DNA of 64,000 nt from Candidatus Scatosoma sp. GTDB taxonomy: Bacteria > Bacillota > Clostridia > Christensenellales > Borkfalkiaceae. The position numbers and the translations under genes are program-made. The notes under the pieces are model-generated. The model was not told where the DNA came from. It saw nothing but the letters and a program-made list of their open reading frames with translations, and did not search any database. The DNA lies in the NCBI GenBank assembly GCA_045650185.1, contig JAZRQY010000012.1, positions 1,026 to 65,025 of the forward strand, in the 5' to 3' direction. Positions 1-64,000 of the stretch are shown here, piece after piece; positions within the stretch are counted from its first letter, which is position 1; each line of letters begins with the position of its first letter.

Positions 1-950
1 TTTCCGTTATCAACAGCAAAACGGTTATCCGTAGTTAACCAACCACATTCTTTAGGGCAAATCTTTCTTGCAAGAATTTCTTGCCAATCCCCCAAATGAA
101 ACAACCGTAAAATACGCATACCGTCAGACGATAAAGGAATAGCGTATACGTGCCGATAGAAACTGCTTTGCGTATAATCCTTATGCTTGTTGGCGCGTTT
201 GTTATAAACGTATCGCAAAGTATCGACAACATACATCTCGTTTTCCGTAAGCATAATACAAGCAGGCGACTTTTCTAAAAATCTACCGCCGTTGTTTCTG
301 TTTATAATGAATAAATTATCTTTCATTTTTGCTTCCGAGTTTTCCCAAAGCTTTGCCATATCGCCACCGATATTATACAAAGTTGTAAATTGTCCGTTGA
401 AAAAGAATGCCCCCGTTGCTCTTGTAAAAACCGTTTCCTTCATTTCGTAATCTTTATCGCCTTTAATAGCACGAGCCGTATAGAAGCAAGGTTGTTCCTC
501 AAACTCTACCGGAAGCGTTTCCGAACCTTCTGCTAAATCGGGGAGATGCGCTGGATTATACGCAAACTCTGCACCTCTACACATAGCAAGCGTTTCAGCA
601 ATCTTGAAATTTCTATCACGGTGCCTTTCTCCGCCAGAAAAATTATTTTGACCGAAAATTGTATCGTAATACTCATATAATTTCGTCCATTTCAACAAAG
701 TTTCAGCACCTTTTAAAAGGCGAATACCACGCCGTTTACCTTTACCTACAATGGCTAAAACTCTTGCCGTTACGGTTTCTTTGGTATAATCGTTGAGATA
801 GGTTTGTTCTTCCGTCATTCTCGCAACCGTTGCACGGTACATACGCCTATTCCCAAGCATACCTAATCTATATAAAGGAAATTCGCCTACGATTGCAACG
901 ACTTTAAGAATTTCAAATGCTTGACAATTAGCGTTCAGATGGATGGTCAT
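1..950 (-). CDS. hypothetical protein, C-terminus cut by window edge; N-terminal winged-helix-like segment (mobile-element-like)
   Basis: Hand translation of the minus strand from ATG at 950-948 (MTIHLNANCQAFEILKVVAIVGEFPLYRLGML...) stays open to position 1. It is absent from the ORF track because it has no in-window stop. Its start overlaps the stop of the 928..1590 ORF by 23 nt. AT-rich. Confidence 0.45.
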   Translation of the reverse strand, partial: MTIHLNANCQAFEILKVVAIVGEFPLYRLGMLGNRRMYRATVARMTEEQTYLNDYTKETVTARVLAIVGKGKRRGIRLLKGAETLLKWTKLYEYYDTIFGQNNFSGGERHRDRNFKIAETLAMCRGAEFAYNPAHLPDLAEGSETLPVEFEEQPCFYTARAIKGDKDYEMKETVFTRATGAFFFNGQFTTLYNIGGDMAKLWENSEAKMKDNLFIINRNNGGRFLEKSPACIMLTENEMYVVDTLRYVYNKRANKHKDYTQSSFYRHVYAIPLSSDGMRILRLFHLGDWQEILARKICPKECGWLTTDNRFAVDNG

Positions 951-1590
951 ACCAAATCCTCCTTTCCTTACGCCAAGCATCAAAATCGGTTTCAGGGATA
1001 ACGTAGATATTCGTGCGGTTTTGTTCTCCTGCTTTGCTTACGTACACGTGAGAGCATACGTAGGGGCTGTCATCACGAAGGATAAACAACGCAATCATAT
1101 CGGTCACGGTATTGATTTCTATGTTATCGTGATCCCGCCATTCTCTTTTCGGGATACGATGGTCATAGATATGCTCGTAGATAAGAATACATTTACCGAA
1201 TCTTTGTATATTCTTATCCTTGCAATATTCGGAAAGCGCGTCGTGCACGATTTCACGAATATATTGTGCGTTTCCTTTCTCTTTTCTGGGGAGCAAGGCA
1301 GGGATGGAGAGCACAAACCATCCTTCTTTTGTAAAATTGATTTCCACAGGCGCATTGCTTTGAATCGCCTGTTTTACGGCTTGTTCCGACTCTTTTCTGC
1401 CCTGACAGATTACTAAATCTCTCGAAAGGGGAACAAGCCTCTCCACCGTGCGCTCATAGTCTAATGATAAATCGTAAACGCTGTTTTCATCATTGTAAGC
1501 CACGGCTTGTTGAATATCGCTCATTATTTTATTGGCTTTATTCAAAGTTCTATTGTTTTTCTTTATAATATCTAAATAAGCTTGATTCAT
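928..1590 (-). CDS. hypothetical protein with RusA-like acidic motif (tentative)
   Basis: 220-aa ORF. The segment WRDHDNIEINTVTDMIALFILRDDSPYV resembles the RusA resolvase core (RDxDN...D..L...DD..V). It overlaps the downstream ORF, which suggests an operon. AT-rich. Confidence 0.5.
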   Translation of the reverse strand: MNQAYLDIIKKNNRTLNKANKIMSDIQQAVAYNDENSVYDLSLDYERTVERLVPLSRDLVICQGRKESEQAVKQAIQSNAPVEINFTKEGWFVLSIPALLPRKEKGNAQYIREIVHDALSEYCKDKNIQRFGKCILIYEHIYDHRIPKREWRDHDNIEINTVTDMIALFILRDDSPYVCSHVYVSKAGEQNRTNIYVIPETDFDAWRKERRIWYDHPSER

Positions 1591-2729
1591 ATTGATTGTC
1601 TCCTTGTTAAAAACTTTTTCAGCTCTTAACCCATTGCTGAGGTTGGGTAGGATTTTAACGGGTCATCCTAAAACCAAAATGTGATTTATTGCTAAACCCT
1701 AAAAGACATTTAACGAATAGCGTTTCTTGAATGAGTTATACAAAACGGATATTGTTTTTCCTACTGATACTGATTTTATAAATAAAAAACGACTCTTCGG
1801 GCAGTGAAAAGTCGTTGTTTTAGCCATTTATACGAATGGCTCTAATGATATATTTTTATGTCGGAGATTTTTCCAATGCTATAAGCTTGCAATTACATAA
1901 AGGACGAAAATCTAGACATTTTTCTTAAAATTTGATTTATTATAATCTGAAATGATTTTTAATCGATTGATTTCTGACAATTTTTTGAGAATGGACTTCT
2001 ATAAAACAAAAAAGCCAATTATCCCCTCGGGTAATTGACACATTTTAATCGCTTAAGGGCATACTATCCCTTAGCAATTCTTACAATGACACTTTGTAAC
2101 TCTGATAACGATTTCTTCCCTTTAGGAAAATCTGATACTCTATTCGCCTTGCGCAAATCTGATACTGTGATACTTCTGATAACTGTATTCTTCTCAATGG
2201 AAGAATGTGAAACTCTACTACAAGACTAACATCTTGTGGATATATAATAGCAAAAAGAAAACTTGTTGTCAATCGGAAATGATTGTATTTATAAAACTTT
2301 TTTTGAAAGAAAATATTTTTTATGACTGCCGGGGGAGTAGGTGCTTTTCTTATCATTTTTATCTCGGTTTTAGATTTACACCCTAACTCCGAAAATCTCC
2401 CTATACCCATAGTTATCTCTATCTAAAATACAGTATTCTTCTTTTGTTGCGAATACAAAAAAAGAGGAATTGATTATATATACCGAGAGAGAAAAATTAT
2501 ATCCCCGCCCTCACTTTGTTCGGGCGGGGATATGCTTATATAATTCGTTTCGCACAGATTATGTCTCTCTCGGGCGAACATCGCCAATTTTTAGTCAAGG
2601 TCAAACATCTAAAAAGTCCTTGATTTTCCTGCGTTTTTAGGAGTTTGTAATATACTCTTTTGCATATGTAAGAAAAATTTAGCGATTTTTTGCATTTTTT
2701 ACAGGTATTTTGATGCTAAAACTTACGAC

Positions 2730-4193
2730 TCAATTTGCTGTAATTCTTTTATATACAGTTAATGCATGTGTGTCCGTCATCCCAGAAATTTGGTCTGTAA
2801 CTAACAATAATTTGTTATATATTTTTTCTGCATCAGATATATCTTTTTGATTGGCAAGCTCGCAAATATACCTATAATTCTTTGATAAAGACGAATACAA
2901 TAAATTTTCAGCAGTGTCTTTACCGCAATCATTTTTGTTCCAATTAACTGTTGCTGGGACATACGTTTCTAAAAGTTTAGTTATAACAGCAAAGGCCCTT
3001 GTTTTATTTTCTATTAAGTGATGACAATAATATATATTTTCTCTCTCTATTTTTCTCAGAATTTCCGCAATAGTAGCAGCTTTTGAACAATTTAATAACT
3101 CGTACTTAAATTCGCCGTTCATAATTTCTTCATAATGCTCATTAAAAGAGATATAAATAGAATCAATCATTAATCCTTTTATTAATACTCTTGCCCGATG
3201 AATAACATAACCTTCATCATCTTCATAGTTCATATTTTTAGCTAAATTCTTATATTTTTGCATTTGTTCGAGCACTTTCTTAACAATCTCATCATTCGAC
3301 TTCTCTTTTAAATATTTTTCAATTTTATCCATCGGGAGTAAGCCTTTATGATGCGCATCTTCAATATCCGCAGTCAAATATGCTATATCGTCAGCCGCTT
3401 CCAATAGATATGCTAATGGATGCCTAATTCCATTCAATCCTAAAGTCGATTGAATGTCATCAAACAATTCTTTTTCCGCAGAAAAATATCCCATTTTCTT
3501 ATTAATGAGATTTTCTTTGTCTATCATCGTTGAACTTGTAGGATATTTAATAAATGACGCTAAAACAGGATATGTCAAATTCATTCCTGTTTCATCTACC
3601 ACAAGATTTAATTTAGAAACCAAACGCAACAGTTGCGCATTTCCTTCAAAGTGAATTAAATCTTCAGCATATGCACCCTTTAGCTTATACGCTAACGTGT
3701 CTTTTGCATCACTTCCATCTTTAAACACTAGACGGCCATCGGAATTCGTTGCTAATTTTCCCAAGTTATTAGCAAACCAATCTCCAATAATTTGTTCTCC
3801 TAAATGCCCAAATGGAGGATTTCCCATATCGTGTAAAAGAGCAACTGTTTTTAAAATATTTGGAATTTCATCAATATTTTCACACGGCTCTAAATTGTTT
3901 ATATCACTAGAAAAGTATTTTTTGTCACTTTGCTTTATGATTATTGCTGCCTGCATTCCAAGACTTTCAGCTATAGACATAACTTCAATCGAATGGGTTA
4001 GTCTAGTTCTAGCATAATCTTCTTGTTCTAATGGAAACACTTGTGCTTTATCTTGCAGCCTTCTTAATATAGTACTATTGCAAACAGTATCGAAATCTTT
4101 CTTGAAAGGAGTACGATTATCATTTTTCGTTTTTTCTACTGTTGTCTTTTCTCTAACCCTTTTAGGGTGTAATAACTTATCCCAATAAAGCAT
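2730..4193 (-). CDS. dGTPase-family HD-domain deoxynucleoside triphosphate triphosphohydrolase (Dgt-like)
   Basis: Start taken at Met36 of the track ORF (MLYWDKLLHPKRV...), preceded by GGAG. HD-domain motifs are present (RLTHSIEVMSIAESLG; LLHDMGNPPFGH). Typical Dgt N-terminus (FKKDFDTVCNSTILRRLQDKAQVFPL). Confidence 0.85.
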   Translation of the reverse strand: MLYWDKLLHPKRVREKTTVEKTKNDNRTPFKKDFDTVCNSTILRRLQDKAQVFPLEQEDYARTRLTHSIEVMSIAESLGMQAAIIIKQSDKKYFSSDINNLEPCENIDEIPNILKTVALLHDMGNPPFGHLGEQIIGDWFANNLGKLATNSDGRLVFKDGSDAKDTLAYKLKGAYAEDLIHFEGNAQLLRLVSKLNLVVDETGMNLTYPVLASFIKYPTSSTMIDKENLINKKMGYFSAEKELFDDIQSTLGLNGIRHPLAYLLEAADDIAYLTADIEDAHHKGLLPMDKIEKYLKEKSNDEIVKKVLEQMQKYKNLAKNMNYEDDEGYVIHRARVLIKGLMIDSIYISFNEHYEEIMNGEFKYELLNCSKAATIAEILRKIERENIYYCHHLIENKTRAFAVITKLLETYVPATVNWNKNDCGKDTAENLLYSSLSKNYRYICELANQKDISDAEKIYNKLLLVTDQISGMTDTHALTVYKRITAN

Positions 4194-4312
4194 GTTTATC
4201 TCCTGTAAAATAGAATTTATTAACATAATTATACAGTAATGAGTTTTTGTTGTCAATTTGATATATACTACAAAACAAATATTATTTTTTAAATGCACAC
4301 AATTTAAAAATA

Positions 4313-4353
4313 AATCCGAACCATTCGCTTGTTACAAGAATTTGGTTCGGATT
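4313..4353 (-). terminator. intrinsic terminator downstream of ssrA
   Basis: 11-bp inverted repeat aatccgaacca / tggttcggatt, followed on the minus strand by a T-rich run. Confidence 0.7.
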
Positions 4354-4362
4354 ATACTGACT

Positions 4363-4728
4363 TGGTGGAGGTGGTGAGAATTGAACTCACGTCTTACTCG
4401 GCTGCCAAAAAACTTTCTACATACTTAGTCTGTCTACTTTTCTTGTTCCCGCAACGCGGACAAACACGCTTTGCGGTACGCAGGTGGCTGAATACTCTTT
4501 TAAAAACACCACCCGATTCTTAAAAGAGTTTTCCGTCTAATTGACGCCGCGACCCTAACCGACGGATAAATTAGGCGCGACGTTTCGTTAATAAACGAGG
4601 TTACGCTGCAAGAGCGTAGTTTGCATTATAATCTGCATTTAAATTTAGGTGGAATGTTTTATCGTAGTCACTCCGTCTACGGTATGCTTATTCTTTCGCT
4701 CACCGGCAATCGAACCCGGTGCACCCCC
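4363..4728 (-). ncRNA. ssrA: tmRNA (transfer-messenger RNA)
   Basis: Minus-strand read: 5' GGGGGTGCACCGGGTTCGATTGCCGG ... and 3' GACGTGAGTTCAATTCTCACCACCTCCACCA (T-arm plus acceptor plus CCA). The 5' GGGGGTG pairs with the 3' CACCTCC. The internal tag reading frame is ...GCAGATTATAATGCAAACTACGCTCTTGCAGCGTAA, giving (A)DYNANYALAA-stop. Confidence 0.92.
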
Positions 4729-4801
4729 ATTTGGTGTGTATCCTATTGCGGCAACGGCTTTTTGCCCTACCACTATTATTATACACACTTCTTTGCTATT
4801 T

Positions 4802-5593
4802 TTAAACCTTTTTTGCTTTCTTTTTGAATTTTATCATCACCGTGGGATGTTCTTCCCCCGACAGTAAGCACCGCACGTTTTTGAAATGCGCCAGCCACGA
4901 AATCGCCACAGCCAGTAGTGTGAACACCGCGCACAGCGTTATCCAGATACTCCCCACGCCGTAAACCGCATACAGCGTCCCTATCTGCCATACACCAAAC
5001 CCGGCAAGATAACATAGATTGCACAGCGACCCCAATTTCGTCAAGGTAATCATGAACGGCAAAGTAGCAATCACCGCAATCCCTATCAACCAAAACCAAG
5101 GATTCGCAAGCCCAAGCATCAGCCAAAATAACCCGATACCGGACGAAATTCCCTTGCCGCCCTTAAACCGATTGAAAACGGGGTAAATATGCCCCAACAC
5201 GGCGCACACCCCGCAAAGGAGCGCCGCAAACAACCCAACGGGAATCTGCGTCTGTGAAAACACAACGCCCTCCACCGTCAGACTGCCCGTACCGTCTACC
5301 AACGCATAGCTGCCTTGATTGTAAAGGTGATAGACGATGACCGCAGGAATTCCTGCCTTGAATGCGTCAATAAAAAAGGTCAACGCGCCAAGACAGAACC
5401 CAAACTCTCGTATCATATTCGTTGCCCCGGGGTTGCCGCTGCCAATCTTGGTGATATCCCGCTTTTTTAAGCGTGAAATGAACCTTGCGGCACTAAAACA
5501 GCCTACCAGGTATCCAATCACTGCAATTAACACGAATTGCACCCAGTTGGGAATTACCCAAAACCAAGGCTCGGAAAGTACAAAATCTTTCAT
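4802..5593 (-). CDS. plsY: glycerol-3-phosphate acyltransferase PlsY
   Basis: 263-aa polytopic membrane protein with the GSGNPGATN motif, immediately downstream of der as in many Firmicutes. Confidence 0.9.
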   Translation of the reverse strand: MKDFVLSEPWFWVIPNWVQFVLIAVIGYLVGCFSAARFISRLKKRDITKIGSGNPGATNMIREFGFCLGALTFFIDAFKAGIPAVIVYHLYNQGSYALVDGTGSLTVEGVVFSQTQIPVGLFAALLCGVCAVLGHIYPVFNRFKGGKGISSGIGLFWLMLGLANPWFWLIGIAVIATLPFMITLTKLGSLCNLCYLAGFGVWQIGTLYAVYGVGSIWITLCAVFTLLAVAISWLAHFKNVRCLLSGEEHPTVMIKFKKKAKKV

Positions 5594-5595
5594 AC

Positions 5596-6912
5596 TTACT
5601 CCTCGTCGTCCTTCTTTTCGCGAACGACGATTTTAATGGGCGTACCCGTAAAATCGTAGGCCTTTCGTATCGTGTTTTCAAGGTATCGAGCGTACGAGAA
5701 ATGCAACAGCCCTTCGTCGTTGACGTGCAGAACGAACAACGGCGGACGAACCGCAACCTGTTGCGAGAAGTACACTCGCATACGTCTGCCTTGATAGGAA
5801 GGTGGTTCTTGCATACGCACAGCGTCCGAAATCAAATCGTTCAGCGCGCCCGTAGAAACACGGAAGGATGCGTTGGCGTACACTTCTTCTGCAGCCGCCA
5901 AAATCTTTTCCACTCTCTGACCTGTCTTTGCGGAAATATAGATGGACTTATAGTAATCCATGAACTTCAAATCCTCTTTCAGTTGCGCCTCGAAGCGGTT
6001 GACGGTGTGGGTGTCCTTTTCAATCAAGTCCCACTTATTCATTACGATAACGGACGGCTTACCCTGTTCGTGTACGTAGCCGATAATCTTCACGTCCTGC
6101 TCGGTCAAGCCCTCGGCAGAGTCCACCACCAAAAGGCATACGTCACTACGGCGCACAGCGTCGAACGCACGCATATTGCTGTAATACTCCACGTCGTCCT
6201 CGACGTTCTTTTTCTTGCGAATCCCTGCCGTGTCGATAATCGTATACGCCTTATCCCCACGCATAAACAGGGTGTCAATCGCATCACGCGTCGTACCTGC
6301 CATCGGGGTGACGATACTTCTCTCGCTGCCCAGCAATTTGTTGACAAGGCTGGATTTCCCTGCGTTCGGCTTCCCGACGACGGCAATCTTCAAGGAGGGA
6401 ATCTTCTCCTCTTCCCCATCGGGGAAGTAAGTCATCGCCTCGTCAAGTACGTCACCAATCCCCGTGGAATGTTCGGCAGATACCGCAAACGGCTCGCCAA
6501 GCCCCAAGGAATAGAACTCATACACCTTTTCGGGCGCGTAGTTGTCAATCTTGTTTACCACCAAAATGACCGGCTTTTTACAGCGACGCAGAATGTCCGC
6601 TACGTCGTAGTCAGAGGGGTGCAAGCCGTCCTTCCCGTCCGTAAAGAACAGGATAACGTCAGCGGTGTCAATCGCCACCTCTGCCTGCTTTGCAATTTCC
6701 TTCCACATAACGTCTTCAGACTTGAGCTCAATACCACCCGTATCCACCATGGTAAAGGTCTTATTACGCCAAGTAGCGTCCGTATACAGTCTATCACGGG
6801 TAACCCCGGGTCTATCCTCGGTAATCGAAATTTTTCTGCCTGCTACCTTGTTAAAGAACGTGCTTTTCCCCACGTTGGGACGCCCTACGAGGGCAACCAA
6901 AGGATTTGCCAT
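5596..6912 (-). CDS. der: ribosome biogenesis GTPase Der (EngA)
   Basis: Two tandem GTPase domains (GRPNVGKST and GKPNAGKSS P-loops; DTGG/DTAG) plus a KH-like C-terminus. Confidence 0.95.
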   Translation of the reverse strand: MANPLVALVGRPNVGKSTFFNKVAGRKISITEDRPGVTRDRLYTDATWRNKTFTMVDTGGIELKSEDVMWKEIAKQAEVAIDTADVILFFTDGKDGLHPSDYDVADILRRCKKPVILVVNKIDNYAPEKVYEFYSLGLGEPFAVSAEHSTGIGDVLDEAMTYFPDGEEEKIPSLKIAVVGKPNAGKSSLVNKLLGSERSIVTPMAGTTRDAIDTLFMRGDKAYTIIDTAGIRKKKNVEDDVEYYSNMRAFDAVRRSDVCLLVVDSAEGLTEQDVKIIGYVHEQGKPSVIVMNKWDLIEKDTHTVNRFEAQLKEDLKFMDYYKSIYISAKTGQRVEKILAAAEEVYANASFRVSTGALNDLISDAVRMQEPPSYQGRRMRVYFSQQVAVRPPLFVLHVNDEGLLHFSYARYLENTIRKAYDFTGTPIKIVVREKKDDEE

Positions 6913-6941
6913 ATCTATCTTATCCTCCTTGTAAATCGTAC

Positions 6942-8279
6942 TTATTTTTCTGCTTTTTCTGCGCGCAGAAGGTTTACCAACCCCACACCACCGTCGCGGT
7001 TGACACGCACCTTAGCGCCGTAGGGCGCAAGCGCCGACTCCAGCTCCGTCAAAGTCATACCGCAGAGGAACACGTCCTCAAATTCTTTCATCGTATTGCC
7101 TGCAATCAGCACCTCGTCCGCTTCGTTTTTCGACAGATACCTCTCAAGCGCCACCTGCATATCCTTCCCCGTCAGCAAGCCCGTGCAAGTGACCGTATGC
7201 CCGAAGAAGTCGTTTTCAACCGCCAGCACGTCCACCGTCAAGCCACCTACGGCATTTTCCACCGACTTTGCAACCTCGCGCATCACCTGCGCCGCGCTGA
7301 CACCACAGACGATAACGCTGTGTTTAGGTGTTTTCAACGCAACCCTGCCCCCTCTCTTTTTGGAAATTTTCGCGATTGCGCTATCCGTTTCCGAAAGGAA
7401 GAGCGAGGTCATACCGATTCCGTTTTCAATCTGTTCAAAGTCGCCGTAGAATTCCACAGGCTTAAATTCCCGCCCTGCCTTGACGAAGTATTCGTCGGCA
7501 GGCAAGAGGAAGTTTACCTTAAATTCTGCGTTCAATCTATCCGCTAAATCGAGGATATTCGCAGAATATTCTCCGTCCACGTCGGGGATTTGTGTCAGTC
7601 CTTCACGGAATTTTGTCAACCCCGTAGGCACGAACGCCAAGTCGCGTACCTGCGGATAATAGGCAAACAGTTCCCTTGCGGTGTTCGCAAGCTCCTCTCC
7701 GTCGTTGATACCGGGGACGATGACTGCCTGACAATGCATTTCAATCCCAGCCGCCGCCAGACGATGAATCTGGTCGCGAATCCTACCTGCAAAGCGATTT
7801 CTAAGCAGCTTGCAACGGGACTCCTCGTTCATCGTATGCACGGAGATATATAAGGGGGAAAGGTGCAGACGAATAATGCGTTGCAAGCCTTCCTCAGAAA
7901 GGTTGGTCAGGGTTACGAAGTTGCCGCAAGTAAAGCTCATATTATAGTCGTCATCCTTGACGTACAAGCTCTCTCGCATCCCCTTCGGCATCTGATCGAC
8001 AAAGCAGAACACGCAGTTATTTCGGCAGGTTTTGAGGGTGGTGTTTTTGGCAAATTCCAGCCCCATATCCTCGTCCTCATCCTTTTCGACCTCGCAGGCT
8101 ACCTCTTCGCCCGTGCGCCCGTCGCGTACGGTGATAGTAAAGCTCTCCTTGTCTGCGTAGTAAAGGTAATCAAGCTCGTCCTCGCAGGGGTAGCCGTCAA
8201 AAGCGACGATTTCATCCCCTACCTCGAGGCCCAAATCCTTGGCTACGCTATTCCGTTTTACTTTCGTAATTTTTAACAT
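6942..8279 (-). CDS. DUF512 (PDZ + radical-SAM-like) protein
   Basis: N-terminal PDZ-like segment, a CRNNCVFC (CX3CX2C) motif, and the conserved position upstream of der. Confidence 0.8.
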   Translation of the reverse strand: MLKITKVKRNSVAKDLGLEVGDEIVAFDGYPCEDELDYLYYADKESFTITVRDGRTGEEVACEVEKDEDEDMGLEFAKNTTLKTCRNNCVFCFVDQMPKGMRESLYVKDDDYNMSFTCGNFVTLTNLSEEGLQRIIRLHLSPLYISVHTMNEESRCKLLRNRFAGRIRDQIHRLAAAGIEMHCQAVIVPGINDGEELANTARELFAYYPQVRDLAFVPTGLTKFREGLTQIPDVDGEYSANILDLADRLNAEFKVNFLLPADEYFVKAGREFKPVEFYGDFEQIENGIGMTSLFLSETDSAIAKISKKRGGRVALKTPKHSVIVCGVSAAQVMREVAKSVENAVGGLTVDVLAVENDFFGHTVTCTGLLTGKDMQVALERYLSKNEADEVLIAGNTMKEFEDVFLCGMTLTELESALAPYGAKVRVNRDGGVGLVNLLRAEKAEK

Positions 8280-8281
8280 TC

Positions 8282-9214
8282 TTAAGCCCCGTATTGCTTA
8301 GTCAATTTGTCTAAAATCGTTTGAAATTCCTGTGGAAGGGGCGCGTTAAAGGTCATTCTCTCCCCCGTTTTCGGGTGGGTGAGCGACAGCTCTATCGCAT
8401 GCAACAGCTGCCCCGATAATTTGTATTTCTGTTTCTTAAATCCGTACACGGGATCGCCCACGCAGGGGTGTCCCATATGCTTTGCATGCACACGGATTTG
8501 ATGAGTTCTGCCCGTCTGCAAAATGAACTTGCAGAGGGTAAACTCCGTCCCAAACCGAGTCAAAACCTCATAATCGGTGATGGCAATTTTCCCCTCACCG
8601 TCGGGCAATACCGCCATTTTCAGTCTGTCCTGCGGATGTCTGCCAATGTCGGTGACAATCCTGCCTTTTTCCTCTTTTACACACCCTTCTAACAGAGCGT
8701 AGTATACACGATGCGCGCTCTTTTCCGCAATCTGCGTGGCAAGCGATACGTGCGCCTTGTCGTTCTTCGCCACCACCAGTAAACCCGTGGTATCCTTGTC
8801 AATGCGGTGGACAATCCCGGGGCGCAAAACGCCTCCGATACCGCTGAGGCTGTCCAGCGCATACAACAGCGCGTTGACAAGCGTTCCCTCTGCGTTGCCG
8901 TTGCCGACGTGCACGGTCATCCCACGCGCCTTATTGACGACGGCAATATCCTCGTCCTGGTAGACGATGTCTATGGGGATATTTTCCGCCTTTACGGTGT
9001 ATTCCACCGCCTCGGGCACGGTGAGAACCACCTCACTGCCTGCGCGTACGCTCTCCCCTGCCTTTTTGACGATTTTCCCTTGGACGGATACCTGCCCGTC
9101 CTCAATGAGTTTTTTGATGCGCGAGCGAGTAAATTCCTCCGTCTGTCCGTCCAAAAAGACGTCCAATCGTTTGTAATCGCATTCCGCGACGAAAAGCCTC
9201 GTGTCCGTCGCCAT
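8282..9214 (-). CDS. rluD: RluA-family 23S rRNA pseudouridine synthase (RluD-like)
   Basis: Start taken at MATDTRLF (Met40 of the track ORF), which abuts the lspA stop. S4 domain plus HRIDKDTTGLLVVAKN catalytic motif. Confidence 0.85.
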   Translation of the reverse strand: MATDTRLFVAECDYKRLDVFLDGQTEEFTRSRIKKLIEDGQVSVQGKIVKKAGESVRAGSEVVLTVPEAVEYTVKAENIPIDIVYQDEDIAVVNKARGMTVHVGNGNAEGTLVNALLYALDSLSGIGGVLRPGIVHRIDKDTTGLLVVAKNDKAHVSLATQIAEKSAHRVYYALLEGCVKEEKGRIVTDIGRHPQDRLKMAVLPDGEGKIAITDYEVLTRFGTEFTLCKFILQTGRTHQIRVHAKHMGHPCVGDPVYGFKKQKYKLSGQLLHAIELSLTHPKTGERMTFNAPLPQEFQTILDKLTKQYGA

Positions 9215-9215
9215 T

Positions 9216-9899
9216 TTATTCGCCTGCGTTTTTGCGTTCTGCCTTAGCTTTTGCCTTCTCCTCTGCCTTTTCCTCTGCCTCTTTGGCGAGCGCCTTATAC
9301 TTCCCAACGGGGAAGAATGCGTCCGTATCAAAGAAGAACAGGGACACGATTAAAGCAATCGCGCCACCGACTATAAAGAAGTCTGCAAAGTTGCAAACGC
9401 CAAAATCTAAGAAATTCGTGGGAGGAACGGAGAACCAGTTTTCAAGCAAGACGCTGAAATCAAGCATGACCATATCGCGAACCCCTATGCCGCCCCAAGT
9501 TTGAAACAGCGCTCTGTCGATTAAGTTGCCGACGCCGCCTGCAACGATGAACACCAAGCACCAGCGCAAGCAAGAACGGCGCTTATCTACCGCGCAATAG
9601 ACGATTATACACGCCAGCATCATCACCGCCGTACCGGCGATCAGAGCGATCTTCGCCTCGATCGGCCAATCCGCGCCCATACTAAACGCCATACCGGGGT
9701 TTTCGGTATAGGTGAGCTCAATAACGCCGGGAATGAGCACTATGTTTGCGTTGCCTAAGAACTTTTCGCCAAAGTACACCTGCGCGGCAATTTTAATACC
9801 GAGGTCAATCAGCAATAAAATACACAAAACCAGCGCGCCCCACAGCCAATGCCCTTTCAAAACGCCTGCTTGTTTTTCTTTTTTCTTTGCCTTTGCCAT
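9216..9899 (-). CDS. lspA: lipoprotein signal peptidase II with Lys/Glu/Ala-rich C-terminal tail
   Basis: GVGNLIDR and NFADFFIVGG motifs. The tail reads KEAEEKAEEKAKAKAERK. Confidence 0.85.
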   Translation of the reverse strand: MAKAKKKEKQAGVLKGHWLWGALVLCILLLIDLGIKIAAQVYFGEKFLGNANIVLIPGVIELTYTENPGMAFSMGADWPIEAKIALIAGTAVMMLACIIVYCAVDKRRSCLRWCLVFIVAGGVGNLIDRALFQTWGGIGVRDMVMLDFSVLLENWFSVPPTNFLDFGVCNFADFFIVGGAIALIVSLFFFDTDAFFPVGKYKALAKEAEEKAEEKAKAKAERKNAGE

Positions 9900-9902
9900 A
9901 CT

Positions 9903-11351
9903 TTACTCCTTTTTCTTCCCTTCGCGAATATCGTTGATCATATTCGTCTTTAAGGTGTGCAATTTTTCCGAAAGGTCTACTTTGTAGACCTGCGGCATAT
10001 CAAGACGCAAGTATTCTTCCCAGAATTTGGAAAGCTCTGCCTTCGAGAATTCTTGAATCTCCATCAGAGAAGGGAACTCGTACACGAGCTTGCCGCCCTT
10101 GACAATCGTGTGTTGCAATTTTTCCAAGGTGTAGTCGTACACCTCTTTTTTCTTCCAAGTATCAATCGGGTGGAAAATGGTGATATTCTTGCTCTCGTCA
10201 ATCACCTCGTCTGCGAGGGTGATAAGGTCTGCAATCGCCATGCCCGTATGCTTATCGTACATACGATAGAGACACTTAAAGCCCGGGGTGGTCACCTTTT
10301 CGCTGTTGTCCGACATCTTGATTTTCGGGGTGATACTGCCGTCCTTATGGAACACCGCCGACATCTTGTAGACACCGCCCAGCGCAGGTAAGTCCTCCGA
10401 GGTAATCAGTTTCGTACCAACACCCCAAATATCAATCTTTGCGCCCTGTTGCATCAGCGAGGAAATCGAGCGTTCGTCCAAATCGCCCGAAGCGCAAATC
10501 TTCGCCTCAGGGAAGCCTGCCTCGTCCAGCATTTGGCGCGCCTTTTTGGAAAGGTAGGCAAAGTCGCCGCTGTCGAGGCGAATCCCCTTAGGAGTATGCC
10601 CCTTTTCCTTCAATTCCTTAAATACGCGAATGGCGTTGGGTACACCGCTGTGCAGAGTATCATAGGTATCCACCAGCAAAAGACAACTGTCGGGGTAACT
10701 CTCTGCGTACGCTTTGAACGCCTCGTATTCGCTGTCATAGCCCATAATCCAGCTGTGCGCCATCGTCCCTGCCACGGGCACGCCGAACATCTGCCCCGTC
10801 AATACGTTGGAGGTAGAACTGCAACCGCCAATCACCGCCGCACGCGCGCCATAAATCCCTGCGTCAGGGCCTTGCGCCCTGCGTAAGCCAAATTCCAGCA
10901 CCGCGCCGCTGCCTGCCGTAGCGCGACAAATCTTCGAGGATTTCGTCGCAATCAACGTTTGGTGGTTGAGGATATTGAGCAGAGCCGTTTCCGCAAACTG
11001 CGCTTGGATAAGGGGCGCTTTCACCGTCAAAATCGGCTCGCCGGGGAAGACGGGTTCGCCTTCCTTTACGGCGTAGACATCCCCCGTAAATTTCATATTT
11101 TTAAGATATTCAAGGAAGTCCTCGCCAAACAGGTTGAGCGAACGAAGATACGCAATATCCTCGTCGTCAAAATGCCAATCCAAGAGGTACTCCACCGCCT
11201 GTTGCAAGCCTGCCGCAATCGAATAGGTAATCAGCTTATTTCTGCGGAAGAACAAGTCGAAGGACACTTCCTCCTCATGTTTGCCGTGCTTGAAAAAGCC
11301 GTAGCCCATCGTGATTTGATACAAATCGGTCAATAACGTTAAATTTCTCAT
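9903..11351 (-). CDS. pncB: nicotinate phosphoribosyltransferase
   Basis: 482 aa. N-terminus LLTDLYQITMGYGFF and GTMAHSWI motifs typical of PncB. Confidence 0.9.
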   Translation of the reverse strand: MRNLTLLTDLYQITMGYGFFKHGKHEEEVSFDLFFRRNKLITYSIAAGLQQAVEYLLDWHFDDEDIAYLRSLNLFGEDFLEYLKNMKFTGDVYAVKEGEPVFPGEPILTVKAPLIQAQFAETALLNILNHQTLIATKSSKICRATAGSGAVLEFGLRRAQGPDAGIYGARAAVIGGCSSTSNVLTGQMFGVPVAGTMAHSWIMGYDSEYEAFKAYAESYPDSCLLLVDTYDTLHSGVPNAIRVFKELKEKGHTPKGIRLDSGDFAYLSKKARQMLDEAGFPEAKICASGDLDERSISSLMQQGAKIDIWGVGTKLITSEDLPALGGVYKMSAVFHKDGSITPKIKMSDNSEKVTTPGFKCLYRMYDKHTGMAIADLITLADEVIDESKNITIFHPIDTWKKKEVYDYTLEKLQHTIVKGGKLVYEFPSLMEIQEFSKAELSKFWEEYLRLDMPQVYKVDLSEKLHTLKTNMINDIREGKKKE

Positions 11352-11353
11352 TT

Positions 11354-12376
11354 TTATTCACCGTCCTTATCGTTTTTATCCTTTTTGAACCACCCTTTCA
11401 TCTTTTGCCAAAGAGTGGGATTTTCCTTGCGCTCCTTTTCCAACCTTTCCTTCGTCGCCTCGGGCGATTCATAGTTTTCGGGATGGAGCCTGCACATCAT
11501 ATTCACCGTGGTATACACAGGGATTTCGTCCTTGTTGTCCTTGACGAAATCGGTGATACCGTACGGATCGCCATGCGCCGAGCCAACCAGCTTGCCGTGC
11601 TTACGCTTATTGACGATGAACAGAGTGAGGAGCCATATCAACCCCCCAATCAACATCGTCATCGAGAAGACAAACGACCATTGTATTCCGTCGCCCAAAA
11701 TATATTGAGGATCGCGCAAGGGCTCCATAATCGAACGGATTAAGCCGTAGGCGGTAAAGTACGCCGCCGTGTTCACGCCGTTGGGCTTGTAAGGGTTTTT
11801 CCAAGCGTTCCAAAACAGCAATCCTGCCACCAAGAGGTTGAACATGCTCTCGTAGAAGAAGAAGGCGTAATGCCATTCCCCCACGGCGTCAATGTATACC
11901 GCAAAAGGGAACCATTGCAAGGCAGGGTTTACCACCTCTTGGCCGTACACCTCTTGATTGAAGAAGTTTCCCCAACGTCCCATCGCCTGCGCCACCAATA
12001 AGCCTACGACTACGCAATCGCCCACACGGAAAAAGTTGACCTTGCGAATCATACAGAAGGCAAACACGCTGATAAGACCGCCCGTGATTCCACCGACGAT
12101 GGATAAGCCACCGCGTTGGATACTTTCCCAGGAAAACCACTCCTCAATCGGCATACCGTCCGTGATGCAATAAAACAGACGGGTTGTGACAAGGCAAATA
12201 GGCAAACAGATACAAAACAGCGTCAGGAATAAGTCGGGAGACATATTTCTGCGTTTAAACAACAGCGAAATCAACGCAAACGCCACCAACATTCCGCAAA
12301 CGATACAGAGTGCGTAATAGGTGATGGTAAGGTTTTCCGTGATTTTAATGCCGGGGCTTAACAGGTTTTGCAGCAT
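11354..12376 (-). CDS. lgt: prolipoprotein diacylglyceryl transferase with ~90-aa hydrophilic C-terminal extension
   Basis: Start at MLQNLL, preceded by AAAGGAGA. GRWGNFFNQEVYG signature. Confidence 0.88.
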   Translation of the reverse strand: MLQNLLSPGIKITENLTITYYALCIVCGMLVAFALISLLFKRRNMSPDLFLTLFCICLPICLVTTRLFYCITDGMPIEEWFSWESIQRGGLSIVGGITGGLISVFAFCMIRKVNFFRVGDCVVVGLLVAQAMGRWGNFFNQEVYGQEVVNPALQWFPFAVYIDAVGEWHYAFFFYESMFNLLVAGLLFWNAWKNPYKPNGVNTAAYFTAYGLIRSIMEPLRDPQYILGDGIQWSFVFSMTMLIGGLIWLLTLFIVNKRKHGKLVGSAHGDPYGITDFVKDNKDEIPVYTTVNMMCRLHPENYESPEATKERLEKERKENPTLWQKMKGWFKKDKNDKDGE

Positions 12377-12498
12377 ACTTTCTCCTTTCGCGCAGACTAA
12401 AATACATTTTAGTCTTTCACCGCTAAGCATTATTTTAGCATAAAAATAAAAAACCGTCAAGGCTTTGCCTTGGCGATTTGTATTCTTTTCGTCTGTTT

Positions 12499-13074
12499 TT
12501 ATCGAATTTCCAGCTTAAAAATCGGGATTTTTGCAAGCATAGGAAGAATTGCGTATACGAGAGCGGTGTTGATAACGTTATTCCACACCTGTCCGCTGAA
12601 GAATAATCTCGCCACCGCAAAGTCCCAAAAATTGAGCGCCGTTTTATTCCAGAGGAAAAATCCCACAGTGGTGGTAATCCCCACCGTCGCCAAGAAAAAG
12701 GACAGTACCGCCGCCACGGCAATCTTCACACACCAAGCCCACTTGCCTTGCCAACGCAGGCAGAATACCGCCCCAAACAGAAAGCCGACCAGCCCTACCG
12801 CTAATCCAACAAACGGCGTATAGCCTGCTCCGCCCCCAAGAAAGAATCCGAGCAAATCCCCTAAGAATCCTACCGCAAAGCCAAACAGCGGCCCTACCAA
12901 AATTCCTGCCAACGAAACGGCGGAAAGGGTAAAGGAAAATTGCACGAATCCCAAAGGGATCGTGGTAATGGCGTTCACAACGACATTCACCGCCAGCAAT
13001 ACCGCAACGTACGCAAGCTTTGCGCTACGCCTTTTCCCTGCCAGCACTCCAAACAAAAATCTCTTTGTATCCAT
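12499..13074 (-). CDS. folT: ECF-transporter S component, folate family (FolT-like)
   Basis: Start at MDTKRF (Met60 of the track ORF). Small multi-TM protein directly downstream of a THF riboswitch. Confidence 0.7.
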   Translation of the reverse strand: MDTKRFLFGVLAGKRRSAKLAYVAVLLAVNVVVNAITTIPLGFVQFSFTLSAVSLAGILVGPLFGFAVGFLGDLLGFFLGGGAGYTPFVGLAVGLVGFLFGAVFCLRWQGKWAWCVKIAVAAVLSFFLATVGITTTVGFFLWNKTALNFWDFAVARLFFSGQVWNNVINTALVYAILPMLAKIPIFKLEIR

Positions 13075-13159
13075 AAGAAAAAACCTCCCGAAAGAGAGGT
13101 CCGCACAGCACAGACAGCTACGCTTTGTCGCATACCTGCCCCACATAAATTGCCTATTC

Positions 13160-13265
13160 GGCATTAGCGGACGCGACCTTGCACCGCGAAACTTACGTCT
13201 TTGTTTCTTCGTCCGCCGACAACGTCCCGTTCGGCGACACTTTACGCGCAAAATCTACTCTTTGC
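13160..13265 (-). promoter_or_regulatory. THF (tetrahydrofolate) riboswitch, THF-I class
   Basis: Minus strand reads AAAGAGUAGAUUUUGCGCGUAAAGUGUCGCCGAACGGGACGUUGUCGGCGGACGAAG...CGCGGUGCAAGGUCGCGUCCGCU. This matches the remembered folT-motif core block by block (AGAGUAGAU..GCGCGU.AAGUGU...GGGAUGU...ACGAAG...GCGGUG...GCAUCCGCU). It is followed by the hairpin ACCTCTC-TTTC-GGGAGGT plus a T-run that overlaps the RBS. Confidence 0.85.
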
Positions 13266-13302
13266 ACCCATTATACTCTAGGCTGGCAAAAATGTCAATC
13301 GT

Positions 13303-14028
13303 TTGGGTATAACTGTACAAAAAAACACACAGCCTTTTTTTATGGGACTTATCGTTATCCGTACAATCATTGTCTTTTTAACTCTGCTAGTTATTATGCG
13401 GCTGATGGGCAAGCGGCAAATCGGGGAAATGCAACCGTATGAGTTCGTCATTACCCTCATTATCGCCGAAATCGCCTGCATCCCGATGTCAGACGCGTCG
13501 ATACCGCTCAGTTACGGCATCACCGCCATACTGACCATCTACTTTCTGCACCAGCTGGTGTGCCTCATCGACCTGTCGATCCCGAAGGCAAAGACGTTGT
13601 TTGCAGGCACGCCTAGCATCGTAATCAACCAGAACGGCATTGACGCCACACAGCTGAAAAAGAACAATCTCGACATTTCCGACCTCATCGAAAGCATGCG
13701 CAGCGCAGGGTATTTTTCCCTCGACGACGTCGAATACGCGCTGTACGAATCGAACGGCAAGTTTTCCGCGCTCGCCAAGCAAAAAGAGGGGGAGGCAAAT
13801 CCGTCCATGCCCGTCCTGCTCATTTGCGAGGGGAAATTCAACGACAAAAATCTGCAGCTAATCGGCAAGGAAAAGGGGTACTTTTTGGAAAAATTACGGG
13901 GGCAGGGCTTTAACGAACTGAAAAAAGTGCTCGTTATGACGGTGGACGGAACGGGCAAAGTGTACGCGCAAGAAAGCGGACAAAGCTACCAGGTGTTCTC
14001 CTTAAATTGGCAGGAAAGGTTATGGTGA
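13303..14028 (+). CDS. DUF421 (YetF-like) membrane protein
   Basis: LMGKRQIGEMQPYEFVITLIIAEI is typical of DUF421. The true start may be the internal MGLIVIR Met at 13342. Confidence 0.75.
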   Translation: MGITVQKNTQPFFMGLIVIRTIIVFLTLLVIMRLMGKRQIGEMQPYEFVITLIIAEIACIPMSDASIPLSYGITAILTIYFLHQLVCLIDLSIPKAKTLFAGTPSIVINQNGIDATQLKKNNLDISDLIESMRSAGYFSLDDVEYALYESNGKFSALAKQKEGEANPSMPVLLICEGKFNDKNLQLIGKEKGYFLEKLRGQGFNELKKVLVMTVDGTGKVYAQESGQSYQVFSLNWQERLW

Positions 14029-14032
14029 GCGT

Positions 14033-14407
14033 ATGAAAATCGTTGCAAGTATTTTAATTTCCGGGGCGTTGCTTATCGGGTTTTCCACCTTTGAACTTTG
14101 CTACGTAGACAAGACGTTCGACACCTTTCACGAGGGCTTGACGTCCATTTACCAAAAGACGGAAGACTGTTCTGCCACCCACGAGGACGGCACGGCGTTG
14201 CAGCTGTTTTGGGAAGAGAAGAAAAAAACGCTGTATCTTTGGCTGCCGCACACCCTCATCGACCAAGTGGATTATCATCTTGGCGAGGCGCTCGGGTATC
14301 TGTACCAAGGCAACTTTGAGGACAGCCTGCCGAAATTTGAACTGCTTTTAGACATGGCGGAAACCATCCCCCGCGCCTACAAAATCCTACCCGAAAATAT
14401 TTTCTAA
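14033..14407 (+). CDS. DUF4363-like small membrane-anchored protein
   Basis: 124 aa with one N-terminal TM segment. Conserved pairing downstream of DUF421 genes in Firmicutes. Confidence 0.55.
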   Translation: MKIVASILISGALLIGFSTFELCYVDKTFDTFHEGLTSIYQKTEDCSATHEDGTALQLFWEEKKKTLYLWLPHTLIDQVDYHLGEALGYLYQGNFEDSLPKFELLLDMAETIPRAYKILPENIF

Positions 14408-14408
14408 A

Positions 14409-14437
14409 CAAAAAAAGAGCCGTTCGGCTCTTTTTTA
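14409..14437. terminator. bidirectional intrinsic terminator
   Basis: aaaaaagagccg-ttc-ggctctttttt lies between convergent genes. Confidence 0.8.
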
Positions 14438-14447
14438 CTAACAATGG

Positions 14448-15641
14448 TTATTCGTTTTTCCATATAATAGGGGTGATACCGTCGGTATCATAGTGCCAAT
14501 AATTTCCTGCCGTCGTTGGCGCGCTTTCACTGTAATAATACCGCGTTGCGTTGGTCAATCCAACGTTGGAAGCAGCAAACATAGAAATATCCAACCATTC
14601 CTCTGCCGTCCCCTTGTAATACACGCTTGTCAACGCATCACTATTGAACGCCGCCCCACCTATCGTACGCACTCCACTACCGATTACCACACTCTCCAAG
14701 CCACTAGCCCAGAACGCTCCGTCATTAATCTGTACTACGCTGTCGGGGATTACGACACTCGTTAAACTCTTACACCACTCAAATGCGTATGATTCTATCA
14801 AGGTTACACCATTGCCGATGACCACGTTCGTCAAGCTACTACAACCAGAGAACGCTTGCGGCTCAATCACAGTGACACTATCAGGAATTACCACACTTGT
14901 CAGTTCGCCACAAGACTTGAACACACTATTACCAATCGAAGTCACACCATCGCCGATGACCACGTTCGTCAAATTATCGCAATAAATAAACGCACTATCT
15001 CCAATACTTATTACGCTGTCAGGAATCGTCACGCTCGTTAAGATACCGTTCGCGAATGCTCCGTCAGCAATGAATTTACAATTCTCATCTATGCTTACGT
15101 CGACTAAATCCGCAGAATCATACTCTGCTAAATATAAATATGGATTGACTTCATTCCCTAAATATTTCAGATTGTCTTTCACATTATACGATAAACGCGA
15201 ACATTCATGAAACGCAGAATGACCAACCAAGGTAAGACTATCGGGAATCGCCACGCTCATCAAGCCGGTACAACCCCAGAACGCAGAATCACCAATCGAG
15301 ATTACGCCTTCGGGGATTACCAAACTCGTCAGGTTATAACAACCCGCAAACGCATAGTCGTCAATCGAGGTTACACTGCTAGGAATTATTACACTCATTA
15401 AACTGTTGCAATTATTAAATGCTCTTTCCCCGATCGAAACGACGGGTGCGCCTTTGCAGGTTTCCACAATATGCGCATCGGTGATTTCACCTTCGTAGCC
15501 CACCACACACGCCTCGCCGCTTGCAACCTCGTAGACAATCCCGTCAATGGATACCCTTTGCGGCTTACACGCACCGAAATGGAAAACTGCCGTAACGCAA
15601 ACAAACAGCGCTGCCATCAATTTTACAATTTTTTTATTCAT
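14448..15641 (-). CDS. BspA-type leucine-rich-repeat surface lipoprotein
   Basis: Signal peptide plus lipobox (FHFGAC). Many ~23-aa repeats of the form (V/I)xIPxSVxSIGxxAFxxCxxLxS. Confidence 0.8.
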   Translation of the reverse strand: MNKKIVKLMAALFVCVTAVFHFGACKPQRVSIDGIVYEVASGEACVVGYEGEITDAHIVETCKGAPVVSIGERAFNNCNSLMSVIIPSSVTSIDDYAFAGCYNLTSLVIPEGVISIGDSAFWGCTGLMSVAIPDSLTLVGHSAFHECSRLSYNVKDNLKYLGNEVNPYLYLAEYDSADLVDVSIDENCKFIADGAFANGILTSVTIPDSVISIGDSAFIYCDNLTNVVIGDGVTSIGNSVFKSCGELTSVVIPDSVTVIEPQAFSGCSSLTNVVIGNGVTLIESYAFEWCKSLTSVVIPDSVVQINDGAFWASGLESVVIGSGVRTIGGAAFNSDALTSVYYKGTAEEWLDISMFAASNVGLTNATRYYYSESAPTTAGNYWHYDTDGITPIIWKNE

Positions 15642-15693
15642 AATACTACCCTCTTATGTAAAAAAGCTTTTCCGTGGAAAAGCCTTTTTCTTT

Positions 15694-16047
15694 TTACACC
15701 AAACCGTATGCTTGCACGATGTTTACCGTCGCTTGAAAGATATTCTTCAAAAACACCTTCACTAAGCGGTTTGTCGCCTCGTCAATTCTGCCGCTTTCGT
15801 TGCTCTTGAGCATCTGCGCCGCGCCGTCGAAGTTCTTGTAAATCATCTGCGCATCCTCTTCAATGGCGGTGTACGCCTCTTCTTCGCCGTTTTGCTGAAT
15901 GTCGTACATTTCCTTGATGACGACGTTCATTTTCGGCAACAGCTCCAGTTTCCCAGTCTGTACCGCCTCGGCGGAAAGATGATTAAGCTCCGCCAACAGC
16001 TCGATAAAGCGTTGCAATTTTACATTTCCAACAAGATCCGTCGCCAT
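15694..16047 (-). CDS. hypothetical helical protein
   Basis: 117-aa ORF whose ATG overlaps the stop of the upstream gene (TAATG), suggesting translational coupling. No family recognised. Confidence 0.5.
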   Translation of the reverse strand: MATDLVGNVKLQRFIELLAELNHLSAEAVQTGKLELLPKMNVVIKEMYDIQQNGEEEAYTAIEEDAQMIYKNFDGAAQMLKSNESGRIDEATNRLVKVFLKNIFQATVNIVQAYGLV

Positions 16048-17276
16048 TACAGTTCCACTCCGTTCAATTTCAACAGCTCTCTTGCGCTCTCCACGCTGTC
16101 CACGCCCGTCTTATTCTTGATAGGCGCAAATTCCTTTTCACGAACGACCACGTACGGCAATACGCTACCCACCAACTTGATGAGGTCCACCGCAAGCAAT
16201 TCAAACTTCTTGCCGTTTTCCTTTTCAGGCTTTCTCGTGATACCGTCTTCGCAAAGGCACTCGATTTTCTTTTCTACGATGTGCACGGGGATTTTCTGTT
16301 CTACGATTTCTTCCAGCTTGGAAAGACGGAAGAGGTAGTTCATAATAACGCCAAAGCGGTAAGCAAGGTTGCCGTTTTCGTCCTTTTCGTTTGCCATTTC
16401 GTCCGTCAATTCGTAATATTCGATGATGTCGGGCGTGTCGCCGTCTTGGCAGAGTACGCCCACCTTTTCGTAGGGATTGGTCTTGGAAATCGACTTTGCG
16501 CCACAGTTCACGCCAGCCGCAATCGTCGCGCCCACAAAGACGGGGTCTGCGATTCTTTGCAAGACGTTATCTACTGCGTAGATATTCAGCCACTCTACTC
16601 CCTTTTCGTGCAGGTCTTCTACCAGCCCTGCGCGTTTCATCGTCGCAAACCAACCGCCGTTGCCGTTGGGGGACATCGCAGGCATGCCCTTCGTTTCCAA
16701 AATGATTTTGCCGTCGTAATCCACCGCAGGCGCCATATCCTGTTTGAAGAATTTGACAAGCTCCGCAGGGTAGCCAAAGTTGTTGTGCTCTGCCCAAAAA
16801 GCCGTCGTCGCCTCGTGGTTTTTGTCGCTGGTCATGATGTAAAGAGGCACATAGACACCCACCTTTTCCACGACTTCTAAAAGGTTTTTCATCTGCTGTT
16901 CAAAGATATACAAAGGCTTGGTGATACCGATATCGTACGCACCCTTCGGCCCGTCTACGCCAAGACGAGTACCCATACCGCCTGCCAGTAACACCGCCGC
17001 AACCTTTCCTGCCTTGATTGCCTCTGCGCCGATTGCCTCAAATTCCGCCTTTCTTTCCTCGATTTCCGGCAAGTCCATACCCTTGATAGGACGAATATCA
17101 CGCCCTGCGCCCGTCAAATCGGTGGGGTTTTTCAATTCCTCTTCAAAGCTCCAATCCATCTCCGCAATCGTCTGCAATAAAGTCGCTTGTTCGTTTGCCG
17201 ACAGCTCGTCGTAGTAGCGCAAAAGATGTTCCTGACCGTGCGCCGCAAGCAACGCCTTCGCCTGTTCGTAATTCAT
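16047..17276 (-). CDS. UDPGP-family UDP-sugar (UDP-N-acetylhexosamine-type) pyrophosphorylase
   Basis: LLAGGMGTRLG nucleotide-binding loop and the overall eukaryote-type UAP/UGP layout. Confidence 0.75.
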   Translation of the reverse strand: MNYEQAKALLAAHGQEHLLRYYDELSANEQATLLQTIAEMDWSFEEELKNPTDLTGAGRDIRPIKGMDLPEIEERKAEFEAIGAEAIKAGKVAAVLLAGGMGTRLGVDGPKGAYDIGITKPLYIFEQQMKNLLEVVEKVGVYVPLYIMTSDKNHEATTAFWAEHNNFGYPAELVKFFKQDMAPAVDYDGKIILETKGMPAMSPNGNGGWFATMKRAGLVEDLHEKGVEWLNIYAVDNVLQRIADPVFVGATIAAGVNCGAKSISKTNPYEKVGVLCQDGDTPDIIEYYELTDEMANEKDENGNLAYRFGVIMNYLFRLSKLEEIVEQKIPVHIVEKKIECLCEDGITRKPEKENGKKFELLAVDLIKLVGSVLPYVVVREKEFAPIKNKTGVDSVESARELLKLNGVEL

Positions 17277-17356
17277 ATTCTATTACCTCGCTTTTGGGAT
17301 TTGTTTTATTGTAGCAAATTCGCAAAAAAATTGCAATATCTTATTATATAATTTTC

Positions 17357-17908
17357 TTATGCTTTTTTTATAAAAAATAATACCTTCGTCAGCGGTAAGA
17401 ATAGCCCCGATACCGATACGCAAGCGCAAATCGTCTGCCCCAACATAAAGGGGAGAGAGGCTTTAAAGTACAACTCTGCCGCCTTGGGGCTATAGCCGTA
17501 ATACCACGGCGTCAATAGGTTATCCAAAAGGGTAAAGCACGCCGTGCACACCGCCGCCAAGAGAGCGGCAATCAGCAGTAGTTTCCAACCCGTCCACTTG
17601 CACCACCGAGGCAATAGTCCAAACGCCACGGAAAGTATGGAAAAGTGAATAAGGTATAAGATTAAAACGACGGGATAAAACCCAAACAGCAACTGCCTAA
17701 GCAGCGCAAACGCCACCGCCGCAACCACGCCGCGCAACACTCCAAACACAAAGGCATAGCAGATGAACAGCAGGCTGACCACCTCGACGAACGGCACGGC
17801 AGATAACGCGTATTGCGACCCGATAACCATCGCAACGAATACCGCCGTTCTCGCCACCTCTTTTGCCGAGCGCACCGCTCCGTTTTTCCAAGTTTCTTGA
17901 TTACTCAC
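17357..17908 (-). CDS. ECF S-component-like membrane protein (putative cobalamin-related)
   Basis: 183 aa, ~6 TM segments. Second gene behind the cobalamin riboswitch and the DUF4430-like gene. Confidence 0.5.
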   Translation of the reverse strand: MSNQETWKNGAVRSAKEVARTAVFVAMVIGSQYALSAVPFVEVVSLLFICYAFVFGVLRGVVAAVAFALLRQLLFGFYPVVLILYLIHFSILSVAFGLLPRWCKWTGWKLLLIAALLAAVCTACFTLLDNLLTPWYYGYSPKAAELYFKASLPFMLGQTICACVSVSGLFLPLTKVLFFIKKA

Positions 17909-17926
17909 TTCGTACCTGCCCCATGC

Positions 17927-18367
17927 TTATGCAGGAAGACTCTGATAATACTGCCAAAGGTACACGCCGCCTTCCACGACGGGCAATGACTCTGCGCCGA
18001 AGTTAGAAAAACCAAGCGTTTGACCGTTCCATTCGACCCCCCAAGACATGTCGGAAAGCTCCGCATCCGAGATATACAGCGCCCAGTAGCAAGACCAGTC
18101 TGCAGCATTTTCCTTGCCGTTGATACTTTGTATCATCCCCTGACCATTGGTAGTAAAGGTAAGCTTTCCCTCTTCCTGCAACGCCTTCATCGCATCAATC
18201 AGCTTTGCATCGCCCTCTACCGATTCCACGAGAATTACAATTTCCGTTTCCGTTGTCTGTACGGTTGCCTTTACCTTGACGCCCTCCGTCGGCGTACAGC
18301 CTACGCAAAACGCCGCCGCAAACACCATACTCAAAAGCATGCCAACCGTCACAAAAAACTTCTTCAT
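17927..18367 (-). CDS. DUF4430-like (transcobalamin-like fold) lipoprotein
   Basis: Signal peptide plus lipobox (AAFCVGC). 146 aa. First gene downstream of the cobalamin riboswitch. Confidence 0.55.
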   Translation of the reverse strand: MKKFFVTVGMLLSMVFAAAFCVGCTPTEGVKVKATVQTTETEIVILVESVEGDAKLIDAMKALQEEGKLTFTTNGQGMIQSINGKENAADWSCYWALYISDAELSDMSWGVEWNGQTLGFSNFGAESLPVVEGGVYLWQYYQSLPA

Positions 18368-18539
18368 ATCTTTTCTCCTTCGCCGCCTTTTGGCGACTTT
18401 TAAAATAATTCATTATTTTTTACGGAGAAAAAACGATAACGCAAAACCACCACGCCACCCAGCGCGGTACTCTTCGCCCCATTTTCGCATCCCCGCAAAA
18501 ATCCAGCTTTTACACAACGCATTCGACAAAAAATCTTCG

Positions 18540-18692
18540 TCAATCTTCGGCAGGTCTTCCGGCTTACAACGATTTGGCGCAGTTCAATTCGCACCCGCCC
18601 TACCCCTTCTCACCCATCGGCAATGGAATACGGCAATCGTTCTTACGGCTGCGGGGGCAGCGGAGTAATACTCTCTTCCCTATTAAATAGTT
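18540..18692 (-). promoter_or_regulatory. cobalamin (B12) riboswitch aptamer
   Basis: Minus strand reads AAUAGGGAAGAG...GCUGCCCCCGCAGCCGUAAG...CCAUUGCCGAUGGGUGAGAAGGGG...GUAAGCCGGAAGACCUGCCG. The last block is the B12 box, at 18548-18565. Confidence 0.85.
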
Positions 18693-18731
18693 GTCATTAA
18701 CAACCATACCGCGCGTTGCTATTCAGTTGTT

Positions 18732-19664
18732 TTATTTCGATAAGAGCTGTAAAAGCTCTGCTCTTGTCTTCGTCGACAACCAACCGCAGGACACCGACCC
18801 CGGACCGACGTGCGCGCCGATGACCGTACCCATCTGCTCGATCTCAGGTTTGATACCGACCTGCTTTTCTATGAGTAGAGCAAGCTCGTTTGCGCCCGTA
18901 GGATTGTTCGTATGTATGACGATGATCCTCTCTTCTTGCGAAAGAGGAGCGAGCTTCATATGCTCCAGAACGCGAGCAAAGGATTTTTTCATTCCCTTAT
19001 TCTTTTCCACAACCGTCAGCTTGCCCTCAGGGTCGAACGCAAGCATCGGCTTTACGCCCAGCACCGAGCCAATCACCGCCTCAACCGTAGAAACTCTGCC
19101 GCCCTTTTTTAAATAGAAAAGGTCGCTGGGGATAATACAATGCTGTATGCGATGTTTCGCTTCTTCAATATAGGCAATCGTAGAGGCAAAGTCCATGCCA
19201 CGATCTCGGCAGTCCGCGGCAAGCTTTACCAAAAAGCCCTGCCCACCGGTCGCCGTCAAGCAATCGACGGGATAGATATTGAGGTTGGGGTATTCTGCGC
19301 GCACCTCTTGCGCCGCTTTACGCGCAAGCTCCACCGTATTCGCAAGCCCTGAGGAAATCGTAAAGTGCAGGGCATCCCGCACGCCTGCCTCACCCATCGC
19401 GCGGAAATGCGCCAAATGCGATTCGTAATTCAGCTTTGCCGTGCGTGGCATCCAGCCCTCAGAAAGTTTACGATAGAACGCCGTCAATTCCTCATCGCTG
19501 TCGTAAGAATCCAAATACTCGGTCAATACCTCCCCTTTTTCCAGCGTAAACGTCAAAGGCGCAAGGAAAATCCCCCTCTCCTTCGCATAGCTTACGCGCA
19601 GATCGCTGGTAGAATCGGTAGACACCGAAAAATAAGTTGTTTTGGCTTGTAACATATCTTTCAT
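18732..19664 (-). CDS. DegV-family fatty-acid-binding protein
   Basis: Start at MKDMLQAK (Met51 of the track ORF). VSTDSTSDL N-terminal motif and DegV-like length. Confidence 0.8.
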   Translation of the reverse strand: MKDMLQAKTTYFSVSTDSTSDLRVSYAKERGIFLAPLTFTLEKGEVLTEYLDSYDSDEELTAFYRKLSEGWMPRTAKLNYESHLAHFRAMGEAGVRDALHFTISSGLANTVELARKAAQEVRAEYPNLNIYPVDCLTATGGQGFLVKLAADCRDRGMDFASTIAYIEEAKHRIQHCIIPSDLFYLKKGGRVSTVEAVIGSVLGVKPMLAFDPEGKLTVVEKNKGMKKSFARVLEHMKLAPLSQEERIIVIHTNNPTGANELALLIEKQVGIKPEIEQMGTVIGAHVGPGSVSCGWLSTKTRAELLQLLSK

Positions 19665-19845
19665 AACGATATTATAGCACGTTTTCCCCTTCTCCGTCAA
19701 GTGAATATCCCAATTAGCGGATATCTTGCCCTGCAAACAACTTTTTTGCAAATTTTCACCTTTCAAAGGCTTGAAAAAAAAGAAAAAATCGGTTATAATG
19801 TTATCGTAGCGCAAAAAATACGCGCGCTACGATAGGAGAGATTGA

Positions 19846-21846
19846 ATGAACGTTAAACAAACCACTATCAACGCGATCCGCGTACTGTCGGCTGAGGCTA
19901 TCGAAAAAGCAAAATCCGGACACCCCGGTCTGCCCCTTGGTTGCGCCCCTATCGCTTACACACTTTTTCAGAACTTTTTGAAGTTTAATCCGCAGGACGC
20001 AAGTTGGGCGGACAGAGATCGTTTCGTTCTTTCTGCCGGCCACGGCTCCGCTATGTATTATTCCCTGTTGCACCTGTACGGTTTTGGGCTTAACAAAGAG
20101 GACTTGATGTCCTTCCGTCAGTTCGGCTCTAAGACCCCCGGTCACCCTGAGTTCGGGCACACCTACGGTATTGAAACGACGACCGGCCCCTTGGGACAAG
20201 GGATTGCCAACGGTGTCGGTATGGCGATTGCTGAGGCAAACCTCGCCGCGCGCTTTAACCGCCCCGATTTCCCCATCGTTGACCACTACACCTACGTGCT
20301 CTGTGGCGACGGCTGTTTGGAAGAGGGTATTTCCTACGAGGCTTGCTCCTTTGCAGGCACGCATAAGCTTGGAAAGCTGATTCTTATCTACGACGACAAC
20401 GATATCACCATCGAAGGGGATACCGATATCACCTTTAAAGAACACGTTGGCGCGCGATTTGCGGCGCAGAACTGGCAGGTACTGCGCGTAGACCTTGCCA
20501 CGAAGCCGGACGACGTCGATGCGCTGGCGGCGGCAATCGAAACGGCAAAAGCCAGAACGGATAAGCCCTCGATTATCATCTGCAAAACGCACATCGGTCA
20601 ATACTCTCCTCTGCAGGATAGCGAAAAATCGCACGGCGCCCCTCTTGGCAAGGAGAACTTGGAAAAGACGAAGGCAAGACTGGGTTGGGAATATCCCCCC
20701 TTCGAATGCCCTCAAGAGGTTTACGACCACTGCGCCGAGGCGGCAAACGCAGGCAAAGCCAAACAAGAGGCTTGGGAGGCAACCTTTGCCCGCTACGAGG
20801 CAACCTATCCCGAGCTTGCGGCAGAATACAAGAGAATGTTAAGCGGCGAAATGCCTGACTTCGATAGTATAGAAGGCTTGTACGATTTTGAAAAGCCGAT
20901 GGCAACCCGTCAGACCTCCGCAAAGGTTTTGAACGCGATTGCTAAGGAAATCCCGATGCTCATCGGTGGCTCGGCAGACCTTACCCCTTCCAACCTTTCG
21001 GATATGAAGGATACTGATACGATTTCCTTCGGCGCTTTCACCCCCGACAACTTTGCAGGGAGAAACGTGCGCTTTGGGATTCGTGAACACGCAATGGCGG
21101 CGATGGCAAATGGTATGCAGCTGCACGGCGGTATGCAAGCCTATTGCGCAACCTTCTTCGTGTTTGCAGACTATTGCAAGCCCTCCATGCGCCTTGCGGC
21201 GTTGATGGGCTTACCCGTCACCTATATTATGACGCACGACAGTATCGGCGTCGGCGAAGACGGCCCTACTCATCAACCGATTGAACAGCTGATTATGCTC
21301 CGTTCCATCCCCGGTATGAAGGTCTATCGTCCTGCAGACGGCAAAGAAACGGCGGCGGCTTGGGTGTCGGCAATGACGGGCAAACAACCCACCGTGCTTG
21401 CGCTCACCCGTCAGGCGTTGCCTCAATACGAAACAAGCGGCAAAGCGGCGCTCAAGGGCGGCTACGTCTTAGAGGACTGCGAAGGTACGCCCGACGTATT
21501 GCTGATTGCAAGCGGCTCGGAAGTCGATCTTTGCGTGAAGGCAAAAGCTATGCTTTTGGAAGAGGGCGTCAAGGCAAGAGTTGTTTCCATGCCCTGCATC
21601 GAGGAATTTGAAAAGCAAAGCGAAGAATACAAACAGAGTGTTCTGCCCAAGGAAATCAAGGCGCGCGTTTGCGTAGAGGCAGGCAGCCCGTACAGCTGGT
21701 ATCGCTATGCAGGCGACAACGGCGAAGTGATTGCAATGGATACCTTCGGCGCATCCGCGCCCGCCGCAACGCTGTTCTCTCACTTCGGGTTTACGGCGGA
21801 GAACGTGGCACAAAAGGCAAAAGCAAGCCTTGCAAAAGCAAACTAA
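19846..21846 (+). CDS. tkt: transketolase
   Basis: 666 aa. SGHPG, GDGCLEEG and THDSIGVGEDGPTHQP motifs. Confidence 0.95.
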   Translation: MNVKQTTINAIRVLSAEAIEKAKSGHPGLPLGCAPIAYTLFQNFLKFNPQDASWADRDRFVLSAGHGSAMYYSLLHLYGFGLNKEDLMSFRQFGSKTPGHPEFGHTYGIETTTGPLGQGIANGVGMAIAEANLAARFNRPDFPIVDHYTYVLCGDGCLEEGISYEACSFAGTHKLGKLILIYDDNDITIEGDTDITFKEHVGARFAAQNWQVLRVDLATKPDDVDALAAAIETAKARTDKPSIIICKTHIGQYSPLQDSEKSHGAPLGKENLEKTKARLGWEYPPFECPQEVYDHCAEAANAGKAKQEAWEATFARYEATYPELAAEYKRMLSGEMPDFDSIEGLYDFEKPMATRQTSAKVLNAIAKEIPMLIGGSADLTPSNLSDMKDTDTISFGAFTPDNFAGRNVRFGIREHAMAAMANGMQLHGGMQAYCATFFVFADYCKPSMRLAALMGLPVTYIMTHDSIGVGEDGPTHQPIEQLIMLRSIPGMKVYRPADGKETAAAWVSAMTGKQPTVLALTRQALPQYETSGKAALKGGYVLEDCEGTPDVLLIASGSEVDLCVKAKAMLLEEGVKARVVSMPCIEEFEKQSEEYKQSVLPKEIKARVCVEAGSPYSWYRYAGDNGEVIAMDTFGASAPAATLFSHFGFTAENVAQKAKASLAKAN

Positions 21847-21862
21847 CCTTAAAAAATAACAA

Positions 21863-21896
21863 ACGGCGAAAATCACGAAGATTTTCGTCGTTTTTT
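21863..21896 (+). terminator. intrinsic terminator of tkt
   Basis: cggcgaaaatc-acgaa-gattttcgtcg followed by TTTTTT. Confidence 0.75.
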
Positions 21897-22048
21897 CACG
21901 CAATTTTCGTATAATTATCACAATCGTAGGCTATATTGATACCGTCAACCAACATAGCACAACCACCTTGTATGGGGCGGCTATCGTCCCCATAAGGACC
22001 TCCACAAAAAAAGGAAACCTAAGCCTTCGCAGGCTTAGGTTTCTTTTC

Positions 22049-23041
22049 TTACTTTTTCAACAGTTGGTATAAGACGGACAAGACTCTAAAGGACACCGCA
22101 TCGGAGAAATGTCGAATGTTCAGCCCCGTTGCTTTTTCGATTTTATCCAAGCGATAGGAAAGGGTGTTTCGGTGCATATATAAATTTCGAGAGGTTTCGC
22201 TGACGTTCAAGCTGGAGAGCAAAAACTCCTCTGCCGTCGCACAAAGCTCCTCATCCTCAAACACCTCGCGCGCCGCCTCGTCCATCAGCTCCGCGCAATA
22301 TTCCTCTTGCTTGTGGGCGGACAGTTCCTCAATCATCTTGACGAGCACGAATTCCCGATAGGAATATACTTTGCCACGCACGGAGAAGCTTTCCGCATAG
22401 CGAAGGGCATTCGCCGCCTGCGCGTAAGAGAGAGCAATATCCTTGACTTCCTTGATGGTAGAGCCTACCCCCACCTTTACGTCAACCCCAAGCTCTTCCT
22501 TTAAAAACTGCCCGATAAATTCCCCGAATTCGAAGGAGGAATGGTATTCCTCGCTCTCCTCCGTAGGGGTGTAGCGCACCATCGCTATCGTACTTTCGTC
22601 CATTTTTACGACGGCGTCCGAAGACATCTCTGAATATTGCGCAAGCACCTCCATCGCCTCGTCAATACGCCGAGGTATGCGAATGGCAAGCGCAAAACAA
22701 GAACCGTTTTTAATCGAGTACTTGGACAGAAAGCGGTATACGGAACGCATCGTCCCTTCGCCAAGAAGTACCGCGCGCCAGCGGTCGTGTTTGGAAAGGT
22801 CTGCCTGACGGTCAAGCTCGCCCTCGAAATAGCTGATAAGCAGTATCGCAATACTGCGGTTTTCATCCGTTGCTCCTTCCAGAGCGCCGACGTATTCTCC
22901 CCCGTTATAGGCGAAGCGGAAGAACACCTTGTCGTCCTCCACCCACCATTTTTCCTCACGCATATCCGACGCCGTTGCCTTTCGACAAGCCGCGTCTACG
23001 TAAAAACGGGATTTAATTTCTGCCGTAATCTTTTCCGTCAT
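22049..23041 (-). CDS. PucR/CdaR-family transcriptional regulator
   Basis: C-terminal PucR-type HTH (TSRNLYMHRNTLSYRLDKIEKATGLNIRHF). Confidence 0.75.
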   Translation of the reverse strand: MTEKITAEIKSRFYVDAACRKATASDMREEKWWVEDDKVFFRFAYNGGEYVGALEGATDENRSIAILLISYFEGELDRQADLSKHDRWRAVLLGEGTMRSVYRFLSKYSIKNGSCFALAIRIPRRIDEAMEVLAQYSEMSSDAVVKMDESTIAMVRYTPTEESEEYHSSFEFGEFIGQFLKEELGVDVKVGVGSTIKEVKDIALSYAQAANALRYAESFSVRGKVYSYREFVLVKMIEELSAHKQEEYCAELMDEAAREVFEDEELCATAEEFLLSSLNVSETSRNLYMHRNTLSYRLDKIEKATGLNIRHFSDAVSFRVLSVLYQLLKK

Positions 23042-23176
23042 CTTCCGTCTGCCTTTTGTTAATGCTTTTCTATATTATAGCGTATTTTTATCCTTTTTTC
23101 AAGAGTTTTTGATAAAAAGTATAGATTTTGCCCCTCTTTTTTGTGCGTTTTTTATAGAAAAGTTATCTCACCGCTA

Positions 23177-23205
23177 TTGACAGAAAAGAAGAATCGTGCT
23201 ATAAT
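23177..23205 (+). promoter_or_regulatory. sigma-70-type promoter
   Basis: TTGACA, 17 nt, TATAAT, ~115 nt upstream of the 23323 start codon. Confidence 0.6.
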
Positions 23206-23322
23206 ATTATAACTAATGATTATCGTGTGTACGCGTAGCCGTGCGAACTGGGCTGTTTTAGTCTTTTAAAAAGGCCGCCGCGCATACAATACGATATAAA
23301 AATTACCCAAAGGAGTGTACTT

Positions 23323-24840
23323 ATGAGCATGAAAACTCCCGCTCAAGAAACCAATGCGACGTATGAAGAATTGGCTGAATTCAACGCAGCAAGCGACGTT
23401 TCCGTAACGCCTGCAACGCCTCGTGAAAGCAGCAACGTCTTCTATCGTATCGTAGCCATCCTGTTGGCTCTCGTACCCGTTGCCATTTTCTATTTCTTAG
23501 AGGCAAACGTCCTTATCATCCGTGAGGGCTATTTGCTGCAGCAAGACAACTACAAGCTGCTTGATTTCTTCATCAAGCTGTTTACGGAAGAAGGCTTTGC
23601 CGTAACGAAGCTGCTGAACTTCCTGCCTATCACCTGCCAAAGCCATAGTCTTTTGGGTCTTGCCTACAACGCTATGTTGTATCTGATCCCCGTATCTATG
23701 GTGGTATGTATCATCGCAGGTATCGTTGCAATCTTCGCACGTAAGGCAGCGCCCGTTATCACTCGCGCGATTTTGTTCATCGAATTCGGCGTTTATGCAG
23801 GCTATGCGCTTTCCATTTTGTTGCCCTATGCTTACTGCAACCTCAACGTTTGGGATACGCTGAACTACGCAGTCCTCGGCACGGCGGCAGGCGCTCTGCT
23901 GTTGTTCGTCGTTTTGTCTTTCGTCAAATCGGGAAAACGCACTTTGGTTGGCTTGCTGATCTTCCTCCTTACCGTCGCATCCGCAGGCGCAGTGCTGTAT
24001 GCAATCTGCGTAAAGAACGCACCGATCAGCGATTTGATTGTGGAAAACCTGCTGTATAGATGGATTATCCTTGCCATTGTTTGCGTGTACGCGCTGTTCG
24101 TAATCATCTCCCTGCTTGGGGTTGTAGCAAAGAAGGTATACGCCGTAGACATCGTCCGCTCTGCATTCATGACCTTGATGGGCGGCGGCGTTATCGCGGC
24201 TTCCTTCCTGGTAAACGGTCTGTCCGAATTCCTTCTTTACGGCATCATCGCGGCGGCAACTGCCTTCGTAATGACGGTTGTAGAAACGATTGCCGTTAGC
24301 GTTCGCGCAGACGAAGACGTAGTGGAACAGAAAGAAGAAAAACCTGAAGAACCTGCAAAGAAAGAAGAATACGAGGACGAGGAAGACGAAGAGGAAGAAG
24401 CAGAAGAACCTGCACCTAAAGCAGAAGAACCCGCACCCGTTGCTGTGGCTCCTGCCGTTGCAGAAGAAGTTGCTCCCACGCCCGTTGTGGCTGTGCCCGT
24501 CGTTACCGAACCCGTAGCCGTTCAAGAAATTGCTCCTGCTCCCGAGCAGGAAGTTGCGCCCGTAACCGCGCCCACGCCCGTAGTTGCTACCACGGCAAAC
24601 GATGCTTACGGTGGCGCATTCGACGCCTTTATCGGTATGCTTACCGCTGAGGAAAGATTGCAGTTTACGCAGATCTTCCTTCTGCGTTCGGAAAGCAAGT
24701 TGCCTGAAATCCCCGAATACAAAATCGGCGGCAACAACAAGGCATTCTTCCGCAAGATTTTCGTCAACCTCGGTAGCTTGCGCGCAAGAATCCCCGACGG
24801 CTTGATGGAAAAGATTTATCAGTTCGCAATTCGTCAATAA
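23323..24840 (+). CDS. polytopic membrane protein with acidic and Pro/Ala/Val-rich linker plus a C-terminal soluble domain
   Basis: 505-aa ORF with a good RBS (AAAGGAG). ~8 TM segments, then EEKPEEPAKKEEYEDEEDEEEEAEEPAPKAEEPAPVAVAPAVAEE... No family recognised. Confidence 0.6.
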   Translation: MSMKTPAQETNATYEELAEFNAASDVSVTPATPRESSNVFYRIVAILLALVPVAIFYFLEANVLIIREGYLLQQDNYKLLDFFIKLFTEEGFAVTKLLNFLPITCQSHSLLGLAYNAMLYLIPVSMVVCIIAGIVAIFARKAAPVITRAILFIEFGVYAGYALSILLPYAYCNLNVWDTLNYAVLGTAAGALLLFVVLSFVKSGKRTLVGLLIFLLTVASAGAVLYAICVKNAPISDLIVENLLYRWIILAIVCVYALFVIISLLGVVAKKVYAVDIVRSAFMTLMGGGVIAASFLVNGLSEFLLYGIIAAATAFVMTVVETIAVSVRADEDVVEQKEEKPEEPAKKEEYEDEEDEEEEAEEPAPKAEEPAPVAVAPAVAEEVAPTPVVAVPVVTEPVAVQEIAPAPEQEVAPVTAPTPVVATTANDAYGGAFDAFIGMLTAEERLQFTQIFLLRSESKLPEIPEYKIGGNNKAFFRKIFVNLGSLRARIPDGLMEKIYQFAIRQ

Positions 24841-24911
24841 TCTATTAAAAACGATTAGCGTGTTCTCCGATAAGGAGAGCACGCTAAAACTAATTTTGCC
24901 CTTATGAGCAA

Positions 24912-25085
24912 GTGAAGTTTACTTCGTAAGTGAAGTTATTCTGCGAATAGTGAAGTTTCGCCCAACGGCGAAGTTATGGAAAAATAAAATCCATTTCATT
25001 TTTGCACTTGCAAAAACTTCACTGCGCACAGCGCAACTTCACTGTGTTTACCTCAACTTCACTTTTGCCCTCGCAAAAACTTCAC
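24912..25085. repeat. hairpin-array repeat, complete copy (motif GTGAAGTT / AACTTCAC)
   Basis: GTGAAGTT at 24912, 24930 and 24950, plus a partial copy at 24968. AACTTCAC at 25015, 25035, 25055 and 25078. Most spacers are small hairpins with differing sequences. Confidence 0.8.
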
Positions 25086-25115
25086 CAAAAAAGGCTATGC
25101 ACATCGCATAGCCTT

Positions 25116-25472
25116 TTAATATTGTATCACCACTTTGATTTCCCCGTCGGAGGTGACGGTGCGGGAAACGCTGACGCTGTCTACTAGGTACAGCCCCCTG
25201 CCCCCCTCTGCCGTCGCAGGTGAACACTCGCTAACCGTAGGTGGTATAAAGACTTTGGTCGAGCGCACGAAAATTTCAATGCACCCTTCCTTGATATTTC
25301 CCTTTACCGATGCCGTACCCTCGGAATGACGCAGGACGTTGGCAACCAGCTCGTTGACGACCAATCGGCAATCGAATACCTTTTCTTTGGGAACGTCGTT
25401 TTCTTCTAAATACCGACAGATTGCCTGCGTAGCATTTTTCAGTTCTTCCGTCGCCTTAATTTCAAACCACAT
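25116..25472 (-). CDS. short SpoIIAB/RsbW-like anti-sigma factor (HATPase-type Ser kinase)
   Basis: N-box-like NELVANVLRH and G-box-like GGRGLYLV in a 118-aa protein directly downstream of the sigma gene. Confidence 0.65.
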   Translation of the reverse strand: MWFEIKATEELKNATQAICRYLEENDVPKEKVFDCRLVVNELVANVLRHSEGTASVKGNIKEGCIEIFVRSTKVFIPPTVSECSPATAEGGRGLYLVDSVSVSRTVTSDGEIKVVIQY

Positions 25473-25496
25473 TCCTTGCGCCCTCCTTTGTTCCTT

Positions 25497-26216
25497 TTAT
25501 TGTTGCAAGCGAGAGCGCAGTTTTGCCAAGATTTTGCGCTCCATACGGGATACCGTCATCTGAGATACGTCTAACCGTTCTGCCGTTTCCGTCTGTGAGA
25601 GTTCCTCTACGAATCGACACTCTACCAGCGACTTTTCAAGAGGGGAAAGGTCTGCCGTTGCCGCCGCAAGCGTTTCTTTCAGCTCGAAACGAGCAAAGCC
25701 TTCCTCGTCCGTCGGCAGAGTATCGCCAAGCGTTCTTCCCCCGTCGTCGCCCATCTGCGCGTCGATGGAAAGGGTGTTGCCTGCTTCCAGCGCCTGCACG
25801 ATTTCTTCCTCCTCGTACGGAAGCGCCGCCGTAATTTCTCTGACGCTGGGCGTTTTGCCGTACCGGGAAAGATAGTCCTCAGCAAAGCGGCGAATTTCCA
25901 AGTTCACCTCGCTTAAACGCCTAGGCACCTTCACCAACCTTGCGTGGTCACGGAAGTAGTTTTTCAGCTTCCCCGTGATGCTGGGCGTAGCGTACGTCGA
26001 AAATTGCAGTCCTCTCGTTTCGTCAAAGGTTTCTACCGCCTCCAACAGATACATGGACGCCTCTTGCAACAAATCCTCGTACGCGACTCCGCGCCCGACA
26101 AATCGTTTGGCTAAGATTTCGGCTATGTACAGATATTTTTCCGCGATGATATTTCTGATAGAAATATCGCCGGTTTCTCTGTATTTTTTAAACAGTTCGT
26201 TTACGCTGTCTGCCAT
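25497..26216 (-). CDS. group-3 sigma-70 family sigma factor (SigF/SigG/SigB-like)
   Basis: 239 aa covering regions 2-4 (YEDLLQEASMYLLEAVETFD; C-terminal HTH LSQTETAERLDVSQMTVSRMERK). Confidence 0.85.
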   Translation of the reverse strand: MADSVNELFKKYRETGDISIRNIIAEKYLYIAEILAKRFVGRGVAYEDLLQEASMYLLEAVETFDETRGLQFSTYATPSITGKLKNYFRDHARLVKVPRRLSEVNLEIRRFAEDYLSRYGKTPSVREITAALPYEEEEIVQALEAGNTLSIDAQMGDDGGRTLGDTLPTDEEGFARFELKETLAAATADLSPLEKSLVECRFVEELSQTETAERLDVSQMTVSRMERKILAKLRSRLQQ

Positions 26217-26231
26217 AATCCTCGTCCGTCG

Positions 26232-26588
26232 TTAGCCCTCAAAAGAAATTGCAAGTACCTTGCCTGCCTCATCCGTCGTATATTCTACCTTCCCAAGCAA
26301 AGCGGAGAGCAACGCGCGGGAAATCTCGTCCTCTGCAGAGGGAGTAGGCTGACAAGCCCCCTCACCCGTGAGGCTACATTTCAGCGTTTCGCCAACCGTA
26401 AATACTACGCTGGCGTGCGTAAAGCCGCTACGCTGTAAAATCAAGAGGCTCTCCGTCACGCATACCTTATAATCCTCTGCGCTATCCACGTCAAATTCCG
26501 CCAAAGCGCACAGTCCGCCTACCGTCAGGCGCACCGTCGTCATATATTCGCCGTTCAACGGCATTTTTAAAGAAAATTCTCTCATCAT
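26232..26588 (-). CDS. SpoIIAB-like anti-sigma paralog without an obvious N-box (possible pseudokinase)
   Basis: 118 aa, the same size and position as an anti-sigma kinase, between the STAS and sigma genes. Its start overlaps the STAS stop. Confidence 0.45.
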   Translation of the reverse strand: MMREFSLKMPLNGEYMTTVRLTVGGLCALAEFDVDSAEDYKVCVTESLLILQRSGFTHASVVFTVGETLKCSLTGEGACQPTPSAEDEISRALLSALLGKVEYTTDEAGKVLAISFEG

Positions 26589-26896
26589 TATGCAATCTCC
26601 ATACGAGAGCCAAGCGCGCAGATGGTAAACAGCTTTTTAATGCGCGCCTGCAACCCAAGCAGACGCACTTTATTGCCGTCTACCTCGGTCATTTTGGTGA
26701 TTTTGACAAACACGCCAAGTGTGGTGCTGTCGATAAAGGACAACTGCTGACAATCAAAGGCAATCGTCTTTTTTTCTGCCGCATACGCCGTTTCGACGAC
26801 GGCGAAAAACTCGTCGGCGTTGCCCACGTCAATGTCGCCGCTTAAGGTAATTTTCAATTCCTCGTTCTCTACGCCAAGTACCTGTACTTCTTTCAT
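26588..26896 (-). CDS. STAS-domain anti-sigma-factor antagonist (SpoIIAA/RsbV-like)
   Basis: 102 aa with the LSFIDSTTLGVFV phospho-serine region. Confidence 0.8.
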   Translation of the reverse strand: MKEVQVLGVENEELKITLSGDIDVGNADEFFAVVETAYAAEKKTIAFDCQQLSFIDSTTLGVFVKITKMTEVDGNKVRLLGLQARIKKLFTICALGSRMEIA

Positions 26897-26908
26897 CGTA
26901 TACCTCCC

Positions 26909-27187
26909 ATAGCCGTTTCAAACCGAATTGAACCAGCCTTAAAATGTTATTTTCCGCGCCTTAGGGCGTTTGCGACCTTGCAGTATGTCGATACGGCGGC
27001 GGTCGCCACCGCCCAAATCCATCACAAAATCCCTATTTTAAGGTGCTACGCAGTTTTTACGAGCGAAAAAGAGCTTAAATAAAAGGATTTTTATGAATGA
27101 ATAGTCCGATTGTAAGCGGAAATTCTGCTTTAGTATTAGAGCTTTTTCGCCGTCAAAACCTGGTTAAACTTGGTTTGAAACGGCTAC
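26909..27187 (-). repeat. ~280-nt structured element, copy A (conserved interior, locus-specific long closing helix)
   Basis: Outer arms gtagccgtttcaaacc.../...ggtttgaaacggctat. The interior aligns with 35145-35421. The element ends directly at the GGGAGG RBS of the STAS gene. Confidence 0.7.
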
Positions 27188-27225
27188 GCCTTATCTACCT
27201 TTTTATAAACCAAACACCCGTCTTA

Positions 27226-28233
27226 TTAAACAATCAAAGCACTAACAAGGTTGCAAAGCAACCCAACCGCCACCGCTACGGCATAGGAAACACCGATAAG
27301 CAGTAGATTTCGTTTCCATTTCCTCGTGTTTCTAAGCAACACGACAAACCCGAGCCCTGCGTTGGCGCAAAGCCCTGCCACGCAAGAGCCGAAGGCAATC
27401 GTTCCCTCCAAATACGCCGTCGTGATGAACACGGAGGAGGCGCAGTTGGGAATCAACCCAACCAAGGACACGAGGACGGGTTGTAGATACAAATGCCGAG
27501 CCATAAACGCCGCAAAGTTATCCTCCCCGATAAAGTGCATCAACGCGCCCATCAGGAAATTGAAGACGAACATCAACGCCGTAATTTTCAAGGCGTGCAA
27601 GATGGGTCCAACCAAGTAGGTCATCACGGGACGGCTATCGTCGTGCTCTCTTCCGCACGAGCAACCGTCTGCCGCGCCCATATCCTCAAAGTAGCGCAAC
27701 ATAAAGATATCCCGTACCGTCTGCGGCTCTTTCGCACCGACAACGGTATCAATGGAATGGGATTGCAGGCGTACCTGCCCCCTACCTATGCACTTTAATA
27801 TCCCGTCCACGGCATAGCCTACGACGATCCCCACCGCAATTTTAACGGCGACCATGCTAAGCACGGAAATCGCCGCATCCGCTCTGCCTGACGAGAGCAT
27901 AATGATAAACGCCTCATCGCTGGTGGATAAGAAAATCGCAAGCAGCGTACCTACCGTGATATATTTCTGCTCATATAATTTTGCCGCCAACACGGAAAAG
28001 CCGCATTGTGGTATGAGGCCTGTTGCCGAGCCGATAACAGGCCCTAATTTGCCCCCTAAACGGTTTGACCCAGCAAGGTTCGTCTTGTTTTCCAGTAGTT
28101 GTAAAACGACGTAAATTAAGAGTAGCCACGGGAGCAACGGTATGGTGTCCCAAAAGGCGTGCTGAGTATTTTCCCACACAAACTCCCAAAAGGTATGCGT
28201 TTCGTGAGTTGCGTGTAAGAGGGCCGCCGTCAT
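27226..28233 (-). CDS. putative 10-TM metal exporter/permease (ArsP_2-like)
   Basis: Internally duplicated GLIPQCGFSV / GLIPNCASSV motifs. 335-aa polytopic protein. Confidence 0.55.
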   Translation of the reverse strand: MTAALLHATHETHTFWEFVWENTQHAFWDTIPLLPWLLLIYVVLQLLENKTNLAGSNRLGGKLGPVIGSATGLIPQCGFSVLAAKLYEQKYITVGTLLAIFLSTSDEAFIIMLSSGRADAAISVLSMVAVKIAVGIVVGYAVDGILKCIGRGQVRLQSHSIDTVVGAKEPQTVRDIFMLRYFEDMGAADGCSCGREHDDSRPVMTYLVGPILHALKITALMFVFNFLMGALMHFIGEDNFAAFMARHLYLQPVLVSLVGLIPNCASSVFITTAYLEGTIAFGSCVAGLCANAGLGFVVLLRNTRKWKRNLLLIGVSYAVAVAVGLLCNLVSALIV

Positions 28234-29291
28234 GTCTTTCCTCCCGTTTTCCAGGTTGCGGAAAGAGGAATGGACGCCTTGGCGTTCAGGTTCATCGGCG
28301 CAAGGTTGCCGAGACGGTATTGTACCAGGCCCTCGGAGGCAATCATCACCGCATTGTCCGTGCAGTAGCGTTTTTCAGGCAACACCAACTTCAAGCCTGC
28401 CTTTTGGCACGCCGAAGTCAAGGTCAAACGCAGGTAGTCGTTGGCGGCTACGCCACCGCCCACCGTAATGGTATCTACCCCCGTTTCCTTCGCCGCTTGC
28501 AACGCCTTATCAACCAAGACATCAATCGCCGCCGCTTGGAAAGAGCAGGCAACGTCTGCTTTGGAATATTCTTCGCCTTTTTGCTCCTTCGTATGGCAGT
28601 AGTTGATGACTGCCGTCTTTAAACCGCTGTAAGAGAAGTTGTAGCCACCGCCACCCTTCAGCATCTTCGGCATCGGGATGCACGGCTTACCGTCCATCGC
28701 GCACCGTTGTACGTTCGGGCCGCCCGGATATTGCAAGCCTAAAACCCTTGCCACTTTGTCAAAGGCTTCGCCAGCCGCATCGTCCAGCGTTGCGCCCAAA
28801 ATCTCGAATTCAGCCTCCGTTTTTGCGTACAAAATCGCCGTATGTCCGCCGCTTGCCAGCAGGGTGATAAAGGGCGGTTTCAACGTCTTTTCCACAAGGT
28901 ACGCCGCCGCAATATGTCCGCGGATATGGTTGACGGCTATGAGCGGCTTGTTGAGCGCATAGGCGAACGCCTTTGCAAACGACACCCCGACGAGCAATGC
29001 ACCGAGCAGCCCTGCGCCGTAGGTGACGGCTACCGCATCAATCTCCTGCGCCGTAATCCCTGCCTTTTCAATGGCACGCGAAACGACCTCTGCCACGGCA
29101 TCGGTATGCGCGCGAGAGGCAATTTCGGGCACTACGCCCCCGAACAGCGCTTGCGTGGAAGCGGAAGAGGCAATCTCGTCCGACAGAATTTCTCTGCCGC
29201 GAATCACCGCTGCTGCCGTTTCGTCGCAAGAGGATTCAATCCCCAAAATAATCGGGTCTTTTTTGTGAATGTCAAAGGTAGGATTGTACAT
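28230..29291 (-). CDS. tsaD: tRNA N6-adenosine threonylcarbamoyltransferase
   Basis: ILGIESSCDETAAAV N-terminus and HIRGHI motif. 353 aa. Confidence 0.93.
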   Translation of the reverse strand: MYNPTFDIHKKDPIILGIESSCDETAAAVIRGREILSDEIASSASTQALFGGVVPEIASRAHTDAVAEVVSRAIEKAGITAQEIDAVAVTYGAGLLGALLVGVSFAKAFAYALNKPLIAVNHIRGHIAAAYLVEKTLKPPFITLLASGGHTAILYAKTEAEFEILGATLDDAAGEAFDKVARVLGLQYPGGPNVQRCAMDGKPCIPMPKMLKGGGGYNFSYSGLKTAVINYCHTKEQKGEEYSKADVACSFQAAAIDVLVDKALQAAKETGVDTITVGGGVAANDYLRLTLTSACQKAGLKLVLPEKRYCTDNAVMIASEGLVQYRLGNLAPMNLNAKASIPLSATWKTGGKT

Positions 29292-29307
29292 AAAAACCTT
29301 GTTTTTA

Positions 29308-29513
29308 GTGAATTGAAATCTTTGATTTCGTGAATTGACGGCAGAGCCGTCGTGAATTGAACGCTGATGCGTTCGTGAATTGCAAAGCTCTGCTTTGCGT
29401 TAAAGAAAAGTTTTAAATATTTCCGCAACGATTGCCAAAGGCAATCAATTCACGGCATCGCCAATTCACAAAACCGCAGGTTTTAATTCACGCATACGAA
29501 GTATGCAATTCAC
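29308..29513. repeat. hairpin-array repeat, complete and most regular copy (motif GTGAATTG / CAATTCAC)
   Basis: GTGAATTG at 29308, 29330, 29352 and 29375, each followed by a different 6-bp/3-4-nt-loop hairpin. CAATTCAC at 29446, 29462, 29484 (TAATTCAC) and 29506; three of the four are preceded by such a hairpin, the fourth spacer (ggc-atc-gcc) being only 3 bp. Confidence 0.85.
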
Positions 29514-29526
29514 TTATATTTAGCAA

Positions 29527-29559
29527 GGGGCGGTAAAATGATACCTGCCCCCTTTTTTT
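29527..29559 (+). terminator. plus-strand intrinsic terminator directly after the hairpin array
   Basis: ggggcgg-taaaatgatac-ctgcccc followed by CTTTTTTT. No plus-strand CDS lies upstream. Confidence 0.5.
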
Positions 29560-29731
29560 GTGTTTTGTAGTAACCGCAACGCAGTAACTGCGCCGCATTT
29601 TGTAGGCGTATCCGTAGGAAAATGCAAGCAAGACAAGAAGAACGAGGAAAACCCGAAGGAGTTTACTGAGCGTAAATGACTGAGGGTTGCCACAGTTCGA
29701 CGAAGTATTGCGCCGCATTTTGTAGGATACC

Positions 29732-30829
29732 TTAGAATTTCTTTAAATAGTCAATGACAAAGCCCTGAATTTCGCCATCCATAACCGCCTGAATGTCGCC
29801 CTTTTCATAGCCCGTTCTGTGGTCCTTTGCCAAGGTGTACGGACAGAAGACGTAGGAGCGGATTTGCGCGCCCCATTCGATTTTCTTGACGTCGCCTTTC
29901 ATCGCCTGCGCCTCTTCCTGACGCTGCTTAATTTTCAGCTCCAACAGCTTGGAACGGAGCATGTTGAAACACATCGCTTTGTTCTGCAGCTGCGAACGCT
30001 CGTTTTGGCATTGTACAACGATACCCGTCGGGAAGTGGGTAATACGCACCGCCGAGGCTACCTTGTTGACATTCTGACCGCCTGCGCCGCCCGAATGGTA
30101 GATGTCGATACGGATATCGTCATCGTTGATTTCCACTTCGTTGTCGTCCTCAACCTCAGGCATAACCTCCAGCGAAGAGAAGGAGGTCTGACGGCGTTTG
30201 TTAGCGTCGAAAGGAGAGATACGCACCAAACGGTGTACCCCCATTTCCGCTTTCAAATACCCGTAAGCGTTTTCGCCCTCCACACGGAAAGCAACGCTCT
30301 TCAAGCCTGCGCCGTCGCCGGCTTCGCGGTCCAGCTCGTACACCTTAAAGCCCATCTTTTCGCAATAACGGGTGTACATTCTGTACAACATCTGACACCA
30401 GTCGCACGCCTCCGTACCGCCTGCGCCTGCGTGCAGAGCAAGCATCGCATTATGGTTGTCGTACGGGCCTTTCAAGATAGCGCGGATACGCATATCCTCG
30501 ATATCCTTTTCCGCAACAGCGAGCATTTCATCGAGTTCGGCAATCAAGCTCTCGTCCCCGGTTTCTTCAATGAGGTCGATGACGTCCGCCGCATCCGAAA
30601 GCGCAGTTTCCCCTGCCTCGTACGCGTTGACTTTTGCGCGTACCTGCGCAATTTCTCTGCCGATTTTGGTGGATTTTTCCAAATCCTGCCAAACGTCGGG
30701 GTTTTCCTGCTCTTTTTCAAGCTCGGCAAGGCGAGGACGCAGATGCTCTACGTCCAACGCGTAGCCTGCCTCGGCGAGCACCGAACGCATTGCCTGTATT
30801 TTTAATCTGTAATCGTCTGCTTTAAACAT
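29732..30829 (-). CDS. prfB: peptide chain release factor 2, encoded without the programmed +1 frameshift
   Basis: 365 aa in one frame. SPF (RISPFDANK) and GGQ (SGGAGGQNVN) motifs. Confidence 0.93.
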   Translation of the reverse strand: MFKADDYRLKIQAMRSVLAEAGYALDVEHLRPRLAELEKEQENPDVWQDLEKSTKIGREIAQVRAKVNAYEAGETALSDAADVIDLIEETGDESLIAELDEMLAVAEKDIEDMRIRAILKGPYDNHNAMLALHAGAGGTEACDWCQMLYRMYTRYCEKMGFKVYELDREAGDGAGLKSVAFRVEGENAYGYLKAEMGVHRLVRISPFDANKRRQTSFSSLEVMPEVEDDNEVEINDDDIRIDIYHSGGAGGQNVNKVASAVRITHFPTGIVVQCQNERSQLQNKAMCFNMLRSKLLELKIKQRQEEAQAMKGDVKKIEWGAQIRSYVFCPYTLAKDHRTGYEKGDIQAVMDGEIQGFVIDYLKKF

Positions 30830-30837
30830 AATTTCCC

Positions 30838-33762
30838 TTATTTTTCCTCGTTATTTTTCGGAGGTTGATGCGAAGACATACTGGAAAGGGGAGAAGGCAT
30901 GATTCTTCTCGTCGGCATCTTCTGAGGCGCAGGTTGCGTGGGCGCAACAGGCTTCTGCGGCGGCTGCGGTTGCTGAGGCGCAGGCGCAGGCGCCTGGCGA
31001 ATTTCCAACTTCACTTTAAGAAGCACGGAAATGATGGTGCGTTGGATACGCTCTACCATCTCGTCAAACATTTCAAAGCCCTCTTTCTTGTAGGCGATGA
31101 CCGGATCCATCTGACCATACGCACGAAGACTGATACCCTTTCTAAGCTGATCCATCGCATCGATATGATCAATCCAGTTTCTGTCTACCGTACGGAGCAT
31201 AACCTGTCTTTCTACCGTGCCAAAGTCTACCCCGATTGCCTTTAAGTCTTCAATCTTTTTCTCGTATTCCTTGATAACCTTCTTCGTGATCTTCTGCAGA
31301 GCGTATTCGTAGTCCCACTTTGCAAGGCGTTCCTGCGTGACGTAGTTCGTGCCTTCAGGCAACACCTTCGCTTCGAGGGCCGCATTCAGTTCCTCTGCAT
31401 TCCAAAGTTCGGGCATAACGTCCACGTTCACAGCGGCGTTCACCGTTTCCGCAACGTAGTCGGGGATGTATTTCAAAACCTGTTCGTGTACGTCCTCGCC
31501 CTTGAGAACCTTCATTCTTTCGCCGTACATAACCAAACGCTGAGTGTTCATAACGTCGTCGTATTGCAGGACGTTTTTACGGATACCGAAGTTTCTGCCT
31601 TCAATCGTTCTCTGTGCGTTTTCAATACCACGGGAAAGCATTTTCGATTCCAGCGCCTCATCCTCTTGGATGTTGAACGCACGATACAACGCCTTCATTC
31701 TCTCACCGCCAAAGCGAAGAACAAGGTCGTCTTCCAAGGAGAGGAAGAATACCGATTCACCAACGTCGCCTTGACGACCTGCACGGCCACGCAACTGGTT
31801 GTCGATACGACGGGATTCGTGGCGTTCCGTACCGATGATACAAAGACCGCCCACCTCGATAACCTTTTCCTTTTCTGCATCCGTTTCTTTTTTGTAGTAT
31901 TCGTACACCTTTTTGTAGTGTTCACGAAGTTCACGGATATTTTCCGGGATGTCGGTGATATAGGTGCTCATCGCAAGGTCGATGTCCTCGGGGCTATACA
32001 GCTCCTCACGAAGACGCTTCTTCGCCAAATATTCAGGGTTGCCGCCAAGCAAAATGTCCGTACCACGACCTGCCATGTTGGTGGAGATGGTTACCGCGCC
32101 AAGTCTACCTGCCTGCGCGATAATTTCCGCCTCGCGTTCGTGGTTCTTTGCGTTGAGGATGTTGTGCTTTACACCCTCACGTTTCAAAAGACGAGCAATT
32201 TCCTCTGATTTTTCAACCGAGGAAGTACCCACCAAAACGGGTTGACCTTTTGCGTTTCTCGCCTGGATTTCGCGGACGATTTCCGCTTTTTTGCCGCCCA
32301 CCGTCGAATATACCTTGTCGGGGTGGTCAATACGCTGTACGGGACGGTTGGTAGGGATTTCTACAACGTCCAACGAATAGATCGTTCTAAATTCTGCCTC
32401 TTCCGTCTTTGCCGTACCCGTCATACCGGAGAGCTTTTTGTACAGACGGAAATAGTTTTGGAAGGTGACCGTCGCCCAAGTCTTATTCTCGCTGCGGACT
32501 TCCATTCCCTCTTTCGCCTCGATCGCCTGATGCAAGCCGTCCGAATACCGTCTGCCGTCCATAAGACGACCGGTAAATTCGTCCACTATAACCACTTCGC
32601 CGTCCTTGACGATATAATCCTCGTCAATGTGGAACAGCTTGTGCGCCTTCAAAGCTTGCTGAATGTGATGGTTGAGGTCTGCATATTCAATCTGAGCAAT
32701 GTTGTCGATATGGAAGTAACGTTCTGCTTTTCTTGCGCCGCTGTCGGTCAGCTCTACCGTCTTTTCCTTACGGTTGATGATATAGTCCCAATCACGGCTC
32801 TGCGCCAACGCGCGTTTCCCTTCGGGAGCCGCCGCCTTTGCCGCCGCTTCGCGTTCTGCTTTTTCCGCCTCGTAATTTGCCTGTTCTTCCAAGGTCATCT
32901 TGGTGTAGTCGACGTACTCTTCTTCGTCATCGTCATCGTCTTCCACAACCTTTTTCTTCTTTTTCTTGGGCGCTTTCACCATTGCGAGCGCCTCTTCTTC
33001 CTCTTTGAGTTCGTCGTCAAAGCCGCCCGAAATCGTGCGTACAAACTTATCCACCTGCACGTACAAGTCGGAGGATTTTTCACCCTTACCCGAAATAATC
33101 AAAGGCGTTCTTGCCTCGTCGATCAAAATCGAGTCGACTTCGTCCACGATGGCAAACGTCAAATCACGCTGTACCATCATACGAAGATCCGTCTTTAAGT
33201 TATCACGCAGGTAGTCGAAACCAAATTCGTTGTTCGTACCGTAAACGATGTCGCATTGATAAGCCGCGCGCTTTGCCTCGTCGTCCATACCGGGTACGAC
33301 GACGCCGACGGTCAAGCCCATAAATCTATGCACTTTGCCCATCCACTCTGCGTCACGCTTTGCCAAGTAATCGTTGACGGTGACGACGTGTACGCTCTTG
33401 CCGGAAAGGGCGTTTAAGTATGCAGGCAACGTGGAAACCAACGTCTTACCTTCACCCGTACGCATCTCGGCAATACGGCCCTGATGCAAACAGATACCGC
33501 CGATAATCTGCACGCGGAAGTGGCGCATTTTGAGGACACGCCAAGCCGCCTCTCTAAGCGTAGCAAACGCGTCGGGCAAAATATCGTCCAACGTTTCACC
33601 TGCCTCCAAACGAGCCTTTAAAACTCCCGTTTGGCTTTTCAGCTCATCATCGCTCATGGGCGCGTACTTGTCCTCCAACGCCTCGACGCTGTCTGCAATC
33701 TTGTTCAGCTTTCTCAAGCTGGCTCTGCCGTCGCTACCCAATAAAAACTTAATAAGTCCCAT
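30838..33762 (-). CDS. secA: preprotein translocase ATPase SecA
   Basis: 974 aa with DEAD-like motor motifs. Contains a Lys/Asp/Glu-rich insertion (KKKKKKVVEDDDDDEEEY) and a Pro/Gln-rich C-terminus. Confidence 0.95.
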   Translation of the reverse strand: MGLIKFLLGSDGRASLRKLNKIADSVEALEDKYAPMSDDELKSQTGVLKARLEAGETLDDILPDAFATLREAAWRVLKMRHFRVQIIGGICLHQGRIAEMRTGEGKTLVSTLPAYLNALSGKSVHVVTVNDYLAKRDAEWMGKVHRFMGLTVGVVVPGMDDEAKRAAYQCDIVYGTNNEFGFDYLRDNLKTDLRMMVQRDLTFAIVDEVDSILIDEARTPLIISGKGEKSSDLYVQVDKFVRTISGGFDDELKEEEEALAMVKAPKKKKKKVVEDDDDDEEEYVDYTKMTLEEQANYEAEKAEREAAAKAAAPEGKRALAQSRDWDYIINRKEKTVELTDSGARKAERYFHIDNIAQIEYADLNHHIQQALKAHKLFHIDEDYIVKDGEVVIVDEFTGRLMDGRRYSDGLHQAIEAKEGMEVRSENKTWATVTFQNYFRLYKKLSGMTGTAKTEEAEFRTIYSLDVVEIPTNRPVQRIDHPDKVYSTVGGKKAEIVREIQARNAKGQPVLVGTSSVEKSEEIARLLKREGVKHNILNAKNHEREAEIIAQAGRLGAVTISTNMAGRGTDILLGGNPEYLAKKRLREELYSPEDIDLAMSTYITDIPENIRELREHYKKVYEYYKKETDAEKEKVIEVGGLCIIGTERHESRRIDNQLRGRAGRQGDVGESVFFLSLEDDLVLRFGGERMKALYRAFNIQEDEALESKMLSRGIENAQRTIEGRNFGIRKNVLQYDDVMNTQRLVMYGERMKVLKGEDVHEQVLKYIPDYVAETVNAAVNVDVMPELWNAEELNAALEAKVLPEGTNYVTQERLAKWDYEYALQKITKKVIKEYEKKIEDLKAIGVDFGTVERQVMLRTVDRNWIDHIDAMDQLRKGISLRAYGQMDPVIAYKKEGFEMFDEMVERIQRTIISVLLKVKLEIRQAPAPAPQQPQPPQKPVAPTQPAPQKMPTRRIMPSPLSSMSSHQPPKNNEEK

Positions 33763-33920
33763 TTTTTACTCCTACTCCAGGCATTCACTTTCTTCAAAAC
33801 GAAAGAAAGCCATACTACCCGATTATTATTCACTATACCATTGTACTATATTTCCACCGATTTGCAAAGCGTTTTTTATACGCTTTCGGATATTTTTTGC
33901 CTAATTTTAACTCTAAAGTT

Positions 33921-33952
33921 AAAAAAACAAGGCAAAATCGCCTTGTTTTTTC
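33921..33952. terminator. bidirectional intrinsic terminator downstream of metK
   Basis: aaaaaaacaaggc-aaaatc-gccttgtttttt. Confidence 0.75.
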
Positions 33953-33964
33953 TTTCGTACTGCG

Positions 33965-35128
33965 TTATAAGTATTTTTTCAAAGCATCGACGCGGTCGAG
34001 TCTTTCCCAAGGGAAACCCTTGTAGCCGAAATGCCCGTACGCCGCCGTCTTCTTGAAGATGGGGTTGCGGAGCTGTAACTGCTGAATGATTGCATACGGA
34101 CGAAGATCGAATTCGCATTTTACAATCTCTGCCAAGCGTTCGTCGTCCACCTTGCCCGTGCCGTGGCTGTCCACGAACACCGATACGGGATTTGCAACGC
34201 CGATTGCGTAAGCAACCTGAATTTCCAGCTCGTCTGCAAGACCTGCCGCCACCATATTTTTTGCGATATAACGGCAATAGTACGCCGCGCTTCTATCCAC
34301 CTTCGTGGGATCTTTTCCAGAGAAAGCGCCGCCGCCGTGCGCGCATCTGCCACCATAGGTGTCTACGATAATCTTTCTGCCCGTCAAACCGCTGTCCCCC
34401 TCGGGTCCGCCAATTTCAAATCTGCCCGTCGGGTTGATATAAATCTTCGTGTTTTCATCCATCAAAGCGGCAGGAATAATTGCGTCAATGACAAGCTTTT
34501 TAATATCCGCCTTTAAGGTTTCCTGCGATACTTCGCCGTCGTGTTGCGTAGAAACAACCACGGTGTCCACACGCTTTGCTACGCCGTCCACGTATTCCAC
34601 GGTTACCTGCGTTTTGCCATCGGGACGAAGGTATTTCAGCGCCCCTTCCTTGCGGATATCCGTCAAACGCTTTGCAAGACGATGGGAAAGGGACAACGTG
34701 AGTGGCATCAACTCCTTCGTTTCGTTGCATGCATAGCCGAACATCATACCTTGGTCGCCTGCGCCAAGCTGATCTGCCTCTTCGCCGCCGTCCGTCTTCT
34801 TTTCCAAGGAAGCGTTTACCCCCATCGCAATGTCGGGTGACTGTTCGTGGATTGCTACGATTACCTTACACTTATCGTATGCAAACGTACCGAAATCATA
34901 GCCGATTTGCTTAATGATTTCCCTTGCCGTAGCCTCATAATCGACCTTTGCAGTCGTGGTCACTTCGCCCATAATCAAGAGTGTGTCATACGCCGCCGCG
35001 CATTCCACCGCCGCCCTTGCCATCGGGTCTAATGCAAAAATAGCGTCTAAAATCCCGTCAGAAATGTTGTCGCAAACTTTGTCGGGATGCCCTTCGGTAA
35101 CGCTTTCGCTGGTAAAAAACTTTTTCAT
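33965..35128 (-). CDS. metK: S-adenosylmethionine synthase
   Basis: 387 aa. [22 protein letters not shown] and [16 protein letters not shown] motifs. Confidence 0.96.
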
Positions 35129-35144
35129 GTAAAAAATCCTCTCA

Positions 35145-35421
35145 CAGTCTGACGAGTATCGAACCCATCAGTCTTAAAATGTTTTTTCTTGCGCCTTCCG
35201 ACGCTAATGCCCTTGTAGTATGACGATACGACGGCGGTCATTACCGCCAAAATCCACTGCAAAAACCCTATTTTAAGATGCTCACAGTTTTCACGAGCGT
35301 AAAATTTTTTAGGCGAAAGGAGCTTTCACGCAGAAATACCGCCGTATTGCAAGTGGAAATCCTGCACGGATAGGAAATTTTCCGCCGTCAAAACCTGATG
35401 TGTTCGATACTCGTCAGACTG
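35145..35421 (-). repeat. ~280-nt structured element, copy B (conserved interior, locus-specific 20+5-bp closing helix)
   Basis: Arms cagtctgacgagtatcgaac.. / ..gttcgatactcgtcagactg. The interior aligns with 26909-27187. The element ends 4 nt before the metK RBS. Confidence 0.7.
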
Positions 35422-35557
35422 AACTATAGTTCTTCTCCGCGCTTGGGATTTGCAGAGAAGTTCCCATACACAGGGAAGGTTAGTATAACATAGTTAAAGA
35501 TAAAAGTCAACTAAAAATACACCTCGTCTTTCGCATAGAAGTGACAAAATAGAAAAG

Positions 35558-35787
35558 TCGATATGTCAACTGCGTTGACTCGATATATTCTCGCTTTGCT
35601 CGAACTCGATATATGGTCGCTACGCTCCCATTCGATATGAGATAAATTCCTCTTGCTTTTGCTTGTCCAAAAGCATATCGAGCCGTAGGCATATCGAATT
35701 GCGCCAGCAATATATCGAAAATCCCGCAAGGGATTTATCTCGATGCGTGTTGCCTACGCAGGACAACACGCTAAATGTGCTTGCGCT
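35558..35787. repeat. hairpin-array repeat (motif TCGATAT / ATATCGA), inverted homolog of 56262-56499
   Basis: TCGATAT at 35558, 35580, 35606 and 35632. ATATCGA at 35675, 35691, 35712 and 35737 (ATCTCGA). A terminal hairpin gcgtgttg...caacacgc follows. Confidence 0.8.
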
Positions 35788-35809
35788 TTTTGATTTCTTG
35801 TGTTATAAT
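35781..35809 (+). promoter_or_regulatory. promoter with extended -10, abutting the start codon of the PflX-like gene
   Basis: TTGCGC, 17 nt, TATAAT with an upstream TGt. The ATG lies only 9 nt after the -10, with no SD sequence. Confidence 0.5.
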
Positions 35810-35818
35810 GGTTTTACT

Positions 35819-36703
35819 ATGGGCAATTTTACTTACGACGAACAAAACTGCAAACTCTGCCCCGTGGCGTGTGGCGCAAATCGGGCGCAAAGGGCTGGCG
35901 TATGCGGCGCTGACAACCAAATGCGGATTGCAAAGTATTCTCTGCACCCCTTTGAAGAGCCCTGCATTTCCCACAAAAACGGCAGCGGTACGATCTTTTT
36001 TAGCGGTTGTTCACTGCGGTGCGTGTTCTGTCAAAACTACGAGGTATCTCGCGCACAGCATGGAAAAGTTATTTCTCCTGCCGAGCTTGCCGACATCTTC
36101 CACCGCTTGGAAGAAATGGGGGCAGAGAACGTTTCACTCGTATCTGCGCAGCATTTCATTCCATACCTGGTGCAGGCTTTTCAAATCTATCGCCCAAAAA
36201 TCCCCGTTGTCTACAACAGCGGCGGATACGAAAATATCGACGCTTTAAAACAGCTTGACCCCTTCGTCGATATCTATCTTCCCGACATGAAATTCTACTC
36301 CTCTACCTTAGCAAAACGCTACACGGGCAGAGAGGATTATTTCGAAGTCGCCGACGCCGCCATCCGCTTTATGGCAGGGAAACGGCGCAGGATGACCGAG
36401 GACGGAAAGATGCTGTCCGGGCTCATCGTACGGCACTTGGTGATGCCGCTTGGCGTAGCCGATTCACGGCAGGTCCTTCGCTGGTTTGCGCGCGAAATGC
36501 CAAAGGACGCCTATTTGAGCCTCATGAGTCAATATACTCCCTTTGGGAAAATCGACGGTCTTCCCGAACTTTCCCGACCTATCAAGGCAAGGGAATACGC
36601 CGCCGTCCTTGACGAGGCTGTCGCTTTGGGACTGTCCGACAGACTGTTCGCGCAGGAGCTTTCCTCCAGCGGAGAAAAATATATCCCGTCTTGGGATTAC
36701 TAA
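35819..36703 (+). CDS. radical SAM protein, PflX-like putative glycyl-radical/pyruvate formate-lyase activase family
   Basis: Start at MGNFTYDE (Met53 of the track ORF). GCSLRCVFCQN (CX3CX2C) motif and an N-terminal Cys cluster (CKLCPVACGANRAQRAGVCG). Confidence 0.75.
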   Translation: MGNFTYDEQNCKLCPVACGANRAQRAGVCGADNQMRIAKYSLHPFEEPCISHKNGSGTIFFSGCSLRCVFCQNYEVSRAQHGKVISPAELADIFHRLEEMGAENVSLVSAQHFIPYLVQAFQIYRPKIPVVYNSGGYENIDALKQLDPFVDIYLPDMKFYSSTLAKRYTGREDYFEVADAAIRFMAGKRRRMTEDGKMLSGLIVRHLVMPLGVADSRQVLRWFAREMPKDAYLSLMSQYTPFGKIDGLPELSRPIKAREYAAVLDEAVALGLSDRLFAQELSSSGEKYIPSWDY

Positions 36704-36865
36704 CTACCACCCCTCCTCGGATTTTTTAGTAGTCGCATCGCTTGGCTGACCAAATCGTAGGTCATCTTGCTTGCGCTCTTAGGATTAGCGGCTTTCCATT
36801 CGAGAGGCAAAGGGGGCAAAACTCGTTTTTTCATACCTTTATTTTGCACGAAAAAGGAGCAGTTT

Positions 36866-38764
36866 ATGCTGATAAACGCAACCGACTTACAATTTGGATA
36901 TACGGAAGAAACCTTGCTGGAAAAGGTCTGTTTTACCCTAAACGAGGGGGACAGAGTCGGGCTTATCGGCGCAAACGGCGAGGGGAAAACCACCCTCATT
37001 CGCCTGATTTTAGGGGAGCTGTATCCCGACAAGGGGGAACTGTTTAAAAAGAACGGCATCCGCATCGGCTATCTGGCGCAGAACGGCGGCTACGATAGCA
37101 ACAACACCGTCTGGGAAGAAATGCAGGAGATTTTTGCCGAAGACAAGCGTCTGCTCAGCGCCCTCAGAGAAGTGGAAATGAACATCTCGATGGCAAGCGA
37201 GAACAGCGACGAATATCGTCGCCTTGCCGCGCGCTACGAGAGTCTGAATAAACAAATCTCCGCGCGTGATAGCTATCAATACGAGGTAAGAATCCGCACC
37301 GTCTTAGGGGGTATGGGCTTTGCTGACCGTACCGAGCAGGTGATTCGCACGATGTCAGGCGGCGAAAAGACGCGTTTACAGCTGTGTCGCCTACTCCTCG
37401 AAGAGCCCGACCTTCTCATCTTGGACGAGCCCACCAACCACCTTGATGTCAAGACGCTGTTTTGGCTGGAAGAATATCTTGCGTCGTACAAGGGCGCAAT
37501 CTTCACCGTTTCGCACGACCGATACTTTCTCGATAAGACCGTCCAGCAGATTTACGAATTAGAGCGTAAAGGGCTGTCCGTCTACAAGGGGAATTATACA
37601 AAGTATAAAACCTTGAAGGCGGAACGGGTCGCTCATCAGTTGAAGGAATACGAAAAACAGCAGGTAGAACGGGCGCATTTGCAAGAATACGTCGATAAAA
37701 ATCTCGTGCGCGCCAGCACGACCAAGTCGGCGCAATCCCGTCGGCATAAGCTGGAAACGATGGAAATCATCGAAAAGCCTGCCCTGCCGCCCACGCCGCC
37801 ACGCTTTACCTTTGCTTTTACGGAAAGACCGTACGAGCAGGTACTCTCCATTCACAGTCTGCGCCTGTCCGCAGGGGAAAAGCGGTTGCTTGAAAACGCT
37901 GAAATGCAAATTACCAGAGGGGAAAAATGCGCCTTGGTCGGCGACAACGGCACAGGCAAAAGTTCCCTCTTGAAAGAAATTGCCTATGGCAAAAACCCTG
38001 CGATTCAGCTTGGGCGATTCGTACGGCTCGCCGTCTACGATCAGGAAAACGCCAATTTGAGCCCCGACAACACCGTCTTGCAGGAGCTGTGGGAACGGCA
38101 CGTTGGTTGGGAACAGACAAGGGTGCGCAATATTTTGGCGCAGGCAAAATTAGAGGCAGAGGACGTCGATAAAAAGGTACGGATGCTCTCGGGTGGCGAA
38201 CGGGCAAAGCTTGCGCTTGCCGTCTTCTCGACGGAAAACGGCAACGTGCTCCTTTTGGACGAACCCACCAACCACCTCGACCTGCCTGCAAGAGAAAGCT
38301 TAGAAAATGCCTTAAAAGAGTTTGAGGGCACGCTGTTGTTCGTATCGCACGACCGATATTTCATCGAGGCGTTGGCAGGCAAAATCTTCGAATTAGAGGA
38401 CGGAAAAATCCACACTTATCCTTGCGGCTACGAGGAATACAGCGCGCAAAAACGGGAACAGCGCGCGGCGCAAAACGCAACGCAAAAAAGCGTTAAACAC
38501 GTACCTGCCCCCACAAAATCGGCAGAAACACCCGTCTACAAGAGCAAAGAGGAACGGAAAAACGAGGCGAAACGGCGTATCCGCAGTAAGGAGCTGGAAA
38601 TGGAAATCGAGGCTCTTGAAGAGGAGAGCGAGGCTTTGGGCGAGTCACTTTCCACCCCCGAGGTTGCGACAAACTTTTCCCTGTTGACGGAAAAATGCAA
38701 CCGCTTGGAATGGGTGAAAAACCGCCTCGACGAGTTGTACGCAGAATACGAAACTTTACTATAA
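36866..38764 (+). CDS. ABC-F family ATPase (two ABC domains, no TM domain, C-terminal coiled coil)
   Basis: Start at MLINATDL, preceded by AAAAGGAG. Two Walker A loops (GANGEGKTT, GDNGTGKSS) and two LSGGE signatures. Confidence 0.88.
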   Translation: MLINATDLQFGYTEETLLEKVCFTLNEGDRVGLIGANGEGKTTLIRLILGELYPDKGELFKKNGIRIGYLAQNGGYDSNNTVWEEMQEIFAEDKRLLSALREVEMNISMASENSDEYRRLAARYESLNKQISARDSYQYEVRIRTVLGGMGFADRTEQVIRTMSGGEKTRLQLCRLLLEEPDLLILDEPTNHLDVKTLFWLEEYLASYKGAIFTVSHDRYFLDKTVQQIYELERKGLSVYKGNYTKYKTLKAERVAHQLKEYEKQQVERAHLQEYVDKNLVRASTTKSAQSRRHKLETMEIIEKPALPPTPPRFTFAFTERPYEQVLSIHSLRLSAGEKRLLENAEMQITRGEKCALVGDNGTGKSSLLKEIAYGKNPAIQLGRFVRLAVYDQENANLSPDNTVLQELWERHVGWEQTRVRNILAQAKLEAEDVDKKVRMLSGGERAKLALAVFSTENGNVLLLDEPTNHLDLPARESLENALKEFEGTLLFVSHDRYFIEALAGKIFELEDGKIHTYPCGYEEYSAQKREQRAAQNATQKSVKHVPAPTKSAETPVYKSKEERKNEAKRRIRSKELEMEIEALEEESEALGESLSTPEVATNFSLLTEKCNRLEWVKNRLDELYAEYETLL

Positions 38765-38829
38765 TCAGTTTACTTTTTGTAAAAAGTATGCTAAACTATC
38801 CATAGCGGTATCATTTTAGGAGTCTATCT

Positions 38830-39858
38830 ATGAAACTGAAAAAAAGTGTTGCTATTCCTTTAAAAATTTTGGCTTGGGTTGCCAGCGTGTTGGCTGGGTT
38901 GCTCATCTTAGTGTTCGTCGGTGAAAAGCTGTTCTTCGCTTCCTTCTTCTTCGGCGGCGCAAAGATTGCGATGCGCACCCCTGGTACTTGGACGAATTAC
39001 GTACAGCAGGGTTTTGACCGCTTGGAGGACGGCACCTTCGTCGTTTCCGCTTACGATAAGGGGGACGAGAATGCGGCTCTCTTTCTTATCAAGGACGGCA
39101 AGGAAACCCTCTGCCAGCTGAAAAACGGCGACGGAACGCCCTACCTTAGCCACGCAGGCGGCGTGACTCACTACAAGAACTGGGTGTACGTTGCCACCGA
39201 CAACCACGCCGACAAGGAAGGCGACGTCTACTGTATGCACGAGAGTTGCGACACTAACCTCGATATGTTCCTTTTGTCCGACGTTCTTGACGGGGACGGC
39301 AAAGCAACGAAGGTGGACAGCGTTATCGTTCCCAACCGCTTGGCATACGCGTCCGTGTACGGCGACCTCTTATATACCGGCGCTTTCCATCGCGCAGGCA
39401 GTAAGTATATCACTCCCGAAAGCCACCATCTCACCACCCCTGCAGGGGACGAGAATACGGCGCTGATGATGGTGTATAAGCTGGATGAAACCACGGGCAA
39501 GCCCGTCAGCGCAACGCCTGAATTCTGCTATTCTACAATCTCCAACGTGCAGGGCATGTGCATTACGGGGGATAACGACATCGTCCTTTCCACCTCTTGG
39601 GGCTTGGGTATCTCCCACCTCTATCAGTACGAGCTGGACAACGCAAAGAAAGGCACGATCTCCTTGGGCGGTGAAAGCGTAGAAGTCTACTATTTGGACG
39701 GCGCTTGCCTTGAAACGACTCTCTCCTGCCCGCCGATGGCAGAGGAGCTGGTTTGGCTCGAAGGCAGAGTGTATATCCTCAGCGAATCCGCTTCCATGAA
39801 GTACCTGTATGGCAAACTGATGAGCGGCAACCATATTTACAGCTATCCCATGGCGTAA
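38830..39858 (+). CDS. membrane-anchored hypothetical protein (beta-rich ectodomain)
   Basis: 342-aa ORF with an N-terminal TM helix and an RBS (TAGGAG). No family recognised. Confidence 0.6.
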   Translation: MKLKKSVAIPLKILAWVASVLAGLLILVFVGEKLFFASFFFGGAKIAMRTPGTWTNYVQQGFDRLEDGTFVVSAYDKGDENAALFLIKDGKETLCQLKNGDGTPYLSHAGGVTHYKNWVYVATDNHADKEGDVYCMHESCDTNLDMFLLSDVLDGDGKATKVDSVIVPNRLAYASVYGDLLYTGAFHRAGSKYITPESHHLTTPAGDENTALMMVYKLDETTGKPVSATPEFCYSTISNVQGMCITGDNDIVLSTSWGLGISHLYQYELDNAKKGTISLGGESVEVYYLDGACLETTLSCPPMAEELVWLEGRVYILSESASMKYLYGKLMSGNHIYSYPMA

Positions 39859-39872
39859 GGGTGCAAGCCCTA

Positions 39873-39963
39873 ACGAAGTTTGTCTTTTAGACAAGTGAAG
39901 TTCTTTTCAAGAGTGAATTTTGCCTTGCCTGCAAGGCAAGTGAAGTTTCGCGAAACCGCGAAA
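39873..39963. repeat. hairpin-array repeat, left half only (GTGAAGTT-type)
   Basis: (AC)GAAGTT at 39873, GTGAAGTT at 39895, GTGAATTT at 39913 and GTGAAGTT at 39940, each followed by a small hairpin. No inverted half follows. Confidence 0.65.
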
Positions 39964-40152
39964 TATAGAACAATTTAAATAAAAGACGCTTTGATAAAAT
40001 AATGAAAAAAAGACTTTACCTTACTTGGTAAAGTCTTTTTGTTTTTGTTTGATTTTTCACTTTGTTTTCATTCATTCAAAAATGACAACGCAAAGATTAG
40101 CACGGAGATTCTTCGACCGTGCTACGCTCCGCTCAGAATGACAGCAAGAGGA

Positions 40153-40758
40153 TTAGAAACCCAAAAGTTGCCTTTTCTTCGTTTCAAATTCTTCTTGTGT
40201 GATGATACCGCTATCCAACAGTTCTTTGTATTTTTTCAGTTCGTCTGCAGGGCTCGCGGCGGTGTGCATAGGAGTGGGTGCGGCTTGCCCTTTTTCTTTT
40301 TCTTTCTGTCTTTCGATTAATAAATTACAAAGCACGTTTCTAATTTCTTTTGAGTTTTCAATATATAGAAATTTTATCAAACCCGAGTCTGTGGCAACGG
40401 AAATTCCGTTAAACCAACTCGTCCCCACGGAAGAAATACTATCCATCGGCAAGTCCACACTACGTCCAAAATAGGTTTTTCCCGTAACGTACTTATCCGT
40501 TACAGTAATTTCCATTTTACTGGTCATCCAATAGTCAATAAAGAAAGCTACAGATATTAATGTGAACACAAGTGAGATATACATTTCAGGAAATTCAAAA
40601 AAGCTGAAATGGCGGCCGTAGTGATGCCTTCTCTCAAGTGCGTCACATTGAGAAGCCGTAATTAAAAGAAAGATTATTGCCAAAAGCAAAGAACCGATTG
40701 CTAAACTTAAAATTATACCTTTTACCTTTTGTGTAATTTTGCTTGTTATTTTTTCCAT
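40153..40758 (-). CDS. membrane protein with bPH-like middle domain and C-terminal SHOCT domain
   Basis: Start at MEKITSK. Two or three TM segments. The C-terminus ELKKYKELLDSGIITQEEFETKKRQLLGF is a typical SHOCT motif. Confidence 0.65.
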   Translation of the reverse strand: MEKITSKITQKVKGIILSLAIGSLLLAIIFLLITASQCDALERRHHYGRHFSFFEFPEMYISLVFTLISVAFFIDYWMTSKMEITVTDKYVTGKTYFGRSVDLPMDSISSVGTSWFNGISVATDSGLIKFLYIENSKEIRNVLCNLLIERQKEKEKGQAAPTPMHTAASPADELKKYKELLDSGIITQEEFETKKRQLLGF

Positions 40759-40772
40759 TGTATTTTTCTCTA

Positions 40773-40976
40773 TTATAAATTTTTTATCCAATTTTCGTAG
40801 CATTTGCATTTGCCCTGTCTTTTTCGCTCTTCTCTAAATTTAGAGCTGCCTAAACATTCGCAACGCCCTGTTTCTTCAAACGTAACCACTTTTGTTTTAT
40901 CGCCATAAATAACTTCACGCTGACCATTCCAATATAAGCACGTACCGCACATCACACGGTCATACTTACTTTCCAT
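40773..40976 (-). CDS. small Cys-rich (zinc-ribbon-like) protein
   Basis: Start at MESKYDRV. CGTC...CEC...CKC cysteine pairs. Stops 14 nt upstream of the SHOCT gene start. Confidence 0.5.
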   Translation of the reverse strand: MESKYDRVMCGTCLYWNGQREVIYGDKTKVVTFEETGRCECLGSSKFREERKRQGKCKCYENWIKNL

Positions 40977-41072
40977 TCGTAAATACCTCCAAAAATTATT
41001 TTGCAATCATATTATATCCTACATTTTGTAGGAAGTCAATTATTTTCCTACTATTTGTAGTAAAATATTTTT

Positions 41073-41282
41073 ATGAAAAACAATATTTTCGGAAAAAGAT
41101 TAAAAGAATTGCGAATGGAAAAGGGATTTTCTCAGCAAAAATTAGGGGAAATTTTTGGGTTTTGCAATCAAACGATTAGCTTTTGGGAAAGCGGTAGTCG
41201 TGAACCTGATTTAGACACCCTATTAGAAATCGCACATTATTTTGAGGTAGCGTTGGAAGATTTATTAGAAGAAAATAAATAA
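41073..41282 (+). CDS. XRE-family helix-turn-helix transcriptional regulator
   Basis: 69 aa. GKRLKELRMEKGFSQQKLGEIFGFCNQTISFWESGSREP is a canonical HTH_3 pattern. Divergent from the 40976 gene. Confidence 0.85.
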   Translation: MKNNIFGKRLKELRMEKGFSQQKLGEIFGFCNQTISFWESGSREPDLDTLLEIAHYFEVALEDLLEENK

Positions 41283-41407
41283 ACACGGTTGCTTTGTTGC
41301 AATCGTGTTTTTTTCTGTAAGCCCTGATTTAAGAAGTTGCAGAGTCAAATAAATAAAGCGGAAAGGATCTTTTTTCATCCTCTCCGCTTTGTTTTGTAGG
41401 CAAATTC

Positions 41408-42241
41408 TTATTTGTCTGTCGTTTTATTCTCTTGGGGCGCTTGCGTAATCATATGAACGTTCATATGAGGATAGCTGAATTCTATCCCGCTTTTTTCAAA
41501 GGTCGGTTTTATCGCATTCATTACGTCAAAATACACCGTCCAATAATTTGCATTCTCGCACCAAGCGCGGGCCGTATAAAGAATATCGTTATCCCTAAAT
41601 TCTTGAACGTGAACAACAGGCGTTTTTCCTTCTTCTTGCAGAACCAAAGGATGTTCGTCAATCAGTTGCTTTAATACGGATCTCACCTTTTCCACGTCAT
41701 CGTTATAAGAGGTAGCAATCAAAAATTCTACTCTGCGCGTAGGCGAGTTGGAATAATTGATGATGCTGTCGTTTGCAATTTTGCTGTTGGGAATTTGAAT
41801 CAGCTTTTTATCAGGCGTGTCCAACTTTGTGTAGAACAAACCCACTTCTCTCACCGTACCCGCCTCACCGCCAACTTCAACGTAATCCCCTACTTTGAAG
41901 GGATGGTTGGTGATAATCTGGATCCCACCGAATACGTTGCTCAAAAAGCCCTGAATCGCCAAGGAAAGCGCAACGCCGACAACGGACAGCGCAGAAACCA
42001 AAGAAGTAACCGATACCCCAAGACTGCCAAGCACGATGGTAACCGATATAAACAAAAGAACTGCTTTGATAAAGCCTCGCAATATCTTTTTTACCATTTC
42101 GTCCATTTTTGACTTGTTGGTTAATTTATCAAACAAAGACAAAATAATCTTAATGACAATCAAGCAAACCGCAGCAATCGCAACCGCTACAATCGCCTTT
42201 TCCCAAGGAAGTTGTTTCAAAAAATCCCAAACTGCATCCAT
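41408..42241 (-). CDS. MscS-family mechanosensitive ion channel
   Basis: 3 TM segments plus a beta-domain (PFKVGDYVEVGGEAGTVREVGLFYTKL). Confidence 0.85.
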   Translation of the reverse strand: MDAVWDFLKQLPWEKAIVAVAIAAVCLIVIKIILSLFDKLTNKSKMDEMVKKILRGFIKAVLLFISVTIVLGSLGVSVTSLVSALSVVGVALSLAIQGFLSNVFGGIQIITNHPFKVGDYVEVGGEAGTVREVGLFYTKLDTPDKKLIQIPNSKIANDSIINYSNSPTRRVEFLIATSYNDDVEKVRSVLKQLIDEHPLVLQEEGKTPVVHVQEFRDNDILYTARAWCENANYWTVYFDVMNAIKPTFEKSGIEFSYPHMNVHMITQAPQENKTTDK

Positions 42242-42273
42242 AAAAAATTCTCCTTCAAAGTTTGCAAAACCGC

Positions 42274-42921
42274 CTACTTCCGTAATGCGCTTAAAACTTG
42301 TTCGCTAATTTGCGACATCCCTTTCGCCGTCGGGTGTCCGCATTCTTTGTCGATATCCTTCAAACGGATATATTGTAAACCATAATACTCGGCGACTGTT
42401 TGAAGGGCGTCCTGTATTTCGCTTTTAATATCCGTGTTAATGATAACTATAATTTCCGCATTCGGCAATTCCGATTTTAATACGCCTACAAAATAGGAAA
42501 CCGCAGGCAGTACTTGGAATAAATCTTGCTCCTCCCAGTTGGAGAATTTTATTTTTCCAAGAGGTGCATCCGACCAACTATCGTTCGTGCCGCCAAATAC
42601 GAAGACCGTATCCACAGTATTCTTCTCGAAAAAGCCTTCTTCTTTCAGTTTTCTAAAGCGATAAATAAACGAACTCGTTTTCGAGCAATCGCCATCATAA
42701 CCCGTGTGTCCAATCGTAGAACCCGACCAACTGTCATTTAACAGCAAATGATCACCCGTCGCGCCGAATGTTTTTTTCCACCAAGTTTCTTCCAATTGCA
42801 TTTTTCTAACCGCTGGGCCTTTAGTAGTTCCTTGCGGACTATAATAAGTATGATGCCCTTCGGGAATACATCCTTCATACGTTGAATAACTATCTCCAAA
42901 TATAACGATATTTTTCATCAT
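42274..42921 (-). CDS. SGNH/GDSL-family hydrolase
   Basis: Start at MMKNIVIFGDSYS (GDS block), with later GGTND and DxxH-like (ECGHPTAKG) blocks. Confidence 0.75.
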   Translation of the reverse strand: MMKNIVIFGDSYSTYEGCIPEGHHTYYSPQGTTKGPAVRKMQLEETWWKKTFGATGDHLLLNDSWSGSTIGHTGYDGDCSKTSSFIYRFRKLKEEGFFEKNTVDTVFVFGGTNDSWSDAPLGKIKFSNWEEQDLFQVLPAVSYFVGVLKSELPNAEIIVIINTDIKSEIQDALQTVAEYYGLQYIRLKDIDKECGHPTAKGMSQISEQVLSALRK

Positions 42922-42988
42922 TGCCTCACAATTCTTTCGTGTATTTTTTGTCAAATATTTATATTATTTTCCTGCTGTAAAATAGAAA

Positions 42989-43020
42989 CACGTCTTTCTT
43001 GACGGCTCAAGAAAGACGTG
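42989..43020 (-). terminator. native terminator of the tRNA gene, now next to the displaced tRNA 3' fragment
   Basis: Perfect 14-bp stem cacgtctttcttga-cggc-tcaagaaagacgtg, followed on the minus strand by a T-rich tract, 3 nt from the tRNA fragment. Confidence 0.7.
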
Positions 43021-43023
43021 CTG

Positions 43024-43068
43024 TGGTTGAGGCGACGGGACTTGAACCCACGACCTTTTGGTCCCTAA
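43024..43068 (-). repeat. 45-bp direct repeat: displaced 3' half of the tRNA (att site, distal end of island)
   Basis: tggttgaggcgacgggacttgaacccacgaccttttggtccctaa is identical to 53468-53512. Confidence 0.9.
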
Positions 43069-43165
43069 ATATCTTTCGATATGCCACACCCATGCTGAAA
43101 GCCTTTAAAATAAAGGAACTTTACATAATCCGCGAATTAATTTTAGAGTATCAACAGCCGTTTTG

Positions 43166-43194
43166 TTGACCTATTTGACCTAACTGTTGACCTG
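43166..43194 (+). promoter_or_regulatory. three direct TTGACC(TA) repeats (putative integrase arm-type sites, distal end)
   Basis: TTGACCTA at 43166, TTGACCTA at 43175 and TTGACCTG at 43187. The same motif occurs twice at 53379-53398. Confidence 0.55.
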
Positions 43195-43543
43195 ATTATA
43201 TTATACCAAATCCGCGCAAAAATGTCAAGAAATAACCGCCGCCGCAACAGAAATTCTTCAGAAAACATACAGCTTTTGAACACCTTTCAAGCATCCCAAA
43301 AGCATCCTAAAAACAACTCAAATACCTCCCACACGAATCTTTATTGCACGTTTGTAACATCTTTCAATAAAGATTTTTTTATCTTTGAAAAAACTTTTTA
43401 AAAATTTTTTATTGAAAATAGTAAAGTACAATTTAAGTGACAGGTTTTACTAATAGACATGTTATACTATGAGTGTAAAAAGGTTGAGGCAAGAGCTCAC
43501 CGAAACCTTGTTACAAAAATAAAAAAATACGGAGAATTCAAAA

Positions 43544-43903
43544 ATGAATCAGAAATTTAAAGTAAACTTTGTCACCAGAACAATTGAAGTATCCACCTCT
43601 TTCGCAAAGAAAGCAAGCATCTATGGCTCAACGGAATATCAAATGCTTACCGATGCGCAAAAGGCGCACCCTGAATATACGCTCGATATTCAAAAGCCCA
43701 AGAAAAGCGTAATTAAAGGCATCGACCATGAGTTTATGCGCAAATATATTATGGCTCATGATGAAGATAATAAGTTGATGAATGCGTTTGATAAACTCGT
43801 TGCCGAGAAGCTTTCTTACCCTGAACTTAAAGCTTGGTTTGTTGATAAATACCCTGTGTTTAAAGAATGCAAAACAAGAGCAGATTGGATTTTAGCGGCG
43901 TAA
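43544..43903 (+). CDS. island hypothetical protein, paralog 1
   Basis: 119 aa with a good RBS (ACGGAGAA). Shares S(I/L)YGS.EY.ML..A....P.Y and a C-terminal (K/A)WF...(F/Y)P(E/V) pattern with the next ORF. Confidence 0.6.
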   Translation: MNQKFKVNFVTRTIEVSTSFAKKASIYGSTEYQMLTDAQKAHPEYTLDIQKPKKSVIKGIDHEFMRKYIMAHDEDNKLMNAFDKLVAEKLSYPELKAWFVDKYPVFKECKTRADWILAA

Positions 43904-43931
43904 TGAAAATTAAAAAAGGAGAAATAATAAT

Positions 43932-44330
43932 ATGAAAAATACGCTTAGAATTAATCACAAAAACAACCAACTAGTTATGGATAGAGAATTTTCTATCAAG
44001 TCCTCTTTGTACGGCTCGCAAGAGTATAATATGCTCCAAGCGGCAAGACAAGATTATCCCACCTATCAGGTAGTACGTAAAACCATCAAGAAAAACTCGC
44101 AAAAAGAAGCGTTTGACGGCTTAACCTACGAATATATGGAACGTTATATGGAAAGATATAACACACCTGCGGAAACGCGCCAAAAGTACCAAGAAATGCG
44201 TTTTATGGCAAACTGCCATTCCATTCGCTATCCCGTTATCAAAAAGTGGTTTTTGGAAACATTCCCCGAAGTAAAAGATTGGGGTAAAAAGAAAGAAGAA
44301 TTTGCGGCGGACGCCGCCCTGAGCGCATAA
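43932..44330 (+). CDS. island hypothetical protein, paralog 2
   Basis: 132 aa, RBS AAAGGAGA. Paralogous to 43544..43903. Confidence 0.6.
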   Translation: MKNTLRINHKNNQLVMDREFSIKSSLYGSQEYNMLQAARQDYPTYQVVRKTIKKNSQKEAFDGLTYEYMERYMERYNTPAETRQKYQEMRFMANCHSIRYPVIKKWFLETFPEVKDWGKKKEEFAADAALSA

Positions 44331-44342
44331 AGGAGGCTAATT

Positions 44343-44702
44343 ATGACTGTACCCAACCAAAAAATCATCAAAATTCATAAACCCAATATTCAAAAAGACC
44401 CTTTTGTTTCTTTAAACCTTGATATCATGGGAAAGGTTTATAAGGATTTGGCGTGTAATGCCTACACCTTTTATCTTTATCTATGCTTATGCGGTAACAA
44501 GGATGGATTTTCTCTTGAGTTTTCGCCACAACATATCAAAGATAGATTTGGTTTGCCTACCTCTACAGCGCAAGACCAATTCAAGAAATTGGTTGCTAAA
44601 GGTTATTTAGTACCAAAAAATGAAAACAGTAATATTTATGATTTTTATTACGAACCCGAACACTTGAAAGTGAATCCATCCGAAATCACATTTGATTTTT
44701 AA
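44343..44702 (+). CDS. winged-helix DNA-binding protein (phage/plasmid replication-organiser-like)
   Basis: 119 aa, RBS AAGGAGG. FSPQHIKDRFGLPTSTAQDQFKKLVAKGYLV looks like a wHTH. Confidence 0.5.
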   Translation: MTVPNQKIIKIHKPNIQKDPFVSLNLDIMGKVYKDLACNAYTFYLYLCLCGNKDGFSLEFSPQHIKDRFGLPTSTAQDQFKKLVAKGYLVPKNENSNIYDFYYEPEHLKVNPSEITFDF

Positions 44703-45003
44703 GCGGACGGCGTGCAAAAAAAGTTTGAATCGTACGCCATGCAAAAAATCCGTTTGACGTTTTAAGTTGTGGAAGCCGTTAAGCCCTAATTGTAAGACCT
44801 TATAGAAATATATAAATAAAAAAGGTGATAAATAAAGAATATATATATACGCAATAGAACCGCTTCCATTCCCCCTTAGGATGAAAAATTAAGCAATTTA
44901 GGAAAAGCCTCTCATGAAAAATTTAATATTATATAGAACGTAAAAACCACCGTTGACGCGGTGGTTTTTTCAAGAGAAAACAAGAATAAGGAGATTATAT
45001 AAT

Positions 45004-45330
45004 ATGAATAGAGGTTTTTTTCATAGCGACCCTGATGAATTAAGAATTTTAGGACGAATTTCTGACGAAATGTATTACATGATGAAAAGGCGTGAAGCCG
45101 CCGCAAACTTTGACGTGGAAGAACAAAAGAGATGGATGCGTTTAGAGCTTTTAGATAAACGTCAAAAGCAACAGAAAGAGGCTGAAGAAAGAGAAAAACA
45201 GAGGCAAGAGAAAGCAAAAGCAAAGAAAGAACAAGAAAAAATTATTAAGGAAGCGGTAGAGAAAGACTTGCCTAAACAGATTGAAAAGGAATTACAAAAA
45301 GAAATTCAAAAAATTTTTTCTAAACATTAA
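45004..45330 (+). CDS. hypothetical coiled-coil Lys/Glu-rich protein
   Basis: Start at MNRGFF after AAGGAG and just downstream of a terminator hairpin (44943-44972). The upstream part of the track ORF overlaps that hairpin. Confidence 0.5.
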   Translation: MNRGFFHSDPDELRILGRISDEMYYMMKRREAAANFDVEEQKRWMRLELLDKRQKQQKEAEEREKQRQEKAKAKKEQEKIIKEAVEKDLPKQIEKELQKEIQKIFSKH

Positions 45331-45570
45331 AAAGAAACGAGTCGGCAAACGCCGCGACAAGTCGCGCCGCCGCCTCGTTTCTTTTACGCTTCGCGACAAA
45401 AGCACTCCAGAAAAAAAAGGAATGCAATAGACACTATTGAAAACGGCTCCGTTTTTGAAACGAAAATAACATTTCAAAATTGAACAGCCCACACCTATTG
45501 GGAAATAAGCAAAATTTTTATTTTTTCCCGAAATAATCCCCCCCCCTACAAGGTAAGAGCCGCCACCCAC

Positions 45571-45599
45571 TTGCCAAAAGAAAAGCTTTGTGATATACT
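45571..45599 (+). promoter_or_regulatory. sigma-70-type promoter of the WYL regulator gene
   Basis: TTGCCA, 17 nt, TATACT. A C9 homopolymer lies 25 nt upstream. Confidence 0.5.
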
Positions 45600-45630
45600 A
45601 TACTTATTAACAAAAGGCGGCAGCTATGTT

Positions 45631-46713
45631 ATGAAACGATTTAATCAAAAATTAAAAGCTTTTTTGATTTATCAATATTTAATGGAAAATACCGATGAAA
45701 ATCATTGTCTTTCCACAACGGATATTTTAGACTTTTTAGAGAATGACATGGGCATCAAAGCGGAGCGCCGCTCCCTTTATACTGATATTGATGAAATCAA
45801 TAAAACTCTTTATGCCCTGCGGAAAGATATTTCAATTGAAGAAGCTGAACTTGAAATTGAAGAAAAAGAAAATGACAAGTGGCAAACCATCGTTTATGAC
45901 GGGAGTAGAAAAGGCTATTATGTCCGCAAGCGCGATTATAAACTGAACGACGTCAACGCTATTGTGGAATGTATTTATGCGGCAAGATTCATTACGGAAG
46001 AAAAGGCGAAACAATACGTCGATATTATCACGCGCAACCTTGTCAGCATCCACCAAGCGGATGAAATTCAGCACGAAGCTCTGCTTTTGGATAGAGGGAA
46101 AGCCATCAATCCGCATGTGTTTGAAAACGTTCAAAAGATATACAAGGCGATGCGCGTAAAAGCAGGGAAAGAAAAACATGTTCCTGAAAAGATTTCTTTT
46201 AAATACGTAGCCGCCGCACCCAAGGGTAAAACAACAGAAATGCGCAAAGGCGAAAGATATGTTGTAAGTCCCTTTAAATTGATAATCAATGACGGCAATT
46301 ATTATTTGCTTGCTTTTGATGAAAAGAAAGCCGCCGCACGCACTTTCCGCGTAGACAGAATGAAAGAAATTAAGCCTTTAGGAATTCCAAGGGAACGCAT
46401 GGATGAACTGTTTTCTGTTGACAAAACCGCCTATATTAAACAACATTTTGGTATGTATAGCGGCAAGGTAGAACGCGTTACCCTTAGATTTATCAATAAG
46501 CTGTTGGATACAGTATATGATAAATTCGGTAGGGATAATCTTTACTATACCCAAGTGGATGATAGGCATTTTACCATTCAAGTAGAAGTCGCTGTTACCG
46601 ACCAATTTTTCGGTTGGTTGTGTAGCTTGGGTCGTACGGTAAAAGTTATGTCGCCGCCGCACGTTCAGGAAAAATACAAAGAACATTTGGAAAAAATTAA
46701 AAATATGTATTAA
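45631..46713 (+). CDS. HTH + WYL-domain transcriptional regulator (BrxR/CapW-like architecture)
   Basis: Start at MKRFNQK. N-terminal wHTH (LSTTDILDFLENDMGIKAERRSLYTDI). WYL core (VVSPFKLIINDGNYYLLAFDEKKAAARTFRVDRM). Confidence 0.8.
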   Translation: MKRFNQKLKAFLIYQYLMENTDENHCLSTTDILDFLENDMGIKAERRSLYTDIDEINKTLYALRKDISIEEAELEIEEKENDKWQTIVYDGSRKGYYVRKRDYKLNDVNAIVECIYAARFITEEKAKQYVDIITRNLVSIHQADEIQHEALLLDRGKAINPHVFENVQKIYKAMRVKAGKEKHVPEKISFKYVAAAPKGKTTEMRKGERYVVSPFKLIINDGNYYLLAFDEKKAAARTFRVDRMKEIKPLGIPRERMDELFSVDKTAYIKQHFGMYSGKVERVTLRFINKLLDTVYDKFGRDNLYYTQVDDRHFTIQVEVAVTDQFFGWLCSLGRTVKVMSPPHVQEKYKEHLEKIKNMY

Positions 46714-46785
46714 ATTTATTGCTTTTATTAAGAATATTTTTCGTGTAATGTGAATATACTATAAGTAAAATTATTTAAGCGTAAC

Positions 46786-46971
46786 ATGAAAATGAAGATC
46801 GAACATAAAGTAAAAATGCAAATATATACATTAAAAAAGTTGAACGATATTGATTTGGGTGATTTGAATTTAGTTCGACGAATAGCCCTTAAATTAAAAA
46901 TGTATGAATTAATTGCTTTTATTAATCAAAATTGGCAAGAGTATCTTGATTTTATACAAACAATAAAATAA
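46786..46971 (+). CDS. small hypothetical protein (61 aa)
   Basis: ORF ending immediately before a strong bidirectional terminator. No family recognised, and it may not be expressed. Confidence 0.3.
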   Translation: MKMKIEHKVKMQIYTLKKLNDIDLGDLNLVRRIALKLKMYELIAFINQNWQEYLDFIQTIK

Positions 46972-46998
46972 AGCCTTTGGTTTTTCCAAAGGCTTTTT
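46970..46998. terminator. bidirectional intrinsic terminator between convergent island genes
   Basis: aaagcctttgg-ttttt-ccaaaggcttttt. Confidence 0.8.
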
Positions 46999-47002
46999 GT
47001 TT

Positions 47003-49030
47003 TTAGAACTTAGAGCTATTTAACATTGATACTCGATCTATGCCAAATACTTTTTTATAATCTGCAACGCGTTCATTAATTAATTCTTGGATATTAGTAA
47101 TATCTGAATATTTGGTCGCATCATCAGGATTAATTCCTGTAACTCGTAATACTTCGCTAAATAACCATGTATAAGGTCTAAGTTCTTCTAACGATTTATC
47201 ACTTTTTGCAATATTTTCAAGCTTGGGCAAGAGAGCTTTATTTCCAAGGCTTTCCATTAATTTTTCATCTATTGTTGTTACATTGTTGAATTGAGCTTGG
47301 GCATAAATATGATCAATTTCATATACCGCACTTGCCCCCTCGCCATCAAAAGAAGGTCTCATTTTCTTTAAACAATAATAGTGATAAATAATGCCTTTAT
47401 CAACATTAGAGTTAGAGCCACTTGCAAATGCATCAATAACTTTTTCCCATTCCTCAAAAGAGACAGCAACAAAGCGATCGCTAATATTTTGAAGATCTCT
47501 AGCCAATCTTGAATCAGCGGAGCCCGCCCAAAGACGACTACTATATTCATACAATAAACGATCGCATAGAATTACCGCATTTTTTTGGTATTCGCGCAAT
47601 TTTACTTGGTTGTTTTTGGTCGGTTTACCTAATTCGACCCAATTTTTATAAATTAAAGCAGAGAACTCAAGCGCAACCGAATTACCCATTAAGGACATGA
47701 TCGATTGCTTCCAAGACATTAAGAATTTAAAGTATTCACAATCATACAATAAATCCATTGCTATATTAAACTCACGGATAAATGCCTCTACATCTTTATT
47801 CCAATCCAATCTTGCTTTTCGTTCATTTTCCAAATCTTTTACAGAGTTACTACTAATACCGCCTATATAGATTGCGCTAAGCAATTTAAATCCAAGTGTT
47901 AACTTACGCGTAAATAAAGCCTGCGTTGTATTTTTGTCTGTTAAGTCGATTTTGGTAAATACCAAATTAGCTTTATCAATTCTAGAAAGTAGCGTAGCGC
48001 AAACGTCCCAACGTACTACATTGTTTGGAACATTAATTCCAAGGAAGTTATATAATTCTTGGGCTGATGCGCGGATTTCGTCGCTAGGATTGGATATTTC
48101 CATATTCCAAAAAGGTCTAGCAGATAATAATTCCTCCGCTGTTAAAGGTGCGCCGCCGCCATTAACAAGAGAGAAAATATTTTGTGCATCTAAAGGGGAT
48201 GCATCTATTAATCGAATTAATCCAATTCGAGCGTTTATAATAATCTCATCTGTCTTCCGAATAGTATTAAAACACTTCTCAAAATAAGCCCAATGGTCAG
48301 TAATAAAATTATCTAGTTTTTTAATATTTCTATCATCTAATCTATAACGCTTAATTAGATAATTGGTAAAATCTGCTTTTTCTGTTTCCTCTTCATCAAT
48401 TCTACTTTTAATAAATTTTTTCAGCTTTATGGGATCAATGATATATTCCCCATTAGAATATACAGAATATTCCAATTCTGCAATATCAATGATTTTGGAA
48501 AATTTAAACATGCCCTCAAAACGATTAGACCCACCGTATTTTGAATGAACTAAAAGAATTAAATCCAATAAAGCATGCATATTTTCGCTTTGAGTTTCTG
48601 CATCAAAAGTTCTACCTTCACAAACCTCATCGCTATTTTCTATAAGTGCATCTATGTCCGCAGCATCTTCCGTGGATTTATTAAACTCAGATTGTAAATA
48701 TTCGCTAATTTTTTCGGAAAAACGATCTCGAACTTCATCTTCAGGCATATTGGTTTTTATACCAATAAATCGTTGTGCCCATCTATAAACTTCGACAGGA
48801 TTTTGATACATGGTAATGAGCGCATTACGTCTTTGACGTCCGTCTAATAAGAATTTTTTCGTTCCTGTTTCATTAACAATTACAACCCCGATAGGGTATC
48901 CTTTAAAAACACTGATCGATAATTTAAAGTTGTCGATATCCTTCCATGTTGCTTTTCGTTGAAAACGAGGTAAATCAATTTTATTGTTTAAAAAATAACT
49001 TGTTGTATTTTCAGATATACCGAATGCCAT
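47003..49030 (-). CDS. DUF262 + DUF1524 protein (GmrSD / SspE / BrxU-like NTPase-nuclease)
   Basis: N-terminal DUF262 motifs LPRFQRKATW and LLDGRQRRNAL. C-terminal His-Me/HNH-like DUF1524 (YEIDHIYAQ...LGNKALLPKLENIAKSDKS). AGGAGG RBS 13 nt after the upstream stop. Confidence 0.85.
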   Translation of the reverse strand: MAFGISENTTSYFLNNKIDLPRFQRKATWKDIDNFKLSISVFKGYPIGVVIVNETGTKKFLLDGRQRRNALITMYQNPVEVYRWAQRFIGIKTNMPEDEVRDRFSEKISEYLQSEFNKSTEDAADIDALIENSDEVCEGRTFDAETQSENMHALLDLILLVHSKYGGSNRFEGMFKFSKIIDIAELEYSVYSNGEYIIDPIKLKKFIKSRIDEEETEKADFTNYLIKRYRLDDRNIKKLDNFITDHWAYFEKCFNTIRKTDEIIINARIGLIRLIDASPLDAQNIFSLVNGGGAPLTAEELLSARPFWNMEISNPSDEIRASAQELYNFLGINVPNNVVRWDVCATLLSRIDKANLVFTKIDLTDKNTTQALFTRKLTLGFKLLSAIYIGGISSNSVKDLENERKARLDWNKDVEAFIREFNIAMDLLYDCEYFKFLMSWKQSIMSLMGNSVALEFSALIYKNWVELGKPTKNNQVKLREYQKNAVILCDRLLYEYSSRLWAGSADSRLARDLQNISDRFVAVSFEEWEKVIDAFASGSNSNVDKGIIYHYYCLKKMRPSFDGEGASAVYEIDHIYAQAQFNNVTTIDEKLMESLGNKALLPKLENIAKSDKSLEELRPYTWLFSEVLRVTGINPDDATKYSDITNIQELINERVADYKKVFGIDRVSMLNSSKF

Positions 49031-49043
49031 AACTTCCTCCTAA

Positions 49044-49733
49044 TTAATAAATTATATTATTGAAAATATTGGTAAAATCGTATTCTTTGGAACTTTTTAA
49101 GACATTTAAAACTTGTTTTATATTCGTTCTACGCCTTATATAAGTAGTTCTCGAAAGATCATATAAATAAGACTCTAGCTCAAAAGTGCCGTTTGATGAT
49201 TTTAAAATAACTTGTCTTATTAATTTATTTCTAATGATTAGACGATGCAATAATTGCTCTTTTCGCTCTTTTTCATATTCTTGAAATACGTATCCTATTG
49301 CGGATAAATAATACATTTTTTCATGTTTAAATGTTAATCCTAAGAGCATTGCGGTTTTTAAATGATTTTCCCCATATTTGGTCAAAGCACCATCTTTTCG
49401 CTGAATATCATCATCTAATAACATGCGCCCCATATCTATAAAATTAGTTCCTAAAGGATTCCTATTATAAAGTTTAGAGCAAACTCTTGTTGTTGCATCT
49501 ACGAAGTCGCTGAATTGAAATGTATCAGCCGCCGCAATTGCTTCACGAGGTATATTATTAAAAATATAATCTAGAAAATTAATGAGGGGAATATTTATAA
49601 TAACATCTAAATAATTTTTTAATTCTTGTTTATGGATAATAAACTGATTATCTAAAACAAACTGATTAAAGCATCGATCAATATCGAAAGAAAAGAATGT
49701 TTTCAAAAGATTCTTTTGCTCATCATTCATCAT
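49044..49733 (-). CDS. unknown 229-aa protein, middle gene of the radical-SAM/DUF262 operon
   Basis: Its start ATGATG overlaps the stop of the radical SAM gene (ATGATGAATGA). No motif recognised. Confidence 0.65.
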   Translation of the reverse strand: MMNDEQKNLLKTFFSFDIDRCFNQFVLDNQFIIHKQELKNYLDVIINIPLINFLDYIFNNIPREAIAAADTFQFSDFVDATTRVCSKLYNRNPLGTNFIDMGRMLLDDDIQRKDGALTKYGENHLKTAMLLGLTFKHEKMYYLSAIGYVFQEYEKERKEQLLHRLIIRNKLIRQVILKSSNGTFELESYLYDLSRTTYIRRRTNIKQVLNVLKSSKEYDFTNIFNNIIY

Positions 49734-50889
49734 CTTGCGCCTCCGTTAATGTAAAACTTTCATATCTTAAATCGAAATATTGTTTTGCGATGTCGGGATT
49801 TTCTTTTTCAAAATCCATCATTGCACGCATTGTTGAACAATATCCATCGGATTTGTGAAGCTCTTGATTCGCATTACAAAATTGCCTGAAACTCATTTTT
49901 TTAAAAATACTAGGTTGGTTCCCCCAACGCGCCAATGCAACATAGAGACTACGATATTTTGACTCTTTCCAAGGGGAGTAGCTTTTATCTTGATAGCGCA
50001 TTATATAGGGAAGGCATTTGTAACGCATTAGTAAAGCGAGTCGTTTGAATGCATTTTCTATATCCTTCGCATCTGTACTTTCAAATCCTACTAGAACATA
50101 AAATTTAACACTTGTAGAATTTGTATATTTGCGAATGATTTTCAACTTTTTGTGGATTAAATCATAGTCGGAAATATTATCAAAAGCAAAAGTATAATCG
50201 CCGTCATAACGAACATTAAATAAAATTTTAGCTCTTTCTTCCGTTATTAAACGCTCATCTAAGCCTTGCTTAAATTTAAATGGTTTTTTTGTTGAAATTA
50301 AAGTATTTAATGCCTCTTGCCAATGAGGGCACCCCAAAAAATTGTCATCAAGCAAGCAAATTTTTTTGCGTGTTGGATCATAAAATTCTTCTAGCGGACT
50401 ATGAAGAAATACTCGATCATATTTTTGATTTACGCAAAATTTGCACTTCCTAAAACATCCGCGAGTGATAAAACCTATACTATAATCTGTATATTCCTTA
50501 AATTGTACTCTAAAAGATTTTTCTTTAAATTTAGTACCCTGTATAGCTTTTGCTTTAGCTACTTCATTTTCGATCCATTCATCATATAAGTGATAATCGG
50601 GCATGTGATGCTCAATTTCGTCGGGAAGATTAGGAGCTTGATCAAAATAAAATCCTGTCCCGCCCATGTGTATCTTTTCAGAAGCTTGTACCCATGCTGG
50701 GATGGGCGTGTCGGTAAAGACTTTTGAAATATATACCTCATCATAAGAATGAATATCGTCATAGGAAAGCAATAAATGGACATCTGCGCCTTGTTCTTTC
50801 CAATAGCCTGATATTTTTTCGCAAGCTAAATTAGGGAATCGATGTTTTTGACGTCCTAAAAGATCTGCATCAATTATACCAATTTTCAT
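49723..50889 (-). CDS. radical SAM enzyme with N-terminal Rossmann/B12-binding-like domain
   Basis: Start at MKIGIIDADLL (Met17 of the track ORF), after AAAGGTG. GFITRGCFRKCKFCVNQ is a CX3CX2C motif. 388 aa, with no SPASM-type C-terminal Cys cluster. Confidence 0.8.
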   Translation of the reverse strand: MKIGIIDADLLGRQKHRFPNLACEKISGYWKEQGADVHLLLSYDDIHSYDEVYISKVFTDTPIPAWVQASEKIHMGGTGFYFDQAPNLPDEIEHHMPDYHLYDEWIENEVAKAKAIQGTKFKEKSFRVQFKEYTDYSIGFITRGCFRKCKFCVNQKYDRVFLHSPLEEFYDPTRKKICLLDDNFLGCPHWQEALNTLISTKKPFKFKQGLDERLITEERAKILFNVRYDGDYTFAFDNISDYDLIHKKLKIIRKYTNSTSVKFYVLVGFESTDAKDIENAFKRLALLMRYKCLPYIMRYQDKSYSPWKESKYRSLYVALARWGNQPSIFKKMSFRQFCNANQELHKSDGYCSTMRAMMDFEKENPDIAKQYFDLRYESFTLTEAQDDE

Positions 50890-50919
50890 AATAGCACCTT
50901 TAAGGAAATATGTATGGAC

Positions 50920-50948
50920 ATTATACATTAATTTCATGCATTCGTCAA
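50920..50948 (-). promoter_or_regulatory. sigma-70-type promoter of the radical-SAM operon
   Basis: Minus strand reads TTGACG, 17 nt, TATAAT, in the 74-bp gap between the Fic stop and the radical SAM start. Confidence 0.65.
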
Positions 50949-50963
50949 TACATTATCCATTTT

Positions 50964-51851
50964 TTAATTCAACACTTTCAAGTATTCATCTAATCTTGCG
51001 TTTAAGTATTCCGCAAAAAGTTTTGCCATTTGCGACAGGTCGCCGCGTACATGGTAGGCATCAAAAGCATCATAATAACGCATGCGGTCGGTAAATTTAA
51101 TATCAATAGGCGGATACCCTGCTTTCATCAATTCCATATTGACAAGCAATCTACCTGTGCGCCCATTGCCATCAATAAAGGGATGAATGCCTTCAAATTC
51201 AAGATGGAAGCGCGCCAATTTATCAACAATGTTTTCTTCGCTGTTTTTATTGAAATTTAATACAAGCTCCGTCATTTTCGGTTCGATAAGATAGGGTTGC
51301 GGCGGCGTATGCTGTGCGCCCATAATACGAACAGGTACGCGGCGGTAAATGCCTCTATCGTGGGGCTTATCCGCAAGCACAAGCGTATGGATTTGCTTTA
51401 TCACATATTCCGACAATTCAGCCTTTTCCTTTACCAAGTCGCAAATATACCAAAAGGCTTCTTTATGCCCGACAGCTTCCATGTGGTCTTTTAAGGGTTT
51501 TTTATCAATGGTAAGCCCACGCAAAACCATGTCCGTTTCTCTCAACGTCAGCGTGTTACCCTCAATCGCGTTGGAGTTATAGGTGTATTCAATCATGAAA
51601 TCTTCATACAAACGCTGAACTTCACCTTCCGTTAAAGGGCGGCGGCTATCAAGTTCTTTTTTCTTTTGGTCGATAAGCTCCAAAAGGCTTGCTTTGGTTT
51701 TAATTCTGCCGTCCGCAGGCTTTTCCGCGCCGTCAGGAATCACCCAAACTTTCCCATACTGAAAAACACCATCGATTTGACCGTTGGCGCAGAGAACACG
51801 AACACGTCTTTCAGAGATTCCCCAAAGTTTTGCCGCTTCTTTTACATTCAT
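50964..51851 (-). CDS. Fic-family protein (AMPylase-type) with N-terminal HTH
   Basis: Canonical Fic motif HPFIDGNGRTGR. N-terminal inhibitory-helix-like motif SNAIEGN. MerR/excisionase-like HTH (VKEAAKLWGISERRVRVLC). Confidence 0.88.
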   Translation of the reverse strand: MNVKEAAKLWGISERRVRVLCANGQIDGVFQYGKVWVIPDGAEKPADGRIKTKASLLELIDQKKKELDSRRPLTEGEVQRLYEDFMIEYTYNSNAIEGNTLTLRETDMVLRGLTIDKKPLKDHMEAVGHKEAFWYICDLVKEKAELSEYVIKQIHTLVLADKPHDRGIYRRVPVRIMGAQHTPPQPYLIEPKMTELVLNFNKNSEENIVDKLARFHLEFEGIHPFIDGNGRTGRLLVNMELMKAGYPPIDIKFTDRMRYYDAFDAYHVRGDLSQMAKLFAEYLNARLDEYLKVLN

Positions 51852-52165
51852 AAATGATACACTCCCAATTATGTATTATAGCTATTATATACCTTTTGCG
51901 GAATAATGTCAATATTTACGCGGAATATTTATTGCTTGTTTATAGATTTTTTATACTTTCTCTTAAAAAATTATATTTTTTAAAGTGTTTTTAACATGCC
52001 GCCGCCCCAATTTGCAAGTATTTTGCATTATAATTCCATCTTTTTTCAACATTTTTTCAACGAATTTCTTGCAAAAGTTGTTAATAGTTGTATTAAAGGA
52101 ATAAAAAGTTGATTAAAAGCTGTTAAATGACATAACTTTCAATCAACTTTTTTGTTGGCTTTTGC

Positions 52166-53335
52166 TTACCAATTAAAGGCGTTTGCGGTGGCTGTTCGCA
52201 TGTTTGCCATGTCCGATTTTACATAGAAGTTTAAAGTAGTCGAAGCATCCGCATGTCCTAAAATATCTTGTACACTTTTTATATCCGCGCCGCTTTGCAA
52301 GAGCAAGGAAGCGCAGGTATGCCGCAAGTCATGGGGCGACATATCAGGTAAACCTATCTTCTTCATAAACTTCTTCAAATGGTCGGTTGCAAAATCGGGG
52401 TGATGGGGGTCAAAAGGTGAAGTTTCCGAATGGAATACAAAGGCGGTCGCCGCCGCATTTTCTTGGCTTTTATACTCTTGCAACAACTTAATCATCCCAT
52501 CCGTCAAAGGAATTTCACGAATCCCTGCATCCGTTTTCGGTAAACCTATGACAATTCCGCTCATGGAAGTATAAGTTACACTTCGCTCTATGTGAATAGA
52601 TTTATTGATAAAATCCACGTCTTGCCATTGAAGCCCGAAGCATTCACCGCGGCGAATCCCTGTTGTCAAAAGTAAGTTATACATGGTTTTCAGCCACAGC
52701 GGAAGCTTTTGAATCTCTTGTATGAATATTTGCGTTTCCGCTTTAGAAAGAGCTTTTACCTTTTGCTTTGTGGTTTTAGGCGTTTCCACTTTTGCAAGGG
52801 GATTTTTCTCTATGTAATCAAGCTTCAACGCATACCCGAAAATCAAACTCAAAGTGCCGTAGTGGTGGCGAATGGTTTTCGGGGCAAGCGGTGTGTTATA
52901 TCTTGTCCGATAAGTATTTTTCAGATAGGCAAGGTAGCGTTCAATATGCTTATCCGTAATATCCTTTAATTTCTGCCCTTCAAAGTAGGGAAGAATGATT
53001 TTCAGCATGCAAGAGTGAAATGTAATTGTCGTTGCTCGAACTTCTTTTGGATTGATTTTCTCAGGAAACCAAACCTTTTGAACAAAGTCATTAAACAAAA
53101 TTTCATTCGGTTTAAAAGCTTTTCTTTCTTCTTCGTACCTTGCGGCGGCTTCGTATTCAAAAAGGATTGCTTCCTTTTCTGCAAGTGCAAGAAGCTTCTT
53201 TTCCGTCATATCCTTTTCAGGAATCCAATTCTTACAACGGAAGATTTGCTTGCCGTGTTCATCTCTGCCAAGGTATGCTTTCAGCTTGACAGAAATAATT
53301 TTGCCGTCTTTTTTGTTGGGGTAAATAGTTGCCAT
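52166..53335 (-). CDS. int: tyrosine-type site-specific integrase
   Basis: 389 aa with the catalytic pattern TGIRRGE ... HDLRHT ... LGHAD ... NFYV. Adjacent to the tRNA att site. Confidence 0.92.
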   Translation of the reverse strand: MATIYPNKKDGKIISVKLKAYLGRDEHGKQIFRCKNWIPEKDMTEKKLLALAEKEAILFEYEAAARYEEERKAFKPNEILFNDFVQKVWFPEKINPKEVRATTITFHSCMLKIILPYFEGQKLKDITDKHIERYLAYLKNTYRTRYNTPLAPKTIRHHYGTLSLIFGYALKLDYIEKNPLAKVETPKTTKQKVKALSKAETQIFIQEIQKLPLWLKTMYNLLLTTGIRRGECFGLQWQDVDFINKSIHIERSVTYTSMSGIVIGLPKTDAGIREIPLTDGMIKLLQEYKSQENAAATAFVFHSETSPFDPHHPDFATDHLKKFMKKIGLPDMSPHDLRHTCASLLLQSGADIKSVQDILGHADASTTLNFYVKSDMANMRTATANAFNW

Positions 53336-53378
53336 GTTTTTCCTTCCTTTGCGGAAGATGTTAAAAGCTCTTTTTTTG

Positions 53379-53398
53379 TTGACCTAAGTGTTGACCTA
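53379..53398 (+). promoter_or_regulatory. two direct TTGACCTA repeats (putative integrase arm-type sites, int-proximal end)
   Basis: TTGACCTA at 53379 and 53391, between the int start and the tRNA. Same motif and orientation as at 43166-43194. Confidence 0.55.
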
Positions 53399-53467
53399 AT
53401 TGCAAAAAAGATGCAAAAAGATAAAACAAAAAAGCTCTGAAACCCTTTAGTTTCAAAGCCTTTTCCG

Positions 53468-53544
53468 TGGTTGAGGCGACGGGACTTGAACCCACGACCT
53501 TTTGGTCCCTAACCAAACGCGCTACCAAGCTGCGCTACGCCTCA
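53468..53544 (-). tRNA. tRNA with Pro-like body; anticodon loop reads UUAGGGA (apparent anticodon AGG)
   Basis: Minus strand: TGAGGCG-TA-GCGC-AGCTTGGTA-GCGC-G-TTTGG-TTAGGGA-CCAAA-AGGTC-GTGGG-TTCAAGT-CCCGT-CGCCTCA-A-CCA. The cloverleaf was folded by hand and CCA is encoded. Confidence 0.8.
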
Positions 53545-53689
53545 ATATTGCTTGCCGTAAGGAAGCTACTCGCCCTCAACGACATAAGCAATTATACCCA
53601 ATCCCTTTCCTTTAGTCAAGCATTTTTGCTTGCCTTTTTCAAATTCTTTCAAAAAATTTTCTGCTGACATTATAGGCTCTGCTTACGCG

Positions 53690-56227
53690 CTAAAATAGCT
53701 CCAATAGCATCGCCACCCACTTCGACAAGAACAGCCGTATCGGGAATAAGAAAAACAACACGACTACGCCGCCTGCAAGTCCTATCCCAAAAATGCTGAT
53801 CACCTTGGACGTTTTCCTAAAAAGCACCGTCTTCTTTTCTAAAACCCACACCAAAATCAGCGCCATTAGCCCCGTCGCAAACCCAATCAGCATATATTCG
53901 TCGTACGGGCTCTCGTATACGAATTCTACCGCATTTTCGCCCTCTTGCAACGCCACGCAAAGGAAGCTTAAATCGTTGTCGCAAAGCTCCGTTTCTTGGC
54001 CGTTGACAAAGACACGGTATCCCTCTATTGCCGCAAACGGCACCATTAGATACTGCCCTGCTTTGGCGGTAACGGTGGCGGAAACCTTCCCTGCAGAAAC
54101 CTCTACTTCACTGCCGCTTTTCCACAGCTTTTGCGAGAGCAGACGGACGTGACCGCCCGTAAGGTACTCTACTTCCTTGTCCCCTCCTAAAAACCTATAC
54201 AGTTCCATTTGATTGGCAACTCGATTCGGGTAGGTTTCGTTATCTGCAACAAAGCGGTACTCTCCGTTGTCTATAACCATCGCCGTAGGGAACACGTGCA
54301 GGTTTTCGTATACGTACATCCCTCCGGCAGAAAGTTGCTGACTTTCCCCGTCCTTTTCTACCATCACCGGTTTGTACCAGCTTCGCTTGTCAGCCTCTTC
54401 CTTCGACTCACTCGGAACGATGACGTATTTGTAGCCAAAGAGGCTCTCCCCAAAGATATTACCGCCGTTGCCTCGCGAAATATTTTTGCCGTTCGTGGAA
54501 TACCCGAACATCACCGCCACAGGGAAGTTATTCTTGTCCAGCATCGAAGAAAACGCCGTATGCGCGTACGTATCCCCTTCAAAACCGATGTTCGCCGAGA
54601 AGTAGTTGCCGTAATCGCGTATCCGATAAAAACCGTCGTCTTGCTCTTCCAGCGTGCGCGCAAAGTCAGTATAATGCTGCGTGCGGATATTGTGCGACGA
54701 ATAATTTCCGTCCACCAACTGCTGATTGAAGAAGACTCCGTGGAAGATGACGAGCGCGGCGGTAAAAATCCCCACCAAGCGAATCGGGAGTTTCTTCCTC
54801 GATACCAAAACAGCGCCTACCCCTAAAATGAGAAGAACACACCCAAGGTAAATCGTCACGGCGAAAATTCCGCCGATGGAATGCGCAAATCTGCCTGCAA
54901 AATTACGAATGGCATCCGCAGCATTTCCCTCGAACAGATCTGCCGCTTTTATATGATATCCACCGCCGAAAAATACGGTCATCCCCAGCAGTAACACACC
55001 GCAAACAACCCCGTACACAATGGGAAGAATTTTCTTTCGCTCGATACATGGTCCACGGTTTTTCTCTGTTTTAAAGACCGTCAACCCCTGCAAGCCCATG
55101 CACGCACCTGCGTAAAAATACAGCGAATTCAAGAATCCAAATCGCAGGGCGTACGACATATAACTGCCCATATTCAGTAGCAGCATACTCTCGTCCACAA
55201 TCACGGGGATGAGGGTAAATATCCCTGCAATAAGCATAAACTTCGACAGCCTCGTTTTCAGCCTTGAACGGAAGAAGTATACGCAGGTCAAAACGAGTAA
55301 AATCCCGTCCGTAAAGATATAGGAAAGCTTCGCTTCCAAAGCCGCCACCGTTTTCCCTAAATACCCTTCCGTCAAGAATCCGTTCTTCTCGAATCCGTAC
55401 AACGCATCCTCAAAAAACGATCCGCCGCGCCCCGCGCGCAGGTAGGCGATGAGCGACGGCACCAGCACGGGCAACGCCATCAAGATTGCGCAGACGAACG
55501 CCAAGGAAAGGCGAGTGATATATTCCGCTCGCTCCTCCTTTTTTACACTGATGAAAGCGTACGCCACCAAGACAGGATAGACGGTGAACATCGAAAAACA
55601 AGCGATGGAAAAGCTGGTGTACACGCAGGCCGCAATGAATGCGGAAAACAGCCAAAAGTTCCCCGTTTTTAACATCTTCTTAAACGCCCAGACCGCAAAC
55701 GACGTATACATAAGAAGGTCCATCCAGTTGATATAGGTATTGGAAACGAAGGTATAGCCGCAGTAGGCGTACAGTACGCCAAGACAAGCGCTTACAAGCG
55801 GAGAAAGCCCAAACTGCGTACGGGCAAACCATACGCCGATTGCCGCCAAAGTCAACAGCTTACAGCCGATGACCACGCCGGCGGCCTCCGCCACCATTCC
55901 CTCACCAAAGATGAGAAACAGCGGACTGAACGGACTGAAAATAAAGTACGCAAGCGACCCGAACATATCCGCCCCACCACCGATGGCGTAGGAAAATAAG
56001 GGGGTGCTTCTGCCCTTCCATACGTCGAAAATATGCTCGATAAACGGACAAATTTGCGCGGAAAGATCGTACGATGCCACCGTGTACGGGCCGAAGGGGT
56101 ACACTTTGCGCAAAATCAACATAAATAGATATACCCCTAAAACTAGGCCACAGGCAAGGAAATAGGGGAGGCCGCTTTTTAAAAAGCGTTTCGTTTTATA
56201 GAATTTTGCATTCATCGTATTTTCCAT
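53690..56227 (-). CDS. YfhO-family membrane glycosyltransferase-like protein
   Basis: ~845-aa polytopic protein. N-terminal region (YPFGPYTVASYDLSAQICPFIEHIFDVWKG...) is typical of YfhO. Start taken at MENTMNAKF. Confidence 0.7.
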   Translation of the reverse strand: MENTMNAKFYKTKRFLKSGLPYFLACGLVLGVYLFMLILRKVYPFGPYTVASYDLSAQICPFIEHIFDVWKGRSTPLFSYAIGGGADMFGSLAYFIFSPFSPLFLIFGEGMVAEAAGVVIGCKLLTLAAIGVWFARTQFGLSPLVSACLGVLYAYCGYTFVSNTYINWMDLLMYTSFAVWAFKKMLKTGNFWLFSAFIAACVYTSFSIACFSMFTVYPVLVAYAFISVKKEERAEYITRLSLAFVCAILMALPVLVPSLIAYLRAGRGGSFFEDALYGFEKNGFLTEGYLGKTVAALEAKLSYIFTDGILLVLTCVYFFRSRLKTRLSKFMLIAGIFTLIPVIVDESMLLLNMGSYMSYALRFGFLNSLYFYAGACMGLQGLTVFKTEKNRGPCIERKKILPIVYGVVCGVLLLGMTVFFGGGYHIKAADLFEGNAADAIRNFAGRFAHSIGGIFAVTIYLGCVLLILGVGAVLVSRKKLPIRLVGIFTAALVIFHGVFFNQQLVDGNYSSHNIRTQHYTDFARTLEEQDDGFYRIRDYGNYFSANIGFEGDTYAHTAFSSMLDKNNFPVAVMFGYSTNGKNISRGNGGNIFGESLFGYKYVIVPSESKEEADKRSWYKPVMVEKDGESQQLSAGGMYVYENLHVFPTAMVIDNGEYRFVADNETYPNRVANQMELYRFLGGDKEVEYLTGGHVRLLSQKLWKSGSEVEVSAGKVSATVTAKAGQYLMVPFAAIEGYRVFVNGQETELCDNDLSFLCVALQEGENAVEFVYESPYDEYMLIGFATGLMALILVWVLEKKTVLFRKTSKVISIFGIGLAGGVVVLFFLFPIRLFLSKWVAMLLELF

Positions 56228-56233
56228 ACCTCG

Positions 56234-56262
56234 ATTATACCCCTTTTCGCCCCCATTGTCAA
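56234..56262 (-). promoter_or_regulatory. consensus promoter abutting the YfhO start codon (probable leaderless mRNA)
   Basis: Minus strand reads TTGACA, 17 nt, TATAAT, cgaggt, ATG. The A of the ATG is the 7th nt after the -10. Confidence 0.55.
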
Positions 56263-56499
56263 GCGCAATAAGCATAGCTTAGCGTGTTATCCTTTTCGGA
56301 AAACACGCATCGAGATAAATCCCTTGCGGGATTTTCGATATATTGCCGTCGCAATTCGATATGCGCTGACGCGCTCGATATACTTTTGCATGGGCAAAAG
56401 TAAGAGGGATTTATCTCATATCGAATGGGAGCATAGCGACCATATATCGAGCTTGAGCAAAAGCGAAAGCATATCGAGTCAACATTGTTGACATATCGA
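56262..56499. repeat. hairpin-array repeat (TCGATAT / ATATCGA), inverted homolog of 35558-35787
   Basis: TCGAGAT at 56310; TCGATAT at 56335, 56356 and 56375. ATATCGA at 56418, 56444, 56471 and 56493. The reverse complement aligns along its whole length with 35558-35787. Confidence 0.8.
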
Positions 56500-56612
56500 C
56501 AAAATAAAAAATGAGAGCAAGAATAGAAGGATTTTTCCTTTCACTCTTGCTCTACGTGTTTACTATAAAGATTTGGGCTTAGCCTGTAATTCAATACTCG
56601 AAGCCTTCACCC

Positions 56613-58034
56613 TTACTTGCTTTTAATATATTCGTCAATGGCTTTTGCCGCAACCTTACCTGCGCCCATCGCCTTGATAACGGTTGCCGCGCCCGTTGCC
56701 GCGTCGCCGCCGCAATACACGCCCTCGATAGAAGTCTTACCCACTTTGTCCACCGCAATTTCGCCACGACGCAAGGTCTGCAAACCGGGGGTCGTTGCTT
56801 TCAGCAAGGGGTTGGGGGAAGTACCAAGCGACATAATCACGCAATCGACGGGAATGACGAACTCGCTACCAGCCACAGCCTTGGGGGAGCGTCTGCCGCT
56901 TTCGTCCGGTTCGCCAAGCTCCATACGGATACATTCGATACCGTCTACCCAACCGTAGTGAGGGCTTCTGGGATCCGTTTCCGCCGTCGGCAGAATTTTC
57001 GTGGGGTTGGTGAGCAGATCGAAGATGATACCCTCTTCCTTTGCGTGCTCGATTTCTTCCTTTCTTGCAGGCAGTTCTTCCTCGCCACGACGATAGATGA
57101 TATGTACCTCTGCGCCCAAGCGTTTTGCCGTACGCGCCGCGTCCATTGCTACGTTGCCGCCGCCGACTACCGCCACGCATTTACCACGCTGAATAGGGGT
57201 ATGACTGCCTACCATGTACGCCTTCATGAGGTTGGAACGGGTCAAGAACTCGTTTGCAGAGTACACACCCTTCAAGCTTTCGCCGGGGATACCCATGAAC
57301 TTCGGCAAGCCTGCGCCCGAGCCGATGAACACCGCCTCAAAGCCGTATTCCGTCTTCAATTCCTCGATCGTGATGACACGACCGATGACCATATTCGTTT
57401 CAATCTTTACGCCCAGCGCCTTGAGGTTATCCACCTCTTTTTGCACGATTGCCTTAGGCAGACGGAATTCGGGAATCCCGTATACGAGTACGCCGCCTGC
57501 AACGTGCAACGCCTCGAATACCGTCACTTCGTAGCCCATTCTTGCAAGGTCGCCTGCGCAGGTCAAGCCTGCAGGACCGGAGCCTACCACCGCTACCTTA
57601 TGTCCGTTAGGGGTTGCAGGAACGGGTTTTTCCGTTGCGTGCTCGTTGTGCCAGTCGGCAACAAATCTTTCTAAGCGTCCAATAGAAACGGACTGACAAC
57701 CAGCCTTGATACCACGGGTACATTTGCCTTCGCATTGCGTTTCCTGAGGGCATACTCTGCCGCAAACCGCAGGCAAAGCGGAATCCTTTGCGATAATCTG
57801 GTACGCTTCTTCAAATTCCCCTTCCGCTACCTTTGCGATAAATTCGGGAATGTCGATATTGACAGGGCAAGCCGCTACGCAGGGACGGTTTTTACAGCCG
57901 ATACAACGCTTTGCCTCGTCTATCGCCATTTCGGGCGTGTAGCCGAGCGCGACCTCGTTAAAGTTTCCGTTTCTAACCTGAGGGTCTTGGGTGGGCATGG
58001 GGTTCGTCAAAGGGTTCATATTAAACTTAGCCAT
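56613..58034 (-). CDS. nfnB: NADPH-dependent glutamate-synthase-small-subunit-like oxidoreductase (NfnB/SudA type)
   Basis: 473 aa with N-terminal 2x[4Fe-4S] Cys motifs plus two Rossmann GxGxxG loops (VVGSGPAG, VVGGGNVA). Paired with an NfnA-like gene. Confidence 0.75.
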   Translation of the reverse strand: MAKFNMNPLTNPMPTQDPQVRNGNFNEVALGYTPEMAIDEAKRCIGCKNRPCVAACPVNIDIPEFIAKVAEGEFEEAYQIIAKDSALPAVCGRVCPQETQCEGKCTRGIKAGCQSVSIGRLERFVADWHNEHATEKPVPATPNGHKVAVVGSGPAGLTCAGDLARMGYEVTVFEALHVAGGVLVYGIPEFRLPKAIVQKEVDNLKALGVKIETNMVIGRVITIEELKTEYGFEAVFIGSGAGLPKFMGIPGESLKGVYSANEFLTRSNLMKAYMVGSHTPIQRGKCVAVVGGGNVAMDAARTAKRLGAEVHIIYRRGEEELPARKEEIEHAKEEGIIFDLLTNPTKILPTAETDPRSPHYGWVDGIECIRMELGEPDESGRRSPKAVAGSEFVIPVDCVIMSLGTSPNPLLKATTPGLQTLRRGEIAVDKVGKTSIEGVYCGGDAATGAATVIKAMGAGKVAAKAIDEYIKSK

Positions 58035-58035
58035 T

Positions 58036-58878
58036 TTATTCCACCACCTTTTTCAATAAATTACAAGCATCTTCCTTTTCACGGCATTCAAAGTCTGCAT
58101 ACGTTCTCGAACGGCTCATCGCCTCGTCAAAGTCAATCAAGTGGCCGTCAAATTCGGGGCCGTCTACGCAGGCAAATTTCATCTCGCCTCCGACCGTCAA
58201 ACGACAACCGCCGCACATCCCCGTACCGTCAATCATAATCGGGTTCATACTTGCAATCGTCTTCACGCCGTAGGGCTTGGTCGCCGCGCAGACGAACTTC
58301 ATCATTACGAGCGGCCCGATCGTGATGACTTCGTCAAACTGTTCGCCAGCGGAGAGCATCTCATTCAAGGGCACGCACACGTTGCCCTGTCTTCCGTAAG
58401 AGCCGTCGTCCGTCATCATATGGAAGGTGGAAGAACAAGCCTTGAACTCCTCCTCCAAAATCACGAGGTCTTTGCTTCTAAAGCCGATGATCGAGCATAC
58501 CTCACAGCCTGCCTCGTGCAACGCTTTTGCCACAGGCAACGCAATCGCGCAGCCTACGCCGCCGCCTACCACGCAAACCTTCTTCAAGCCCTCGATGTGG
58601 GTGGGTCTGCCAAGAGGCCCTACGAAGTCGGGGATATAGTCACCTTCCTCTTTCGCATTCAAACGCTGTGTGCCGCCGCCCACGATCTGGAAGATGATGG
58701 ACACGGTGCCCGCCTCTCTATCGTAATCCGCTACCGTCAGGGGAATACGCTCGCCATCCTCGTCCACACGAAGAATGATGAACTGTCCGGGCTTTGCCTT
58801 TTTCGCCACGAACGGAGCGTAAATATCCATCTTCGTTACAGTAGGATTTAAGCTGACTTTTCGTACGATTTGATACAT
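58036..58878 (-). CDS. nfnA: ferredoxin-NADP+ reductase-like FAD/[2Fe-2S] subunit (NfnA/SudB type)
   Basis: Start at MYQIVRKV. PGQFIILRV FAD-binding beta-barrel motif and a C-terminal CGGCRL Cys cluster. Confidence 0.72.
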   Translation of the reverse strand: MYQIVRKVSLNPTVTKMDIYAPFVAKKAKPGQFIILRVDEDGERIPLTVADYDREAGTVSIIFQIVGGGTQRLNAKEEGDYIPDFVGPLGRPTHIEGLKKVCVVGGGVGCAIALPVAKALHEAGCEVCSIIGFRSKDLVILEEEFKACSSTFHMMTDDGSYGRQGNVCVPLNEMLSAGEQFDEVITIGPLVMMKFVCAATKPYGVKTIASMNPIMIDGTGMCGGCRLTVGGEMKFACVDGPEFDGHLIDFDEAMSRSRTYADFECREKEDACNLLKKVVE

Positions 58879-59014
58879 ATACCATATACTCCTTGCCATT
58901 GATTTCGCCTTGTATTATACCCTTTTTTAGAGAGATTGTCAAGGGCGGATAGAGTGACTTTTGTGCAAAAGACGACAAAATTTTTTATTTTTATAAAAAA
59001 GCCCCTCTTTTCAC

Positions 59015-59043
59015 TTGATTTTCACAAAATCAAAGAGTATAAT
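59015..59043 (+). promoter_or_regulatory. sigma-70-type promoter of the antiporter gene, overlapping a palindrome
   Basis: TTGATT, 17 nt, TATAAT. The -35/spacer region forms TTGATTTT-CAC-AAAATCAA. Confidence 0.55.
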
Positions 59044-59112
59044 AATGCACGAATTAGAGATTTTCTGACCCGCCGAGGCTTCCCCCGACGAGTTTTAAAC
59101 GGAGGCTTTATC

Positions 59113-60453
59113 ATGGAAATTTTATTACCTTTAGCGATTGCGCTACTCGGCGGCTTGCTGTTGTCCCGCTTGGCAAAGCTGTTTCAATTGCCTGCAGTAA
59201 CGGCGTACCTGATAACGGGTATCTTAATCGGTCCTTTTGTTTTAGGTAGGCTGGGCGCGGCGTGGAATATTCCCCTCGGCTTTATATCGGAGGACCACGT
59301 AGAGCTTTTCGACCTGTTCGGTAAGGTCGCCTTGGGCTTTATCGCCTTTTCTATCGGCAACGAATTCCGTCTTACCCAACTGAAAAAAATTGGTAAGCAG
59401 GCAACCATTGTCGGGATTCTGCAAGCGGTGGTTACCACCCTGCTGGTGGATGCAGCCCTGATCGGTTTACACTTTATCATCCCTCAGCAGTTCCCCATTG
59501 AGGCGGCTATCATTTTGGGCGCTATCGCCTCGGCTACCGCACCTGCGGCAACCTTGATGGTAGTAAAGCAATACAAGGCAAAGGGTCCTGTTACCGATAT
59601 GCTGTTGCCTGTCGTTGCATTGGACGACGCCGTCGGTTTGATTTTGTTCGCCGTTTCGTTCGGCGTTGCGAAGGCGTTGGGCTCTCCCAACCCCGACCTC
59701 GTTTCCATCCTCGTCGATCCGTTGGTGGAGATCGTTGCTTCCGTTGGTTTGGGCGCAGGCTTAGGTTTCCTTTTCAGCTTTGTTGAACGGTTCTTCCACT
59801 CCCGTTCTAAGCGTTTGGCGGTGTCCGTTGCATTCGTGTTGTTTGCTATCGCGCTGTCGACCTTGGAATTCAAGATTGGCCCCGTGCACCTGCACTTCTC
59901 TTCGTTGCTCGTATGTATGATGCTGGGTACGGTTTTCTGCAATATATGCGATTTCTCCGAGGAGCTGATGGACCGTCTGGACAGATGGACCGCACCCTTG
60001 TTTATCATCTTCTTCGTGTTGAGTGGCGCTGAACTGCAACTCGACAAGCTGTTGGATTTAACGATTATCTTGATTGGTGTCGTATACCTTATCTTCCGTT
60101 CGGCGGGTAAGTGCTCGGGCGCGTTGCTCTCCTCCAAGATGGCAAAGTGCGACGACAACATCGTCAAATACCTTGGTATCACGCTGTTGCCCCAAGCAGG
60201 CGTTGCGCTCGGCATGGCGGATATGGTAAAGGACTACGCCGGTTTCGACGGCACCAACATCGCCACCATCGTTATGAGCATTACGCTGTTTGCCGTATTG
60301 ATTTACGAGTTGGTAGGCCCTACCCTCACCAAGATTGCGCTCACCAAAGCAGGGGACATCAACCCCGAAGGGAAAACCAGCGCTCGGCACGAGCACGCCC
60401 AGAAAATGGCGGCGCAAAAGCAGGAAGCAGCGGCGCAACCCCAAGAAAATTAA
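59113..60453 (+). CDS. cation:proton antiporter (Na+/H+ exchanger family)
   Basis: Start at MEILLPLAIALLGG after GGAGG. ~12 TM segments and a hydrophilic C-terminal tail. Confidence 0.8.
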   Translation: MEILLPLAIALLGGLLLSRLAKLFQLPAVTAYLITGILIGPFVLGRLGAAWNIPLGFISEDHVELFDLFGKVALGFIAFSIGNEFRLTQLKKIGKQATIVGILQAVVTTLLVDAALIGLHFIIPQQFPIEAAIILGAIASATAPAATLMVVKQYKAKGPVTDMLLPVVALDDAVGLILFAVSFGVAKALGSPNPDLVSILVDPLVEIVASVGLGAGLGFLFSFVERFFHSRSKRLAVSVAFVLFAIALSTLEFKIGPVHLHFSSLLVCMMLGTVFCNICDFSEELMDRLDRWTAPLFIIFFVLSGAELQLDKLLDLTIILIGVVYLIFRSAGKCSGALLSSKMAKCDDNIVKYLGITLLPQAGVALGMADMVKDYAGFDGTNIATIVMSITLFAVLIYELVGPTLTKIALTKAGDINPEGKTSARHEHAQKMAAQKQEAAAQPQEN

Positions 60454-60513
60454 GCCATTTATCAGGGGCAGGTACGTCATCACGCGCCTGCCCTATTCTT
60501 TTAGCGAGGAATT

Positions 60514-61191
60514 ATGCAAGTATTAGAAACCCAAAAATTCATCGAGGAATTTGCCCTTAGTGAGGGCGCGTGCCTCTGCGGAGAGTGTGATTTGGGCTAT
60601 GCCCCTATCCCTGAACTTCCCGACCTGCATTACGCCTTTTCGATTGCCGTAAAGTTGTCGGATGCGGTGCTTTCCACCATTGATAACGCCCCTTCTTTTG
60701 CCTATTTTCAGCATTATCGGACGGCGAATGCACTCCTTGACCAAATCGCCTTTCGTATGGCGAATGAGCTCGAAAAACGAGGGTATAACGCCCTGACTGT
60801 TGCCGCCAGCCAAAGCCTTGGAAAACACAATCCCTATTGCGGTATTCTGCCCCATAAGACGGCGGCGGTGCTGTCGGGACTTGGGTTTGTCGGCAAGAGC
60901 GGATTGTTCTTGACCGAACGATACGGCAGTAAGGTGCGCCTTGCCACCGTGCTCACGGATATGCCCGTGCAAGCCACGCGTACGCGTATAGAAAACGGTT
61001 GTGGCGCGTGCACCGCGTGTATGCGCGCCTGCCCCGCCGGCGCCATCTTCGGCGAGATTTCCAAAACCAACGGGGAAAGAAATTACGACCCCGAAAAATG
61101 TTCACGGTATATGAAGGAGCATTTCCAAGATATCGGCAGAGGTAGTGTTTGCGGTATTTGCATCAAGGTCTGCCCCAAGAATAGGCTGTAA
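60514..61191 (+). CDS. QueG-like 4Fe-4S protein (epoxyqueuosine-reductase-related, short form)
   Basis: CGACTACMRACP ferredoxin-type motif plus a second Cys cluster (CGICIKVCP). Region HKTAAVLSGLGFVGKSGLFLT is QueG-like. Confidence 0.55.
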   Translation: MQVLETQKFIEEFALSEGACLCGECDLGYAPIPELPDLHYAFSIAVKLSDAVLSTIDNAPSFAYFQHYRTANALLDQIAFRMANELEKRGYNALTVAASQSLGKHNPYCGILPHKTAAVLSGLGFVGKSGLFLTERYGSKVRLATVLTDMPVQATRTRIENGCGACTACMRACPAGAIFGEISKTNGERNYDPEKCSRYMKEHFQDIGRGSVCGICIKVCPKNRL

Positions 61192-61216
61192 GCCGTGTAG
61201 CCCCCTTTTCAGGGAA

Positions 61217-61320
61217 GTGAAATGATTTACCGTGCAAATCGTGAAATATCTGCGATATGAAATGATTGCCTGCGGTAATCGTTGTGGAAAGATTTAAATT
61301 CTTCCACACTTATTCACTAT
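61217..61320. repeat. degenerate half hairpin-array (GTGAAAT-type)
   Basis: GTGAAAT at 61217 and 61241, and ATGAAAT at 61257, each followed by a small hairpin. A fourth, larger hairpin is gtggaa...ttccac. Confidence 0.45.
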
Positions 61321-61373
61321 TCGCTTTTTATAAAAAACAATCGCCCACGAGGGTCAACTCGTGAGCGGTTTTT

Positions 61374-61907
61374 TTATTCTTCTATCGTTTTTACCAAATG
61401 ATCTATCGGCTTGCGTTTTTTAGGACGGAGCTTTTCTCCTTCCTTGGCATAGCCTACGGTTATCACCAACCGCACGGCGCCGTCAACGCCGCAAATCGCC
61501 CGTATTTCTTCGTCGTTGAGCCAACCAAGGATACAAGTGCCCAACCCTTGCGCCGTCGCTTCTGCCGTGATATACGCCGCCACGATGCCGATGTCGATAG
61601 AACGATAATCGTTCTTCTTAATCTTCGCACCCATAGCCGCCGAGGCTACGTACGGCATTTCGGAAAGGACAAGCATTACGGGGGCTGCCGTGGAAAACTT
61701 ATTCATTCCCAGCCCCTGCGTAGCCTTTGCCACGCGCTTTGCCGTTTCCCCTTGGCAGACGGTGATAAAGTACGGTTGACCGTTGCAAGCCGAAGGCGAC
61801 AGCCGAGCCGCCTCTAAAATGGCGTTCAGCTTTTCCTGCTCTACCTCTTTCCCTGCCTCATAGTTGCGGCAGGATTGCCGATTTTTTGCAATTTCTAAAA
61901 AGTCCAC
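61374..61907 (-). CDS. nitroreductase-family protein
   Basis: Start moved to a GTG (VDFLEIAKNRQSCRNY) after an AAGAGG RBS. The track Met would overlap ileS. LGTCILGW motif. Confidence 0.75.
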   Translation of the reverse strand: MDFLEIAKNRQSCRNYEAGKEVEQEKLNAILEAARLSPSACNGQPYFITVCQGETAKRVAKATQGLGMNKFSTAAPVMLVLSEMPYVASAAMGAKIKKNDYRSIDIGIVAAYITAEATAQGLGTCILGWLNDEEIRAICGVDGAVRLVITVGYAKEGEKLRPKKRKPIDHLVKTIEE

Positions 61908-61917
61908 GGTTTGCCTC

Positions 61918-64000
61918 TTACAGCTTTGCGATGGCGATAGTAATCTTTGCATCGCCTTCTTCAACCTCTACCACCGTTGCAGGGGTAGCAATCTCTTGCA
62001 CGGAGGAAAGGGTTTCCTTGCATACGGCTTCGAGCCAAGCCGCAGGGTAATCGCCCGATACCGCAATTGCAATCTTGTCCGTGATTTCACAGCCGATTTG
62101 CTTTCTTGCGTCCTGAATACCACGAATCATCTCACGAGCCAAGCCTTCCGCCTTCAATTCCTCGGTGATTGTCAAATCCAAGGATACTACGAGGTCGAAG
62201 TCGCTTGCCACGAACAAGCCGTCTTTCGCGATATAGGTAATCAAGATAATTTCCTTGTCGTACGCCTTAATTTCGCCGTCTACGTTGCATTCTACAACGT
62301 CCGCTTTCATTTCGTACTTACCGCTCTTTACCGCCTTGATAATCTGCCCGATTTCGGTCGGGTACTTTTCACGGATTGCGTTGAAGTTCGGGTCGCGCTT
62401 CATCGTTGCGATGTCGCTGACGCTGGACAGAATTTCAATCTGCTTGATATTCAATTCCTCTTTCAGGATTTCCTCGAACTCACGAATAACCTCTACCTTT
62501 GCGGCATCGGTGGACGCCACGCGAAGAAGGCTGAGCGGTTGACGGTTCTTCACCTTGTTTTTGTTGCGGATATTACGCGCGAGCGCGATAACGCTCTGCA
62601 CCGTGTCAATCTTGCCAAGCAATTCTGCATTCGCGTACGCCTCGGGGATTTCTTCCCAGTCAGCAAGGTGTACGGACAGCTCGCCGGTGAGCAATTTGTA
62701 CATCTTTTCGGATACGATAGGCGCAACGGGCGCAAGCAATTTGGTGATGTTCACCAAAACGTAGTACAGCGTTTCGTAAGCGTTCTTCTTGTCCTCGGTA
62801 AATTCCGCTCCCCAGAAACGACGACGGCTACGACGGATGTACCAGTTGGTCAAACCGTCAAGCAAGGATGCAATCGGGCCGACGAACTCGTCTACCTGAT
62901 AGTTGTCCATGCTGGTGCGGATCGTCTTTTCCGTGTCGTACAGCTTCGCCAAAATCCACTTGTCGAGGAGATTGTCGCTGCTGGGTTTTTTCGCCTCGGT
63001 AGCGTGGAAACCGTCGATATTTGCGTAGGAAATAAAGAAGTTGCAGGCATTCCAGTACGGCAGAATGAACTGCTGATACGCGTCCTGAATGCCCGAATCG
63101 TCAAACAACAAATCGCCGATGAGCATCGCTTTCGTCTGGTACAGGTACAGACGGAAAGCGTCTGTGCCGTACTTTTTCATCAGCTCCATCGGGTCGGTGT
63201 AGTTCTTGGAGGACTTGGACAGCTTCTTGCCGTCCTTTGCCAAAATCGTGCCGTGAACGATACAGTTTTGGAAAGCAGGTCTGTCGAACAGCGCTACCGC
63301 CAAAACGTGCAGGTAGTAGAACCAGCAACGAATCTGCCCCGTGTATTCGACGATGAAGTCGCAGGGGAAGTGGCTTTCAAACCATTCTTTGTTTTCGAAC
63401 GGATAATGCTTTTGCGCAAAGGGTACGCTGCCGCTTTCAAACCAGCAGTCGAGTACCTCAGGCACACGCTTCATCGTGCCGCCGCAATCGGGACAAGCAA
63501 AGGTAATTTCATCCAAGTACTGTCTATGCAGGTTGTCGGGGCGAACGCCGCTTGCCGCCTCGATTTCGTCGATACTGCCAAGCACCTTTTCCTTTCCACA
63601 GCAATCGCATTTCCAGATGGGAATGGGGGTGCTCCAGTAGCGGTTTCTGGAAATGTTCCAGTCGCGTGCGCCCTCCAGCCAGTTGCCGAATCTGCCGTGT
63701 TTCACCGTTTCGGGTACCCAGTTGATACCTTCGTTGAGTTCAATCAATCTGTCCTTAATCTTGCCGACATTGAAGTAGTACGCATCCATCGCCTTGTAGA
63801 TAAGGGGACGCTTACAACGCCAACAATGGGGATAGTTATGTTCAATCGTGCCGTCCGCAACAGCCATGCCGTTGTCGTACATGAAACGAATGATAATCGG
63901 GTTCATTTCGATAACCGTCTTCTCTTCCTGAATGGGATAGAAATCGGTGACCTCTTCGGTAAACTGCCCCTTGTTGTCTACGGGGTTGATGAGGGGAATG
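61918..64000 (-). CDS. ileS: isoleucyl-tRNA synthetase (type 2), N-terminus beyond window edge
   Basis: KLSKSS (KMSKS) loop, Zn-type CWRCKRP/CPDCGG, WFESGS and the anticodon-binding C-terminus. The frame remains open upstream of the track Met (63906) to position 64000. Confidence 0.9.
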   Translation of the reverse strand, partial: IPLINPVDNKGQFTEEVTDFYPIQEEKTVIEMNPIIIRFMYDNGMAVADGTIEHNYPHCWRCKRPLIYKAMDAYYFNVGKIKDRLIELNEGINWVPETVKHGRFGNWLEGARDWNISRNRYWSTPIPIWKCDCCGKEKVLGSIDEIEAASGVRPDNLHRQYLDEITFACPDCGGTMKRVPEVLDCWFESGSVPFAQKHYPFENKEWFESHFPCDFIVEYTGQIRCWFYYLHVLAVALFDRPAFQNCIVHGTILAKDGKKLSKSSKNYTDPMELMKKYGTDAFRLYLYQTKAMLIGDLLFDDSGIQDAYQQFILPYWNACNFFISYANIDGFHATEAKKPSSDNLLDKWILAKLYDTEKTIRTSMDNYQVDEFVGPIASLLDGLTNWYIRRSRRRFWGAEFTEDKKNAYETLYYVLVNITKLLAPVAPIVSEKMYKLLTGELSVHLADWEEIPEAYANAELLGKIDTVQSVIALARNIRNKNKVKNRQPLSLLRVASTDAAKVEVIREFEEILKEELNIKQIEILSSVSDIATMKRDPNFNAIREKYPTEIGQIIKAVKSGKYEMKADVVECNVDGEIKAYDKEIILITYIAKDGLFVASDFDLVVSLDLTITEELKAEGLAREMIRGIQDARKQIGCEITDKIAIAVSGDYPAAWLEAVCKETLSSVQEIATPATVVEVEEGDAKITIAIAKL

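Follow-up and report, generated by a model that had tools for sequence, protein, structure and literature searches.

A hairpin array in a 64-kb stretch of Candidatus Scatosoma DNA (the window) is one copy of a family of small, noncoding, insertion-polymorphic elements found between genes in uncultured gut Clostridia (Christensenellales) and in their phages and prophages. We describe the sequence features, predicted fold, distribution, and sequence constraint of this family. Each full element carries about 4 identical short "rungs," a centre with a shared motif, and about 4 rungs of the reverse complement, and almost every inter-rung spacer is an end-to-end palindrome. The window holds 4 full copies and 1 half copy, and about 15 more were found in a related MAG, in metagenome contigs, and in phage or prophage contigs; rung and hairpin sequences differ among copies, while the ladder architecture is kept. 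Our literature searches returned nothing with this architecture. With moderate confidence, we read the family as MITE/REP-like mobile structured repeats, in which the mobilizing enzyme and any role at the RNA level remain matters of inference.

The hairpin array at tsaD

The archetype occupies positions 29308-29513. The octamer GTGAATTG lies at 29308, 29330, 29352, and 29375 on the plus strand; its inverse, CAATTCAC, lies at 29446, 29462, and 29506, and the shorter AATTCAC lies at 29485. The octamer has 7 matches in the window, all inside the element, against 2.6 expected. The observation made in an earlier note, that 4 octamers and their 4 inverse copies alternate with distinct hairpins, is confirmed. 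The spacers are perfect hairpins, exactly as that note described: gaaatc-ttt-gatttc, gacggc-aga-gccgtc, gaacgc-tgat-gcgttc, (g)caaagc-tct-gctttg(c), (g)attgcc-aaa-ggcaat(c), ggc-atc-gcc, aaaacc-gca-ggtttt, and gcatac-gaa-gtatgc. Two refinements can be made. The conserved rung is the 7-mer GTGAATT/AATTCAC, since the eighth base (G...C) is the closing pair of the next hairpin, such that hairpins abut rungs with no unpaired nucleotide. Furthermore, 1 additional hairpin, AAAAAC-CTT-GTTTTT (29292-29306), precedes the first rung, between it and the tsaD start codon (29289-29291, minus strand).

The left arm (29308-29381, plus strand) has rungs at 29308-29314, 29330-29336, 29352-29358, and 29375-29381, separated by perfect hairpins at 29315-29329, 29337-29351, and 29359-29374. 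It is followed by the centre-proximal left hairpin, GCAAAGC-TCT-GCTTTGC (29382-29398). The A/T-rich centre (29399-29429, plus strand) is closed by GTT...AAC and carries the family-wide motif (TTAAATATTTCC here; consensus ATAAAT(A)TYCC); it forms the apex of the fold and defines the orientation of the element. The centre-proximal right hairpin, GATTGCC-AAA-GGCAATC (29430-29446), leads into the right arm (29447-29513, plus strand), with rungs at 29447-29453, 29463-29469, 29485-29491, and 29507-29513 and hairpins at 29454-29462 (a 3-bp stem), 29470-29484, and 29492-29506.

The predicted minimum-energy structure of either strand is a ladder of stacked four-way junctions. As RNA, the fold reaches -94.0 kcal/mol (z = -7.3) on the plus strand and -100.4 kcal/mol (z = -9.3) on the minus strand; as DNA, it reaches -57.1 kcal/mol (z = -8.9).

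Distribution of the family

A k-mer scan revealed the same arrangement at 3 other places in the window. The second member (24855-25085, minus strand) has its array at 24912-25085, with rungs GTGAAGT(T)/(A)ACTTCAC (GTGAAGTT/AACTTCAC) and a terminal hairpin, GCGTGTT..AGCACGC, at 24858-24884. The third (35523-35772, plus strand) has rungs TCGATAT/ATATCGA, an array at 35558-35743, and a terminal hairpin at 35745-35771. The fourth (56282-56499, minus strand) is a paralogue of the third in the opposite orientation, with its array at 56310-56499 and its terminal hairpin at 56282-56308; position 56499 marks the end of the array rather than a defined outer left boundary. A scan for hairpin density alone was too unspecific, whereas chained-hairpin and k-mer-plus-palindrome scans were effective. 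The chained-hairpin scan added a half element (39858-39965, plus strand), consisting of a left arm only, with rungs ACGAAGT, GTGAAGT, GTGAATT, and GTGAAGT plus hairpins, that breaks off where a low-GC island begins.

The flanking genes belong with those of Candidatus Scatosoma/Christensenellales MAGs from ruminant guts. Among 80 related loci (1.36 Mb), only the related MAG L043 (JAFTVF01) carries such elements, with 2 copies; none was present in 78 other related loci totalling about 1.3 Mb. A metagenome scan for 3 copies of GTGAATTG returned mostly ordinary tandem repeats and at least 2 true relatives, contigs L168 and L095, which have the same rung, unrelated hairpins, and a homologous centre; the stem of the centre-proximal left hairpin of the archetype occurs in L095 with a different loop. 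Scans of IMG/VR with other rung types provided many more copies: 2 in phage L242 (L242a and L242b), 1 in L244/L318, the orthologous sets L422/L443/L424/L439 and L380/L427/L434, and single copies in L448 and L461.

When oriented by the centre motif, which is shared by all rung types, the copies have about 4 left rungs, the centre, about 4 right rungs, and, in many, a further variable hairpin at the right end. The length from first to last rung is 144-206 nt, and whole elements span about 170-260 bp.

Structural constraint

The hairpins are not a product of chance. Of 85 inter-rung spacers (9-20 nt) in 15 elements, 67 have an end-anchored perfect stem of at least 4 bp, against a mean of 1.85 and a maximum of 7 in 2000 shuffles. 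All 13 complete elements fold with z between -4.0 and -8.7 on both strands, and the predicted folds include long-range rung pairs.

We counted variable alignment columns in 3 sets of orthologous or paralogous copies. Rungs almost never change (1 of 175 columns), stems change mostly by compensated double substitutions (11 of 158), and loops change freely (17 of 80); the flanks of 2 of the 3 sets vary at 18 of 76 and 15 of 45 columns. Examples of stem changes are T-A to C-G, C-G to T-A, G-C to A-T, and GCC/GGC to GCGC/GCGC. RNAalifold finds double changes in 25 of 69 pairs in an alignment of 3 copies and in 12 of 53 pairs in an alignment of 8. Hairpins that are homologous across subfamilies, such as AAATCC(C)-loop-(G)GGATTT, keep their stems and change their loops.

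Insertion polymorphism

The copy at tsaD is an insertion of about 215-230 nt. In relatives L001 (98% TsaD identity) and L002 (96%), the site reads ...ACAT-AAGCAGATGTTTCA-AGGGGCGG... and runs directly into a hairpin plus T-run; contigs L220-L222, which encode TsaD at 94%, 92%, and 89% identity, have spacers of only 54-189 nt. The site is empty in all 5 of these close relatives. The DNA that is present here and absent from the orthologous site extends over approximately 29292-29520, and an 11-nt imperfect direct repeat, CTTGTTTTTAG/CTTATATTTAG, flanks the array. Because of this repeat, the outer hairpin at 29292-29306, which lies in the stretch that differs from the empty sites, may be diverged native sequence rather than inserted DNA. 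The hairpin plus T-run at 29527-29559 (plus strand) occurs at the element-free sites of L001 and L002; it is therefore native to the locus and not part of the element.

Other copies also have empty sites in relatives. The 35523-35772 copy is a clean insertion between 2 divergent promoters when compared with L002, and the 24855-25085 copy replaces a terminator that is present in L001 and L002. One of the L043 copies (L043a) is an insertion compared with related loci L021 and L057, supplies the stop codon of the upstream gene, and has a 10-bp outer inverted repeat, GAGTGAAATG. Contig L242 is a bona fide phage, with TerL, portal, and major head genes; its 2 elements lie between TerL and portal and between a scaffold-like gene and the major head gene. 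The second site is empty in MT839259 and occupied in the diverged phage L244/L318, where TerL and portal share 69% and MCP 77% nucleotide identity. Between L244 and L242b, the hairpins are recognizably homologous, with compensated changes, and 7 of 8 rungs have switched from TCGATAT to GCGATAT; the rungs therefore evolve in concert.

Direct repeats at the flanks are inconsistent: 4-5 nt or an imperfect 11-13 nt in 2 cases, 18 nt in 1, and none detectable in most. The 18-nt repeat, in L242b, suggested that the terminal hairpin is generated from target DNA at insertion. This is contradicted by the occurrence of the same GCGTGYT..ARCACGC hairpin at 3 unrelated window loci and its absence from the L002 empty site.

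Searches for known families and associated genes

Rfam searches at gathering thresholds over the whole window gave no hit in the region, and searches at E<=10 on 2 elements gave only unrelated subthreshold hits, the best with E values of 0.8-4; CRISPR-DR models reached 16-18 bits against gathering scores of 37-42. BLAST of the element against PLSDB plasmids and INPHARED phages gave only chance matches of 20-45 nt. No sigma-70-like site lies in the centre or upstream of the array on the plus strand. No transposase was found among the window ORFs searched, where the only recombinase is the integrase of the tRNA-Pro island, and no mobilizing gene was found next to any copy. An attP-like site next to an integrase was considered, but the gene beside the tRNA-locus copies is a 39-codon ORF rather than an integrase, and the neighbours are lysis genes. 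Similarly, the island at 40.0-53.6 kb was considered as an autonomous version bounded by arms, but no right arm lies at its other end.

The interpretation in the earlier note was partly supported. It viewed the array as a genuine, nonrandom element that folds as a ladder of short helices with paired side hairpins, keeps hairpin geometry while stem sequences vary, and fits neither CRISPR, REP/BIME, nor any riboswitch known to its author. These views hold, no Rfam family matches, and the hairpin geometry is conserved across many copies, with compensatory changes between related copies. Its suggestion of a discrete plus-strand transcript of about 250 nt is not supported, as it rested on the downstream terminator, which is native to the site, and no promoter-like site lies in or before the array on that strand. 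Its statement that the pattern does not fit a MITE is too strong, given empty sites in relatives, several diverged copies per genome, paralogous copies at unrelated loci, and copies in phages. Of the conditions it had set as refuting, loss of hairpin geometry in other copies is clearly not seen; random presence and absence is seen, but together with strong constraint, so these are not junk palindromes.

A mobile folded element as the favoured reading

The analysis itself establishes the architecture, the fold of either single strand into rung helices joined by perfect four-way junctions (as predicted), the absence of copies from orthologous sites in close relatives, and their occurrence at unrelated loci between genes in any arrangement and either orientation, including within operons such as phage late operons. 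It also establishes that copies persist after insertion with the architecture intact, with nearly invariant rungs that change in concert, paired substitutions in stems, and drifting loops. The family is mobile, or at least insertion-polymorphic, structurally constrained, and strand-symmetric. What we infer is the mechanism: that the element is mobilized in trans, and that the enzyme recognizes the folded single strand, most likely of DNA. This inference draws on a structure that is equally good on both strands, on rung spacing (16-27 nt) that is not helically phased as a duplex protein-binding array would require, and on the reversed rung polarity of one copy. Mismatch correction within the folded form, selection by the mobilizing or another rung-specific protein, or both would keep stems perfect, produce double substitutions, and make rungs more conserved than stems, because a mutant rung is outnumbered 7:1. 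In operons, the element would be transcribed and would add a very stable RNA structure, which may be tolerated or may serve as a module protecting or processing mRNA ends, as REP/BIME elements do.

Several findings weigh against this reading. No enzyme is encoded in the element or identified near it, target-site duplications are inconsistent, and copies within one genome are very diverged, with no sign of a recent burst from one master copy. Long retention in streamlined phage late operons and strong conservation relative to flanks could mean that the primary selected function is cellular or phage RNA biology rather than selfish mobility.

Bacterial intergenic repeats (REP, MITEs, CRISPR) have repeatedly led to new enzymology, and this family reverses the usual logic, in that linkers are conserved and palindromes vary. 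The MITE/REP-like behavior is of a kind already known; as far as we could find, the architecture is undescribed, combining conserved 7-8-nt linkers, unique palindromes, a fixed 4+4 ladder, a conserved apex motif, concerted rung evolution, and presence in both hosts and phages. If the element is mobilized as a folded single strand, it points to an unrecognized structure-specific transposase or recombinase in abundant but uncultured gut Clostridia. If it acts as RNA, it is a portable, orientation-independent mRNA structure module that phages retain in their late operons. In practical terms, these elements break assemblies and create presence/absence variation in Christensenellales MAGs, and they show that a terminator next to a structure can mislead the annotation of small RNAs.

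Alternative readings

The strongest rival, possible but considerably less likely, is that the element is primarily a cis-acting structured RNA module, transcribed within operons (prfB-tsaD; phage TerL-portal and scaffold-MCP). The ladder, or the 2 hairpin arrays left by cleavage in the A/U-rich centre, would protect mRNA ends, set differential stability, or uncouple neighbouring cistrons, and mobility would only be the means of spread. Several copies lie inside codirectional operons, with the outer rung 16-45 nt from the ribosome-binding site of the next gene: tsaD, fmt in L168, and the major head and portal genes in phages L242/L318. Retention of 1 copy at a phage site through about 25-30% nucleotide divergence, purifying constraint relative to flanks, a very stable RNA fold, and the precedent of mRNA stabilization by REP/BIME elements are consistent with this view. 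In contrast, orientation relative to neighbouring genes is not consistent (about 7 versus 3 independent insertions), some copies sit between convergent gene ends or upstream of promoters where read-through is unlikely, and folding energies are symmetric between strands. G.T wobbles split 3:3 between strands, which argues against a single-strand RNA function but rests on 6 events. In addition, pure selection on RNA structure would let the rung pairs of one element diverge from each other, whereas they evolve in concert.

A more speculative reading, which we regard as unlikely, is that these elements are a new class of mobile DNA whose unit of recognition and inheritance is a folded single strand of stacked four-way junctions. 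Rungs would be kept identical by intramolecular correction, hairpin "cassettes" could be exchanged or created between duplicated rungs, and the elements would be related to hairpin-less inverted 8-mer arrays in phages and soil bacteria. An as yet unknown structure-specific enzyme would move them, possibly by nicking the conserved A/T-rich apex as HUH enzymes do.

It is also unlikely that the rungs are duplex-DNA binding sites, whether subterminal transposase sites as in Tn7 or Mu ends, iterons of an origin, or arm-type integrase sites, with incidental hairpins. Direct repeats on one side and inverted repeats on the other, around a central imperfect palindrome, are the layout of transposon ends and of attP; rungs are the most conserved part, the archetype has a 22-23-nt period, and 3 copies lie near prophage or island ends. 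However, across the family the period ranges from 16 to 27 nt without helical phasing, the prevalence of palindromic spacers is not predicted by this model, and compensatory changes keep stems paired. Moreover, L242a has its rung polarity reversed relative to the centre yet keeps the fold, rung sequences differ between subfamilies within one genome, such that several cognate proteins would be needed, and no adjacent integrase or transposase is associated with full copies.

The weakest reading is that the array is self-generated: palindromic units would be inserted one at a time into a rung with duplication of the rung, in the manner of a target-site duplication or CRISPR-style repeat duplication, and the array would be a record of insertion events rather than a selected structure. 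This reading draws on the identical 7-8-nt direct repeats flanking each hairpin, which is the geometry of an insertion with target duplication, the unrelated hairpins of copies with the same rung, the hairpin-less inverted tandem 8-mer arrays at the equivalent site in related phages, and similar arrays of the same octamer in soil contigs, but it is very unlikely because unit number is held at about 4+4 in all subfamilies, homologous hairpins keep their positions across diverged copies with no gain of units, no candidate integrase is known, and units flanked by direct repeats should be lost quickly by slippage unless selected.

Comparison with known systems

REP/BIME/REPIN elements, mobilized by RAYT (IS200/IS605-like Y1 HUH transposases), are likewise short, noncoding palindromic units clustered in alternating orientation in intergenic regions and inside operons; they fold as single strands, vary in presence between strains, are nonautonomous, and affect mRNA stability. 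In REPs, the palindrome itself is the conserved repeat, present in tens to hundreds of near-identical copies with a conserved GTAG-type 5' tetranucleotide, and a RAYT gene is flanked by REPs. Here, stems differ between and within copies, only rungs and the centre motif are shared, the 4+4 architecture is fixed, copies also occur in phages, and no RAYT was found among the window ORFs searched or next to phage copies.

Bacterial MITEs with strong secondary structure (Correia/NEMIS, ERIC/IRU, RUP, BOX, Chunjie, Nezha) are also intergenic and noncoding, at 100-400 bp, with inverted-repeat ends and empty sites in relatives; they are cotranscribed with neighbouring genes and can supply stop codons or terminators. 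The present elements share the small size, noncoding character, multiple copies, and presence or absence at orthologous sites. Classical MITEs have continuous terminal inverted repeats, a fixed-length target duplication, and high identity between copies, whereas here arm complementarity is limited to 7-8-nt blocks interleaved with arm-specific hairpins, copies share architecture rather than sequence, and no partner IS was identified.

Folded single-strand recombination sites (the integron attC bottom strand; CTX-phage attP(+)) are comparable in that function would depend on a hairpin-folded strand whose structure is conserved while its sequence varies. The attC site has R''/L''-L'/R' boxes (RYYYAAC/GTTRRRY), extrahelical bases, and one imperfect stem, and it accompanies gene cassettes next to an IntI integrase; none of these features is seen here, the GTT...AAC closing of the centre being only 3-4 nt and outside the consensus. 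CRISPR arrays share the regular alternation of a constant short sequence with unique sequences of similar length, but their repeats are 23-50 nt rather than 7-8 nt; here, the unique parts are self-complementary 9-20-mers, the array is mirrored, and there are no cas genes. Transposon ends or origins with multiple short protein-binding repeats (Tn7, Mu, and IS21 ends; plasmid iterons; geminivirus or RCR origins with iterons plus an apical A/T-rich nick loop) differ in that the present spacing is not phased, the spacers are obligately palindromic, no Rep or transposase gene is associated, and several copies with different motifs are scattered through one chromosome. They do share several copies of a short motif, direct on one side and inverted on the other, around an A/T-rich centre, and the centre of some copies (TAATATTCC) resembles the HUH nick-loop sequence TAATATTAC.

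Interrupted ladder elements and their junctions

The centre of the ladder element may be a hotspot for insertion or recombination, as suggested by 2 elements that are broken at this point. The first is the half ladder element at 39858-39965 of the window, whose broken centre coincides with the integrase-distal end of a low-GC (34-37%) island at about 39966-53640. The island lies next to tRNA-Pro (53468-53544) and carries a tyrosine integrase (52166-53335), a Fic/DOC protein, a GmrSD-type endonuclease, a WYL-WCX regulator, a SHOCT protein, and others; as such, it is probably an integrated defence island. The second is in the metagenome contig L095 (880-1007), where the left arm and the first 10 nt of the centre, apparently in inverted orientation relative to the window copy, are followed by unrelated GC-rich DNA containing the palindrome GGGGCGACCATCGGTCGCCC.

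Interruptions and unusual junctions are also observed in the copies from phage or prophage contigs. In phage L244 (5495-5625; the same as phage L318, reverse complement), a GC-rich insertion of about 130 nt sits inside the third left hairpin of the ladder element, while the rest of the element is intact. In contig L380 (8030-8200), and also in L427 and L434, the ladder element plus a terminator abuts the 3' third of an IS256-family transposase gene (motif ...TTNAVESINSSFRKVTKKGAFPNE...), and the transposase gene is truncated at that point. In phage L242, ladder element L242b is flanked by an 18-nt exact direct repeat, CCCGGCTAAGCGAGCCGC, at 4305-4322 and 4566-4583. This repeat covers the last codons and stop codon of the upstream gene plus half of the terminal hairpin, and it is much longer than any flanking repeat at other copies.

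Repeat arrays without side hairpins

Inverted arrays of tandem 8-mers that lack side hairpins are present in soil and rhizosphere metagenome contigs (L111:200-390, L122:2080-2230, L140, L147, L120, and L192:1-160) and in phage L318 (3400-3520). Examples include (GGTGAATT)n ... (AATTCACC)n, in one case directly upstream of rpmJ, and (AATTGAGA/AATTAAAA)n ... (TCTCAATT)n in the TerL-portal spacer of phage L318. That phage site is where the related phage L242 carries a ladder element, and these arrays may be hairpin-less relatives of the ladder architecture. Four copies of TCTGATA at window positions 2101-2181, irregularly spaced by 17-30 nt in a low-GC intergenic region, are separated by spacers that are not palindromic; this is possibly a regulator-binding array and not a ladder element.

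Other features of the window

Two features lie near the ladder element upstream of tsaD. A conserved hairpin plus T7 run, oriented for the + strand, lies directly upstream of tsaD at 29527-29559, although both neighboring genes are on the - strand. It is found at the same site in the 2 closest relatives, L001 and L002, and is conserved in relatives without the element; it could terminate an antisense transcript or act bidirectionally. In addition, a repeat unit of about 110-120 nt, starting and ending with ATTGCGCCGCATTTTGTAGG, is located between prfB and the ladder element (window 29575-29726; L002:9655-9912; L001:1-78). This unit is tandemly duplicated (2-3 copies) in L002 and has no Rfam match.

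The window also contains a conventional MITE of about 257 bp with perfect 14-bp terminal inverted repeats (GACGAGTATCGAAC...GTTCGATACTCGTC), which is unrelated to the ladder elements. It has 2 copies in the window, at 35161-35417 and 26934-27162 (73% identical), and further copies in L001 (6971-7229 and 9770-10002) and L002 (20145-20377). Finally, a tmRNA (tag ADYNANYALAA) at 4363-4728, a THF riboswitch at 13163-13264, and a cobalamin riboswitch at 18532-18728 are all on the minus strand and all above the Rfam gathering scores.

Follow-up and report, generated by a model that had tools for sequence, protein, structure and literature searches.

Among described bacterial systems, the closest to the locus presented here are DndCDEA-PbeABCD and SspABCD-SspE, phosphorothioate-based systems in which a DNA-marking module works with a separable restriction module, and the type IV restriction enzymes GmrSD, BrxU and HEC-05. 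As a rule, GmrSD relatives that stand alone are modification-dependent (type IV) enzymes, a logic that requires no self-mark and counts against the marking proposed below. CBASS, Thoeris and Pycsar combine a conserved generator with swappable effectors. Radical SAM enzymes occur inside anti-phage systems as viperins (pVips) and in Ophion, where the radical SAM protein OpnA is accompanied by PHP and PRTase proteins; to our knowledge, no radical SAM enzyme that is cellular, linked to defence and active on DNA has been described. Precedents for radical SAM chemistry on DNA are phage M6 gp53 and spore photoproduct lyase, the only two given in PMC8989533.

We analysed a three-gene operon in a window of 64,000 nucleotides (the whole stretch of DNA under study) which encodes a divergent radical SAM enzyme (g1), a partner protein (g2) and a protein of GmrSD/BrxU architecture (g3). 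We assign a probability of roughly 0.5 to the reading that g1 and g2 form a radical-SAM-based module for marking DNA and reading the mark, coupled to swappable restriction modules; the operon, as the GmrSD-type member, would belong to an undescribed defence family that is modular, horizontally mobile and built on g1 and g2 as its core. The inferred logic resembles that of Dnd-Pbe and Ssp, but the marking module would here consist of a radical SAM enzyme and a novel protein: for g1, g2 and the neighbouring Fic and WYL proteins, PADLOC gives no match to a Dnd or Ssp modification protein and Pfam finds no desulfurase or PAPS-reductase domain. Neither g1 nor g2 matches a named system in PADLOC, Pfam or NCBIfam, and no such system is described in these resources or in the literature searched, in agreement with the earlier note, which knew of none. 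That note had also taken viperins to be the only radical SAM enzymes in defence, a statement superseded by the report of Ophion, whose architecture is unrelated: the operon carries no PHP or PRTase gene. Viperins themselves differ from g1 in domain architecture and partners, and PADLOC gives no viperin match for g1.

Organization of the operon and its island

The promoter, the three tightly coupled minus-strand genes and the terminator constitute a single operon (Table 1). The predicted promoter agrees with the sigma-70-like consensus at 11 of 12 positions and is the top match within 46500-51200, a region in which promoter-like sites overall show no excess (17 found against 23.8 expected after shuffling). 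Translation of g1 starts at MKIGIID, the residues at which its homologs begin; the open reading frame extends to 50937, but the ATG further upstream falls within the spacer of the promoter and was rejected as the start. The g1 stop and g2 start overlap by 11 nt in ATGATGAATGA, coupling g2 translationally to g1, and g3 starts 13 nt past the g2 stop with AGGAGG upstream. The near-consensus promoter, the tight packing and the sequence motifs of g1 and g3 reported in the earlier note were all located. The hairpin beyond the g3 stop does not appear in that note.

Table 1 Coordinates of the operon and of the surrounding island in the window
Feature	Position	Strand	Remarks
Integrative island	43023-53512		10.4 kb; bounded by direct repeats at tRNA-Pro
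Direct repeats	43023-43068 and 53467-53512		46 nt, perfect; flank the island
tRNA-Pro gene	53468-53544		its 3' part forms the repeat
WYL-WCX regulator	45571-46713		island cargo
Terminator-like hairpin	46970-46996	both	bidirectional, intrinsic type; 11-bp stem, T-runs on both strands; after g3 stop
g3	47003-49030	-	GmrSD/BrxU-architecture protein, 675 aa
g2	49044-49733	-	partner protein, 229 aa
g1	49723-50889	-	divergent radical SAM enzyme, 388 aa
Promoter-like site	50920-50948	-	TTGACG-17-TATAAT, predicted; in 74-bp gap after Fic gene
Fic-HTH	50964-51851		island cargo
Integrase	52166-53335		island cargo

The operon has a GC content of 31-33%, compared with about 50% in the flanks. Together with the repeats and the integrase, this drop bears out the earlier description of the operon as the main cargo of an AT-rich, tRNA-integrated island.

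The radical SAM enzyme and its partner

The predicted structure of g1 (AF2, pLDDT 88) combines an N-terminal flavodoxin/Rossmann-like domain with a radical SAM core. Its GCFRKCKFC motif places the CX3CX2C triad at C145/C149/C152, which is 100% conserved among 87 homologs, and g1 matches PHROG 9298 (phrog_9298, 2.9e-57). Since the Pfam score (PF04055, 12.8 bits) stays below the cutoff of 29.5, the radical SAM assignment relies on the Cys motif, the predicted fold and the PHROG match. Foldseek ranks MiaB first (E 2.4e-6), followed by MtaB, AprD4 and RimO; g1 is thereby set apart from spore photoproduct lyase, as it is by the additional N-terminal flavodoxin-like domain. The likeness of the modelled fold to nucleic-acid- or protein-modifying enzymes (MiaB, MtaB, RimO) counts for a DNA mark, although MiaB-type sulfur insertion by g1 is unsupported because the 87 homologs contain no universally conserved auxiliary-cluster cysteines.

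This fold likeness to tRNA and ribosomal-protein methylthiotransferases would also suit a housekeeping enzyme, for example in cofactor or tRNA maturation, that lies beside a nuclease by accident. That explanation is effectively refuted: g1 lacks the N-terminal auxiliary-cluster cysteines of methylthiotransferases, no TRAM domain was detected in it, and the absence of a Pfam or NCBIfam family and the low GC content of the operon in its roughly 50% GC host also count against it. Moreover, representative genomes of 185,579 species yielded just 217 g1 loci, distributed patchily on islands, plasmids and phages of many phyla, so the view that it is no housekeeping enzyme stands. Its homologs form 6099 clusters, and the carriers named in source records are largely anaerobe taxa (gut, rumen and digester samples), which, we infer, fits an oxygen-sensitive Fe-S enzyme.

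The model of g2 (pLDDT 92.8) shows a novel helical fold with a possible winged-helix element, and the family conserves the motifs FQFS, KYGENHxKxA, RLxxRN and STYxRRxxN. Structural searches of PDB and BFVD returned no significant match (best E 0.8; the weak matches are mostly winged-helix domains), so the proposed DNA binding is drawn from these weak matches and from the fusion partners of g2. The g2 domain occurs in 595 representative clusters; 9 loci encode it as a fusion with g1 and 2 as a fusion with a PLD nuclease. Homologs of SBD_Hga, a domain that binds phosphorothioate DNA (PDB 8H0L), occur once or twice per protein in 24 of the top 150 g2-family representatives (profile E 1.4e-28), which links g2-family proteins to a phosphorothioate-DNA reader domain. 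These sulfur-binding domains sit on many longer g2 relatives, a point of likeness to phosphorothioate systems; neither the window nor any genome-scan locus contains one. Three such relatives were looked up: each closes a type-C gene set, in which the effector genes are bracketed by g1 and g2, and the one contig that reaches the operon start contains a g1 homolog.

In some g2 proteins the g2 domain is joined to Sigma70 r2/r4-like and RNAP alpha-CTD domains, which would also fit a transcription-linked role. On such a reading g2 would bind DNA or RNAP, g1 would sense redox state or SAM, and the pair would activate the defence genes downstream, with BrxR/WYL regulators as the model; the weak winged-helix matches and the usual position of g1-g2 at the start of the operon agree with it. 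We nevertheless consider it very unlikely. Identity of about 66% across phyla, the invariant Cys triad and about 45 invariant residues make up a conservation pattern typical of enzymes whose substrate is fixed, phage copies of g1 by the hundred have neither g2 nor downstream defence genes, and the island already possesses a WYL regulator of its own.

The g1-g2 core and its exchangeable effectors

The N-terminal part of g3 is a DUF262 (ParB-like NTPase) domain (Pfam GmrSD_N, 6.9e-18) and its C-terminal part carries a His-Me/HNH-type motif, IDH...N...N; the motifs LPRFQRKATW, DGRQRRNAL, EIDHIYAQ and GNKALLPKLENIAKSDKS are all present. PADLOC HEC-05 matches the C-terminal part (2.4e-7), three co-linear blocks of weak similarity relate the family profile to BrxU (7p9k; E 0.038), and precomputed Pfam annotation assigns HNH_4 to one homolog (P0246). 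Pfam GmrSD_C, on the other hand, was not detected in g3. The layout of DUF262 and His-Me domains is also that of SspE, but g3 has no sequence match to SspE in the PDB.

Homologous trios are syntenic in other genomes, a point that the earlier note had suggested checking: GmrSD-type nucleases of 672-676 aa follow g1-g2 in the window and in L001-L003, L008, L013 and L024, and lie in divergent orientation in L032. What separates the nuclease from GmrSD and BrxU is that in the window, and in at least 7 further loci, it is coupled translationally or through the operon to a radical SAM enzyme with a partner protein. The trio is, however, not the conserved unit that had been supposed. The functional core is g1 plus g2, and the g3-type nuclease is one of at least 5 interchangeable effector modules behind it, which change while g1 stays nearly identical. 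The others are a shorter GmrSD_N protein (L014, L015); the PbeABCD module, which in about 27 loci comprises PbeA (E 1e-197), a small protein, PbeC (6e-86) and a protein of 143 aa, the bona fide PbeA and PbeC homologs directly following g1-g2; a ParB-like/SNF2/ParB-like set, seen in about 12 loci; a PLD nuclease as a fusion with g2; and a SIR2-HATPase protein. The g2 domain is present in 53 of 91 g1-holding loci, including the 9 g1-g2 fusions, and the pair recurs in many phyla, with g2 changing order or orientation in L059, L063 and L075.

Comparison of the two core proteins shows that g2 tracks the effector type and g1 does not. When loci are compared by g2, 33 of 35 have a nearest neighbour of the same effector type; by g1 the number is 23 of 35. 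Identities within and between effector types are 31.9% and 25.2% for g2, as opposed to 66.1% and 66.7% for g1. The trees are neighbour-joining trees and carry no support values. A conserved catalytic subunit with a fast-diverging partner that exists as a fusion either with the "writer", as in g1-g2, or with a nuclease, as in PLD-g2, recalls type I restriction-modification, in which HsdS is common to HsdM and HsdR. There is, however, no sequence or fold relationship, and the tracking of effector type by g2 differs from typical target-recognition domain swapping.

The same comparison bears on whether two independent systems lie side by side, an autonomous type IV g3 next to a separate defence, anti-defence or selfish g1-g2 module. 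Full-length g3 homologs at 65% (P0198, L096), 60% (P0200) and 43-45% identity occur without g1 or g2, as GmrSD/BrxU type IV enzymes do, in restriction-modification or defence islands: inside a type I restriction-modification locus, beside an AlwI system, or beside Vsr and C5 methylases. PbeABCD is likewise found alone, and one genome has a g3 homolog standing alone on one contig and a type-C g1 locus on another. Thus, the effectors are not strictly dependent on g1 and g2, and g3 is no obligate partner. We still regard independence as unlikely. In the window all three genes share one promoter and one terminator with the spacing described above, rearranged versions of the association occur repeatedly (g3 divergent in L032, type-C bracketing, PLD-g2, g1-g2 fusions overlapping PbeA), g2 co-varies with effector type, and among loci with enough flank none has g1-g2 without a candidate effector gene nearby.

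Phage copies of g1 and a possible DNA mark

We found g1 in at least 484 IMG/VR viral loci and g2 in only one viral contig. Among 81 viral loci fetched, a DNA methyltransferase abuts g1 in 34 and lies within 3 kb in 49, and the genome scan contains a prophage clade of roughly 25 loci, about 20 of which have ParB-N6/N4 and/or C5 methyltransferases as direct neighbours. This placement in DNA-modification gene clusters parallels phage M6 gp53, and the copies between methyltransferases would mark phage DNA for its protection. Within 6 kb of the defence-type loci there is no DNA methyltransferase related to the phage-clade seed sequences, so that g1-g2 is the sole candidate found for a self-marking component.

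The known defence radical SAM enzymes act on free nucleotides (viperins, and by proposal OpnA), and in CBASS, Thoeris and Pycsar, too, effectors are exchanged around a conserved generator. By this analogy g1 could turn a nucleotide into a chain terminator, as viperins do, or into a second messenger, which g2 would relay to the variable effectors. We judge this quite unlikely, as the effectors have no sensor domain in common, g1 is no viperin by PADLOC or by architecture, the phage copies between methyltransferases are better accommodated by DNA marking, and the fusions of g2 to the sulfur-binding domain and the PLD nuclease point to DNA.

In the DNA-marking reading, g1 would use a [4Fe-4S] cluster and SAM for radical chemistry that installs a mark on host DNA. 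The fast-evolving g2 would be a DNA-binding subunit that targets g1 to DNA, reads the mark, or both, and would couple g1 to the effector. As modelled on SspE with SspABCD and on PbeABCD with DndCDEA, g3 would act as an NTP-dependent DUF262/His-Me nuclease: by the mark it would recognise which DNA is self and which is invading, and it would attack the invading DNA. PbeABCD is known to pair with DndCDEA or cytosine methylases (PMC10853773). The idea that a mark may be installed and then read by a nuclease has strong comparative support from the Pbe/SspE-like partners, the sulfur-binding fusions and the phage copies. If true, this would represent a novel means by which anaerobic bacteria mark DNA or read it.

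Organization of the operon and its island

The earlier note described an operon of three minus-strand genes, encoding a radical SAM enzyme (g1), a 229-aa partner (g2) and a 675-aa putative nuclease (g3); the reading frames, the promoter, the g1/g2 overlap, the AGGAGG element and the surrounding island were all confirmed in position. The stop codon of g1 overlaps the start of g2 (ATGATGAATGA), and g3 starts 13 nt past the g2 stop, preceded by AGGAGG. A longer g1 reading frame is possible from an upstream ATG at 50937; since this codon lies within the promoter spacer and all g1 homologs start at MKIGIID, the 388-aa protein is taken as the right product. The promoter-like element is the top sigma-70-like match across 46500-51200, a region in which the total count of promoter-consensus matches is not above shuffled expectation.

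The operon is the main cargo of the island, whose repeats correspond to the 3' part of tRNA-Pro(agg), and has a GC content of 31-33% versus about 50% in the flanks. Other island genes encode a tyrosine integrase, a WYL-WCX regulator, whose gene is convergent with the operon, and a Fic protein that bears an excisionase-like HTH. Three small plus-strand genes are present as well, the third of which is a weak match to a phage replication initiator.

Table. Positions of the operon, its island and other features in the window
Feature	Position	Strand	Remarks
g1	49723-50889	minus	ORF, 388 aa from MKIGIID
g2	49044-49733	minus	ORF
g3	47003-49030	minus	ORF
Promoter-like TTGACG-17-TATAAT	50948-50920	minus	11/12 consensus positions
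Strong bidirectional hairpin terminator	46970-46996		At operon end
Island, 10.4 kb	43023-53512		46-nt perfect direct repeats, 43023-43068 and 53467-53512
Fic protein	50964-51851		Matches PADLOC PDC-S04 (4e-41) and SoFic (3e-31)
61-aa ORF	46786-46971		Between WYL gene and terminator; matches phrog_8677 (1.9e-10), a phage family
tmRNA gene	4363-4728	minus	Tag peptide ADYNANYALAA; no relation to the operon

The radical SAM enzyme and the nuclease

The CX3CX2C motif of g1 (C145, C149 and C152) is invariant (100%) in 87 homologs, distant phage copies included. The AlphaFold2 model (pLDDT 88) combines a flavodoxin/Rossmann-like N-terminal domain with a radical SAM core, and a Foldseek search of the PDB with this model returns MiaB (7mjz; E 2.4e-6, probability 1.0), MtaB, AprD4, RimO and SuiB. 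Pfam PF04055 reaches 12.8 bits on g1 (E 0.14) against a gathering threshold of 29.5; its sub-threshold alignment falls at the same place, around the Cys motif, in 10 of 20 diverse homologs (best E 0.0029). By its motif and predicted fold, g1 is assigned to the radical SAM superfamily, though under the Pfam threshold, and the identity proposed earlier is borne out by the Cys triad, the predicted fold and PHROG 9298 ('radical SAM domain protein'), which matches g1 at 2.9e-57. No PDB entry was matched by single-sequence or profile searches with g1.

None of the Cys outside the catalytic triad is common to all 87 homologs, so that a MiaB-type auxiliary cluster is not supported; C23, the sole N-terminal Cys, is kept in 78% of them. 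Pfam detects neither a TRAM nor a UPF0004 domain in g1. A MiaB-type methylthiotransferase identity was rejected, given the absent auxiliary-cluster Cys and the lack of a detected TRAM domain. The residues D7xD9xxG12, S55xV57 and G76G77, set against the pattern DxHxxG...SxL...GG, offer a lead towards a possible cobalamin-binding N-terminal domain.

Homologs of g1 form 6099 clusters; identity is 70% or more for each of the best 120 of the 6099, among which those with a named source come from Bacteroidales, Clostridia and Lachnospiraceae. Scanning one genome per species gave 217 g1 loci, which by source label include Bacillota, Fibrobacter, Verrucomicrobiota, Kiritimatiellia, a spirochaete family and Flexilinea, as well as MAGs labelled Gracilibacteria and Nanoarchaeia. 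That g1 is a housekeeping enzyme is very improbable and was rejected, as its distribution, composition and context speak against such a role.

For g3, a DUF262 and a DUF1524 domain had been proposed. The first is clear (GmrSD_N, Pfam PF03235, 6.9e-18), with DGRQRRN invariant in 41 homologs; for the second, Pfam PF07510 (GmrSD_C, DUF1524) is not reported, yet D573, H574, N597 and N606 in the C-terminal region are invariant in the same homologs. The PADLOC models HEC-05 (2.4e-7) and Orf5 align to the C-terminal part of g3, and a weak, co-linear similarity to BrxU (7p9k) spans the C-terminal motif. This BrxU match is the only one obtained from the PDB by sequence or profile, with none to SspE.

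Full-length homologs of g3 also occur without adjacent g1 or g2 (P0198, 65% identity; P0200, 60%; P0211, P0214, P0217 and P0243, 43-45%). Their settings are usual ones for restriction genes: between type I hsdS and hsdR, next to an AlwI R-M system, following Vsr and a pair of C5 methylases, and alongside toxin-antitoxin genes with a Fic gene. Pairing with g1-g2 is not obligatory for g3. A Fic gene adjoins P0198 (locus L096, 8692-9759) as it adjoins g3 in the window; the adjacency of a g3-type nuclease and Fic therefore recurs without g1 and g2. The MAG carrying P0198 (GCA_023663945.1) has a g1 locus of another effector type (type C, L016) on a different contig.

A conserved g1-g2 core with exchanged effectors

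Of 91 fetched g1 loci, 53 have a g2 domain by an iterated g2 profile, nine of them as g1-g2 fusion proteins. The gene trio, regarded by the earlier note as one unit, is syntenic elsewhere in what we call type A loci, but the unit that is conserved is g1 plus g2, and the nuclease is one of several effectors. What is new is this g1-g2 core and its combination with five or more types of effector, one of them in the window; the system is more general than had been supposed.

Table. Effector modules found next to g1 and g2
Type	Loci	Effector genes
A	window, L001-L003, L008, L013, L024	672-676-aa g3-type nuclease
A2		603-614-aa GmrSD_N protein
B	about 27 loci	PbeA, ~58-aa protein, PbeC, ~143-aa protein; PbeABCD ('CxC ABC ATPase-DndE')
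C	about 12 loci	ParB-like, 135 aa, SNF2 helicase, ParB-like, then g2
PLD	L059, L063	PLD nuclease fused to g2 domain, convergent with g1
SIR2	L073	SIR2-HATPase protein

At one further locus (L032) a g3-type nuclease gene lies divergently, 65 nt upstream of g1. In type B, PADLOC matches PbeA over its full length at 1e-197 and PbeC at 6e-86. PbeABCD consists of an HKD nuclease with an SF2 helicase (PbeA), a small protein (PbeB), an ABC ATPase (PbeC) and a DndE-like protein (PbeD); the CxC/Pbe systems and the MTaX1 domain were reportedly first described in the ABC-ATPase paper of Krishnan et al. 2020. As g2 is the last gene in type C, the effector genes there are bracketed by g1 and g2. Genes of 554, 476, 536 and 764 aa without a Pfam match follow g1 at L035 (6376-14780), L069 (11166-12776) and L041 (13752-16046), together with a protein of 1786 aa that contains a HerA/DUF87 ATPase domain, and may represent additional, unclassified effector modules.

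We compared g1 and g2 identities in the clade in which g2 is a separate gene. g1 is 66.1% identical within an effector type and 66.7% between types, while g2 is 31.9% identical within types versus 25.2% between them; judged by g2, the nearest neighbour shares the effector type for 33 of 35 loci, and judged by g1, for only 23 of 35. These data make g1 a catalytic core that is conserved, and g2 a partner that evolves fast and moves together with the effector. PbeABCD is known to occur alone, with DndCDEA, or with cytosine methylases (PMC10853773). Together with the lone g3 homologs, lone PbeABCD shows that the effectors are portable modules recruited repeatedly by g1-g2. The lone homologs could also mean that g1-g2 and g3 are merely independent neighbours; we consider this unlikely, because the linkage persists though rearranged, fusions and translational coupling are present, and g2 co-varies with the effector.

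Foldseek searches of the PDB and BFVD with the g2 model (pLDDT 92.8) gave nothing significant, and g2 has no PDB match by sequence or profile. Most of its weak structural matches (best E 0.8) are to winged-helix DNA-binding domains, among them the BpuJI recognition domain, IclR and E2F, and DNA may accordingly be what g2 binds. Searched exhaustively by HMMER, the g2 profile gave 595 representative clusters. Among the top 150 of these, about 60 are long proteins, in nearly all of which the g2 domain is N-terminal, and 24 contain, singly or in two copies, a homolog of SBD_Hga (2.7e-7 by single sequence, 1.4e-28 by profile), the sulfur-binding domain crystallised with phosphorothioate DNA (PDB 8H0L). 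Each of three such proteins that we looked up is the last gene of a type-C set, and on L100, the sole contig of the three to span the operon start, the first gene is a g1 homolog with 36% identity. The domain is absent from the window, and among 100 loci it is present only in L100-L102.

Further long g2 proteins bear Sigma70 r2/r4-like regions, an RNAP alpha-CTD or DUF4357 (P0295, P0303, P0360, P0326 and P0345), often along with the sulfur-binding domain. Two C-terminal repeats of P0345 resembled EVE domains, an identity for which the PDB gave no confirmation. A role as regulator or sensor would fit the sigma-like and alpha-CTD fusions; for g1-g2 as a whole it is improbable in view of the enzyme-like conservation of g1 and of phage copies that lack g2.

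Relation to known systems, phage copies and the putative mark

In line with the earlier note's view that the system may be undescribed, neither g1 nor g2 has an above-threshold model in PADLOC-DB v2.0.0, Pfam-A or NCBIfam, the NCBIfam search giving chance-level matches only. The PADLOC viperin models match neither g1 nor 20 diverse homologs, and the PHP and PRTase genes that Ophion needs are absent beside g1; on these grounds, membership of g1 in viperin or Ophion is ruled out. As precedents, the same two systems would favour a nucleotide analogue or signalling system, to which we give little credence since the effectors lack a common sensor domain and the fusions are DNA-related.

No PADLOC Ssp model matches g1, g2, g3, the Fic or the WYL protein (the integrase and small island ORFs were compared with PHROGs only), PbeABCD genes are absent from the window, and no Dnd modification genes were noted in three type-B loci with Pfam-annotated gene tables. 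Since matches to the modification proteins were not found, the window operon is neither an Ssp nor a Dnd-Pbe system. The likeness lies in the effectors: the Pbe module, known with phosphorothioation or methylation, has homologs behind g1-g2 in type B; the SspE layout, known with phosphorothioation, is the probable layout of g3; and the type-C SNF2 helicases resemble DpdE/DrmD, partners that serve DNA-marking systems elsewhere. Only spore photoproduct lyase and phage M6 gp53 are named as radical SAM enzymes acting on DNA, neither in a cellular immune system (PMC8989533). The literature searched, which did not include the original 2020 CxC/Pbe account, holds no description of the g1-g2 pairing; Ophion surfaced and is unrelated. 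On the absence of the pairing from this literature and of a PADLOC, Pfam or NCBIfam model for g1 or g2, we classify the system as modification-coupled, modular restriction in which the putative marking module is new.

Relatives of g1 are present in at least 484 IMG/VR viral loci and 17 GenBank phage records, and g2 in one viral contig only. A DNA methyltransferase abuts g1 in 34 of 81 fetched viral loci and lies within 3 kb in 49. Of some 25 loci in the prophage clade from the genome scan, about 20 have a ParB-N6/N4 and/or C5 methylase overlapping or abutting g1, and a large terminase follows 2-5 kb downstream in about 13. Methyltransferases related to those of the phage clade were found within 6 kb at none of the defence-type g1 loci.

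One or two Amidoligase_2-related genes separate the DNA methyltransferases from the large terminase in prophage-type g1 loci (L045, 12352-14053; L047, L051, L052, L055, L085 and L088); in L045, a 285-aa protein without a Pfam match (E at most 0.01) precedes a 285-aa Amidoligase_2 protein. These genes may belong to a cassette for the hypermodification of phage DNA. In Oscillospiraceae phage NatCom_21982 (L088, 12428-13083), the large terminase is followed directly by a gene with the annotation phosphoadenosine phosphosulfate reductase, about 5 kb downstream of g1. DndC and SspD are members of the same superfamily, and the reductase may for that reason bear on the possibility of a sulfur-containing mark.

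The best explanation of our analysis is DNA marking by g1 together with g2, coupled to a mark-reading effector; it is a well-supported hypothesis rather than a result, with a probability of about one half. The analysis establishes the operon, the radical SAM fold of g1, the linkage and fusion of g1 and g2, the exchange of effectors, the fusions to the sulfur-binding domain and the methyltransferases around phage g1, whereas DNA as the substrate, DNA binding by g2, the direction of self/non-self recognition and the chemistry of the mark are inferences. g1, guided by or coupled through g2, would install a mark on DNA by radical chemistry, and the effector, here the putative NTPase-nuclease g3, would use this mark to tell self from invader, in a scheme formally like SspABCD-SspE and Dnd-Pbe. 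The phage copies of g1 would protect the DNA of the phage by marking it. From the sulfur-binding-domain and Pbe links, an attractive guess is that the mark contains sulfur or lies on the backbone; against it, g1 lacks the auxiliary-cluster Cys of sulfur-inserting radical SAM enzymes and the window has no sulfur-binding domain. More tentatively, g1-g2 could be a new kind of DNA writer, in which a radical SAM enzyme puts a new covalent mark, maybe of sulfur or backbone type, on cellular genomes by a route independent of Dnd and Ssp, the mark being read by sulfur-binding-type domains and Pbe/SspE-like modules and the enzyme having been captured by phages for counter-defence.

If g1-g2 marks DNA, prokaryotic epigenetics and the discrimination of self from non-self would gain a new class of enzyme and probably also a chemical mark that is new. 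With its 6099 g1 clusters and 595 g2 representative clusters, the family is large and extends over many phyla from gut, rumen and digester samples and over hundreds of phage contigs. The link to the sulfur-binding domain makes the question accessible to existing phosphorothioate and nucleoside mass-spectrometry methods. With one core joined to GmrSD-type, PbeABCD, SNF2/ParB, PLD and SIR2 effectors, the family is a natural experiment in module swapping, which could help to explain the sensing of DNA marks by Pbe and SspE-like modules.
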